Assembly: GCA_030390025.1 (NCBI GenBank)
Contig: CM059431.1
Location: forward strand, 137,952,001 to 138,016,000
Direction: 5' to 3'
Origin: Squalus acanthias
Lineage: Eukaryota
DNA length: 64,000 nucleotides
A program made the position numbers and the translations under genes. Numbering within the stretch: the first letter of the stretch is position 1; the number at the start of each line of letters is the position of its first letter. The notes under the pieces were generated by a model. That model was given only the letters and a program-made list of their open reading frames with translations, ran no database searches and was not told the DNA's origin. Below are positions 1-64,000 of this stretch, one piece after another.

Positions 1-1152
1 CAATAATTAGGCTTGTTAGCAAAAATTAAGCCCAAGGCATAAAAGAGACACCAGCATGAATAAAAAAACTGACTAAGAGACAGAAAGCAGAGAGTTGTGG
101 TGAATGGTTGTTTTGAGGACTGAAGGGAGGTATAGAGTGTCGTTCCCCAAGTTTCAGTACTGGGGCCACTGTTGTGTTTGATTCACATTAATGACTTGGA
201 TTTGGAGGTACTGGGCACAATTTCGATATTTTCAGATAGCACGAAACTTGTAAGTGTAGTAAACAGTTAGGAAGATAGTTTTAGACTTCAAGAGAACATA
301 GACAGACTGGTGGAAGGACGGTAACATGACAGATAAAATTCAGCGGAAAGAAGTCTGAGGTGAAACAATTTGGTACGAGGATGAGGGGAGACCATACATA
401 CTAAACGGCACAATGTTAAAGAGGGTGCAAGAACAGAGAGACCTGGGGGAGTTTTCACAAATGTTTGAGGTTGGCTGCACAGGTTAACAGAGCAGTTAAT
501 AAAGCACATGGGATCCTTAGCTGTATAAATAGAGCCATGGAGTACACAAGCCAAGAAGTTATTCTAAGTCTGTATAAATCATCAGGTCGGCCCCAGCTGG
601 AGAACTGTATCCAATTCTGGGAACAACACTTTCGGAATGACGTGAATTTGGAGAGGGCACAGAAGTGAGTTACTAGAACGGCTCCAGGGATAAAGGATAT
701 ACAGTTACGTGGTTAGACTGTGGAAGCTGGGTTTGTTCTCCTTTGAGCAGAGAAGGACAAGAGGAGATTTCATCGAGGTGTTAAAATCATGAAGGGTTCA
801 GATAGAGTCAATGGAAAGTAACTGTTTACAATGGCTGAAGGGTCGATAACCAGAGGGGTCAGATTAAATGTGATTGAAAAAATAAATAGAATCTACTTGA
901 GGAAAAACCTTTTTTCGCAACGAGTGGCTTGTATTTGGAATGTACTGCCTGATAGGGTGTGGATACAGATTCAAAAGTAGCCTTTAAAAGCGTATTGGGA
1001 AAATACTTGAAGGAGACAAAATTGCAGAGATATCGGGAAAGAGCGGGGGAGTGGGCCTAACATGATTGTTCTTCGAAAGAGCCGGCGCAGACTCGATGGG
1101 CCGAATGGCCTCCTTCGGTGCTGTACTCTTCTCTGATTCTATGATCTTATGA
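1..1152 (+). mobile_element. CR1-type LINE, degenerate 3' part of ORF2 (RT domain and downstream) plus 3' UTR
   Basis: Broken frames give RT-like text (VPQ-SVLGPLL, INDLD, QRDLG). ORF 465-668 reads KAHGILSCINRAMEY...RPQLENCIQFW. The 3' end reads GATGGGCCGAATGGCCTCCTTC...TTCTATGATCTTATGA. Confidence 0.9.
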
Positions 1153-1271
1153 GTGAAACAAAATTTGCTTTGATAACGCACTGCTCAAATGACAACCCAT
1201 GTTGCAATATTTCCTCAGTTACATCTGATAGTAATCATGGTTATCAGAATGGCATCGGCTTCCTGCTAGGG

Positions 1272-1634
1272 ACATAGGAGAAATAATAGGTAATTGGCTC
1301 CTCGAGCCTGTTGCGCCATTCAATGAGATAATGGCTGATCTGTAAGCTAACTCCATATACCCGAATTTACCCCACATAATATAAATCTGTCACTTTAAGA
1401 TTTAAAATTAACATTATCAATCCCTCCATGGCAGATAGGTCCTTCCTAAGGTGTGTTGCCCAGAACTGAACACAGTTCCCCAGGTGTGGTCGAACGAGGG
1501 TTTCGTTTGGATCTAGCATAACTTCTACCCCCTTGTATTCTTGTCTTTTAGAAAGAAAGGAGAGCATTTAATTAGCCTAATTGATTCGTACATGGACCGC
1601 GAATTCTCTTTGGACCTTCACTGCTTCTAGCTTT
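1272..1634 (-). mobile_element. CR1-type LINE fragment with internal deletions; apparent host of the satellite
   Basis: Reverse-oriented 3' tail at 1272-1380 (CTCGAGCCTG..GCCATTCAATGAGATAATGGCTGATCT) matches the tail at 61826-61930. ORF 1367-1567(-) reads EYKGVEVML...LVRPHLGNCVQFW. 1586-1633(-) translates KLEAVKVQREFAVHVR. Confidence 0.85.
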
Positions 1635-4600
1635 GGAACGTCAATGTTTCTAGCTTTGGACCTTCACTTTTTTAAGTTTGGACCTCCACTGTTTCTAGCT
1701 TTAGACCGTCACTGTTTCCAGCTTTGGACCTTCACTCTTTATAGCTTTGGACGTCTACTGTTTCTAGCTTTGGACCTTCACTGTTTCTAGCTTTGGACAT
1801 TTACTATTGCTGGTTTTGGAACTCCACTGTTTCTAGCTTTGGACCTCCAGTGTTTCTAGCTTTGGACGTACAGAGTTTCTAGATTTGGATATTCACTGTT
1901 TGTAACTTTGGACTTTCACTGTTTCGAGCTTTGGACCTCCACTGTTTCAAGATTTGGACCTCCACTGTTTCAAGCTTTGGACCTCCACTGTTTCTACCTT
2001 TGGACCTTCACTGTTTCTAGCTTTGGACCTTCACTGGTTCTAGATATGGAACTTCACTATTTCTAGCTTTGGATCTCCACTCTTTCTAGCTTTGTACCTT
2101 CACTGTTTCTAGCTTTGGCCCTTCACTCTCTCAAGCTGTGGTCCTCCACTGTTTCTAGCTCTGGAGCTCCACTCTTGCTGGCTTTGGAGCTCCACTCTTT
2201 CTAGCTTTGGACTTTCACTGTCTCTAGCTGTGGACCTCCACTGTTTCTAGCTTTCGACCTTCACTGTTTCTGGCTTTGAACCTTCACTGTTTCTAGCTTT
2301 GGACCAGAACTGCTTCTAGCTGTCGACCTTCACTGTTTCTAGCTTTGGACCTCCACTGTTTTTAGCTTTCGACCAAAACTCTTTCTAGCTTTGGACCTTA
2401 ACAGTTTCTAGATTTGTAGATTCACTATTTCTAACTTTGGACCTTCACTGTTTCTGGCTTTGGACCTTCACTGTTTCTAGCTTTGGACCTTCACTGTTTA
2501 TAGCTTTGGACGTAGAGTGTTTCTAGATTTGGACATTCACTGTTTCTAACGTTGGAACTTCACTGTTTCTGGCTTTGGACCATCACTGTTTCTAGCTTTG
2601 GAACTCCACTGTTTCTAGCTTTGGACCTCCACTGTTTCTAGCTTTGGACCTTCACTGTGTCTAGATTTGGACCTTCACAGTTTCTAGTTTTGGATCTCAA
2701 TTGTTTCTTACTTTGGACCTTCACTCTTTCTAGCTTTGGACCTTCAATATTTCTAGCTTTGGACCACGACTGTTTCTAGCTTTGGACCATCACACTTTCT
2801 AGCTTTGGAACTTCACTGTTTTTAGCTTTGGATCTTCACTGTTTTTAGCTTTGGACCTTCACCGTTTCTAGCTTTGGACCTTCACTGTTTCTAGCTTTGG
2901 ACCTCCACTGTTTCTAGCTTTGGACCTCCACTGTTTCTAGCTTTGGACCTCCACTGTTTCTAGCTTTGGACCAACACTGTTTCTAGCTTTGGACCTTCAC
3001 TGTTTCTGGCTTTGGACCTTCACTGTTTCTTACATTCGACCTTCACTGTTTCCAGCTTTGGATCTCCACTGTTACCAGCTTTGGACCTTCACTATTTCTA
3101 GCTTTGGACCTCCACTGTTTCTAGCTTTGGACCTTCACTCTTTCTAGTTTTGGAACTCCACAGTTTCCAACTCTGGACCTTCACTGTTTCTAGCTTTGGA
3201 CCTCCGCTATTTCTAGCTTTGCACCTTCACTGTTGCTAGCTTTGGACATCCACTGTTTCTAGCTTTGGTGCTCAGCTATTTCTAGCTTTGAATCTTCACT
3301 GTATCTAGCTTTGGACCACCACTGTATAGCTTTGGACCACCACTGTTTCTAGCTTTGGACCTTCACTGTTTTTGGCTTTGGACCTTCACTGTTTCTAACT
3401 TTCGACCTTCACTGTTTACAGATTTGGACCTCCACTGTTTCCAGCTTTAGACCTCCACTGTTTCTACCTTTGAACATTCACTGTTTCCAGCTTTGGACCT
3501 TCACTGTTGCTAGCTTTGGAACTCCATTGCTTCTAGCTTTGGACCGCTACTGTTTCAAGCTTTGGACCAACGCTGTTTCTAGCTTTGGACCTTCACTGTT
3601 TCTAGCTTTGGACCAACACTGTTTCTAGATTTGGAAGTTCACTATTTCTGGCTTTGGATCTCCACACTTTCTAGCTTTGGACCTCCACTGTTTCTTGCTT
3701 TGTACCTTCGCTATTTCGAGCTTTGGCCCTTCACTCTCTCTAGCTTTGGACATCCACTGTTTCTAGCTTTGGACCTCCACTGGTTCGAGCTTTGGACCTT
3801 CACTGTTTCTAGCTTTGGACATCCACTGTTTGTAGCATTGGACAAAAACTGTTTCTAACTTTGGACCTTCAACGTTTCTAGCTTTGGACCTCCACTGTTA
3901 CTAGCTTTGGACATCCACTGTTTCTAGCTTTGGACCTTCACTGTTTCTAGCTTTGGACATCCACTGTTTGTAGCATTGGACCTCCAATGTTTCTAGCTTT
4001 GGACCTTCACTCTTTCTAGCTTTGGAACTTCACTTTGTTTAGCTTTGGATCTTCACTGTTTTTAGCTTTGGACCTTCACCGTTTCTAGCTTTGGACGTCC
4101 ACTGTTTGTAGCTTTGGACCTTCATTGTTTCTAGCTTTGGACCTCCGCTATTTCTAGCTTTGGACCTTCACTGTTTCTAGCTTTGGACCTCCACTGTTTC
4201 CAGCTTTGGACCTCCACTGTTTCTAGCTTTGGACCAACACTGTTTCTAGCTTTGGACCTTCACTGTTTCTGGCTTTGAACCTTCACTGTTTCTTACATTC
4301 GACCTTCACAGTTTGCAGCTTTGGATCTCCACTGTTTCCAGCTTTGGACCTTCACTGTTTCTAGCTTAGGACCTCCATCATTTCTAGCTTTGAACATTCA
4401 CTGTTTCCAGCTTTGGACCTTCACTGTTTCTAGCTTTGGACATCCACTGTTTGTAGCATTGGACAAAAACTGTTTCTAACTTTGGACCTTCAACGTTTCT
4501 AGCTTTGGACCTCCATCATTTCTAGCTTTGAACATTCACTGTTTCCAGCTTTGGACCTTCACTGTTTCTAGCTTTGGACCTCCATTGGTTCTAGCTTTGG

Positions 4601-7600
4601 ACCTCTACTGTTTCAAGCTTTCTACCAACACTGTTTCTAGCTTTGGACCTTCACTATTTCCAGCTTTGGACCAACAGTGTTTCTAGCTTTGGAACTTCAC
4701 TGTTTCTAACTTTGGACCTCCACTGTTTCTAGATTGGGAACTTCACTATTTCTAGCTTCGGACCTCCACTGTTTCTAGCTTTGACCTTCACTGTGTATAG
4801 ATTTGGAACTTCACTATTTCTAGCTTTGGACCTCCACTGTTTCTAGATTGGGAACTTCACTATTTCTAGCTTTGGACCTCCACTGTTTCTAGCTTTGGAC
4901 GTCCACCATATCTAGCTTTGAACAATCACTGTTTCTAGCTTTGGACCTCCACTGTTTCTAGCTTTGGACCTCTACTGTTTCTAGCTTTGGACCAACACTG
5001 TTTCTAGCTTTGGTCCTTCACTGTTTCTAGCTTTGGACCTTCACTCTTTCTAACTTTGGACCTCCACTGTTTCTAGCTTTGGACCTCCACTGTTTCTAGC
5101 TTTGGACCTCCACTGTTTCTAGCTTTGGACCTTCACTGTTTCTAGCTTTGGACCACCATTGTTTCTAGCTTTGGAACTTCACTGTGTCTAGCTTTGGATC
5201 TCCACTGTTTCTAGCTTTAGACCTCCACTGTTTCTAGATTGGAAACTTCGCTATTTCTAGCTTTGGTCATCCACTGTTTCTAGCTTGACCTTCACTGTGT
5301 CTAGCTTTGGATCTTCACAGTTTCTAGATTTGGATCTCAATTTTTTCTTACTTTCGAGCTCCACTCTCTCTAGCTTTCGTCCTTCACTGTCTCTAGCTTT
5401 GGACCTTCACTTTATCTAGCTTTGGACCTCCACTGTTTATAGCTTTGGACCTCTACTGTTTGTAGCTTTGGACCTCCTCTGTTTCTAGCTTTGGACCTCC
5501 ACTCTTTCTAGCTTTGGACCTCCACTGTTTCTAGATTTGGACCACCACTGTTTCTAGCATTGGACCTCCACTGTTTCTAGCTTTGGACCTCCACTGTTTC
5601 TTAATTTGGAGCTTCACTGTTTCTAGCTTAGGATGTCCAGGCTTTCTAGCTTTGGACCTCCACTGTTCCAAGCGTTGGATCTCCACTCTTTCTAGCTTTG
5701 GAGCTCCACTCTTTCTAGCTTTGGACTTTCACTGTCTCTAGGCTTGGATCTTAATTGTTTCGTACTTTGAAACTTCACTGTTTCTAGCTTTGGATCTTCA
5801 CTGTTTCTAGCTTTGGACCTTTACTGTTTCTAGCTTTGGACCTCCACTGTCTCTAGCTTTGGACCTTCACTGTCTCTAGCTTTGCACCTTCAATGTATCT
5901 AGATTTGGACCTCCTCTGTTTCTAGCTTTGGACCTCTACTGTTTGTAGCTTTGGACCTCCACTGTTTCTAGCTTTGGACCTTCACTGTGTCTAGCTTTGG
6001 ACCTTCACTGTTTCTAGCTTTGGACCACCATTGTTTCCAGCTTTGGACCTTCACTGTGTCTAGCTTTGGATCTCCACTGTTTCTAGCTTTAGACCTCCAC
6101 TGTTTCTAGATTGGAAACTTCTCTATTTCTAGCTTTGGACATCCACTGTTTCTAGCTTTGACCTTCACTGTGTCTAGCTTTGGATCTTCACAGTTTCTAG
6201 ATTTGGACCTTCACTGTTTCTAGCTTTGGACCTTCACTGTGTCTAGCTTTGGATCTCCACTGTTTCTAGCTTTAGACCTCCACTGTTTCTAGATTGGAAA
6301 CTTCTCTATTTCTAGCTTTGGACATCCACTGTTTCTAGCTTTGACCTTCACTGTGTCTAGCTTTGGATCTTCACAGTTTCTAGATTTGGACCTTCACTGT
6401 TTCTAGCTTTGGACCTTCACTGTGTCTAGCTTTGGATCTCCACTGTTTCTAGCTTTAGACCTCCACTGTTTCTAGATTGGAAACTTCTCTATTTCTAGCT
6501 TTGGACATCCACTGTTTCTAGCTTTGACCTTCACTGTGTCTAGCTTTGGATCTTCACAGTTTCTAGATTTGGACCTTCACTGTTTCTAGCTTTGAACCTC
6601 CACCATTTCTAGCTTTAAACAATCACTGTTTCTAGCTTTGGACCTCCACTGTTTCCAGCTTTGGACCTCCACTGTTTCTAGCTTTGGACCAAAACTGTTT
6701 CTAGCTTTGCACCTTCACTGTTTCTAGCTTTGCACCTTCACTGTTGCTAACTTTGGACCTTCACTGTTTCCAGCTTTGGACCTATACTGTTTCTAGCTTT
6801 GGTGCTCCACTGTTTCTAGCTTTGGACCTTCACTGTTTCTAGCTTTGAACCATCACTATTTCTAGCTTGAAACTTTCACTGTTTCCTGCTATGGACCTTC
6901 ACTATTTCTAGCGTTGGACCCTTATTGCTTCTAGCTTTGGATCCTCTACAGTTTCTAGCTTTGGACACACACTGTTTCTAGCTTTGGACCTGCCTTGTTT
7001 CTAGCTTTGGATCTTCACTGTTTCAAGCTTTGGAGCTCCACTCTTTCTAGCTTTGGAGCTCCACTCTTTCTAGCTTTGGAGCTCCACTCTTTCTAGCTTT
7101 GGACTTTCACTGTCTCTAGGTTTGGATCTTAATTGTTTCGTACTTTGAAACTTCACTGTTTCTAGCTTTGGATCTTCATTGTTTCTAGCTTTGGACCTTT
7201 ACTGTTTCTAGCTTTGGACCTCCACTGTCTCTAGCTTTGGACCTTCACTGTCTCTAGCTTTGCACCTTCAATGTATCTTGATTTGGACCTCCTCTGTTTC
7301 TAGCTTTGGACCTCTACTGTTTGTAGCTTTGGACCTCCACTGTTTCTAGCTTTGGACCTTCACTGTGTCTAGCTTTGGACCTTCACTGTTTCTAGCTTTG
7401 GACCACCATTGTTTCCAGCTTTGGACCTTCACTGTGTCTAGCTTTGGATCTCCACTGTTTCTAGCTTTAGACCTCCACTGTTTCTAGATTGGAAACTTCT
7501 CTATTTCTAGCTTTGGACATCCACTGTTTCTAGCTTTGACCTTCACTGTGTCTAGCTTTGGATCTTCACAGTTTCTAGATTTGGACCTTCACTGTTTCTA

Positions 7601-10600
7601 GCTTTGGACCTTCACTGTGTCTAGCTTTGGATCTCCACTGTTTCAAGCTTTGGAGCTCCACTCTTTCTAGCTTTGGAGCTCCACTCTTTCTAGCTTTGGA
7701 CTTTCACTGTCTCTAGCTTTGGATCTTAATTGTTTCGTACTTTGAAACGTCACTGTTTGTAGCTTTGGATCTTCACTGTTTCTAGCTTTGGACCTCCACT
7801 GTTTCTAGCTTTGGACCTCCACTGTTTCTTAATTTGGAGCTTCACTGTTTCTAGCTTAGGATGTCCAGGCTTTCTAGCTTTGGACCTCCACTGTTTCAAG
7901 CGTTGGATCTCCACTCTTTCTAGCTTTGGAGCTCCACTCTTTCTAGCTTTGGACTTTCACTGTCTCTAGCTTTGGATCTTAATTGTTTCGTACTTTGAAA
8001 CTTCACTGTTTCTAGCTTTGGATCTTCACTGTTTCTAGCTTTGGACCTTCACTGTTTCTAGCTTTGGACCTCCACTGTCTCTAGCTTTGGACCTTCACCG
8101 TCTCTAGCTTTGCACCTTCAATGTATCTAGCTTTGGACCTCATCTGTTTCTAGCTTTGGACCTCTACTGTTTGTAGCTTTGGACCTCCACTGTTTCTAGC
8201 TTTGGACCTTCACTGTGTCTAGCTTTGGACCTTCACTGTTTCTAGCTTTGGACCACCATTGTTTCCAGCTTTGGACCTTCACTGTGTCTAGCTTTGGATC
8301 TCCACTGTTTCTAGCTTTAGACCTCCACTGTTTCTAGATTGGAAACTTCACTATTTCTAGCTTTGGACATCCACTGTTTCTAGCCTTGGACCTTCAGTGT
8401 GTCTAGCTTTGGATCTTCACAGTTTCTAGATTTGGACCTTCACTGTTTCTAGCTTTGAACCTCCACCATTTCTAGCTTTAAACAATCACTGTTTCTAGCT
8501 TTGGACCTCCACTGTTTCTAGCTTTGGACCTCCACTGTTTCTAGCTTTGGACCAAAACTGTTTCTAGCTTTGGACCTTCACTGTTTCTAGCTTTGCACCT
8601 TCACTGTTGCTAACTTTGGACCTTCACTGTTTCCAGCTTTGGACCTCCACTGTTTCTAGCTTTGGTGCTCCACTGTTTCTAGCTTTGGACCTTCACTGTT
8701 TCTAGCTTTGAACCATCACCATTTCTAGCTTGAAACTTTCACTGTTTCCTGCTATGGACCTTCACTATTTCTAGCGTTGGACCCTTATTGCTTCTAGCTT
8801 TGGATCCTCTACAGTTTCTAGCTTTGGACACACACTGTTTCTAGCTTTGGACCTCCCTTGTTTCTAGCTTTGGATCTTCACTGTTTCAAGCTTTGGAGCT
8901 CCACTCTTTCTAGCTTTGGAGCTCCACTCTTTCTAGCTTTGGACTTTCACTGTCTCTAGCTTTGGATCTTAATTGTTTCGTACTTTGAAACTTCACTGTT
9001 TCTAGCTTTGGATCTTCACTGTTTCTAGCTTTGGACCTTCACTGTTTCTAGCTTTGAACCTCCACCATTTCTAGCTTTAAACAATCACTGTTTCTAGCTT
9101 TGGACCTCCACTGTTTCTAGCTTTGGACCTCCACTGTTTCTAGCTTTGGACCAAAACTGTTTCTAGCTTTGGACCTTCACTGTTTCTAGCTTTGCACCTT
9201 CACTGTTTCTAACTTTGGACCTTCACTGTTTCCAGCTTTGGACCTCCACTGTTTCTAGCTTTGGATCTTCACTGTTTCTAGCTTTGGACCTTCACTGTTT
9301 CTAGCTTTGAACCATCACCATTTCTAGCTTGAAACTTTCACTGTTTCCTGCTATGGACCTTCACTATTTCTAGCGTTGGACCCTTATTGCTTCTAGCTTT
9401 GGATCCTCTACAGTTTCTAGCTTTGGACCTCCCTTGTTTCTAGCTTTGGATCTTCACTGTGTCTAGCTTTGGACCGCCACTCTTTCTAGATTGGGATCTT
9501 CACTATTTCTAGCTTCGGACCTCCACTGTTTCTAGCTTTGACCTTCACTGTGTCCAGATTTGGAACTTCACTATTTCTAGCTTTGGACCTCCACTGTTTC
9601 TAGATTGGGAACTTCACTATTTCTAGCTTTGGACCTCCACTGTTTCTAGATTGGTAACTTCACTATTTCTAGCTTCGGATCTCCACTGTTTCTAGATTTG
9701 GACCTCCACTGGTTCTAGATTGGGAACTTCACTATTTCTAGCTTTGAACAATCACTGTTTCTAGCTTTGGACCTCCACTGTTTCTAGCTTTGGACCTCAA
9801 CTGTTTCTAGCTTTGGACCAACACTGTTTCTAGCTTTGGACCTTCACTGATTCTAGCTTTGGACCTTCACTCTTTCTAACTTTGGACCTCCACTGTTTCT
9901 AGCTTTGGACCTCCACTGTTTCTAGCTTTGGACGTTCACTGCGTCTAGCTTTGGACCTCCACTGTTTCTAGGTTTGGACCTTCACTGTTTCTAGCTTTGG
10001 ACCACCATTGTTTCTAGCTTTGGACCTTCACTGTGTCTAGCTTTGGATCTCCACTGTTTCTAGCTTTAGACCTCCACTGTTTCTAGATTGGAAACTTCAC
10101 TATTTCTAGATTTGGACCTCCACTGTTTCTAGATTTGAAACTTAACAGTTCTAGCTTCGGATCTCCACTGTTTCTAGCTTTGACCTTCACTGTGTCTAGC
10201 TTTGGACCTTCACAGTTTCTAGATTTGGATCTCAATTTTTTCTTACTTTCGAGCTCCACTCTCTCTAGCTTTCGTCCTTTCCTGTCTCTAGCTCTGGACC
10301 TTCACTTTATCTAGCTTTGGACCTCCACTGTTTCTAGCTTTGGATCTCTACTGTTTGTAGCTTTGGACCTCCTCTGTTTCTAGCTTTGGACCTCCACTGT
10401 TTCTAGCTTTGGACCTCCACTGTTTCTAGATTTGGACCACCACTGTTTCTAGCTTTGGACCTCCACTGTTTCTAGCTTTGGACCTCCACTGTTTCTAGAT
10501 TTGGACGTTCACTGTTTCTAGCTTAGGATTTCCAGGCTTTCTAGCTTTGGACCTCCACTGTTTCAAGCTTTGGAGCTCCACTCTATCCAGCTTTGGACTT

Positions 10601-13600
10601 TCACTGTCTCTAGCTTTGGATCTTAATTGTTTCGTACTTTGAAACTTCACTGTTTCTAGCTTTGGATCTTCACTGTTTCTAGCTTTGGACCTTCACTGTT
10701 TCTAGCTTTGGACCTCCACTTTCTCTAGCTTTGGACCTTCACTGTCTCTAGCTTTGCACCTTCAATGTAGCTAGCTTTGGACCTCCGCTGTTTCTAGCTT
10801 TGGACCTCTACTGTTTGTAGCTTTGGACCTCCACTCTTTCAAGCTTTGGACCTTCACTGTTTCTAGCTTTGGTCCTCTACTGTTTGTAGCTTTGGACCTC
10901 CACTGTTTCTAGCTTTTGACCTCCACTGTTTCTAGATTTGGACGTCCACTGATTCTAACTTTGGACCTTCACTTTTTCTAGATTTGGAACTTCACTATTT
11001 CTAGCTTTGGCCCTTCACTCTCTCCAGCTTTGGACCTCCACTGTTTCCAGCTTAGGAGCTCCACTCTTTCTAGCTTTGGAGCTCCTCCCTTTCTAGCTTT
11101 GGACTTTCACTGTGTCTAGCTTTGGAACTTCACTGTTTCTGGCTTTCGACCATCACTGTTTCTAGCTTTCGACCTCCACTGCTTCTAGATTGGAAACTTC
11201 ACTATTTCTAGCTTTGGACCTCCACTCTTTCTAGATTGGGAACTTCACTATTTCTAGCTTCGGACCTCCACTGTTTCTAGCTTTGACCTTCAATGTGTCT
11301 AGATTTGGAACTTCACTATTTCTAGCTTTGGACCTCCACTGGTTCTAGATTGGGAACTTCACTATTTCTAGCTTTGGACCTCCACTGTTTCTAGATTGGG
11401 AACTTCACTATTTCTAGCTTCGGATCTCCACTGTTTCTAGCTTTGGACCTTCACTGTTTCTAGCTTTGGACGTCCAACATTTCTAGCTTTGAACAATCAC
11501 TGTGTCTAGCTTTGGACCTCCACTATTTCTAGCTTTGGACCTCTACTGTTTCTAGCTTTGGACCTTCTCTCTTTCTAGTTTCGGAACTCCACATTTTCAA
11601 CTCTGGACCTTGACTGTTTCTAGCTTTGGACCTCCGCTATTTCTAGCTTTGGACCTTCACTGATTCTAGCTTTGGACCTCCACTGTTTCTAGCTTTGGTG
11701 CTCAGCTATTTCTAGCTTTGGATCTTCAGTGTATCTAGCTTTGGACCACCATTGTTTCTAGCTTTGGACCTCCACTGTTTCTAGCTTTGGACCTTTACTG
11801 TTTCTTGCTTTGGACCACCACTCTTTCTAGCCTTGGACCTCCACTATTGCAAGCTTTGGAACTCCAATGTTTCATGCTTGGGACCTCCACTGTTTCTAGC
11901 TTTGGGTCACAACTGTTTCTAGCTTTGGACCATCGCTGTTTCTAGCTTTGGATCTCCACTGTTTCTAGCTTTGGACCTTCACTGTTTCTAGCTTTGGAAC
12001 GTCACTGTTTCTAGCTTTGGATCTTCACTGTCTCTAGTTTTGGAACGTCACTGTTTCTAGCTTTGGACCTTCACTGTGTCTAGCTTTGGATCTCCAATCT
12101 TTCTCGCTTTGGACCACCAGTGTTTCTAGATTTGGATCAGCACTGTTTCTAGCTTTGGAGCACCACTGTTTCTAGCTTTGGACCTTCACTGTTTCTAGCT
12201 TTGGAACTTCACAGTTTCTAGCTTTGGATCTCCACTATTTCTAGCTTTGGACCTTCACTGTTTCTACCTTTGGACCTCCACTGCTTCTAGCTTTGGACCT
12301 TCACTGTTTCTAGCTTTGGACCTTCACTGTTTCTAGCTTTGGACCTTCACTGTTTCTAGCTTTGGACCTTCACTCTTTCTAACTTTGGACCTCCACTGTT
12401 TCTAGCTTTGGACCTCCACTGTTTCTAGCTTTGGACGTTCACTGCGTCTAGCTTTGGACCTCCACTGTTTCTAGGTTTGGACCTTCACTGTTTCTAGCTT
12501 TGGAGCACCATTGTTTCTAGCTTTGGACCTTCACTGTGTCTAGCTTTGGATCTCCACTGTTTCTAGCTTTAGACCTCCACTGTTTCTAGATTGGAAACTT
12601 CACTATTTCTAGCTTTGGACCTCCACTGTTTCTAGATTTGAAACTTAACAGTTCTAGCTTCGGATCTCCACTGTTTCTAGCTTTGACCTTCACTGTGTGT
12701 AGCTTTGGACCTTCACAGTTTCTAGATTTGGATCTCAATTTTTTCTTACTTTCGAGCTCCACTCTCTCTAGCTTTCGTCCTTTACTGTCTCTAGCTCTGG
12801 ACCTTCACTTTATCTAGCTTTGGACCTCCACTGTTTCTAGCTTTGGATCTCTACTGTTTGTAGCTTTGGACCTCCTCTGTTTCTAGCTTTGGACCTCCAC
12901 TGTTTCTAGCTTTGGACCTCCACTGTTTCTAGATTTGGACCACTACTGTTTCTAGCTTTGGACCTCCACTGTTTCTAGCTTTGGACCTCCACTGTTTCTA
13001 GATTTGGACGTTCACTGTTTCTAGCTTAGGATTTCCAGGCTTTCTAGCTTTGGACCTCCACTGTTTCAAGCTTTGGAGCTCCACTCTTTCCAGCTTTGGA
13101 CTTTCACTGTCTCTAGCTTTGGATCTTAATTGTTTCTTACTTTGAAACTTCACTGTTTCTAGCTTTGGATCTTCACTGTTTCTAGCTTTGGACCTTCACT
13201 GTTTCTAGCTTTGGACCTCCACTTTCTCTAGCTTTGGACCTTCACTGTCTCTAGCTTTGCACCTTCAATGTAGCTAGCTTTGGACCTCCGCTGTTTCTAG
13301 CTTTGGACCTCTACTGTTTGTAGCTTTGGACCTCCACTCTTTCAAGCTTTGGACCTTCACTGTTTCTAGCTTTGGTCCTCTACTGTTTGTAGCTTTGGAC
13401 CTCCACTGTTTCTAGCTTTTGACCTCCACTGTTTCTAGATTTGGACGTCCACTGATTCTAACTTTGGACCTTCACTTTTTCTAGATTTGGAACTTCACTA
13501 TTTCTAGCTTTGGCCCTTCACTCTCTCCAGCTTTGGACCTCCACTGTTTCCAGCTTAGGAGCTCCACTCTTTCTAGCTTTGGAGCTCCTCCCTTTCTAGC

Positions 13601-16600
13601 TTTGGACTTTCACTGTGTCTAGCTTTGGAACTTCACTGTTTCTGGCTTTCGACCATCACTGTTTCTAGCTTTCGACCTCCACTGCTTCTAGATTGGAAAC
13701 TTCACTATTTCTAGCTTTGGACCTCCACTCTTTCTAGATTGGGAACTTCACTATTTCTAGCTTCGGACCTCCACTGTTTCTAGCTTTGACCTTCAATGTG
13801 TCTAGATTTGGAACTTCACTATTTCTAGCTTTGGACCTCCACTGGTTCTAGATTGGGAACTTCACTATTTCTAGCTTTGGACCTCCACTGTTTCTAGATT
13901 GGGAACTTCACTATTTCTAGCTTCGGATCTCCACTGTTTCTAGCTTTGGACCTTCACTGTTTCTAGCTTTGGACGTCCAACATTTCTAGCTTTGAACAAT
14001 CACTGTTTCTAGCTTTGGACCTCCACTATTTCTAGCTTTGGACCTCTACTGTTTCTAGCTTTGGACCTTCTCTCTTTCTAGTTTCGGAACTCCACATTTT
14101 CAACTCTGGACCTTGACTGTTTCTAGCTTTGGACCTCCGCTATTTCTAGCTTTGGACCTTCACTGATTCTAGCTTTGGAACTCCACTGTTTCTAGCTTTG
14201 GTGCTCAGCTATTTCTAGCTTTGGATCTTCAGTGTATCTAGCTTTGGACCACCATTGTTTCTAGCTTTGGACCTCCACTGTTTCTAGCTTTGGACCTTTA
14301 CTGTTTCTTGCTTTGGACCACCACTCTTTCTAGCCTTGGACCTCCACTATTGCAAGCTTTGGAACTCCAATGTTTCATGCTTGGGACCTCCACTGTTTCT
14401 AGCTTTGGGTCACAACTGTTTCTAGCTTTGGACCATCGCTGTTTCTAGCTTTGGATCTCCACTGTTTCTAGCTTTGGACCTTCACTGTTTCTAGCTTTGG
14501 AACGTCACTGTTTCTAGCTTTGGATCTTCACTGTCTCTAGTTTTGGAACGTCACTGTTTCTAGCTTTGGACCTTCACTGTGTCTAGCTTTGGATCTCCAA
14601 TCTTTCTCGCTTTGGACCACCAGTGTTTCTAGATTTGGATCAGCACTGTTTCTAGCTTTGGAGCACCACTGTTTCTAGCTTTGGACCTTCACTGTTTCTA
14701 GCTTTGGAACGTCACAGTTTCTAGCTTTGGATCTCCACTATTTCTAGCTTTGGACCTTCACTGTTTCTACCTTTGGACCTCCACTGCTTCTAGCTTTGGA
14801 CCTTCACTGTTTCTAGCTTTGGACCTCCACTGTTTCTAGCTTTGGAACTTCACTGTTTCCAGCTTTGGACCTTCACTGTTTCTAGCTTTGGACCTTCACT
14901 GTTTCTAGCTTTGGACCTGCACTGTTTCTAGATTTGGGTCTTCACTGTTTCTAGCTTTGGACATCCACTGTTTCTAGCATTGGATCTCCACTCTTTCTAG
15001 CTTTGGACCTCCACTGTTTCTAGCTTTGGACCTCCACTGTTTTTGATTGGGATCTGCACTATTTCTAGCTTCGGACCTCCACTGTTTCTACCTTTGGACC
15101 TCCACTGTTTCTAGATTTGGACCTCCACTGTTTCTAGCTTTGGACCAACACTGTTTCTAGCTTTGGACCTTCACTGTTTCTAGCTTTGGACCTTCACTCT
15201 TTCTAACTTTGGACCTCCACTGTTTCTAGCTTTGGACCTCCACTGTTTCTAGCTTTGGACCTCAACTGTTTCTAGCTTTGGACCAACACTGTTTCTAGCT
15301 TTGGACCTTCACTGTTTCTAGCTTTGGACCTTCACTCTTTCTAACTTTGGACCTCCACTGTTTCTAGCTTTGGACCTCCACTGTTTCTAGCTTTGGACGT
15401 TCACTGCGTCTAGCTTTGGACCTCCACTGTTTCTAGGTTTGGACCTTCACTGTTTCTAGCTTTGGACCACCATTGTTTCTAGCTTTGGACCTTCACTGTG
15501 TCTAGCTTTGGATCTCCACTGTTTCTAGCTTTAGACCTCCACTGTTTCTAGATTGGAAACTTCACTATTTCTAGCTTTGGACCTCCACTGTTTCTAGATT
15601 TGAAACTTAACAGTTCTAGCTTCGGATCTCCACTGTTTCTAGCTTTGACCTTCACTGTGTCTAGCTTTGGACCTTCACAGTTTCTAGATTTGGATCTCAA
15701 TTTTTTCTTACTTTCGAGCTCCACTCTCTCTAGCTTTCGTCCTTCACTGTCTCTAGCTCTGGACCTTCACTTTATCTGGCTTTGGACCTCCACTGTTTCT
15801 AGCTTTGGATCTCTACAGTTTGTAGCTTTGGACCTCCTCTGTTTCTAGCTTTGGACCTCCACTGTTTCTAGCTTTGGACCTCCACTGTTTCTAGATTTGG
15901 ACCACCACTGTTTCTAGCTTTGGACCTCCACTGTTTCTAGCTTTGGACCTCCACTGTTTCTAGATTTGGACGTTCACTGTTTCTAGCTTAGGATTTCCAG
16001 GCTTTCTAGCTTTGGACCTCCACTGTTTCAAGCTTTGGAGCTCCACTCTTTCCAGCTTTGGACTTTCACTGTCTCTAGCTTTGGATCTTAATTGTTTCGT
16101 ACTTTGAAACTTCACTGTTTCTAGCTTTGGATCTTCACTGTTTCTAGCTTTGGACCTTCACTGTCTCTAGCTTTGCACCTTCAATGTAGCTAGCTTTGGA
16201 CCTCCGCTGTTTCTAGCTTTGGACCTCTACTGTTTGTAGCTTTGGACCTCCACTCTTTCAAGCTTTGGACCTTCACTGTTTCTAGCTTTGGTCCTCTACT
16301 GTTTGTAGCTTTGGACCTCCACTGTTTCTAGCTTTTGACCTCCACTGTTTCTAGATTTGGACGTCCACTGATTCTAACTTTGGACCTTCACTTTTTCTAG
16401 ATTTGGAACTTCACTATTTCTAGCTTTGGCCCTTCACTCTCTCCAGCTTTGGTCCTCCACTGTTTCCAGCTTAGGAGCTCCACTCTTTCTAGCTTTGGAG
16501 CTCCTCCCTTTCTAGCTTTGGACTTTCACTGTGTCTAGCTTTGGAACTTCACTGTTTCTGGCTTTCGACCATCACTGTTTCTAGCTTTCGACCTCCACTG

Positions 16601-19600
16601 CTTCTAGATTGGAAACTTCACTATTTCTAGCTTTGGACCTCCACTCTTTCTAGATTTGAAACTTAACAGTTCTAGCTTCGGATCTCCACTGTTTCTAGCT
16701 TTGACCTTCACTGTGTCTAGCTTTGGACCTTCACAGTTTCTAGATTTGGATCTCAATTTTTTCTTACTTTCGAGCTCCACTCTCTCTAGCTTTCGTCCTT
16801 CACTGTCTCTAGCTCTGGACCTTCACTTTATCTGGCTTTGGACCTCCACTGTTTCTAGCTTTGGATCTCTACAGTTTGTAGCTTTGGACCTCCTCTGTTT
16901 CTAGCTTTGGACCTCCACTGTTTCTAGCTTTGGACCTCCACTGTTTCTAGATTTGGACCACCACTGTTTCTAGCTTTGGACCTCCACTGTTTCTAGCTTT
17001 GGACCTCCACTGTTTCTAGATTTGGACGTTCACTGTTTCTAGCTTAGGATTTCCAGGCTTTCTAGCTTTGGACCTCCACTGTTTCAAGCTTTGGAGCTCC
17101 ACTCTTTCCAGCTTTGGACTTTCACTGTCTCTAGCTTTGGATCTTAATTGTTTCGTACTTTGAAACTTCACTGTTTCTAGCTTTGGATCTTCACTGTTTC
17201 TAGCTTTGGACCTTCACTGTCTCTAGCTTTGCACCTTCAATGTAGCTAGCTTTGGACCTCCGCTGTTTCTAGCTTTGGACCTCTACTGTTTGTAGCTTTG
17301 GACCTCCACTCTTTCAAGCTTTGGACCTTCACTGTTTCTAGCTTTGGTCCTCTACTGTTTGTAGCTTTGGACCTCCACTGTTTCTAGCTTTTGACCTCCA
17401 CTGTTTCTAGATTTGGACGTCCACTGATTCTAACTTTGGACCTTCACTTTTTCTAGATTTGGAACTTCACTATTTCTAGCTTTGGCCCTTCACTCTCTCC
17501 AGCTTTGGACCTCCACTGTTTCCAGCTTAGGAGCTCCACTCTTTCTAGCTTTGGAGCTCCTCCCTTTCTAGCTTTGGACTTTCACTGTGTCTAGCTTTGG
17601 AACTTCACTGTTTCTGGCTTTCGACCATCACTGTTTCTAGCTTTCGACCTCCACTGCTTCTAGATTGGAAACTTCACTATTTCTAGCTTTGGACCTCCAC
17701 TCTTTCTAGATTGGGAACTTCACTATTTCTAGCTTCGGACCTCCACTGTTTCTAGCTTTGACCTTCAATGTGTCTAGATTTGGAACTTCACTATTTCTAG
17801 CTTTGGACCTCCACTGGTTCTAGATTGGGAACTTCACTATTTCTAGCTTTGGACCTCCACTGTTTCTAGATTGGGAACTTCACTATTTCTAGCTTCGGAT
17901 CTCCACTGTTTCTAGCTTTGGACCTTCACTGTTTCTAGCTTTGGACGTCCAACATTTCTAGCTTTGAACAATCAATGTTTCTAGCTTTGGACCTCCACTA
18001 TTTCTAGCTTTGGACCTCTACTGTTTCTAGCTTTGGACCTTCTCTCTTTCTAGTTTCGGAACTCCACATTTTCAACTCTGGACCTTGACTGTTTCTAGCT
18101 TTGGACCTCCGCTATTTCTAGCTTTGGACCTTCACTGTTTCTAGCTTTGGTGCTCAGCTATTTCTAGCTTTGGATCTTCACTGTATCTAGCTTTGGACCA
18201 CCATTGTTTCTAGCTTTGGACCTCCACTGTTTCTAGCTTTGGACCTTTACTGTTTCTTGCTTTGGACCACCACTCTTTCTAGCCTTGGACCTCAACTATT
18301 GCTAGCTTTGGAACTCCAATGTTTCATGCTTGGGACCTCCACTGTTTCTAGCTTTGGGTCACAACTGTTTCTAGCTTTGGACCATCGCTGTTTCTAGCTT
18401 TGGATCTCCACTGTTTCTAGCTTTGGACCTTCACTGTTTCTAGCTTTGGAACGTCACTGTTTCTAGCTTTGGATCTTCACTGTCTCTAGTTTTGGAACGT
18501 CACTGTTTCTAGCTTTGGACCTTCACTGTGTCTAGCTTTGCATTTCCAATCTTTCTCGCTTTGGACCACCAGTGTTTCTAGATTTGGATCAGCTCTGTTT
18601 CTAGCTTTGGAGCACCACTGTTTCTAGCTTTGGACCTTCACTGTTTCTAGCTTTGGAACTTCACAGTTTCTAGCTTTGGATCTCCACTATTTCTAGCTTT
18701 GGAACTTCACTGTTTCTACCTTTGGACCTCCACTGCTTCTAGCTTTGGACCTTCACTGTTTCTAGCTTTGGACCTCCACTGTTTCTAGCTTTGGAACTTC
18801 ACTGTTTCCAGCTTTGGACCTTCACTGTTTCTAGCTTTGGACCTTCACTGTTTCTAGCTTTGGACCTGCACTGTTTCTAGATTTGGGTCTTCACTGTTTC
18901 TAGCTTTGGACCTCCACTGTTTCTAGCTTTGGATCTCCACTCTTTCTAGCTTTGGACCTCCACTGTTTCTAGCTTTGGACCTCCACTGTTTTTGATTGGG
19001 ATCTGCACTATTTCTAGCTTCGGACCTCCACTGTTTCTACCTTTGGACCTCCACTGTTTCTAGATTTGGACCTCCACTGTTTCTACCTTTGGACCTCCAC
19101 TGTTTCTACCTTTGGACCTGCACTCTTTCTAGCTTTGGATCTTCACTGTTTCTAGCTTTGGACCTTCACTGTCTCTAGCTTTGCACCTTCAATGTAGCTA
19201 GCTTTGGACCTCCGCTGTTTCTAGCTTTGGACCTCTACTGTTTGTAGCTTTGGACCTCCACTCTTTCAAGCTTTGGACCTTCACTGTTTCTAGCTTTGGT
19301 CCTCTACTGTTTGTAGCTTTGGACCTCCACTGTTTCTAGCTTTTGACCTCCACTGTTTCTAGATTTGGACGTCCACTGATTCTAACTTTGGACCTTCACT
19401 TTTTCTAGATTTGGAACTTCACTATTTCTAGCTTTGGCCCTTCACTCTCTCCAGCTTTGGACCTCCACTGTTTCCAGCTTAGGAGCTCCACTCTTTCTAG
19501 CTTTGGAGCTCCTCCCTTTCTAGCTTTGGACTTTCACTGTGTCTAGCTTTGGAACTTCACTGTTTCTGGCTTTCGACCATCACTGTTTCTAGCTTTCGAC

Positions 19601-22600
19601 CTCCACTGCTTCTAGATTGGAAACTTCACTATTTCTAGCTTTGGACCTCCACTCTTTCTAGATTGGGAACTTCACTATTTCTAGCTTCGGACCTCCACTG
19701 TTTCTAGCTTTGACCTTCAATGTGTCTAGATTTGGAACTTCACTATTTCTAGCTTTGGACCTCCACTGGTTCTAGATTGGGAACTTCACTACTTCTAGCT
19801 TTGGACCTCCACTGTTTCTAGATTGGGAACTTCACTATTTCTAGCTTCGGATCTCCACTGTTTCTAGCTTTGGACCTTCACTGTTTCTAGCTTTGGACGT
19901 CCAACATTTCTAGCTTTGAACAATCAATGTTTCTACCTTTGGACCTCCACTGCTTCTAGCTTTGGACCTCCACTGTTTCTAGCTTTGGAACTTCACTGTT
20001 TCCAGCTTTGGACCTTCACTGTTTCTAGCTTTGGACCTGCACTGTTTCTAGATTTGGGTCTTCACTGTTTCTAGCTTTGGACCTCCACTGTTTCTAGCTT
20101 TGGATCTCCACTCTTTCTAGCTTTGGACCTCCACTGTTTTTGATTGGGATCTGCACTATTTCTAGCTTCGGACCTCCACTGTTTCTACCTTTGGACCTCC
20201 ACTGTTTCTAGATTTGGACCTCCACTGTTTCTACCTTTGGACCTCCACTGTTTCTACCTTTGGACCTGCACTCTTTCTAGCTTTGGATCTTCACTGTTTC
20301 TAGCTTTGGACCTTCACTGTCTCTAGCTTTGCACCTTCAATGTAGCTAGCTTTGGACCTCCGCTGTTTCTAGCTTTGGACCTCTACTGTTTGTAGCTTTG
20401 GACCTCCACTCTTTCAAGCTTTGGACCTTCACTGTTTCTAGCTTTGGATCTCCACTGTTTCTAGCTTTGGACCTCACTGTTTCTAGCTTTGGACCTCACT
20501 GTTTCTAGCTTTGGACTTCACTGTTCTAGCTTTGGACCTTCACTGTTTCTAGATTGGACCTTCACTGTTTCTAGCTTTGGCCTTCACTGTTCTAGCTTTG
20601 GACCTCCACTGTTTCCTAGCTTTGGACCTCCACTGTTTCTAGCTTTGGACTCACTCTTTCTAGCTTTGGACCTTCACTGTTTCTAGCTTTGGAACTTCAC
20701 TGTTTCTAGCTTTGGACCTTCACTGTTTCTAGCTTTGGACCTCCACTGTTCTAGATTGGAACTTCACTATTTCTAGCTTCGGACCTCCGCTGTTTCTAGC
20801 TTTGGAACTTCACTGTTTCTAGCTTTGGACCTCACTGTTTCTAGCTTTGGACTTCACTGTTTCTAGCTTTGGACCTTCACTGTTTCTAGCTTTGGACCTT
20901 CACTGTTTCTAGCTTTGGAACTTCACTATTTCTAGCTTTGGACCTCCACTGTTTCTAGATTGGGAACTTCACTATTTCTAGCTTCGGATCTCCACTGTTT
21001 CTAGCTTTGGACCTTCACTGTTTCTAGCTTTGGACGTCCAACATTTCTAGCTTTGAACAATCAATGTTTCTAGCTTTGGACCTCCACTATTTCTAGCTTT
21101 GGACCTCTACTGTTTCTAGCTTTGGACCTTCTCTCTTTCTAGTTTCGGAACTCCACATTTTCAACTCTGGACCTTGACTGTTTCTAGCTTTGGACCTCCG
21201 CTATTTCTAGCTTTGGACCTTCACTGATTCTAGCTTTGGACCTCCACTGTTTCTAGCTTTGGTGCTCAGCTATTTCTAGCTTTGGATCTTCACTGTATCT
21301 AGCTTTGGACATCCACTGTTTCTAGCTTTGGACCTCCACTGTTTCTAGCTTTGGACCTCCACTGTTTCTAGCTTTGGACCTTCACTGTTTCTAGCTTTGG
21401 ACATCCACTGTTTCTAGCTTTGGAACTTCACTGTTTCCAGCTTTGGACCTTCACTGTTTCTAGCTTTGGACCTTCACTGTTTCTAGCTTTGGACCTGCAC
21501 TGTTTCTAGATTTGGGTCTTCACTGTTTCTAGCTTTGGACCTCCACTGTTTCTAGCTTTGGATCTCCACTCTTTCTAGCTTTGGACCTCCGCTATTTCTA
21601 GCTTTGGACCTTCACTGTCGCTAGATTTTGACCTCCACTGTTTCTAGCTTTGGACCGCCACTGTTTTTGATTGGGATCTGCACTATTTCTAGCTTCGGAC
21701 ATCCACTGTTTCTAGCTTTGGACCTCCACTGTTTCTAGATATGTACCTTCACTGTTTCTAGCTTTGGAAATTCACTGTTTCTAGCTTTGGAGCTGCACTC
21801 TTTCTAGCTTTGGACCTTCACTGTTTCTATCTTTGAATCTCCAATGTGTCTAAATTTGGACCTTCACTGTTTCTAGCTTTGGACCCTCACTGTTTCTAGC
21901 TTTGGACTTTCGCTGTTTCTAGCTTTGGACCTTCACTCTTTCTAGCTTTGGACCTTCACTGTTTCTAGCTTTGGATCAACACTGTTTCTCTCTTTGGACC
22001 ACCACTGTTTCTAGCTTTGGACCTTCACTGTCTCTAGCTTTGGAGCTTCACTGTGTCTAGCTTTGGATCTCTAATCTTCCTCGATTTGGACCACCAGTGT
22101 TTCTAGCTTTGGAGCACCACTGTTTCTAGCTTTGGACCTTCACTGTTTCTAGCTTTGGACCTTCACAGTTTCTAGCTTTGGATCTCCACTGTTTCTAGCT
22201 TTGGAACTTCACTGTTTCTAGCTTTGGAACTTCACTGCTTCTAGCTTTGGATCTTCACTGTTTCTCGCTTTGGACCTTCACTGTTTCTAGCTTTGGACCT
22301 CCACTGTTTCTAGCTTTGGACCTTCACTGTTTCTAGCTTTGGACCTCCACTGTTTCTAGCTTTCGACCATCACTGTTTCTAGCTTTGGACCTCCACTGTT
22401 TCTAGCTTTGGAACTTCACTGTTTCCAGCTTTGGACCTTCACTGTTTCTAGATTTGGACCTTCACTGTTTCTAGCTTTGGACCTGCACTGTTTCTAGCTT
22501 TGGATCTCCACTCTTTCTAGCTTTGGACCTCCGCTATTTCTAGCTTTGGAACTTCACTGTCTCTAGATTTTGACCTCCACTGTTTCTAGCTTTGGACCTC

Positions 22601-25600
22601 CACTGTTTTTGATTGGGATCTGCACTATTTCTAGCTTCGGACCTCCGCTGTTTCTAGCTTTGGACCTCCACTGTTTCTAGATTTGGACCTTCACTCTTTC
22701 TAGCTTTGGAAATTCACGGTTTCTAGCTTTGGAGCTGCACTCTTTCTAGCTTTGGACCTTCACTGTTTCTATCTTTGGATCTCCAATGTGTCTAACTTTG
22801 GACCTTCACTGTTTCTAGCTTTGGACCCTCACTGTTTCTAGCTTTGGACTTTCACTGTTTCCAGCTTTGGACCTTCACTGTTACTAGCTTTGGACCTTCA
22901 CTGTTTCTAGCTTTGGATCTCCACTGTTTCTATCTTTGGACCACCACTGTTTCTAGCTTTGGACCTTCACTGTGTCTAGCTTTGGAGCTTCACTGTCTCT
23001 AGCTTTGGACCACCACCGCTTCTGGTTTTGGACCTTCACTGTTTCTAGCTTTGGACCTTCACTGTTTCTAGCTTTGGAACTTCACTGTTTCTAGCTTTGG
23101 ATCTTCACTGTTTCTAGTTTTGGACCTCCACTGTTTCTAGCTTAGGACCTTCATTGTTTCGAGCTTTGGAGCTCCAATGTTTCTAGCTTTGGTCCGTCAC
23201 TGTTTCTAGCTTTGGAACTTCACTGTTTCTAGCTTTGGATCTTCACTGTTTCTAGTTTTGGCCCTCCACAGTTTCCAACTTTGGACCTTCACTGTTTCTA
23301 GCTTTGGTCCTCCGCTATTTCTAGCTTTGGACCTTCACTGTTTCTAGATTTTGACCTATACGGTTTCTAGCTTTGGAACTCCACTGTTTCTAGCTTTTTA
23401 CCTACACTATTTCTAGCTTTGGACTTTCTCTGCTTCTAGCTTTGGACCTTCACTGCTGCTAGCTTTGGACTTTCTCTGTTTCTAGCTTTGGACCTTCTCT
23501 GCTTCTAGCTTTGGACCTACACTGTTTCTAGCTTTGGACTTTCTCTGTTTCTTGCTTTGGACCTTCACTGTTTCTAGCTTTGGACCTCCACTGTTTGTCG
23601 CTTTGGACCTTCACTGCTTCTAGCTTTGGAAGTTTATTGTTTCTAGCTTTGGACCACCACTGTTTCTTGCTTTGGACCTCCACTGTTTCTAGCTTTGGAA
23701 CTCAACTGTTTCTAGCTTTGGACCTTCTCTGTTTCTAGCTTTGGATCTCCACTGTTTCTAGCTTTGGACCTTCACTGTTTCTAGCTTTGTAACGTCACTG
23801 TTTCCAGCTTTGGATCTTCACTGTCTCTAGCTTTGGAACGTCACTATTTCTAGCTTTGGACCCCCACTGTTTCTAGTTTTGGACCTTCACTGTTTCTAGC
23901 TTTGGACCTCCACTGTTTCTAGCTTAGGACCTTCATTGTTTCGAGCTTTGGAGCTCCAATGTTTCTAGCTTTGGTCCGTCACTGTTTCTAGCTTTGGAAC
24001 TTCACTGTTTCTAGCTTTGGATCTTCACTGTTTCTAGTTTTGGCCCTCCACAGTTTCCAACTTTGGACCTTCACTGTTACTAGCTTTGGACCTCCGCTAT
24101 TTCTAGCTTTGGACCTTCACTGTTTCTAGATTTTGACCTATACGGTTTCTAGCTTTGGAACTCTACTGTTTCTAGCTTTTTACCTACACTATTTCTAGCT
24201 TTGGACCTTCTCTGTTTCTAGCTTTGGACCTTCACTGCTGCTAGCTTTGGACCTACACTGTTTCTAGCTTTGGACCTTCTCTGTTTCTAGCTTTGGACCT
24301 TCACTGTTTCTAGCTTTGGACCTCCACTGTTTCTCGCTTTGGACATTCACTGTTTCTAGCTTTGGACCTTTATTGTTTCTAGCTTTGGACCACCACTGTT
24401 TCTTGCTTTGGACCTCCACTGTTTCTAGCTTTGGATCTCAACTGTTTCTAGCTTTGGACCTTCTCTGTTTCTAGCTTTGGATCTCCACTGTTTCTAGCTT
24501 TGGAACTTCACTGTTTCTAGCTTTGTAACGTCACTGTTTCCAGCTTTGGATCTTCACTGTCTCTAGCTTTGGAACGTCACTATTTCTAGCTTTGGACCTC
24601 CACTGTTTCTAGCTTTGGAACTTCACTGTTTCTAGCTTTGGACCTCCATTGTTTCTAGCTTTGGACATCCACTGTTTCTAGCTTTGGAACTTCACTGTTT
24701 CCAGCTTTGGATCTTCACTGTATCTAGCTTTGGACATCCACTATTTCTAGCTTTGGACCCCCACTGTTTCTAGTTTTGGACCTTCACTGTTTCTAGCTTT
24801 GGACCTCCACTGTTTCTAGCTTAGGACCTTCATTGTTTCGAGCTTTGGAGCTCCAATGTTTCTAGCTTTGGTCCGTCACTGTTTCTAGCTTTGGAACTTC
24901 ACTGTTTCTAGCTTTGGATCTTCACTGTTTCTAGCTTTGGCCCTCCACAGTTTCCAACTTTGGACCTTCACTGTTACTAGCTTTGGACCTCCGCTATTTC
25001 TAGCTTTGGACCTTCACTGTTTCTAGATTTTGACCTATACGGTTTCTAGCTTTGGAACTCTACTGTTTCTAGCTTTTTACCTACACTATTTCTAGCTTTG
25101 GACCTTCTCTGTTTCTAGCTTTGGACCTTCACTGCTGCTAGCTTTGGACCTACACTGTTTCTAGCTTTGGACCTTCTCTGTTTCTAGCTTTGGACCTTCA
25201 CTGTTTCTAGCTTTGGACCTCCACTGTTTCTCGCTTTGGACATTCACTGTTTCTAGCTTTGGACCTTTATTGTTTCTAGCTTTGGACCACCACTGTTTCT
25301 TGCTTTGGACCTCCACTGTTTCTAGCTTTGGATCTCAACTGTTTCTAGCTTTGGACCTTCTCTGTTTCTAGCTTTGGATCTCCACTGTTTCTAGCTTTGG
25401 AACTTCACTGTTTCTAGCTTTGTAACGTCACTGTTTCCAGCTTTGGATCTTCACTGTCTCTAGCTTTGGAACGTCACTATTTCTAGCTTTGGACCTCCAC
25501 TGTTTCTAGCTTTGGAACTTCACTGTTTCTAGCTTTGGACCTCCATTGTTTCTAGCTTTGGACATCCACTGTTTCTAGCTTTGGAACTTCACTGTTTCCA

Positions 25601-28600
25601 GCTTTGGATCTTCACTGTATCTAGCTTTGGACATCCACTGTTTCTAGCTTTGGACCTCCACTGTTTCTAGCTTTGGACCTTCACTGTTTCTAGCTTTGGA
25701 CATCCACTGTTTCTAGCTTTGGAACTTCACTGTTTCCAGCTTTGGACCTTCACTGTTTCTAGCTTTGGACCTTCACTGTTTCTAGCTTTGGACCTGCACT
25801 GTTTCTAGATTTGGGTCTTCACTGTTTCTAGCTTTGGACCTCCACTGTTTCTAGCTTTGGATCTCCACTCTTTCTAGCTTTGGACCTCCGCTATTTCTAG
25901 CTTTGGACCTTCACTGTCGCTAGATTTTGACCTCCACTCTTTCTAGCTTTGGACCGCCACTGTTTTTGATTGGGATCTGCACTATTTCTAGCTTCGGACA
26001 TCCACTGTTTCTAGCTTTGGACCTCCACTGTTTCTAGATATGTACCTTCACTGTTTCTAGCTTTGGAAATTCACTGTTTCTAGCTTTGGAGCTGCACTCT
26101 TTCTAGCTTTGGACCTTCACTGTTTCTATCTTTGAATCTCCAATGTGTCTAAATTTGGACCTTCACTGTTTCTAGCTTTGGACCCTCACTGTTTCTAGCT
26201 TTGGACTTTCGCTGTTTCTAGCTTTGGACCTTCACTCTTTCTAGCTTTGGACCTTCACTGTTTCTAGCTTTGGATCAACACTGTTTCTCTCTTTGGACCA
26301 CCACTGTTTCTAGCTTTGGACCTTCACTGTCTCTAGCTTTGGAGCTTCACTGTGTCTAGCTTTGGATCTCTAATCTTCCTCGATTTGGACCACCAGTGTT
26401 TCTAGCTTTGGAGCACCACTGTTTCTAGCTTTGGACCTTCACTGTTTCTAGCTTTGGACCTTCACAGTTTCTAGCTTTGGATCTCCACTGTTTCTAGCTT
26501 TGGAACTTCACTGTTTCTAGCTTTGGAACTTCACTGCTTCTAGCTTTGGATCTTCACTGTTTCTCGCTTTGGACCTTCACTGTTTCTAGCTTTGGACCTC
26601 CACTGTTTCTAGCTTTGGACCTTCACTGTTTCTAGCTTTGGACCTCCACTGTTTCTAGCTTTCGACCATCACTGTTTCTAGCTTTGGACCTCCACTGTTT
26701 CTAGCTTTGGAACTTCACTGTTTCCAGCTTTGGACCTTCACTGTTTCTAGATTTGGACCTTCACTGTTTCTAGCTTTGGACCTGCACTGTTTCTAGAATT
26801 GGGTCTTCACTGTTTCTAGCTTTGGACCTTCACTGTTTCTATCTTTGGACCTGCACTGTTTCTAGATTTGGGTATTCACTGTTTCTAGCTTTGGATCTCC
26901 ACTCTTTCTAGCTTTGGACCTCCGCTATTTCTAGCTTTGGAACTTCACTGTCTCTAGATTTTGACCTCCACTGTTTCTAGCTTTGGACCTCCACTGTTTT
27001 TGATTGGGATCTGCACTATTTCTAGCTTCGGACCTCCGCTGTTTCTAGCTTTGGACCTCCACTGTTTCTAGATTTGGACCTTCACTCTTTCTAGCTTTGG
27101 AAATTCACGGTTTCTAGCTTTGGAGCTGCACTCTTTCTAGCTTTGGACCTTCACTGTTTCTATCTTTGGATCTCCAATGTGTCTAACTTTGGACCTTCAC
27201 TGTTTCTAGCTTTGGACCCTCACTGTTTCTAGCTTTGGACTTTCACTGTTTCCAGCTTTGGACCTTCACTGTTTCTAGCTTTGGACCTTCACTGTTTCTA
27301 GCTTTGGATCTCCACTGTTTCTATCTTTGGACCACCACTGTTTCTAGCTTTGGACCTTCACTGTGTCTTGCTTTGGAGCTTCACTGTCTCTAGCTTTGGA
27401 CCACCACCGCTTCTGGTTTTGGACCTTCACTGTTTCTAGCTTTGGACCTTCACTGTTTCTAGCTTTGGAACTTCACTGTTTCTAGCTTTGGATCTTCACT
27501 GTTTCTAGTTTTGGACCTTCACTGTTTCTAGCTTTGGACCTCCACTGTTTCTAGCTTAGGACCTTCATTGTTTCGAGCTTTGGAGCTCCAATGTTTCTAG
27601 CTTTGGTCCGTCACTGTTTCTAGCTTTGGAACTTCACTGTTTCTAGCTTTGGATCTTCACTGTTTCTAGTTTTGGCCCTCCACAGTTTCCAACTTTGGAC
27701 CTTCACTGTTACTAGCTTTGGACCTCCGCTATTTCTAGCTTTGGACCTTCACTGTTTCTAGATTTTGACCTATACGGTTTCTAGCTTTGGAACTCTACTG
27801 TTTCTAGCTTTTTACCTACACTATTTCTAGCTTTGGACCTTCTCTGTTTCTAGCTTTGGACCTTCACTGCTGCTAGCTTTGGACCTACACTGTTTCTAGC
27901 TTTGGACCTTCTCTGTTTCTAGCTTTGGACCTTCACTGTTTCTAGCTTTGGACCTCCACTGTTTCTCGCTTTGGACATTCACTGTTTCTAGCTTTGGACC
28001 TTTATTGTTTCTAGCTTTGGACCACCACTGTTTCTTGCTTTGGACCTCCACTGTTTCTAGCTTTGGATCTCAACTGTTTCTAGCTTTGGACCTTCTCTGT
28101 TTCTAGCTTTGGATCTCCACTGTTTCTAGCTTTGGAACTTCACTGTTTCTAGCTTTGTAACGTCACTGTTTCCAGCTTTGGATCTTCACTGTCTCTAGCT
28201 TTGGAACGTCACTATTTCTAGCTTTGGACCTCCACTGTTTCTAGCTTTGGAACTTCACTGTTTCTAGCTTTGGACCTCCATTGTTTCTAGCTTTGGACAT
28301 CCACTGTTTCTAGCTTTGGAACTTCACTGTTTCCAGCTTTGGATCTTCACTGTATCTAGCTTTGGACATCCACTGTTTCTAGCGTTGGACCTCCACTGTT
28401 TCTAGCTTTGGACCTCCACTGTTTCTAGCTTTGGACCTTCACTGTTTCTAGCTTTGGACATCCACTGTTTCTAGCTTTGGAACTTCACTGTTTCCAGCTT
28501 TGGACCTTCACTGTTTCTAGCTTTGGACCTTCACTGTTTCTAGCTTTGGACCTGCACTGTTTCTAGATTTGGGTCTTCACTGTTTCTAGCTTTGGACCTC

Positions 28601-31600
28601 CACTGTTTCTAGCTTTGGAACTTCACTGTCTCTAGATTTTGACCTCCACTGTTTCTAGCTTTGGACCTCCACTGTTTTTGATTGGGATCTGCACTATTTC
28701 TAGCTTCGGACCTCCGCTGTTTCTAGCTTTGGACCTCCACTGTTTCTAGATTTGGACCTTCACTCTTTCTAGCTTTGGAAATTCACGGTTTCTAGCTTTG
28801 GAGCTGCACTCTTTCTAGCTTTGGACCTTCACTGTTTCTATCTTTGGATCTCCAATGTGTCTAACTTTGGACCTTCACTGTTTCTAGCTTTGGACCCTCA
28901 CTGTTTCTAGCTTTGGACTTTCACTGTTTCCAGCTTTGGACCTTCACTGTTTCTAGCTTTGGACCTTCACTGTTTCTAGCTTTGGATCTCCACTGTTTCT
29001 ATCTTTGGACCACCACTGTTTCTAGCTTTGGACCTTCACTGTGTCTAGCTTTGGAGCTTCACTGTCTCTAGCTTTGGACCACCACCGCTTCTGGTTTTGG
29101 ACCTTCACTGTTTCTAGCTTTGGACCTTCACTGTTTCTAGCTTTGGAACTTCACTGTTTCTAGCTTTGGATCTTCACTGTTTCTAGTTTTGGAACTCCAC
29201 TGTTTTTGATTGGGATCTGCACTATTTCTAGCTTCGGACCTCCGCTGTTTCTAGCTTTGGAACTTCACTGTTTCTAGCTTTGGATCTTCACTGTTTCTAG
29301 TTTTGGACCTTCACTGTTTCTAGCTTTGGACCTCCACTGTTTCTAGCTTAGGACCTTCATTGTTTCGAGCTTTGGAGCTCCAATGTTTCTAGCTTTGGTC
29401 CGTCACTGTTTCTAGCTTTGGAACTTCACTGTTTCTAGCTTTGGATCTTCACTGTTTCTAGTTTTGGCCCTCCACAGTTTCCAACTTTGGACCTTCACTG
29501 TTACTAGCTTTGGACCTCCGCTATTTCTAGCTTTGGACCTTCACTGTTTCTAGATTTTGACCTATACGGTTTCTAGCTTTGGACCTTCTCTGTTTCTAGC
29601 TTTGGACCTTCACTGTTTCTAGCTTTGGACCTCCACTGTTTCTCGCTTTGGACATTCACTGTTTCTAGCTTTGGAGCTTTATTGTTTCTAGCTTTGGACC
29701 ACCACTGTTTCTTGCTTTGGACCTCCACTGTTTCTAGCTTTGGATCTCAACTGTTTCTAGCTTTGGACCTTCTCTGTTTCTAGCTTTGGATCTCCACTGT
29801 TTCTAGCTTTGGAACTTCACTGTTTCTAGCTTTGTAACGTCACTGTTTCCAGCTTTGGATCTTCACTGTCTCTAGCTTTGGAACGTCACTATTTCTAGCT
29901 TTGGACCTCCACTGTTTCTAGCTTTGGAACTTCACTGTTTCTAGCTTTGGACCTCCATTGTTTCTAGCTTTGGACATCCACTGTTTCTAGCTTTGGAACT
30001 TCACTGTTTCCAGCTTTGGATCTTCACTGTATCTAGCTTTGGACATCCACTGTTTCTAGCTTTGGACCTCACTGTTTCTAGCTTTGGACCTCCACTGTTT
30101 CTAGCTTTGGACCTTCACTGTTTCTAGCTTTGGACATCCACTGTTTCTAGCTTTGGAACTTCACTGTTTCCAGCTTTGGACCTTCACTGTTTCTAGCTTT
30201 GGACCTTCACTGTTTCTAGCTTTGGACCTGCACTGTTTCTAGATTTGGGTCTTCACTGTTTCTAGCTTTGGACCTCCACTGTTTCTAGCTTTGGATCTCC
30301 ACTCTTTCTAGCTTTGGACCTCCGCTATTTCTAGCTTTGGACCTTCACTGTCTCTAGATTTTGACCTCCACTGTTTCTAGCTTTGGACCGCCACTGTTTT
30401 TGATTGGGATCTGCACTATTTCTAGCTTCGGACATCCACTGTTTCTAGCTTTGGACCTCCACTGTTTCTAGATATGTACCTTCACTGTTTCTAGCTTTGG
30501 AAATTCACTGTTTCTAGCTTTGGAGCTGCACTCTTTCTAGCTTTGGACCTTCACTGTTTCTATCTTTGAATCTCCAATGTGTCTAAATTTGGACCTTCAC
30601 TGTTTCTAGCTTTGGACCCTCACTGTTTCTAGCTTTGGACTTTCACTGTTTCTAGCTTTGGACCTTCACTCTTTCTAGCTTTGGACCTTCACTGTTTCTA
30701 GCTTTGGATCAACACTGTTTCTCTCTTTGGACCACCACTGTTTCTAGCTTTGGACCTTCACTGTCTCTAGCTTTGGAGCTTCACTGTGTCTAGCTTTGGA
30801 TCTCTAATCTTCCTCGATTTGGACCACCAGTGTTTCTAGCTTTGGAGCACCACTGTTTCTAGCTTTGGACCTTCACTGTTTCTAGCTTTGGACCTTCACA
30901 GTTTCTAGCTTTGGATCTCCACTGTTTCTAGCTTTGGAACTTCACTGTTTCTAGCTTTGGAACTTCACTGCTTCTAGCTTTGGATCTTCACTGTTTCTCG
31001 CTTTGGACCTTCACTGTTTCTAGCTTTGGACCTCCACTGTTTCTAGCTTTGGACCTTCACTGTTTCTAGCTTTGGACCTCCACTGTTTCTAGCTTTGGAA
31101 CTTCACTGTTTCCAGCTTTGGACCTTCACTGTTTCTAGATTTGGACCTTCACTGTTTCTAGCTTTGGACCTGCACTGTTTCTAGAATTGGGTCTTCACTG
31201 TTTCTAGCTTTGGACCTTCACTGTTTCTAGCTTTGGACCTGCACTGTTTCTAGATTTGGGTATTCACTGTTTCTAGCTTTGGATCTCCACTCTTTCTAGC
31301 TTTGGACCTCCGCTATTTCTAGCTTTGGAACTTCACTGTCTCTAGATTTTGACCTCCACTGTTTCTAGCTTTGGACCTCCACTGTTTTTGATTGGGATCT
31401 GCACTATTTCTAGCTTCGGACCTCCGCTGTTTCTAGCTTTGGACCTCCACTGTTTCTAGATTTGGACCTTCACTCTTTCTAGCTTTGGAAATTCACGGTT
31501 TCTAGCTTTGGAGCTGCACTCTTTCTAGCTTTGGACCTTCACTGTTTCTATCTTTGGATCTCCAATGTGTCTAACTTTGGACCTTCACTGTTTCTAGCTT

Positions 31601-34600
31601 TGGACCCTCACTGTTTCTAGCTTTGGACTTTCACTGTTTCTAGCTTTGGACCTTCACTGTTTCTAGCTTTGGACCTTCACTGTTTCTAGCTTTGGATCTC
31701 CACTGTTTCTATCTTTGGACCACCACTGTTTCTAGCTTTGGACCTTCACTGTGTCTAGCTTTGGAGCTTCACTGTCTCTAGCTTTGGACCACCACCGCTT
31801 CTGGTTTTGGACCTTCACTGTTTCTAGCTTTGGACCTTCACTGTTTCTAGCTTTGGAACTTCACTGTTTCTAGCTTTGGATCTTCACTGTTTCTAGTTTT
31901 GGACCTCCACTGTTTTTGATTGGGATCTGCACTATTTCTAGCTTCGGACCTCCGCTGTTTCTAGCTTTGGAACTTCACTGTTTCTAGCTTTGGATCTTCA
32001 CTGTTTCTAGTTTTGGACCTTCACTGTTTCTAGCTTTGGACCTCCACTGTTTCTAGCTTAGGACCTTCATTGTTTCGAGCTTTGGAGCTCCAATGTTTCT
32101 AGCTTTGGTCCGTCACTGTTTCTAGCTTTGGAACTTCACTGTTTCTAGCTTTGGATCTTCACTGTTTCTAGTTTTGGCCCTCCACAGTTTCCAACTTTGG
32201 ACCTTCACTGTTTCTAGCTTTGGACCTCCGCTATTTCTAGCTTTGGACCTTCACTGTTTCTAGATTTTGACCTATACGGTTTCTAGCTTTGGAACTCCAC
32301 TGTTTCTAGCTTTTTACCTACACTATTTCTAGCTTTGGACCTTCTCTGCTTCTAGCTTTGGACCTTCACTGCTGCTAGCTTTGGACTTTCTCTGTTTCTA
32401 GCTTTGGACCTTCTCTGCTTCTAGCTTTGGACCTACACTGTTTCTAGCTTTGGACTTTCTCTGTTTCTTGCTTTGGACCTTCACTGTTTCTAGCTTTGGA
32501 CCTCCACTGTTTGTCGCTTTGGACCTTCACTGCTTCTAGCTTTGGAAGTTTATTGTTTCTAGCTTTGGACCACCACTGTTTCTTGCTTTGGACCTCCACT
32601 GTTTCTAGCTTTGGAACTCAACTGTTTCTAGCTTTGGTCCTTCTCTGTTTCTAGCTTTGGATCTCACTGTTTCTAGCTTTGGACCTTCACTGTTTCTAGC
32701 TTTGTACCGTCACAGTTTCCAGCTTTGGATCTTCACTGTCTCTAGCTTTGGAACGTCCGCTATTTCTAGCTTTGGACCCTCACTGTTTCTAGTTTTGGAC
32801 CTTCACTGTTTCTAGCTTTGGAACTCTACTGTTTCTAGCTTTTTACCTACACTATTTCTAGCTTTGGACCTTCTCTGTTTCTAGCTTTGGACCTTCACTG
32901 CTGCTAGCTTTGGACCTACACTGTTTCTAGCTTTGGACCTTCTCTGTTTCTAGCTTTGGACCTTCACTGTTTCTAGCTTTGGACCTCCACTGTTTCTCGC
33001 TTTGGACATTCACTGTTTCTAGCTTTGGACCTTTATTGTTTCTAGCTTTGGACCACCACTGTTTCTTGCTTTGGACCTCCACTGTTTCTAGCTTTGGATC
33101 TCAACTGTTTCTAGCTTTGGACCTTCTCTGTTTCTAGCTTTGGATCTCCACTGTTTCTAGCTTTGGAACTTCACTGTTTCTAGCTTTGTAACGTCACTGT
33201 TTCCAGCTTTGGATCTTCACTGTCTCTAGCTTTGGAACGTCACTATTTCTAGCTTTGGACCTCCACTGTTTCTAGCTTTGGAACTTCACTGTTTCTAGCT
33301 TTGGACCTCCATTGTTTCTAGCTTTGGACCTTCACTCTTTCTAGCTTTGGACCTCCACTGTTTCTAGCTTTAGACCTCCTCTGTTTCTAGATTGGGAACT
33401 TCACTATTTCTAGCTTTGGACCTCCACTGTTTCTCGATTGGGAACTTCACTATTTCTAGCTTCGGACCTCCACTGTTTCTTGCTTTCACCTTCACTGTGT
33501 CTAGATTTGGAACTTCACTAGTTCTAGCTTTGGACCTCCAGTGTTTCTAGATTGGGAACTTCACTATTTATAGCTTTGGACCTCCACTGTTATTAGATTG
33601 GGAACTTCACTCTTTCTAGCTTTGGACCTTCACTGTTTCTAGCTTTGGACCTTCACTGTTTCTAGCTTTGGACCTTCACTGTTTCTAGCTTTGGACCTTC
33701 ACTGTTTCTAGCTTTGGACCTTCACTGTTTCTAGCTTTGGATCTCCACACTAACTCGCTTTGGACCACCACTGTTTCTAGCATTGGACTCCACTGTTTCT
33801 CGCTTTGGACCACCACTGTTTCTAGCTTTGGACCTTCACTGTTTCTAGCTTTGGACCTTCGCTGTCTCTAGCTTTGGACCACCACTGTGTCTAGATTTGG
33901 CCCTTCACAGTTTCTAGCTTTGGATCTCCACTGTTTCTAGCTTTGGATCTTCACTGTGTCTAGCTTTGGACCTCCGCTATTTCTAGCTTTGGACCTTCAC
34001 TGTTTCTAGATTTTGACCTCCACTGTTACTAGCTTTGGACCTTCACTGTTTCTACATTTTGACCTCCACTGTTTCTAGCTTTGGACCTCCACTGTTTCTA
34101 GATTGGGAACTGCACTATTTCTAGCTTCGGACCTACACTGTTTCTAGCTTTGCACCTTCACTGTTTCTAGCTTTGGAACTTCACTGTTTCTAGCTTTGGA
34201 CCTACACAGTTTCTAGCTTCGGACCTCCACTGTTTCTAGATTGGGAACTGCACTGTTTCTAGCTTTCGACCTTCACTCTTTCTAGCTTTGGAGCTCCACT
34301 GTTTTCAACTTTGGACCTTCACTGTTTCCAGCTTTGGACCTCCGCTATTTCTAGCTTTGGACCTTCTTTGTTTCTAGCTTTGGACCTCCAATGTTTGTAG
34401 CTTTGGACCAACACTGTTTCTAGATTTGCACCAACACTCTTTCTAGCTTTGCATCAACAATGTTTCTAGCTTTGGACCTCCACTGTTTCTAACTTTGGAC
34501 CGCCACTCTTTCTAGCTTTGGACCTCCACTGTTTCTAGCTTTGGACCTTCACAGTTTCTAGCTATGGATCACCACTGTTTCTAGCTTTGGACCTTAACTG

Positions 34601-37600
34601 TTTCTAGTTTTGGAACTTCACTGTTTCTAGCGTTGGATCTTCACTGTTTCTAGCTTTGGACCTTCACTGTTTCTAGCTTTGGACCTCCACTGTTTCTAGC
34701 TTTGGACCTTCACTGTTTTTAGCTTTGGACCTTCACTGTTTCTAGCTTTGGAACTTCACTGTTTCTAGCTTTGGACCTTCACTGTTTCTAGCTTTGGAAC
34801 GTCACTGTTTCTAGCTTTGGAACTCCACTGTTTCCAGCTTTGGACCTCCACTGTTTCTAGCTTTGGACCTTCACAGTTTCTAGCTTTGGACCTTCACTGT
34901 TTCCAGCTTTGGACCTTCACTGTTACTAGCTTTGGAACTTCACAGTTTCATTGCTTTGGATCTCCACTGTTTCTAGCTTTGGATCTTCACTGTTTCCAGC
35001 TTTGGAACTTCACTGTTTCTAGCTTTGGACCTTCACTGTTTCTAGCTTTGGACCTTCACAGTTTCTAGCTTTGGACCTCAACTGTTTCCAGCTTTGGACC
35101 TCCACTGTTTCTAGCTTTGGACCTTCACAGTTTCATTCCTTTGGATCGCCACTGTTTCTAGCTTTGTATCTTCACTGTTTCCAGCTTTGGAACTTCACTG
35201 TTTCTAGCTTTGGATCTTCACTGTTTCTAGCTTTGGTCCTTCACTGTTTCCAGCTTTGGACCTTCGCAGTTTCTAGCTTTGGATCTCCACTGTTTCTAGC
35301 TTTGGACCTTCACTGTTTCCAGCTTTGGACCTTCGCTGTTTCTAGCTTTGGATCTCCACTGTTTCTAGCTTTGGACCTTCACTGTTTCTAGCTTTGGACC
35401 TTCACTGTTTCTAGCTTTGGACCTCCACTGTATCTAGCTTTGGACCTTCACTGCTTCTAGCTTTCGACCTTTACTGTTTCGAGCTTTGGACCTCCACTGT
35501 TTCTAGCTTTGGAACTTCACTGTTTCTAGCTTTGGACCTCCACTGTTTCTAGCTTTGGACCTCCACTGTTTCTAGCTTTGGACCTTCACTGTTTCTAGCT
35601 TTGGACCTCCACTGTTTCTAGCTTTGGACCTTCACTGTTTCTAGCTTTGGACCTCACTGTTTCTAGCTTTGGACCTTCACTGTTTCTAGCTTTGGACCTT
35701 CACTGTTTCTAGCTTTGGACCTTCACTGTTTCTAGCTTTGGACCTTCACTGTTTCTAGCTTTGGACCTCACTGTTTCTAGCTTTGGACCTTCACTGTTTC
35801 TAGCTTTGGACCTCCACTGTTTCTAGCTTTGGACCTCCACTGTTTCTAGCTTTGGACTCCACTGTTTCTAGCTTTGGACCTCCACTGTTTCTAGCTTTGG
35901 ACCTTCACTGTTTCTAGCTTTGGACCTTCACTGTTTCTAGCTTTGGACCTCACTGTTTCTAGCTTTGGACCTTCACTGTTTCTAGCTTTGGACCTTCACT
36001 GTTTCTAGCTTTGGANNNNNNNNNNNNNNNNNNNNNNNNNNNNNNNNNNNNNNNNNNNNNNNNNNNNNNNNNNNNNNNNNNNNNNNNNNNNNNNNNNNNN
36101 NNNNNNNNNNNNNNNNNNNNNNNNNNNNNNNNNNNNNNNNNNNNNNNNNNNNNNNNNNNNNNNNNNNNNNNNNNNNNNNNNNNNNNNNNNNNNNNNNNNN
36201 NNNNNNNNNNNNNNNTTATATCTTTGGACCTACACTGTTTCTAGCTTTGGACCTTCACTGTTTCTAGCTTTGGACCTTCACTGTTTCTAGCTTTGGACCT
36301 TCACTGTTTCTAGCTTTAGACCTTCACTGTTTCCAGCTTTGGACCTTCACTGTGTCTAGCTTTGGATCTCCACTCTTTCTCGCTTTGGACCACCAGTGTT
36401 TCTAGCTTTGGATCACCACTGTTTCCAACTTTGGACCACCACTGTTTCTAGCTTTGGACCTTCACTGTTTCTAGCTTTGGACATTAACAGTTTCTAGCTT
36501 TGGATCTCCACTGTTTTTAGCTTTGGACCTTCACTGTTTCTAGCTTTGGAACTTCACTGTTTCTAGCTTTGGATCTTCACTTTTTCTAGCTTTGGACCTT
36601 CACTGTTTCTAGCTTTGGACCTCCACTCTTTCTAACTTTGGACCTTCACTGTTTCTAGCTTTGGACCTCCACTGTTTCTAGCTTTGGACCTTCACTGTTA
36701 CCAGCTTTGGACCTTCACTGTTTCTAGCTTTGGAACTTCACTCTTTCTAGCTTTGGAGCTTCATTGTTTCTAGCTTTGGACCTCAACTGTTTCTAGATTT
36801 GGACGTCCTCTGTTTCTAGCTTTGGACCTCCACTGTTTCTAGCTTTGGACCTCCACTGTTTCTAGCTTTGGACCTCCACTGTTTCTTGCTTTAGACATTC
36901 ACTGTTTCTAGATTGGGAACTTTACTATTTCTAGCTTTGGACCTCCACAGTTCCTAGATTGGGAACTTCACTATTTCGAGCTTTGGACCGCCACTGTTTC
37001 TAGATTGGGAACTTCACTATTTCTAGCTTTGGACCTCCACTGTTTCTAGATTGGGAACTTCACTACTTCTTGCTTCGGACCTCCACTGTTTCTAGCTTTG
37101 GACCTACACTGTTTCAAGCTTTGTAACTTCACCGTTTCTAGCTTTGGACCTCCACTGTTTCTAGCTTTGGACCTTCACTGTATCTAGCGTTGGACCTTCA
37201 CTGTTTCTAGCTTTGGACCTTCACTGTTTCTAGCTTTAGACCTTGACTGTTTCTAGCTTTATACCTTCACTGTATCTGGCTTTGGATCTCCACTCTTTCT
37301 CGCTTTGGAGCACCAGTGTTTCTAGCTTTGGATCACCACTGTTTCTAACTTTGGACCACCACTGTTTCTAGCTTTGGACCTTCACTGTTTCTAGCTTTGG
37401 ACCTTAACAGTATCTTGCTTTGGATCTGCACTGTTTCTAGCTTTGGACCTTCACTGTTTCTAGCTTTGGACCTTCACTGTTTCTAGCTTTGGATCTTCAC
37501 TGTTCCAACTTTGGACCTTCACTGTTTATCGCTTTGGACCTCCACTCTTTCTAACTTTGGACCTTCACTGTTTCTAGCTTCGGACCTCCACTGTTTCTAG

Positions 37601-40600
37601 CTTTGGACCTTCACTGTTTCTAGCTTTGGACCTCCACTGTTTTTAGCTTTGGACCTTCACTGTTTCCATCTTTGGACCTTCACTGTTTCTAGCTTTGGAC
37701 CTTCACTGTTTCTAGCTTTGGACCTGCAGTGTTTCTTGCTTTGGGTCTTCACTGTTTCTAGCTTTGGACCTCCACTGTTTCTAGCTTTGGATCTCCGCTA
37801 TTTCTAGCTTTGGACCAACACTGTTTCTCGATTTGAACCAACACTCTTTCTAGCTTTGCACCAACAATGTTTCTAGCTTTGGACCTCCACTGTTTCTAGC
37901 TTTGGACCATCATTCTTTCTAGCTTTGGACCTTCACTGTTTCTAGCTTTGGACATTAACAGTTTCTAGCTTTGGATCTCCACTGTTTCTAGCTTTGGACC
38001 TTCACTGTTTCTAGCTTTGGAACTTCACTGTTTCTAGCTTTGGATCTTCACTGTTTCTAGCTTTGGACCTTCACTGTTTCTCGCTTTGGACCTCCACTCT
38101 TTCTAACTTTGGACCTTCACTGTTTCTAGCTTTGGACCTCCACTCTTTCTAACTTTGGACCTTCACTGTTTCTAGCTTTGGACCTCCACTGTTTCTAGCT
38201 TTGGACCTTCACTGTTACCAGCTTTGGACCTTCACTGTTTCTAGCTTTGGAACTTCACTCTTTCTAGCTTTGGAGCTTCATTGTTTCTAGCTTTGGACCT
38301 CAACTGTTTCTAGATTTGGACGTCCTCTGTTTCTAGCTTTGGACCTCCACTGTTTCTAGCTTTGTACCTCCACTGTTTCTAGCTTTGGACCTCCACTGTT
38401 TCTAGCTTTAGACATCCACTGTTTCTAGATTGGGAACTTTACTATTTCTAGCTTTGGACCTCCACAGTTCCTAGATTGGGAACTTCACTATTTCGAGCTT
38501 TGGACCGCCACTGTTTCTAGATTGGGAACTTCACTATTTCTAGCTTTGGACCTCCACTGTTTCTAGATTGGGAACTTCACTACTTCTCGCTTCGGACCTC
38601 CACTGTTTCTAGCTTTGGACCTACACTGTTTCAAGCTTTGTAACTTCACCGTTTCTAGCTTTGGACCTTCACTGTTTCTAGCTTTGGACCTTCACTGTAT
38701 CTAGCTTTGGACCTTCACTGTTTCTAGCTTTGGACCTTCACTGTTTCTAGCTTTAGACCTTGACTGTTTCTAGCTTTATACCTTCACTGTATCTAGCTTT
38801 GGATCTCCACTCTTTCTCGCTTTGGAGCACCAGTGTTTCTAGCTTTGGATCACCACTGTTTCTAACTTTGGACCACCACTGTTTCTAGCTTTGGACCTTC
38901 ACTGTTTCTAGCTTTGGACCTTAACAGTATCTAGCTTTGGATCTGCACTGTTTCTAGCTTTGGACCTTCACTGTTTCTAGCTTTGGACCTTCACTGTTTC
39001 TAGCTTTGGATCTTCACTGTTTCTAGCTTTGGACCTTCACTGTTTATCGCTTTGGACCTCCACTCTTTCTAACTTTGGACCTTCACTGTTTCTAGCTTTG
39101 GACCTCCACTGTTTTTAGCTTTGGACCTTCACTGTTTCCATCTTTGGACCTTCACTGTTTCTAGCTTTGGACGTTCACTGTTTCTAGCTTTGGACCTGCA
39201 GTGTTTCTAGCTTTGGGTCTTCACTGTTTCTAGCTTTGGACCTCCACTGTTTCTAGCTTTGGATCTCCGCTATTTCTAGCATTGGACCTCCACTGTTTCT
39301 AGCTTTGGACCTCCGCTATTTCTAGCTTTGGACCTTCACTGTCTCTAGATTTCGACCTCCACTGTTTCTAGCTTTTGACCTCCACTGTTTTTGATTGGGA
39401 TCTGCACTATTTCTAGCTTTGGACCTCCACTGTTTCTAGCTTTGGACCTCCACTGTTTCTAGCTTTGGATCTCCGCTATTTCTAGCTTTGGACCAACACT
39501 GTTTCTCGATTTGAACCAACACTCTTTCTAGCTTTGCACCAACAATTTTTCTAGCTTTGGACCTCCACTGTTTCTAGCTTTGGACCACCATTCTTTCTAG
39601 CTTTGGACCTTCACTGTTTCTAGCTTTGGACATTAACAGTTTCTAGCTTTGGATCTCCACTGTTTCTAGCTTTGGACCTTCACTGTTTCTAGCTTTGGAA
39701 CTTCACTGTTTCTAGCTTTGGATCTTCACTGTTTCTAGCTTTGGACCTTCACTGTTTCTCGCTTTGGACCTCCACTCTTTCTAACTTTGGACCTTCACTG
39801 TTTCTAGCTTTGGACCTCCACTCTTTTTAACTTTGGACCTTCACTGTTTCTAGCTTTGGACCTCCACTGTTTCTAGCTTTGGACCTTCACTGTTTCTAGC
39901 TTTGGACCTTCACTGTTTCTCGCTTTGGACCTCCACTCTTTCTAACTTTGGACCTTCACTGTTTCTAGCTTTGGACCTCCACTCTTTCTAACTTTGGACC
40001 TTCACTGTTTCTAGCTTTGGACCTCCACTGTTTCTAGCTTTGGACCTTCACTGTTACCAGCTTTGGACCTTCACTGTTTCTAGCTTTAGAACTTCACTCT
40101 TTCTAGCTTTGGAGCTTCATTGTTTCTAGCTTTGGACCTCAACTGTTTCTAGATTTGGACGTCCTCTGTTTCTAGCTTTGGACCTCCACTGTTTCTAGCT
40201 TTGGACCTCCACTGTTTCTAGCTTTGGACCTCCACTGTTTCTAGCTTTAGACATCCACTGTTTCTAGATTGGGAACTTTACTATTTCTAGCTTTGGACCT
40301 CCACAGTTCCTAGATTGGGAACTTCACTATTTCGAGCTTTGGACCGCCACTGTTTCTAGATTGGGAACTTCACTATTTCTAGCTTTGGACCTCCACTGTT
40401 TCTAGATTGGGAACTTCACTACTTCTCGCTTCGGACCTCCACTGTTTCTAGCTTTGGACCTACACTGTTTCAAGCTTTGTAACTTCACCGTTTCTAGCTT
40501 TGGACCTCCACTGTTTCTAGCTTTGGACCTTCACTGTATCTAGCTTTGGACCTTCACTGTTTCTGGCTTTGGACCTTCACTGTTTCTAGCTTTAGACCTT

Positions 40601-43600
40601 GACTGTTTCTAGCTTTGGATCTCCACTCTTTCTCGCTTTGGAGCACCAGTGTTTCTAGCTTTGGATCACCACTGTTTCTAACTTTGGACCACCACTGTTT
40701 CTAGCTTTGGACCTTCACTGTTTCTAGCTTTGGACCTTAACAGTATCTAGCTTTGGATCTGCACTGTTTCTAGCTTTGGACCTTCACTGTTTCTAGCTTT
40801 GGACCTTCACTGTTTCTAGCTTTGGATCTTCACTGTTTCTAGCTTTGGACCTTCACTGTTTCCATCTTTGGACCTTCACTGTTTCTAGCTTTGGACCTTC
40901 ACTGTTTCTAGCTTTGGACCTGCAGTGTTTCTAGCTTTGGGTCTTCACTGTTTCTAGCTTTGGACCTCCACTGTTTCTAGCTTTGGATCTCCGCTATTTC
41001 TAGCTTTGGACCTCCACTGTTTCTAGCTTTGGACCTCCGCTATTTCTAGCTTTGGACCTTCACTGTCTCTAGATTTTGACCTCCACTGTTTCTAGCTTTT
41101 GACCTCCACTGTTTTTGATTGGGATCTGCACTATTTCTAGCTTTGGACCTCCACTGTTTCTAGCTTTGGACCTCCACTGTTTCTAGATTTGGACCTTCAC
41201 TGTTTCTAGCTTTGGAAATTCAATGTTTCTAGCTTTGGAGCTGCACTCTTTCTAGCTTTGGAACTTCCCTGTTTCCATATTTGGATCTCCAATCTTTCTA
41301 ACTTTGGACCTTCACTGTTTCTAGCTTTGGGCCTTCACTGTTTCTAGCTTTGGACCTTCACTGTTTCTTGCTTTGCACCTTCACTGTTTCTAGCTTTGGA
41401 CCTTCACTGTTTCTAGCTTTGGATCTCCACTGTTTCTATCTTTGGACCACCACTGTTTCTAGCTTTGGACCTTAACTGTCTCTATCTTTGGAGATTCACT
41501 GTCTCTAGCTTTGGACCACCACTGCGTCTGGATTTGGACCTTCACTGTTTCTAGCTTTGGACCTTCACTGTTTCTACCTTTGGAACTTCACTGTTTCTAG
41601 CTTTGGATCTTCACTGTTTCTAGCTTTGGACCTTCACTGTTTCTAGATTTTGACCTCCACGGTTTCTAGCTTTGGAACTCCATTGTTTCTAGCTTTGGAC
41701 CTACACTGTTTCTAGCTTTGGACATTCTCTGTTACTAGCTTTGGACCTTCACTGTTTCTAACTTTGGAACTTCACTGTTTCTAGCTTCGGACCTTCATTG
41801 TTTCCAGCTTTGAACCTTCACTGTTTCTAGCTTTGGACCTTCACTGTTTCTAGATTGGGAACTGCACTATTTCTAGATTCGGACCTCCACTGTTTCTAGC
41901 TTTGGATCTATACTGTTCCTAGCTTTGGACCTTCACTGTTGCTAGCTTTGGACCTTCACTGTTTCTAGCGTTGGACCTCCACTGTTTCGAACTTTGGACC
42001 TTCACTGTTTCAAGCTTTGGACCTCCACTGTTTCTAGCTTTGGACCTCCGCTATTTCTAGCTTTGAACCTTCACTGTCTCTAGATTTTGACCTCCACTGT
42101 TTCTAGCTTTTGACCTCCACTGTTTTTGATTGGGATCTGCACTATTTCTAGCTTTGGACCTCCACTGTTTCTAGCTTTGGACCTCCACTGTTTCTAGATT
42201 TGGACCTTCACTGTTTCTATCTTTGGAAATTCAATGTTTCTAGCTTTGGAGCTGCACTCTTTCTATCTTTGGAACTTCCCTGTTTCCATATTTGGATCTC
42301 CAATCTTTCTAACTTTGGACCTTCACTGTTTCTAGCTTTGGGCCTTCACTGTTTCCAGCTTTGGAACTTCACTGTTTCTTGCTTTGCACCTTCACTGTTT
42401 CTAGCTTTGGACCTTCACTGTTTCTAGCTTTGGATCTCCACTGTTTCTATCTTTGGACCACCACTGTTTCTAGCTTTGGACCTTAACTGTCTCTATCTTT
42501 GGAAATTCACTGTCTCTAGCTTTGGACCACCACTGCGTCTGGATTTGGACCTTCACTGTTTCTAGCTTTGGACCTTCACTGTTTCTACCTTTGGAACTTC
42601 ACTGTTTCTAGCTTTGGATCTTCACTGTTTCTAGCTTTGGACCTTCACTGTTTCTAGATTTTGACCTCCACGGTTTCTAGCTTTGGAACTCCATTGTTTC
42701 TAGCTTTGGACCTACACTGTTTCTAGCTTTGGACATTCTCTGTTACTAGCTTTGGACCTTCACTGTTTCTAACTTTGGAACTTCACTGTTTCTAGCTTCG
42801 GACCTTCATTGTTTCTAGCTTTGAACCTTCACTGTTTCTAGCTTTGGACCTTCACTGTTTCTAGATTGGGAACTGCACTATTTCTAGATTCGGACCTCCA
42901 CTCTTTCTAGCTTTGGATCTATACTGTTCCTAGCTTTGGACCTTCACTGTTGCTAGCTTTGGACCTTCACTGTTTCTAACTTTGGACGTTCACTGTTTCA
43001 AGCTTTGGACCTTCACTCTTTCTAGCTTTGGACCTTCACTGTTTCTAGCTTTGGACCTTCACTGTTTCTAGCTTTGAACATTCACTGTCTCTACCTTTGG
43101 ACCTTCTCTGTTTCTAACTTTGGACCTCCATTGTTTCTAGCTTTCGACCTTCATTCTTTCTAGCTTTGGACTTCCACTGTTTCTAGCTTTAGACCTCCTC
43201 TGTTTCTAGATTGGGAACTTCACTATTTCTAGCTTTGGATTTCCACTGTTTCTCGATTGGGAACTTCACTATTTCTAGCTTCGGACCTCCACTGTTTCTT
43301 GCTTTGACCTTCACTGTGTCTAGATTTGGAACTTCACTATTTCTAGCTTTGGATTTCCACTGTTTCTAGATTGGGAACTTCACTATTTCTAGCTTTGGAC
43401 CTCAACTGTTCCTAGATTGGGAACTTCACTATTTCGAGCTTTGGACCGCCACTGTTTCTAGATTTGGAACTTCACAATTTCTAGCTTTGGACCTCCACTG
43501 TTTCTAGATTGGGAACTTCACTACTTCTCGCTTCGGACCTCCACTGTTTATATCTTTGGACCTACACTGTTTCTAGCTTTGGACCTTCACTGTTTCTAGC

Positions 43601-46600
43601 TTTGGACCTTCACTGTTTCTAGCTCTGGACCTTCACTGTTTCTAGCTTTAGACCTTCACTGTTTCTAGCTTTGGACCTTCACTGTGTCTAGCTTTGGATC
43701 TCCACTCTTTCTCGCTTTGGACCACCAGTGTTTCTAGCTTTGGATCACCACTGTTTCTAACTTTGGACCACCACTGTTTCTTGCTTCGGACCTTCACTGT
43801 TTCTAGCTTTGGACCTTAACAGTTTCTAGCTTTGGATCTCCACTGTTTCTAGCTTTGGACCTTCACTGTTTCTAGCTTTGGAACTTCACTGTTTCTAGCT
43901 TTGGATCTTCACTGTTTCTAGCTTTGGACCTTCACTGTTTCTCGCTTTGGACCTCCACTCTTTCTAACTTTGGACCTTCACTGTTTCTAGCTTTGGACCT
44001 CCACTCTTTCTAACTTTGGACCTTCACTGTTTCTAGCTTTGGACCTCCACTCTTTCTAGCTTTGGACCTTCACTGTTTCTAGCTTTGGAACTTCACTGTT
44101 TCCAGCTTTGGACCTTCATTGTTTCTAGCTTTGGACCTCAACTGTTTCTAGATTTGGACGTCCTCTGTTTCCAGCTTTGGACCTCCACTGTTTCTAACAT
44201 TGGACCTCCACTGTTTCTAGCTTGGGACCTCCACTGTTTCTAGCTTTAGACATCCACTGTTTCTAGATTGGGAACTTCACTATTTCTAGCTTTGGACCTC
44301 CACAGTTCCCAGATTGGGAACTTCACTATTTCGAGCTTTGGACCTCCACTGTTTCTAGATTGGGAACTTTACTATTTCTAGCTTTGGACCTCCACTGTTT
44401 CTAGATTGGGAACTTCACTACTTCTCGCTTCGGACCTCCACTGTTTCTAGATTGGGAACTTCACTACTTCTCGCTTCGGACCTACACTGTTTCTAGCTTT
44501 GGAACTTCACCGTTTCTAGCTTTGGACCTCCACTGTTTCTAGCTTTGGACCTTCACTGTTTCTAGCTTTGGACCTTCACTGTTTCTAGCTTTGGACCTTC
44601 ACTGTTTCTAGCTTTAGACTTGACTGTTTCTAGCTTTATACCTTCACTGTATCTAGCTTTGGATCTCCACTCGTTCTCGCTTTGGAGCACCAGTGTTTCT
44701 AGCTTTGGATCACCACTGTTTCTAACTTTGGACCACCACTGTTTCTAGCTTTGGTCCTTCACTGTTTCTAGCTTTGGACCTTAACAGTATCTAGCTTTGG
44801 ATCTGCACTGTTTCTAGCTTTGGACCTGCACTGTTTCTAGCTTTGGACCTTCACTGTTTCTAGCTTTGGATCTTCACTGTTTCTAGCTTTGGACCTTCAC
44901 TGTTTCTAGCTTTGGACCTCCACTGTTTCTAGCTTTGGACCTTCACTGTTTCCATCTTTGGACCTTCACTGTTTCTAGCTTTGGATCTTCACTGTTTCTA
45001 GCTTTGGACCTGCAGTGTTTCTAGCTTTGGGTCTTCACTGTTTCTAGCTTTGGACCTCCACTGTTTCTAGCTTTGGATCTCTGCTATTTCTAGCTTTGGA
45101 CCTCCAGTGTTTCTAGCTTTGGACCTCCGCTATTTCTAGCTTTGGACCTTCACTGTCTCTGGATTTTGACCTCCACTGTTTCTAGCTTTGGACCTCCACT
45201 GTTTTTGATTGGGATCTGCACTATTTCTAGCTTTGGACCTCCACTGTTTCTAGCTTTGGACCTCCACTGTTTCTAGATTTGGACCTTCACTGTTTCTAGC
45301 TTTGGAAATTCAATGTTTCTAGCTTTGGAGCTGCACTCTTTCTAGCTTTGGAACTTCCCTGTTTCCATATTTGGATCTCCAATCTTTCTAACTTTGGACC
45401 TTCACTGTTTCTAGCTTTGGGCCTTCACTGTTTCTAGCTTTGGACCTTCACTGTTTCTTGCTTTGCACCTTCACTGTTTCTAGCTTTGGACCTTCACTGT
45501 TTCTAGCTTTGGATCTCCACTGTTTCTATCTTTGGACCACCACTGTTTCTAGCTTTGGACCTTAACTGTCTCTATCTTTGGAGATTCACTGTCTCTAGCT
45601 TTGGACCATCACTGCGTCTGGATTTGGACCTTCACTGTTTCTAGCTTTGGACCTTCACTGTTTCTACCTTTGGAACTTCAATGTTTCTAGCTTTGGATCT
45701 TCACTGTTTCTAGCTTTGGACCTTCACTGTTTCTAGATTTTGCCCTCCACGGTTTCTAGCTTTGGAACTCCATTGTTTCTAGCTTTGGACCTACACTGTT
45801 TCTAGCTTTGGACATTCTCTGTTACTAGCTTTGGACCTTCACTGTTGCTAGCTTTGGACCTTCACTGTTTCTAGCTTTGGACAACCATGTTTCTAACTTT
45901 GGAACTTCACTGTTTCTAGCTTCGGACCTTCATTGTTTCTAGCTTGGAACATACACTGTTTCTAGCTTTGGACCTTCACTGTTTCTAGATTGGAAACTGC
46001 ACTATTTCTAGATTCGGACCTCCACTGTTTCTAGCTTTGGATCTATACTGTTCCTAGCTTTGGACCTTCACTGTTGCTAGCTTTGGACCTCCACTGTTTC
46101 TAACTTTGGACCTTCACTGTTTCAAGCTTTGGACCTTCACTGTTTCTAGCTTTGGACCTTCACTGTTTCTAGCTTTGGACCTTCACTGTTTCTAGCTTTG
46201 GACCTTCACTGTTTCTAGCTTTGGACCTTCACTGTTTCTAGCTTTGGACCTTCACTCTTTCTAGCTTTGGATCTCCACTCTTTCAAGTTTTGGAACACCA
46301 CTGTTTCAAGCTTTGGACCTTCACTGTTTCTAGCTTTGGACCACCACTGTGTCTAGATTTGGACCTTCACAATTTCTAGCTTTGGACCTCCGCTGTTTCT
46401 TGCTTTGCACCTTCACTGTTTCTAGCTTTGTACCTCACTCTTTCTAGTTTTGGACCTCCACAGTTTCCAACTTTGGACCTCCACTGTTTCTAGCTTTAGA
46501 CCTGCACTGTTTCTAGATTGGGAACTTCACTACTTCTAGCTTTGGAACTCCACTGTTTCTAGATTGGGAACTTCATTACTTCTAGCTTTGGACCTCCACT

Positions 46601-49600
46601 GTTTCTCGATTGGGAACTTCACTCTTTCTACCTTCGGACCTGCACTGTTTCTAGCTTTGGACCTACACTGTTTCTAGCTTTGGACCAACACTGTTTCTAG
46701 CTTTGGACCTTCACTGTTTCTAGCTTTGGACCTTCACTGTTTCTAGCTTTGGACCTTCACTGTTTCTAGCTTTGGACCTCCACTGTTTCTCGCTTTGGAC
46801 CTTCCCTGTTTCTAGCTTTGGACCTTCACTGTTTCTAGCTTTGGACCTCCACTGTTTCTAGTTTTGGACCTTCACTGTTTCTAGCTTTGGACCTCCACTG
46901 TTTCTAGCTTTGGAGCTTCACTGTTTCCAGCTTTGGACCTTCACTGTTTCTAGCTTTGGACCTTCACTGTTTCTAGCTTTGGATCTCCACTCTTTCTAGC
47001 TTTGGACCTCCGCTATTTCTAGCTTTGGACCTTCACTGTCTCTAGATTTTGACCTCCACTGTTTCTAGCTTTGAGCCTGCACTGTTTCTAGCTTTGGAGC
47101 TGCACTCTTTCTAGCTTTGGAACTTCACTGTTTCTATCTTTGGATATCCAATCTTTCTAACTTTGGACCTTCACTGTTTCTAGCTTTGGACCTTCACTGT
47201 TTCTAGCTTTGGACCTCCGCTGTTTCTTGTTTTGGACCTTCACTGTTTCTAGCTTTGTACCTTCACTCTTTATAGTTTTGGACCTCCACAGTTTCCAACT
47301 TTGGACCTCCACTGTTTCTAGCATTGGACCTTCACTGTTTCTAAAGTTTGACATCCACTGTTTCTAGCTTTAGACCTGCACTGTTTCTAGATTGGAAACT
47401 TCACTACTTCTAACTTTGGAACTCCACTGTTTCTAGATTGGCAACTTCATTTTTTCTAGCTTTGGAACTCCACTTTTTCTCGATTGGGAACTTCACTCTT
47501 TCTACCTTCGGACCTGCACTGTTTCTAGCTTTGGACCTACAATGTTTCTAGCTTTGGACCAACACTGTTTCTAGCTTTGGACCTTCACTGTTTCTGGCTT
47601 TGGACCTTCACTGTTTCTAGCTTTTGACCTTCACTGTTTCTAGCTTTGGACCTCCACTGTTTCTAGCTTTGGACCTTCCCTGTTTCTAGCTTTGGACCTC
47701 CACTGTTTCTAGCTTTGGACCTCCACTGTTTCTAGCTTTGGACCTTCACTGTTTCTAGCTTTGGACCTACACTGTTTCTAGCTTTGGACCAACACTGTTT
47801 CTAGCTTTGGAACTTCACTGCTTCTAGCTTTGGACCTCCACTGTTTCTAGCTTTGGACCTCCACTGTTTCTTGCTTTGGACCTTCACTGTTTCTAGCTTT
47901 GGACCATCACTGTTTCTTGCTTTGGACCACCACTGTTTCTAGCTTTGGACCTCCACTCTTTCTAGCTTTGGACCACCACTGTTTCTAGCTTTAGACCTCC
48001 ACTGTTTCTAGCTTTGGACCTCCACTGTTTCTAGCTTTGGACCTCCACTGTTTCTAGCTTTGGACCTCCACTGTTTCTAGCTTTGGACCACCATTGTTTC
48101 TAGCTTTGGACCACCACTGTTTCTAGCTTTCGACCTTCATTGTTTCTAGCTTTGGACCTTCACTGTCTCTAGCTTTGGACCCCCACTGTTTCTAGCTTTC
48201 GACCTTCATTATTTCTAGCTTTGGACCTTCACTGTCACTAGCTTTGGACCACCACTGTTTCTAGCTTTGGACCTTCACTGTTTCTTGCTTTGGACCTTCA
48301 CTGTTTCTAGCTTTGTACCTTCACTCTTTCTAGTTTTGGACCTCCACAGTTTCCAACTTTGGACCTCCACTGTTTCTAGCTTTGGACCTTTACTGTTTCT
48401 ATATTTTGACCTCCACTGTTTCTAGCTTTAGACCTGCACTGTTTCTAGATTGGGAACTTCACTACTTCTAGCTTTGGAACTCCACTGTTTCAAGATTGGG
48501 AACTTCATTATTTCTAGCTTTGGACCTCCACTGTTTCTCGATTGGGAACTTCACTCTTTCTACCTTCGGACCTGCACTGTTTCTAGCTTTGGACCTACAC
48601 TGTTTCTAGCTTTGGACCAACACTGTTTCTAGCTTTGGACCTGCACTGTTTCTAGCTTTGGGTCTTCACTGTTTCTAGCTTTGGACCTCCACTGTTTCTA
48701 GCTTTGGATCTCCGCTATTTCTAGCTTTGGACCTCCACTGTTTCTAGCTTTGGACCTCCGCTATTTCTAGCTTTGGACCTTCACTGTCTCTAGATTTTGA
48801 CCTCCACTGTTTCTAGCTTTGGACCTCCACTGTTTTTGATTGGGATCTGCACTATTTCTAGCTTTGGACCTCCACTGTTTCTAGCTTTGGACCTCCACTG
48901 TTTCTAGATTTGGACCTTCACTGTTTCTAGCTTTGGAAATGCAATGTTTCTAGCTTTGGAGCTGCACTCTTTCCAGCTTTGGAACTTCCCTGTTTCTATA
49001 TTTAGATCTCCAATCTTTCTAACTTTGGACCTTGACTGTTTCTAGCTTTGGGCCTTCACTGTTTCTAGCTTTGGACCTTCACTGTTTCTTGCTTTGGACC
49101 TTCACTGTTTTTAGCTTTGGACCTCCACTGTTTCTAGCTTTGGACGTCCACTGTTTCTTGCTTTGGACCTTCACTGTTTCTAGCTTTGGACCTTCACTGT
49201 TTCTTGCTTTGGACCACCACTGTTTCTAGTTTGGACCTCCACTGTTTCTAGCTTTGGACCACCACTGTTTCTAGCTTTGGACCTCCACTGTTTCTAGCTT
49301 TGGACCTCCAATGTTTCTAGCTTTGGACCTCCACTGTTTCTAGCTTTGGACCTCCACTGTTTCTAGCTTTGGACCTCCACTGTTTCTAGCTTTGGACCAC
49401 CACTGTTTCTAGCTTTCGACCTTCATTTTTTCTAGCTTTGGGCCTTCACTGTCTCTAGCTTTGGACCACCACTGTGTCTAGCTTTGGACCTTCACTGTTT
49501 CTAGCTTTGGACCTTCACTGTTTCTACCTTTGGATCTCCTCTCTTTCTAGCTTTGGAGCACCACTGTTTCCAGCTTTGGACCTTCACTGTTTCTAGCTTT

Positions 49601-50147
49601 GGACCACCACTGTGTCTAGATTTGGACCTTCACATTTTCTAGCGTTGGACCTCCACTGTTTCTTGCTTTGGACCTTCACTGTTTCTAGCTTTGTACCTTC
49701 ACTCTTTCTAGTTTTGCACCTCCACAGTTTCCAACTTTGGACCTCCACTCTTTGTAGCTTTGGACCTTCACTGTTTCTTTATTTTGACCTCCACTGTTTC
49801 TGGCTTTGGACCTCCACTATTTCTAGCTTTGGAACTCCACTGTTTCTAGATTGGGAACTTCATTATTTCTAGCTTTGGACCTCCACTGTTTCTCGATTAG
49901 GTACTTCACTCTTTCTACCTTCGGACCTCCACTGTTTCTAGCTTTGGACCTACACTGTTTCTAGCTTTGGACCTTCACTGTTTGTAGCTTTTGACCTTCA
50001 CTGTTTCTAGCTTTGGACCTTCACTGTTTCTTGCTTTGGACCTTCACTGTTTCTAGCTTTGGACCTTCACAGTGTCTAGCTTTGGACCACCACTCTTTCT
50101 AGCTAAGGACCACCACGGTTTCTAGCTTTGGACATCCACTGTTTCTA
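1608..50147. repeat. 23-bp satellite array, consensus CTTTGGACCT(T/C)CACTGTTTCTAG, ~2,100 monomers, single orientation
   Basis: Directly visible 23-bp period (CTTT at 1608 and 1631 onward). Translations repeat every 23 aa, equal to 3 monomers. Monomer count is (48,540-200)/23. Confidence 0.99.
36016..36215. other. Assembly gap (200 N) inside the satellite
   Basis: Run of exactly 200 N. The round number suggests a placeholder, so the true size is unknown. Confidence 0.99.
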
Positions 50148-50424
50148 CCATCCAACATTTATTCTGTTTCCATATTTATAAATCGCTGCTGACAAGATGA
50201 CAACTGCTTTAAACGCTCCGGTGACCTTCGTCTTCGATTATTTTAGCGGCGACTCCAACTGATTTAAAATAAACCACTTATTGTAGTGGGAGGTGTTAAA
50301 ATCAGGGACAACACCAGACCAACAAGTTAAGAGCTGCTATGATGATTCAGCCGACAGTCTCCCCGAAGCGCTTGTGAAATTATTACTCTCAATTTGCTCC
50401 CTTCACTTTCAGTCTAAAATGTTA

Positions 50425-50852
50425 AATTGTGTGGACAGATTCCATATACTTGGCTTGTACTGCCTGGGGTATAGCAGATTAAAAGGTGATCTGTTGGAGA
50501 TGATTACAGTAGCTACAGTGTAGGTAATAGATGGAAAATATACCCCTGGTGTGGGAGTCCAGAACAAGGGGGGAAACCTTAAAATGAGAGCTGGGCTTTT
50601 CAGGGGTGATGTCAGGAAGCACTACTTCACAAAAATGTTCTGGAAATCTGGACCGCTCTCCCTCATAAATGTGTTGATGCTGGGGTCACTGATTCGTTCA
50701 AGACTGAAATTGATAGATTTTATGTTGGGTAAGGCTATTAAGGATTACATTAGAAAGGCGGGTCAATGTAGTTCAGCTACAGTTCAGCCATGATCTAATT
50801 GAATGGCAGAACATGTTCGATGAGCTGAATGGCCTCCTGCTATTCTTATGTT
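50425..50852 (+). mobile_element. CR1-type LINE 3' fragment
   Basis: Translates LGLYCLGYSRLKGDLLE and FRGDVRKHYFT, similar to LGLFSLEQRRLRGDLIE in the 56.6-kb copy. Ends GAATGGCCTCCTGCTATTCTTATGTT. Confidence 0.85.
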
Positions 50853-50924
50853 AGTAATCGAGCCAAGTAATTTTAAACTGGAAAGTGTTTCCCCTTGCAT
50901 TACCCGGTATCCACCAAAATCAAT

Positions 50925-51663
50925 GGGCCGAAAATTCATCCCGCGACTCGAGAGTACGCACTGCGTACTCTCGCGTATTCCCACTCCAATTGCCGGTTTT
51001 CTGCATGCCCTGCGCATGCGCTGAAAACCAGCAATTGCTCTTTGGAAAAGGGGGCGGTTCCTCGGTGCATCGCGTGCGCGCTGCAGGCTGCGCGCACGCT
51101 GTGCACTTCATGCTTTTGACGCGCAGGTAAGTACGGAAGATTTTAGAAATGGAAAAAGGAGGAGTAAGACCCACTTTTAACAAGGTAAGTAGTGAATTAA
51201 GTATTTTTTTGAATTTTTTTTTAACAGGTATATCTTTTTTAGAGACTTTAAAGACAGGTAAGTTTATTTTTATAAATTTTTAAAAGATTTTAAATTTTTG
51301 AAAAAATTTAATTTTTTATTTAAAATGGTTAATTTATTTAACTATACTTATTTTATTAATGTGATGGGTTTTTTTTAAATTGAGGTTTAGCTGTTATTTT
51401 GGGGGGGTGTAAGATTAATAGATTTCACAGCACGTATGTGAAACTTATGAATGGAAGATGGTGTGCTGCCATTGGCTCTAACTGAGTCACGTGATCCCAC
51501 GGCTCGCGCGAATTCACTACGCAGCTGGGATACGCAAGCACTGCCCAGCTGATGTCTGGAACATCAAGTTCGTGCGAGCTGGATCTGAAAAAGCACAAGC
51601 GAGGTGAGAGAACGCGGGGAAGCCTTACCCCCGCGGGAACAGAGCGAGATCAATTTCTGGGCC
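50925..51663 (+). mobile_element. Non-autonomous TIR element (MITE-like), copy 1
   Basis: Ends GGGCCGAAAATT ... AATTTCTGGGCC with AAT on both sides. GC-rich hairpin arms surround an AT-rich core. Colinear with 59845-60606. Confidence 0.85.
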
Positions 51664-51721
51664 AATGTGTTTATTTTGTTTTACACGTGATTCAAAACAT
51701 GAAGATATTTTCTGATGCAAC

Positions 51722-52649
51722 ATGTTGTTCCGAAAGACGTACTACAAATATTCATTTGTTTGTGTGACCGTTTTGCTGATATTTATATTACTCAGACATT
51801 TAAGCTGCAATAATACGGAGTATTGGCATTACACAGAATTAAATGAGTCCCCCTTTTTAATGAGACCCGACAGCAGGTGTGACGTCAGTCTTCCATTCCT
51901 GGTCCTTCTTGTCACCAGTGCCCAGGACCAGTTCGAAGCTCGCTCAGCCAAACGCCAGACCTGGGGCAGAGAGCGGACAACACATGGCAAGAGGGTAGTG
52001 ACCTACTTCCTGCTCGGGTACAGCCGGGAGCATCAGGAGCATCTGCTAGAGGAAGGTTTGCTGCACAAAGACATCATACAGAAAGAGTTCAGCGACAGTT
52101 ATTACAACCTGACCATCAAGGTGCTGATGGGCCTGGACTGGGTCATCCGATTTTGTCCGTCCGCCTCCTTTGTGATGAAAACCGATTCAGACATGTTTCT
52201 CAACGTTGAATCTGAGAGAGCTCTTGTCAAGAACCAGTCGCAGGAACATCTTCACCGGCTACATACAGAGACATCAACGACCCGTGAGGAAAAAAATCGA
52301 CAAATGGTACGTTAGTGAACAGGAATTACCTTTGGAAACGTATCCGCCATTCTGCTCCGGCACTGAGTACGTGCTCTCGACTGATGTCGCCTGCCGAGTT
52401 TGGAATGTTTCGAGTACCGTCCCCAAATTGAAACTCGAGGACGTTATCGTCGCTCTCTGTCTGGCTAAGTTGAAGATAGAGCCGGTGGAAATCCACTCGC
52501 GCCAAATATTTTACATTTCAAAGGTCCCGTTTTCTGTTTGCACATTTCGGAAACTCGAGACCTCTCACGGGGTGAAACTCTCCGAGCTGCTGATCTTCTA
52601 GAATGCAATGGCAGATGCGGCAACTTTGGACTGCCCTGGAGATACGTGA
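51722..52649 (+). pseudogene. Beta-1,3-galactosyltransferase (GT31), B3GALT5-like pseudogene
   Basis: N-terminal TM anchor and motifs PFLVLLVTS, RQTWG, DIIQKEFSDSYYNLTIK, MKTDSD (DxD), KWYV, YPPFCSG, EDV..LCL. Apparent 2-bp deletion at ~52211 (GAA T CTG), premature TAG at 52599-52601 in place of a conserved Trp, original stop TGA at 52647-52649. Confidence 0.9.
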
Positions 52650-52718
52650 AGGAGGCCACCTTGAAGAGGCTTGTCATTTTCCCCTCCAATGGCCACAATC
52701 CGTTTACTGTGCAGCATC

Positions 52719-52724
52719 AATAAA
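52719..52724 (+). promoter_or_regulatory. Candidate polyadenylation signal AATAAA
   Basis: AATAAA lies 70 bp after the pseudogene's original stop codon. Motif match only. Confidence 0.3.
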
Positions 52725-53139
52725 CCCAGACCAGATACGAAAACTGCTGCTGGTGGTGTGCAGGCATAATACTCACTGCACCTCCAAAATAATCTGTGTC
52801 AAGTGCTTTAGGATGATTCTGGGAGATGCGACAAGGTGTTAGGTTCATTTGTCCTTTATTGGACTTTGTACGCCACCATTTATTCGCTCCATTCTGTTCA
52901 CTTTCAGTAAGGATATCTCTAGTATAGACTGCCATGCCGTAATTACACGCTCTTTCCAGTGGTGGTGCTGTAGAGCCTCAGTTTGCCGTCTCTCAGCTCC
53001 TCCGCCTGTACCACAGAGAATTCAAATCCACATCTCTGCTTCCCAAATTGCAATTTACCTCGATTTCTGGCCAACAATCATAATATAAGCACATTTTTAA
53101 AGATAATTATCGATTGAATCAGAGGGAAGATGAGTTGAA

Positions 53140-53325
53140 TGTCTCTCGCAGCGAGTTGTTATGATCTGGAATGCAGTGCTTTGAAAGGGTGGTGGAAGCA
53201 GTTTCAATCGTAACTTTCTACAGGGAATTAGATAAATACTTGAAGGAGAAATTGTTCAGGGCCATGGGGAAGGAGCAGGGGAGCGGGACTAAACGGAGGC
53301 TCTTTCACAGAGCCGGCACAGAAAC
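53140..53325 (+). mobile_element. CR1-type LINE 3' end fragment
   Basis: CGCAGCGAGTTGTTATGATCTGGAATG...ATAAATACTTGAAGG...AGAGCCGGCACAGA matches 915-1092. Confidence 0.8.
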
Positions 53326-53959
53326 AGGTTTCTTGATGAAGCACTCAAATTAATCAAATAACTTCTTGAAAATAATGTCTGTCATTTTTTGCAGTATCTG
53401 AAATGTCTGATCTTCAAAATGAGTTTCTAATTAAAAACAACAAATTCATTTTGACATCAACATCATTAAATCTGATGATTGCATTGTTTTTAATATTTAT
53501 GTTAGTGCCTTGCATGAAGATTTAACTTCAAGGCCTCAGCATGTCTCAAAAACCTGGGTTTACATTCATATTTTTTAACCTCAGAATAGTTGAATAAATC
53601 TTTCAAAGACACATTCTGAGTTGTTCGAATTTCTGGATCCCAGACAGCCACGTTTCATATTTGTCCCAATTACCTAACTCAAGAGCCGCTCTCTCTGTTC
53701 ACAAACCTTTAGGCCACATTCCCAGTGCTCCCTGATCCCAGGTCTGGCCCCAGTGCTCTAACACCCTGAGATCCCCAATCATTTTCCCAGGATCCTAAAA
53801 CTAATGTTAAACCGTGAGACCTCAATGTACACAGAAATACATCGATGTTCCAACCCGGAAACAATCCATTCCGCCCAACCAGTCAATGGCTTTCTTTATC
53901 CTCCACACGAGCAAATAGCTCCAATCATATTGAACCGCCCTGTTCAAATAGTTCTGCGA

Positions 53960-54092
53960 ATTTCAAGGTAATTGACAGAAGAACCAAAGGCGACATCAGG
54001 AAACAATTTCGCACACCGAGTTGTTGTTTTCGGGAATACAATATCTGAAAGGGTGGTGTGGGCAGATGTAACAGTAAATTACAAAAGGGAAT
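53960..54092 (+). mobile_element. Short CR1-type 3' fragment
   Basis: Translates FKVIDRRTKGDIRKQF, comparable to FKIRGRRFRGDLRKIVF in the 56.6-kb copy. Confidence 0.6.
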
Positions 54093-54359
54093 TGTAGGCG
54101 GCGCTACCTGCTGCTGTAAAATCCGTCCCAAGGGATGTTATGAAACAATGAGACTTTATTTTGTCCCGTTACAAGTTTTAAGTGTTCCCGCACTCCTACT
54201 TTATAGCATAGGGCAAAACTCACGTTATTTCCGCTTAAACTGTGTCTACAGCTATATCAGGTGTAACTTGCGCGACAGTTTTTGCAGAGTTTACGGAAGT
54301 TTCCTCCTCGAGCGTGGCCTCACACACAGAGGGAGGATTATCGAAATTTCCGGATTCAT

Positions 54360-55560
54360 TGCCCCCGTTTACCCATCAGCTGATGCCACGATAAGGGATA
54401 GTTCGATGCAGCTGCAAATAAATTTGGAAAGCGAGGTTTGTCGTGGTTCATGTCGGGACCAGTGACAAAGGGCAAAAGAGGAAGGAGTTCTTACTGAGTG
54501 AATAAGTGGAGTGAGGACCTAAATTAGAAACAATATTTGGCCTGAAATTCGGGTCGGAGGCTTCCCGCGGGTGCAAGCCCCCAACCTGGACTTACCTAGC
54601 GTGCCTGACGTTGTGCTCTGGGCCCGCGTGGGATTCCAATCCTGGGCCTACTCCAGCTGCCGGTGTGCAATGCTCGCGTATCCCAGGGGCGCAGTTAGTT
54701 CGAAGCGTCCCTGGGATCACGTGGGCCATGGAGGGCCAATCGGAGCAGGGAATCTCCATTCATAGATTTGACAGGAAGACCTGTCAAATCTAGGAATAGA
54801 GATCAGCCCCAAAACCTCAGTAAAACTTCAAAAACATTTTTTTTTAATTACATTTTTAAAATAACTGTAAATTACACAAAAAAGCTATATTAAACAATAA
54901 TTTAAATTTTTGAAAAAAATAATTACAGTTTTTAACGGTGATAAAAATAAACTTACCTTTCTTTAAAGTATTGAAAAATAATAAACTTGTGGAAAAAATG
55001 TTTTAGTTTTTGTTAATTCACCACTTACCTTGTTAAAAGAAGGCCTTCCTCCTGCTTTTTCCCCACGCAGCTGCTGGGGACTTACCCTCACACAGAAACT
55101 TGAAAAAAAAACGGAAGTCCGATGCGTGCACGCTGCCTCTCCGGCGCAGGGGTTTGACCGCCGAACCCCTCCCTTCAAGGGAACGGAAGTTCCTGTTTCC
55201 AGCGCATGCGCAGTGCATGCGCAAAACCGGGACTTTCGTTGGGTCTATGGGTGAGTACACAGCGCGTATTCACCCGTGGAGACCCGAATTTCTGACCCCA
55301 TGTCTTCAAGGGTGCTAATCTCAGGCTTATTACCCGAGCCAGGTGCTAATTCCCATAGAGACAAACAGAACAGAAAGGTGAACACGTGGCTGGATGAGTG
55401 GTGTGGGAGGGAGTGGTTCCATTTCATGGGACACTGCCACCAGTACTGGCCCAAGAGATAGCTGTACTGTTGTTACAGGCTGTACCTGTATCGGGCTGAA
55501 CCCAAGCGTGGCAAAAATGCACATTAAACTAATAAATGGAGTGGGGGCAGAGCTCAGTAA
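54360..55560 (+). mobile_element. Old CR1 ORF1 (SGNH esterase-like) remnant split by TIR element copy 2
   Basis: Left part reads VVVHVGTSDKGQKRKEFLLSE. Right part reads SRVLISGLLPEP...KVNTWLDEWCGREWFHF. These resemble the CR1 ORF1 esterase motifs HVGTND and ISGLLP. Confidence 0.75.
54538..55298 (-). mobile_element. Non-autonomous TIR element, copy 2
   Basis: TIRs GGCCTGAAATTCGGGTC (54539-54555) and GACCCGAATTTCTGACC (55281-55297) pair at 15 of 17 positions. Reverse-oriented homolog of copies 1 and 5. Confidence 0.85.
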
Positions 55561-55651
55561 TAAACAACCGTAAAAATAATAATTGGAGGATAAAAAAGGA
55601 TACGGGCAGAGTTCAGGTCCCCACAGTGATACTCCAGATGAACGGAATACT

Positions 55652-56404
55652 GGTCCGTATTTTCCGATCGCAGGCCACCCGCATGTGGAGGCCTGCAATC
55701 TGGAAAAATCTATCCCATTACCTGAGGGCTCCCGGGACGCACACACTTCCGATCCTTGGCCTCACGAAACTCCAAGTGCGCAGGTCCCACGTATCCCAGA
55801 GTTCACAAGCAGTTCGCAGCGTAGGATCATGTGGGCCATGGGGAGCCAATCAACTAAGGGAATCTCCCTTCATACACTTGGCAGGAAGACCTGTCAAATA
55901 ATGAATAGAGATCGGCCCCAAAAATATACTTAAAATTCAAATAAATTAAAAAAATAAATCACATTTTTAAAATAACTATAAGTTACATAAATTAACTACC
56001 TTAAACAAAATTTTTAAATTTTGAAAAAGTTAATTACACTTTTTAACGGTGCTAAAAATAAACTTAACTTCCTTTCAGTATCTAAAAAAGATAACCCCGT
56101 TGAAAAAAAGTATAAATTGTAATTAATTAACCACTTACCTTGTTAAAAACAGGCCTTGCACCTCCTTTTCAAAAGTGCAGTTTCTCCATACTTACCCTCC
56201 CGGAGAAACTTGAAAAAAAGAAGTTCGTTGTGTGCGCGCAGCTTCTCCCGTGCACGCATTCCACCTCTGAACTCCTTCCTTCAGGGGAACAGAAGTTCCG
56301 GTTTCCCGCGCATGCGCAGTGCATGCGTGAAACCGGCACTTCAGGTGGCCTCACGGGTAAGTACACATCGCGTACTCACCGGACAAGAGCCGTATTTCTG
56401 GCCC
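55652..56404 (-). mobile_element. Non-autonomous TIR element, copy 3
   Basis: Colinear with copy 2 (CGTATCCCAG, CAGGAAGACCTGTCAAA, CCACTTACCTTGTTAAAA, GCGCATGCGCAGTGCATGCG). Ends TATTTCTGGCCC. Confidence 0.8.
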
Positions 56405-56531
56405 AAATTTTTTTATGTGGCTAAATATAAACTTAACTTTCTTTAAAGTATTTTTAAATGATAACTCAGTGAAACAACTTTTAAAAACTTTTTTCAACTC
56501 TTATCCTGGTAAAAGCAGGCCTTACGCCTGC
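56405..56531 (-). mobile_element. TIR element copy 4, left segment (truncated, interrupted by a LINE)
   Basis: GCTAAATATAAACTTAACTTTCTTTAAAGTA...AAAAGCAGGCCTT is homologous to 56050-56160. Confidence 0.7.
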
Positions 56532-59500
56532 GGATAGAGTCATAGAGTTAGACAGCACACAGCCCTTTGGCCCATCGTGTCTGCGCCGGCCATCAAGCCC
56601 TAACTATTCTAATCTCATTTTCCAGCACTTGGTCCGTAGCCTTGTATGCTATGGCGTTTCAAGTGCTCATCTAAATGCTTCTTGGGTGTTGTGACGGTTC
56701 CTCCCTCTACCACACTTTCAGGCAGTGAGTTCCAGATTCTAACCACACGCTGGGTGAAAACGATTTTCCTCAAATCCCCTCTAAACCTCCTGCCCCTTAT
56801 CTTGAAACTATTCCCCCTGGTTATTGACACTTCTACTAAGTGGAAAAGTTCCTTTCTATCTACGATATCTATTCCCCTCATAATTTTGTACACCTCAATC
56901 AGGTCCCCCCTCAGCCTTCTCTGCTCTAGGGAAAACAACCCCAGCCTGTCCAGTCTCTCTTCATAGCTGAAACGCTCCAGCCCAGGTAACAGCCTGGTGA
57001 ATCTCCTCTGCTCCTTCTCCAATGCAATCACATCCTTCTATAGTGTGGCGACCAGAACTGCACACAATATTCCAGCTGTGGCCTAACTAGTGTTTTGTAC
57101 AGCTTCATCATAACCTCCCTGCTCTTATATTCTATGCCTCGGCTAATGAAGGCAATTTCCCATATGCCTTTCCGACCACCTTATCTACCTGTCCTGCTGC
57201 CTTCAGGGATCTATGTACATGCACACCAAGGTCGCTCTGATCCTCTGTCCTTCCTAGAGTCCTACCATTCATTGTGTATTCCCTTGCCTTGTTAGTCATC
57301 CTAAAATGCACCACCTCACACTTTTCAGGGTTAAACTCCATGTGCCACTGCTCTGCCCATCTGAAAAACCCGCCTATATCGTCCTGTAGCCTGAGGCTTC
57401 CCTCCTCGTTATTTACCACTCCATCAATTTTCGTGTCATCTGCGAACTTACTGATCATACCTCCTACATTCATATCTAAATCATTAATGTACACTACAAA
57501 CAGCAAGGGACCCAGCACAGATCCCTGCTGTATTATACTGGACACAGGCTTCCAGTCACAAAAACAACCTTCGACCATCACCCTCTGCCTCCTGCCACTA
57601 AGCCAATTTTGCATCGAATGAGCCAAATTGCCCTGGAACCCATGGGCTCTTACCTTCTTGACCAGTCTCCCATGCGGGACATTGTCAAAAGCCTTACTGA
57701 AGTCCATGTAGACTACATCAACTGCACTACCCTCATTCACACACCTAGTCAGCTCCTCAAAAAAAACAATCAAATTGGTTAGACAGGATCTCCCCCTGAC
57801 AAAGCCATTGCTGACTATCCTTGCGTAATCCTTGCCTCTCCAAGTGGAGATTAATTCTGTCCCTCAGAATTTTTTCCATTAATTTTCCTGCCACTGATGT
57901 TAGGCTCACTGGCCTGTAATTCCCTGGTTTATCCCTACTACCCTTCTTGAATAATGATACTACGTTAGATGTCCTCCAGTCCTCTTGCACCTCTCCTGTG
58001 GCCAGAGAGGTTCTGAAAATTTGTGTTCGAGCTCCTGTAATCTCATCCCTTGCCTCACACAGCAGCCTGGGATATATCTCGTCTGGGCCTGCGGATTTAT
58101 CCACTTTTAAATCCGCTAAAACCGCGAGTACCTCCTCCCTCTCAATGGTAATTTGCTCAAATATATCACAATATCTCTGCCTGATTTCTATGCCTACATC
58201 ATCCTTCTCCATATTGAACATAGATGCAAAATATTCATTTAAAACCTCACCTACATCTTCCGGCTCTACACACAGATTGCCACTTTCGTCCCTAATGGGC
58301 CCTACTCTTTCCCTGGATATCCTCTTGCCCTTAATATACTTATAAAACACCTTGGGATTTTCCTTTATTTTGCCCGACAGTGGTTTTTCATGCCCCCTCT
58401 TCGCTCTCCTAATTTCTTTTTTATGTACCCCCTGCACTTTCTATACTCCTCCAGAGCTTCCACTGTTTTTAGTCCTTTGTATCTGCCAAAAGCCTCCCTT
58501 TTTTTCCTAATCCATTGTTGGATATCCCTTGACAACCAGGGTTCCCTGGACTTGTTGATCCCACCCTTGACCTTTACGGGAACATCTTGGCACTGTACTC
58601 TCTGTATTTCCTTTCTGAATGCCTCCCACTGCTCTGATTTGGATTTTCCTACAAGTAGCTGATCCCTGTCCACTTTGGCCAGATCCTGCCTTATCATATT
58701 AAATTCGGCCTTCCCCCAATTAGAACATTTATTTCCGGTACATCTTTGTCCTTTTCATTGACTACCTTATATCTCACCGAATTATGGTCACTGTCACCAA
58801 AACTCTCCTACTGACACTTCTGCCACTTGCCTGGCTACATTCCCTAGAATTAGGTCCAGTACCGCCCCATCTCTTGTAGGACTTTCTACATGCTGGCTCA
58901 AAAATCTCTCCTGGCTGCACTTTAATAATTCTGCACCCTCTAAGCCTTTCAAACTCTGACTATCCCAGTTAATATTGGGGAAGTTGAGATCCCCTACTAT
59001 TGTTACCGGATTATTTCTACACTTCTCTGAGATTTGCCTACATATCTGATCCTCTGTTCACCCCCCCCCCCCCCCCTGACTGTTTGGGGGCCTATAGTTC
59101 TCTCCCAGCAAAGTGCTTGCCCCCTTTTTGTTTGTAAGTTCTACCCATATGGCCTCATTAGAGGAATCTGCTAAGATATCATCCGTCGTTACTACCGTAA
59201 TTGCCTCCTTTTTCAAAATTGCGACAACCCCTCCTCTTTTACCAACCCCTCTGTCTCGCCTGAAGATTCTATACCCCGGAATATTAATCTGCCAGTCCTG
59301 CTCCTCCCTCAACCATGTATCTCTGATAGCAACAATAGCATATATCCATGTGTTCATCAACACATTCAATTCATCTGCCTTACTCCCATGACTCCTTGCA
59401 TTAAAATAAATGCTATCCAGCCTTGCCATACTCCCTTGTGCCGTTACATATTTGGTATGCCTTCCCGACTGACTTGTTTTTTCCTCTATATTTGGCTGTG

Positions 59501-59608
59501 CATCACCACCTACTATAGTGCCACGCCGTATCCCATCCCCCTGCCAAGTTAGTTTAACCCCCCCGCCCCCAACAGCACAACAAACCTCCCCGCAAGGTTG
59601 TTGTCAGG
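56532..59608 (-). mobile_element. CR1-type LINE, ~3.1 kb, 5'-truncated at the end of ORF1, near-complete but frameshifted ORF2 (APE endonuclease + RT)
   Basis: ORF1 end NNLAGRFVVLLGAGGLN*. Endonuclease motifs YFNARS, IPGYRIFRRDR, YRPP. RT motifs GNYRPVSLTSV, YMDFSKAFD, QGSVLGPLLF, FADD. Tail with ATAGAGT repeats from 56534. Confidence 0.95.
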
Positions 59609-59842
59609 TGCTTTTACCAGGCCTAAGAATTCTAAGGGTTTTCTGCGGTGGGAAGTTCTCAAAAACGCGGAACTATCCGGCCGCAGAAGCCCTTCTCCAG
59701 GGCAGGCGGAGGATCTGTCAAGAGCATTCTTGTCAGATCCGAAATGCCGGTTTTCAGCGCTTGTGCTGTGCATGCCTGAAACCGGCATTTCCGATGTCGC
59801 TACGGGTGGTTACACAGCGCGTACACACCCGTAGCGATCGTA
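59609..59842 (-). mobile_element. TIR element copy 4, right segment (its end continues at ~60609-60619)
   Basis: TGCTTTTACCAGG completes the hairpin begun at 56505. Contains the CCGGTTT..GCATGC..AAACCGG hairpin and the terminal ACGGGTG..CACCCGT hairpin seen in copies 2 and 3. Confidence 0.75.
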
Positions 59843-59844
59843 TT

Positions 59845-60606
59845 GGCCCGAAAATTAGACCTAATACGCGAGAGTACGCACTGTGTACTCTCGCGTATTC
59901 GGTCTCCAGCTGCCGGTTTCCTGCATGCACTGTGCATGCGCGGGAAACCGGCACTTCGTGAATTCAAAAGGGGGCGGTTCCTAAGTGAACCGCGTGCACG
60001 TTACAGGCTGCGCGCACGCAGTGCACTTAGTTATTTTTTCAGCTTTGAACGCGCAGGTAAGTGTTGAAGATTTTAAACATAAAGAAAGCAGGCGTAGGAC
60101 CCACTTTTAACAAGGTAAGTAGTTAATTAAGTGTTATTTTAAAACATTTTCAACAGGTTTATCTTTTTTAGAGACTTTAAAGAAAGGTACGTTTATTTTT
60201 ATAACTTTTAAAAAGATTTTAAATTTTTTCAAAAATTTAATTTTTTGTTTAAAGTGGTTAATTTATTTAACTATCCTTATTTTATTAATGTGATGGCTTT
60301 TTTTAAATTTAATTTAGGTTTAGCTGTTCTTTTGGGGTTGTGTAGGATTCATAGCTTTGACAGGTCTTCCTGTCAAAACTATGAATGAAAGATGGTGTGC
60401 TGCCATTGGCTATAACTGAATCACGTGATCCCAGAGCTCGCACGAACGAATTGCGCCTCTTGGAACGCACACACTGCACAGTTGCATGTGGGAGGGGCCT
60501 TGAAACTAAAGTTCGTGTGGGCCCGGAGGAAAAAGGTAGGCGCAAAGTGAGATTACGCGGGGAAGCCTTACCCCCGTGAGAACCCTCACTGTTTAATTTC
60601 TGGGCC
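59845..60606 (+). mobile_element. Non-autonomous TIR element, copy 5
   Basis: Ends TATTGGCCCGAAAATT ... AATTTCTGGGCCAATA. Colinear with copy 1 along its whole length. Confidence 0.9.
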
Positions 60607-60804
60607 AATATCTGGGACACTAAAATAATTCAATTAGTTAAAGCAGAAGTGACAGATAAGAAACGTGTTAAGTTAAACGGTGTAAGAAAGACAGCATCAG
60701 GTCAAACGGTCAGGTTAGGATCTCTTTCCCAAATAAGAGTTTAATATATGAACGTATGGGGTACAAGAAAGAAAGTTAGCGAATTGGAGGTTCAAATGTG
60801 TCAA

Positions 60805-61733
60805 ATCGATCAGAGTTTGCTGATGATGCAAAGCTAGGTGGGAAAGTAAGTTGTGAGCAGGATGCAAAGATGATGCAATGTGATATAGACAGGTTAAGTG
60901 AGTGGGAATGCACATGGCAGATGGAATATAATATGGACACATCTGAGGTTATTCAATTTGGTAGGAAAAATAGAAAAACAGAATGTTTTAAATGGTGAGA
61001 CATCGGGCCATGTTGGGATTCAGAGGGAACTGGGTGCCCTTGTACACTGCAAGTTAGCCTGCAGGTGCAGCAAGCAATTAGGAAAGCAAATGGTATGTTA
61101 GCCTTTATTAAAAAATGATTGCAATATAAGAGTAAATAAGTCTTAATGCAATTATGTGAGTCCTTGGAGAGACCAGTCGTGACGTACTGTGTAAAGTTTA
61201 ATCTCCTTATCTAAGAAAGGATATACTTGCCAAGAGGGAGTGCAACGAATGTCCAACAGACTGATTGCTTGGGACGAGGGGATTGTCCTATGAGGAGTGA
61301 TTGTGTAGACTAGGCCAATATTCTCTATAATTTAGAAGAATTGAGGTGATTTAATTGAAACATTTAACATTCTTACAGGGCTTGATAGGGTAGACGATGG
61401 GAGGTGGTTTCTCCTGGCTGGGGAATATAAAACCAGGGGACACAGTCTCAGAATAATGGGTCGTTCATTTCTGATTGAGATGAGTAGAAATTTCTTCACG
61501 CAGACGGTGGTGCATCTTTGGAATTCTCTACCCCAGAGGGCTGTGGCGGCTCAGTCGTTGAGCATAATCAAGACAGAGGTCGATAAATATTTGGGGAAGA
61601 AGGCAATTAAGGGATATGGGGACATTGCGGGAAAGTGGTCTTGAGGTAGCAGATCAGCTATGATCTTATTCAATGGCGGAGCCGGCTCTAAGGGACGAAT
61701 GGCCTATCCCTGCTCCTATTTCTTATGTTCTTA
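60805..61733 (+). mobile_element. CR1-type LINE 3' fragment (RT C-terminal part to 3' UTR)
   Basis: Translates FADDAKLGGKV, NGETSGHVGIQRELGALVH and RNFFTQTVVHLWNSLP. Tail CTGCTCCTATTTCTTATGTTCTTA. Confidence 0.9.
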
Positions 61734-61825
61734 AATACAGCTTAGAGGGTACGACATGGTGGCCATTACTGTGACATGCTTTAATCTGCTCATGATCGGG
61801 AGTTTAAAATTCCAGGTAATAAGTA

Positions 61826-63460
61826 CATAAGAATATAAGAAATAGGAGCAGGAGTAGGCCATTTGGCCCCTCGAGCCTCCTCTGCCATTCAATAAGATCA
61901 TGGCTTATATGAACTAGGCCTCAACTCCACTTTCCTGCCCGCTCCCCATAACCGTTGACTCCCCTATAGTTCAAAAATCAGTCTATCTCCAACTTAAATA
62001 TATTCAATGACACAGCCTCCACAGCAATCTGTGGCAGAGAATTCCAAAGATTCACAACCTTCTGAGGGAATAAATTTCTCCTTTTCCCGTTTAAAATGGG
62101 CGGCCCCTTATTTTGAAACTGTGCCCCCTACTTCTAGATTCCCCCAGGAGGCGAAACATCCTCTCTGTATCTACCCTGTCAATTCCCCTCAGAATCTTAT
62201 AGGTTTCAATAAGATCACCTCTCATTCTTCTAAACTCCAGTGAGTATAATCCCAACCTGCGCAACCTTTCTTCATAAGACGACCCCCTCATTTCAGGAAT
62301 CAACCTAGTCAACCTTCTATGAACTTCCTCCAATGCAAGTATATACATCCTTAAATAAGGAGACCAAAACTGTTCGTAGTCCTCCAGGTGTTGTCTCACC
62401 AATGCCCTGTCCAGCTGTAGCATGACTTCCCTACTTTTATACTCCATCCCCTTGCAATAAAGGCCAACATTCCATTTGCTTTTCCAATTAATTGCTGTAC
62501 ATGCATTCTAACTTTTTGTGTTTCATGTACAAAGAACCCCAGATACCTCTTTAGCGCAGCATTTTGTAGTCTCTCTCCATTTTAATAATAATTTGTATTT
62601 TTATTTTTCCTACCAAAGTGGATAACCTCACATTTTCTTACATTATACTCCATCTCCCTTATGTTTGCCCATTCACTTAACCTATCTGTATCCCTTTGCA
62701 GGCTTTTTGTGTCTTCCTCACAACTTGCTTTCCCACCTATCTTTGTAACATCAGCAAATTTGGCTACATTACACTCGATTCCTTCATCCAATCCGTTAAT
62801 ATAGATTGTAAATAGTTGAGGCCTCCGCACTGATCCCTGTGACACCCCACTAGCTACAGTTTGCCAACCTAAAAATTCCCCATTTATCCTGATGTTTCTG
62901 TTTCCTGTGAGTTAGCCAATCCTCCAACTATGCTAATATATTACCCCAACACCGTGAGCTCTTAACTTGGGCAGTAACCTTTTATGTGGCACCTTATCGA
63001 ATGCCTTCTGGAAATCCAAATAATCTACATCTACTGGTTCCCCTTTTTCCACCCTGCTCGTTACATCCTCAAAGAACTCCACCAAATTTGACAAACATGA
63101 TTTGCCTTTCATAAAACCCTGCTGAATCTGCTTGATTGTATTATGATTTTCTAAATATCCTGCTGCTAATTTCTTAATAATGGCCTCCAACATTTTCCCA
63201 ATGACAGATGTTAGGCTAACTGGTCTATAGTTTCCTGCTTTCTGTGTCCCTCCTTCTTGAATTGAGGCTTTACATTTCCGGTTTTCCAATACACTGGGAC
63301 CACTCCAAAATCCAGGGAATTTTGGTGGATTACAACTAATGCATCCACCATCTCTGCAGCCAATTTTTTGAAGACCATAGGATGCAGGCCATCAGGTACA
63401 GTGGACTTGTTCACATTTAGAACCATTAGTTTGCCTAGTACTTTTTCCTCTAGTGATAGT
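61826..63460 (-). mobile_element. CR1-type LINE, ~1.6-kb 3' portion (RT) with 3' tail
   Basis: Translates GNYRPVSLTSV, YLDFQKAFDKVPH, FADVTKIGG and LGLYSLEFRRMRGDLIE. Tail ATAAGAATATAAGAAATAGGAGCAGG. Confidence 0.92.
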
Positions 63461-63464
63461 GCTC

Positions 63465-64000
63465 TGTAGAAAGGATCGGGAAACTGGAAGGGGAGGAAGG
63501 AAAGCCTAAATGATTAAAGGTATATTAAAGCATGTGTGAGAGAGGATATACGTAAGGTAAAGTAATCAGCTGGGAGGCTGTGTTGGGAATTGAGAAATAA
63601 GCAACTACTGAAAGCTTTAACGGGAGTTGTCTACAGGCTTCCCGATAGCAGCAATGAAGATACAGCATGTGTTAATTCAGAGATTAGAGAGGATTGTAGC
63701 AAAAGCAGGGTTGTGTTAATTGGAGACTTTAATTTTCAGCTAAAATGGGAAGAGCTCAAGTCGGAAAAGTAGTGAATATATTGAGTACATTCAAGATAGT
63801 TTTCTGGAGCAATATGTTGAAGAACCAACAAGATTTAGTACATTTAGTAATGAACAATGATCCAGTCTTAGTTAATAATATAACAGTAAGAGAACTATTA
63901 TCTAACAATGAGCATAATATGATCGATTGCAACGCTCGGATTTAAAGGAGAAACGTAACACAATTTTAAGAATCTCCATTTTGGTCACATGAACGGGAAG
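63465..64000 (+). mobile_element. Old CR1 ORF2 endonuclease-domain remnant
   Basis: Translates RKDRETGRGG, GVVYRLP, VVLIGDFN, LVMNNDP and LSNNEHNMI, which are degenerate APE endonuclease motifs. Confidence 0.75.

What the first reader, a model, noticed from the sequence alone, without database searches (positions are those of the whole stretch)
1440..1660. The 23-bp satellite monomer is a piece of CR1 LINE ORF2, and the array starts in register with its parent LINE
Seen: the minus strand of 1586-1633, which spans the LINE/array junction, reads KLEAVKVQREFAVHVR without a break. Other CR1 copies in the window have the same motif after the RT domain: LKRVQEQRDLG (~415-448), SGHVGIQRELGALVH (~61003-61047) and LGRTEDQSDLGVHVH (57.2 kb). 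A monomer reads KLETV(E/K)VQ on the minus strand, and CTTT sits at 1608 and 1631. Inference: a slippage duplication of a 23-bp ORF2 segment, probably at CTTT microhomology, was amplified about 2,100-fold in place. TE-derived satellites are known in general, but a preserved birth junction on an array of at least 48 kb is unusual.
Basis: partly seen in the sequence, partly recalled or inferred. Interest (0 to 1): 0.8.

Follow-up and report, generated by a model that had tools for sequence, protein, structure and literature searches.

The report
Giant satellite grown inside CR1 fragment
About 2,100 head-to-tail copies of a 23-base unit that matches a piece of a jumping gene (CR1) fill 48 kb of a likely shark genome; one end runs straight into the decayed parent element and the other likely does too, so the block likely grew in place, a known origin of repeat DNA seen here at unusual size.

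Summary
Observation confirmed. The array (1608-50147, 2,113 units, one 200-N gap) abuts a decayed minus-strand CR1 fragment (1272-1607) in reading register. The array consensus in that register reads KLETVEV and fits a profile of 61 CR1 protein segments (shuffle P 5e-4) better than the junction unit does.

New here: the far end stops in the same phase, and its 30-nt flank resembles the CR1 sequence expected just upstream of the unit (P 0.002-0.025 against four proxy copies). The array therefore likely sits inside its parent, bracketed on both sides.

Corrections: the parent is a 5'-truncated, internally deleted CR1 derivative whose large deletion also occurs in relatives. The CTTT microhomology argument is circular. 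The satellite, including a seven-substitution haplotype, is shared with at least one other organism, so it is old. The parent consensus could not be obtained, and with no genome held a single birthplace is unproven.

TE-derived tandem repeats inside their parent element are well known. The scan's notes list four other LINE-born arrays on other DNA of this genome (unchecked). Verdict: new, unusually large and clean member of a known kind; interest 0.42.

The parts
1272..1420 (-). 3' tail of the CR1 derivative (end of ORF2 and 3' UTR), with an 18-nt deletion at about 1368/1369
   Evidence: Aligns with the 3' ends of five other CR1 copies in the window; deep cover by CR1 contigs of relatives
1421..1607 (-). 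Decayed CR1 ORF2 post-RT segment (..REFAVHVR / ..MLSFLSKRQEYKGVEVML..LVRPHLGNCVQFW..KDLSAMEG); 36-nt deletion at 1586/1587; joined to the 3' tail across a deletion of about 310 nt at about 1420
   Evidence: deletion size read off against the copy at 61240-61552; 6 of 32 listed contig pieces of relatives bridge the large deletion without gaps
1608..50147 (-). Tandem array of 2,113 units of 23 bp, all in one orientation; consensus unit = CR1 codons L-E-T-V-E/K-V-Q plus 2 nt; non-coding (stops recur every 69 nt on both strands)
1608..5535 (-). Junction-side 171 units with no recent duplicate; the most diverged part of the array (9.1-9.7% from consensus in the first 50-140 units against 7.9% overall)
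36016..36215 (.). Assembly gap (200 N) inside the array; true array length and continuity across it are not shown
50148..50177 (-). Likely 5' remnant of the same CR1 copy: about 30 nt resembling the sequence just upstream of the unit in other CR1 copies; similarity stops beyond it
   Evidence: Anchored alignment to four window CR1 copies: P(sum) 0.002-0.007 and P(max) 0.003-0.025 over five scoring schemes; best at anchor shift 0 of 21 shifts

Best explanation
A 23-base stretch of a decayed, internally deleted CR1 copy was likely duplicated head to tail and then likely expanded in place, by repeated block duplications, into the array of 2,113 units that now separates the element's 3' part from a likely 30-base remnant of its 5' part. 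Steps: (1) a short non-autonomous CR1 derivative inserted here, 5'-truncated about 30 nt upstream of the future unit (element shown; truncation inferred). (2) A single 23-nt duplication arose, probably by slippage at a short AAG-type overlap during replication or reverse transcription (inferred; overlap not shown). (3) The array grew by unequal exchange or copy-back of blocks of 25-116 units at lags of 39-388 units (blocks shown; mechanism inferred). (4) Both ends stayed fixed while the interior turned over, and the consensus kept the ancestral codons better than the unit at the junction (shown by profile score). It is non-coding; I see no sign of function, and neutral growth is the default reading.
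For: Left junction in reading register with CR1 ORF2; homologues are APE+RT ORF2 proteins, and the closest named ones come from sharks and rays. Consensus unit fits the CR1 profile at the position fixed in advance by the junction: 8.7 bits, P 5e-4; best of 46 phase/strand readings, next best -3.7; above 31% of true family segments; the junction unit scores -1.3. The far end stops at base 22 of 23 of a unit, the same phase as the near end. Its flank aligns to upstream CR1 sequence at the predicted anchor better than to further units (P 0.06). In organism A, depth at 1590-1607 is 7x (X2) and 12x (X3) that at 1572-1589, which implies many copies in which this CR1 motif runs on into the unit at 80% or more identity (my inference from the depth step). 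78% of units lie in blocks with a partner of 97% or more identity; the first 171 units do not. Edge divergence (about 9%) is of the same order as half the 10-15% difference between this element and its deleted relatives.
Against: The parent subfamily itself was not retrieved, so the decisive one-unit-in-the-parent test is indirect. The far-flank match is short, needs gaps, rests on other subfamilies as proxies (2 of 4 significant on their own), and was tested after I had seen a local alignment. The depth step is absent in runs X6 and X7. No target-site duplication was found. A 200-N gap lies between the two ends. The satellite is 43-245 times deeper than the junction-type sequence in relatives (the tool warns that this is no copy number), which allows many other arrays. 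The large deletion is shared by other copies, so the first duplication may predate this insertion.
Confidence: 0.7

Rival explanations
1. The first duplication happened in another copy or in the source of the deleted CR1 derivative, which already carried a short run of units when it moved here by retrotransposition or segmental duplication; only the large expansion happened at this site.
For: The 310-nt and 18-nt deletions are shared with contigs of relatives that differ by 10-15%, so the derivative was multi-copy. Two X2 contigs (summed depth 155) join 1545 to 1605 with at least 30 letters on each side, which fits either one unit plus a 4-nt overlap or a tandem run (table 5). The same route is described for Ogre-borne arrays (PMC7004042, abstract and outline seen).
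Against: None of the 32 listed contig pieces shows a deleted-type copy running into tandem units (11,845 pieces not shown). Only one contig (X2, depth 24) links the CR1 body to two tandem units, which looks like a single locus.
Confidence: 0.17
2. The satellite was born from the same CR1 segment at another locus, and a piece of it was later integrated into this CR1 copy through its own homologous 23-mer (gene conversion or circle integration), which would also leave both ends in register.
For: The satellite is abundant in relatives and shares derived haplotypes with them. Earlier notes on this genome describe CR1-derived satellites that are abundant elsewhere (unchecked).
Against: The units next to the junction are the most diverged and have no recent duplicates, about as old as the element itself. 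A 23-bp target is short for homologous integration (general knowledge, recalled).
Confidence: 0.1
3. An unrelated satellite landed next to a CR1 fragment, and the reading register is a coincidence or an assembly join.
For: The junction unit alone scores poorly on the profile (-1.3 bits); no raw reads of the window's own organism were laid (best share 0.15).
Against: Consensus fit P 5e-4 to 9e-4; same phase at both ends; far-flank match; a contig of organism A links the CR1 body to tandem units.
Confidence: 0.03

Closest known systems
TE-derived minisatellites inside their parent elements, human genome (Ahmed and Liang 2012, PMC3389668; parts 1-3 of 4 of the text read; supplements not read)
   Same: A short internal piece of a retroelement is repeated in place; most such repeats are single-locus (5,747 of 5,932 clusters) and grow by local duplication; only 6% show the flanking repeats or incomplete end units that the slippage models predict.
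   Different: Alu-derived cases average about 2.3-2.4 units; this array has 2,113 units and at least 48 kb, comes from CR1 ORF2, and shows nested block duplications typical of a satellite.
Satellites from LINE ORF2 pieces: chicken HinfI (SCR1) from CR1, PROsat and Pvc 20 from LINE-1, chicken Cen repeats from CR1-C (seen only as passages and table rows in reviews PMC9659126 and PMC6947457)
   Same: Satellite sequence traced to a LINE, including CR1 ORF2.
   Different: In the passages seen, the LINE piece is part of, or similar to a region of, a longer repeat, and no parent attached at both array ends is described. Here the whole 23-bp unit is LINE coding sequence.
Ogre-derived satellites of Lathyrus sativus (Vondrak et al., PMC7004042; abstract and outline only)
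   Same: Arrays that start inside a retrotransposon and occasionally expand to great length, with the element still flanking them.
   Different: There the mobile LTR element already carries the tandem array; here a one-copy coding segment of a non-LTR element seems to be the seed (not excluded that the deleted derivative carried a short run).
Haber and Louis model of minisatellite initiation at 5-10-bp flanking repeats (as summarised in PMC6947457 and PMC3389668)
   Same: A unit-length duplication by slippage or unequal exchange is the likely first step.
   Different: No 5-10-bp flanking repeat is seen here; at most a 3-4-nt overlap, and that is not shown.

Membership tests
CR1-clade LINE ORF2 remnant (parent element) | Protein similarity to APE+RT ORF2 proteins in the region after the RT domain | tested here: met
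   151 hits at E<=0.001; 3 of 6 hits scanned carry RVT_1 upstream, one also the endonuclease; closest named relatives from sharks and rays
CR1-clade LINE ORF2 remnant (parent element) | CR1-type 3' UTR ending in short repeats | tested here: met
CR1-clade LINE ORF2 remnant (parent element) | Assignment to a named subfamily consensus | not testable with these tools
   No TE library is held; the subfamily's words were not found in protein, metagenome or genome collections
TE-derived tandem repeat expanded in its parent | Unit homologous to a single-copy segment of the element | tested here: met
   Profile fit P 5e-4 to 9e-4; depth step in 2 of 4 runs; indirect, since the parent consensus is missing
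TE-derived tandem repeat expanded in its parent | Element sequence continues in register at the 3' side of the array | tested here: met
TE-derived tandem repeat expanded in its parent | Element sequence continues in register at the 5' side of the array | tested here: met
   Same phase and anchored match P 0.002-0.025; moderate strength, 30 nt, proxies only
TE-derived tandem repeat expanded in its parent | This locus is the sole or oldest array of the family | not testable with these tools
   No genome held; no look-alike in earlier notes, which is weak
Slippage at flanking short direct repeats (Haber-Louis type) | 5-10-bp direct repeat flanking the unit in the parent | tested here: inconclusive
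   Far flank gives A.G (2 of 3) against the unit's end; one joint fits a 4-nt overlap but also a tandem run; no 5-10-bp repeat seen
Satellite with regular higher-order repeat | One fixed multi-unit period along the array | tested here: not met
   Lags differ by region (109, 46, 187/380, 66, 44/178 and others); irregular block duplications only
Centromeric satellite | CENP-A occupancy or presence at primary constrictions | not testable with these tools
   No chromatin or FISH data

The most novel reading that the evidence does not exclude
This shark lineage repeatedly turns 23-54-bp pieces inside individual LINE copies into 10-60-kb arrays where they lie, and slow sequence change has kept both birth junctions readable across species. 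This array would then be the founder of a satellite family shared by several species, and one of a set of natural replicates in which the first duplication, the growth steps and their timing can be read directly. The recurrence rests on unchecked notes of the scan; the founder status is untested.
Probability: 0.3. Interest if true: 0.65.

Novelty: new member of a known kind. Interest (0 to 1): 0.42.

Why it matters
How a long satellite starts is hard to observe because the first duplication is usually erased; in the human survey only 6% of TE-derived repeats fit a known initiation model (PMC3389668). Here the seed, its phase and probably both flanks are still readable around an array of at least 48 kb, and relatives carry the same satellite. 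Orthologous loci could therefore show the unexpanded or partly expanded state and date the growth. It also means that a short satellite unit of this genome can be traced to seven codons of a LINE. It changes no principle: TE-derived satellites are well documented.

Tried and rejected
Whole-genome mapping of the unit: impossible, no genome held. Parent subfamily as protein: 4 candidates and none scoring; no candidate; an alignment search gave 2,425 hits, of which 120 were listed, best 6 of 9 residues identical to the unit peptide, none of the parent type. Parent subfamily as DNA: 0 matches in metagenome and genome contigs; unit pattern 0 matches in viral contigs; 52 metagenome loci, best 18 of 26 nt, no real match. 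Runs of the window's own organism: none found, best share of words 0.15; no RNA holder listed, which says nothing about expression. Only 4 of the 10 listed runs were laid, and only on 1140-1655, so the far junction was not examined in relatives. Direct DNA match of the unit to the other CR1 copies of the window: no better than background (17 of 23 at unrelated places); they are other subfamilies. Far flank as one more decayed unit: P 0.06, weaker than the CR1 reading. Target-site duplication: none convincing (best 7 of 8 nt, off position). A collapsed-locus alignment with cheap gap extension gave scattered, unusable blocks. Fixed higher-order repeat: rejected. Coding role: rejected, stops every 69 nt. 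The unit in print: 0 papers hold any of four 16-mers of it; searches on shark or elasmobranch satellites and CR1 listed no paper on it, and passages of PMC11406177 show a different 46-bp Y satellite. Supplementary repeat libraries were not read and could hold it.

Full report
1. The observation. The window holds one tandem array at 1608-50147, period 23, 2,113 copies. My own segmentation gave the same count, 541 distinct unit sequences, and two main variants that differ at position 11 (T 52%, C 41%). There is a 200-N gap at 36016-36215, and a search for a 9-nt core word found no inverted unit. The minus strand of 1586-1633 reads KLEAVKVQREFAVHVR and continues, after two stops, as MLSFLSKRQEYKGVEVMLDPNETLVRPHLGNCVQFWATHLRKDLSAMEG.

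2. What the flank is. Read with X at the two stops, 1421-1633 finds 151 proteins at E<=0.001. Of six hits scanned, three carry a reverse transcriptase domain upstream of the match and one also the endonuclease. The closest named relatives come from sharks and rays, so the genome is likely a shark's (inference). The label CR1 rests on these motifs and on recall; no TE library was available. The element is not an intact LINE. It has a 36-nt deletion at 1586/1587, a deletion of about 310 nt at about 1420 (read off against the copy at 61240-61552) and an 18-nt deletion near 1368; its 3' end is at 1272. Of 32 contig pieces listed from four runs of other organisms, 6 bridge the large deletion without gaps and differ by 10-15%; none bridges the 36-nt deletion, and three stop at it (11,845 pieces not shown). 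So the parent is a short deleted CR1 derivative that existed in several copies, and the 36-nt deletion may be private to this copy.

3. Is the unit a piece of ORF2? I could not get the parent subfamily, so I tested it indirectly. From 266 fetched proteins, 61 unique 12-residue segments precede Q[RK]DLG[VI]. On their profile, the C11 consensus unit in the register fixed by the junction (KLETVEV) scores 8.7 bits. Shuffle P is 4.9e-4; about 1e-4 of 30,718 non-array positions reach it; it is the best of 46 phase and strand readings (next -3.7); and it lies above 31% of the true segments. Without the first residue, which comes from the preceding unit, P is 8.9e-4; the four codons furthest from the anchor alone give P 0.011. 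The T11 variant scores 3.9 and the junction unit -1.3, so the array consensus keeps the ancestral codons better than the unit at the junction, and C11 is likely ancestral. Caveat: the proteins were found with queries that included the junction, though most matches start after residue 9. Second line: in organism A the summed depth at 1590-1607 is 7 and 12 times that at 1572-1589. Contigs there can hardly extend left across the 36-nt deletion, so many copies must run from this CR1 motif into the unit at 80% or more identity (inference). Runs X6 and X7 do not show the step.

4. The other end. The array stops after base 22 of a 23-nt unit, that is in the same phase in which it begins; about 2 of 23 phases would look like this by chance. 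If the array grew inside the element, the next bases should be the CR1 sequence upstream of the unit. An alignment anchored at that point against the four other CR1 copies of the window gave P(sum) 0.0017 against 600 shuffles and against 600 random window pieces. Over five scoring schemes P(sum) was 0.002-0.007 and P(max) 0.007-0.025, and the summed score peaked at shift 0 of 21 anchor shifts, with neighbouring shifts not far below. Two of the four proxies were significant on their own. Reading the flank as one more decayed unit fits less well (P 0.06). The match is about 30 nt (50148-50177), needs gaps, and was tested after I had seen a local alignment, so I rate it as moderate. No target-site duplication was found.

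5. Microhomology. CTTT at 1608 and 1631 is the start of units 1 and 2 and would be there after any duplication, so it proves nothing. The real test is the parent's bases before the unit. The far flank matches 2 of the 3 bases of an AAG overlap. A joint from 1545 to 1605 with at least 30 letters on each side (two contigs, depth 155) fits one unit plus a 4-nt overlap, but also a tandem run. This stays open.

6. Growth and age. 78% of units lie in blocks of 15 or more units with a partner of at least 97% identity; the longest is 116 units at lag 109, and lags differ by region, so there is no single higher-order repeat. The first 171 units have no such partner, and the first 50-140 are the most diverged (9.1-9.7% from the nearer main variant, against 7.9% overall); the last 30 also lack a partner but are not unusually diverged (7.5% for the last 63). 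A unit with five changes plus two changes in the preceding unit occurs three times in the window and, letter for letter, in a contig of organism B; organism A has the same five-change unit. The satellite and some of its internal variants therefore predate the split from these organisms, assuming they are not the window's own species; their share of words is only 0.05-0.15. One X2 contig (depth 24) links the CR1 body, ending at 1589, to 1625-1655, which needs two tandem units; this fits a shared junction in organism A but is a single contig with unknown letters between. Satellite depth in the four runs is 43-245 times the depth at 1590-1607; the tool warns that this is no copy number, so I cannot say whether relatives have one array or many.

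7. Mechanism. Best reading (0.70): insertion of a 5'-truncated deleted CR1 copy, one 23-nt duplication, then growth in place by block duplications with fixed ends. The element, the register and the blocks are shown; the truncation, the first duplication and the exchange mechanism are inferred. Rivals: the short tandem run was already in the source copy (0.17); a satellite born elsewhere was integrated through the homologous 23-mer (0.10); coincidence or misjoin (0.03). The array cannot code: stops recur every 69 nt on both strands.

8. What is known. TE-derived tandem repeats inside their elements are common: 7,276, or 23% of human minisatellites, mostly single-locus, about 2.3-2.4 units for Alu, 6% explained by slippage models (PMC3389668, parts 1-3 of 4 read). 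Satellites from CR1 and from LINE-1 ORF2 are listed in two reviews (PMC9659126, PMC6947457; passages). Long arrays growing inside retrotransposons are described in Lathyrus (PMC7004042; abstract and outline). I found this unit in no paper (also listings and passages of PMC11406177); supplements were not read. The scan's own notes list LINE-born arrays of 28, 49, 51 and 54 bp elsewhere in this genome (unchecked), and no look-alike of this one.

9. Verdict. It is a new member of a known kind, notable for its size and preservation. Uniqueness of the birth site and the microhomology are unproven. Interest 0.42.

Noticed in passing
window 51716-52650 (+): Galactosyltransferase (PF01762) gene broken into two frames near 52200-52300, with a stop near 52600; likely a pseudogene.
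   Followed up: partly
window 56560-59600 (-): Decayed, nearly full-length CR1 ORF2 of another subfamily, RT domain confirmed at 57132-57860.
   Followed up: partly
window 60816-62758: Two CR1 copies of related subfamilies lie tail to tail, forming a 1.9-kb imperfect inverted repeat (69% identity).
   Followed up: no
window 50924-51666, 54634-55298, 55747-56404, 59844-60609: Four related non-coding elements of 650-770 bp (67-79% alike, both orientations), some with internal inverted symmetry and AT-rich cores; likely MITE-like.
   Followed up: no
window 1272-1607 and runs X2, X3, X6, X7: A short CR1 derivative defined by shared deletions of about 310 and 18 nt occurs at low depth in relatives; a small non-autonomous family or an old segmental duplication.
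   Followed up: partly
window 1140-1270: The flank beyond the element's 3' end is present in several copies in organism A, one with only 3 substitutions and 3 gaps in 120 nt; possible orthologue and anchor for comparative work.
   Followed up: partly
P0183, P0266: Proteins filed under Proteus mirabilis are shark-type CR1 ORF2 pieces (78-79% identical to a Chiloscyllium protein); likely host contamination in public records.
   Followed up: no
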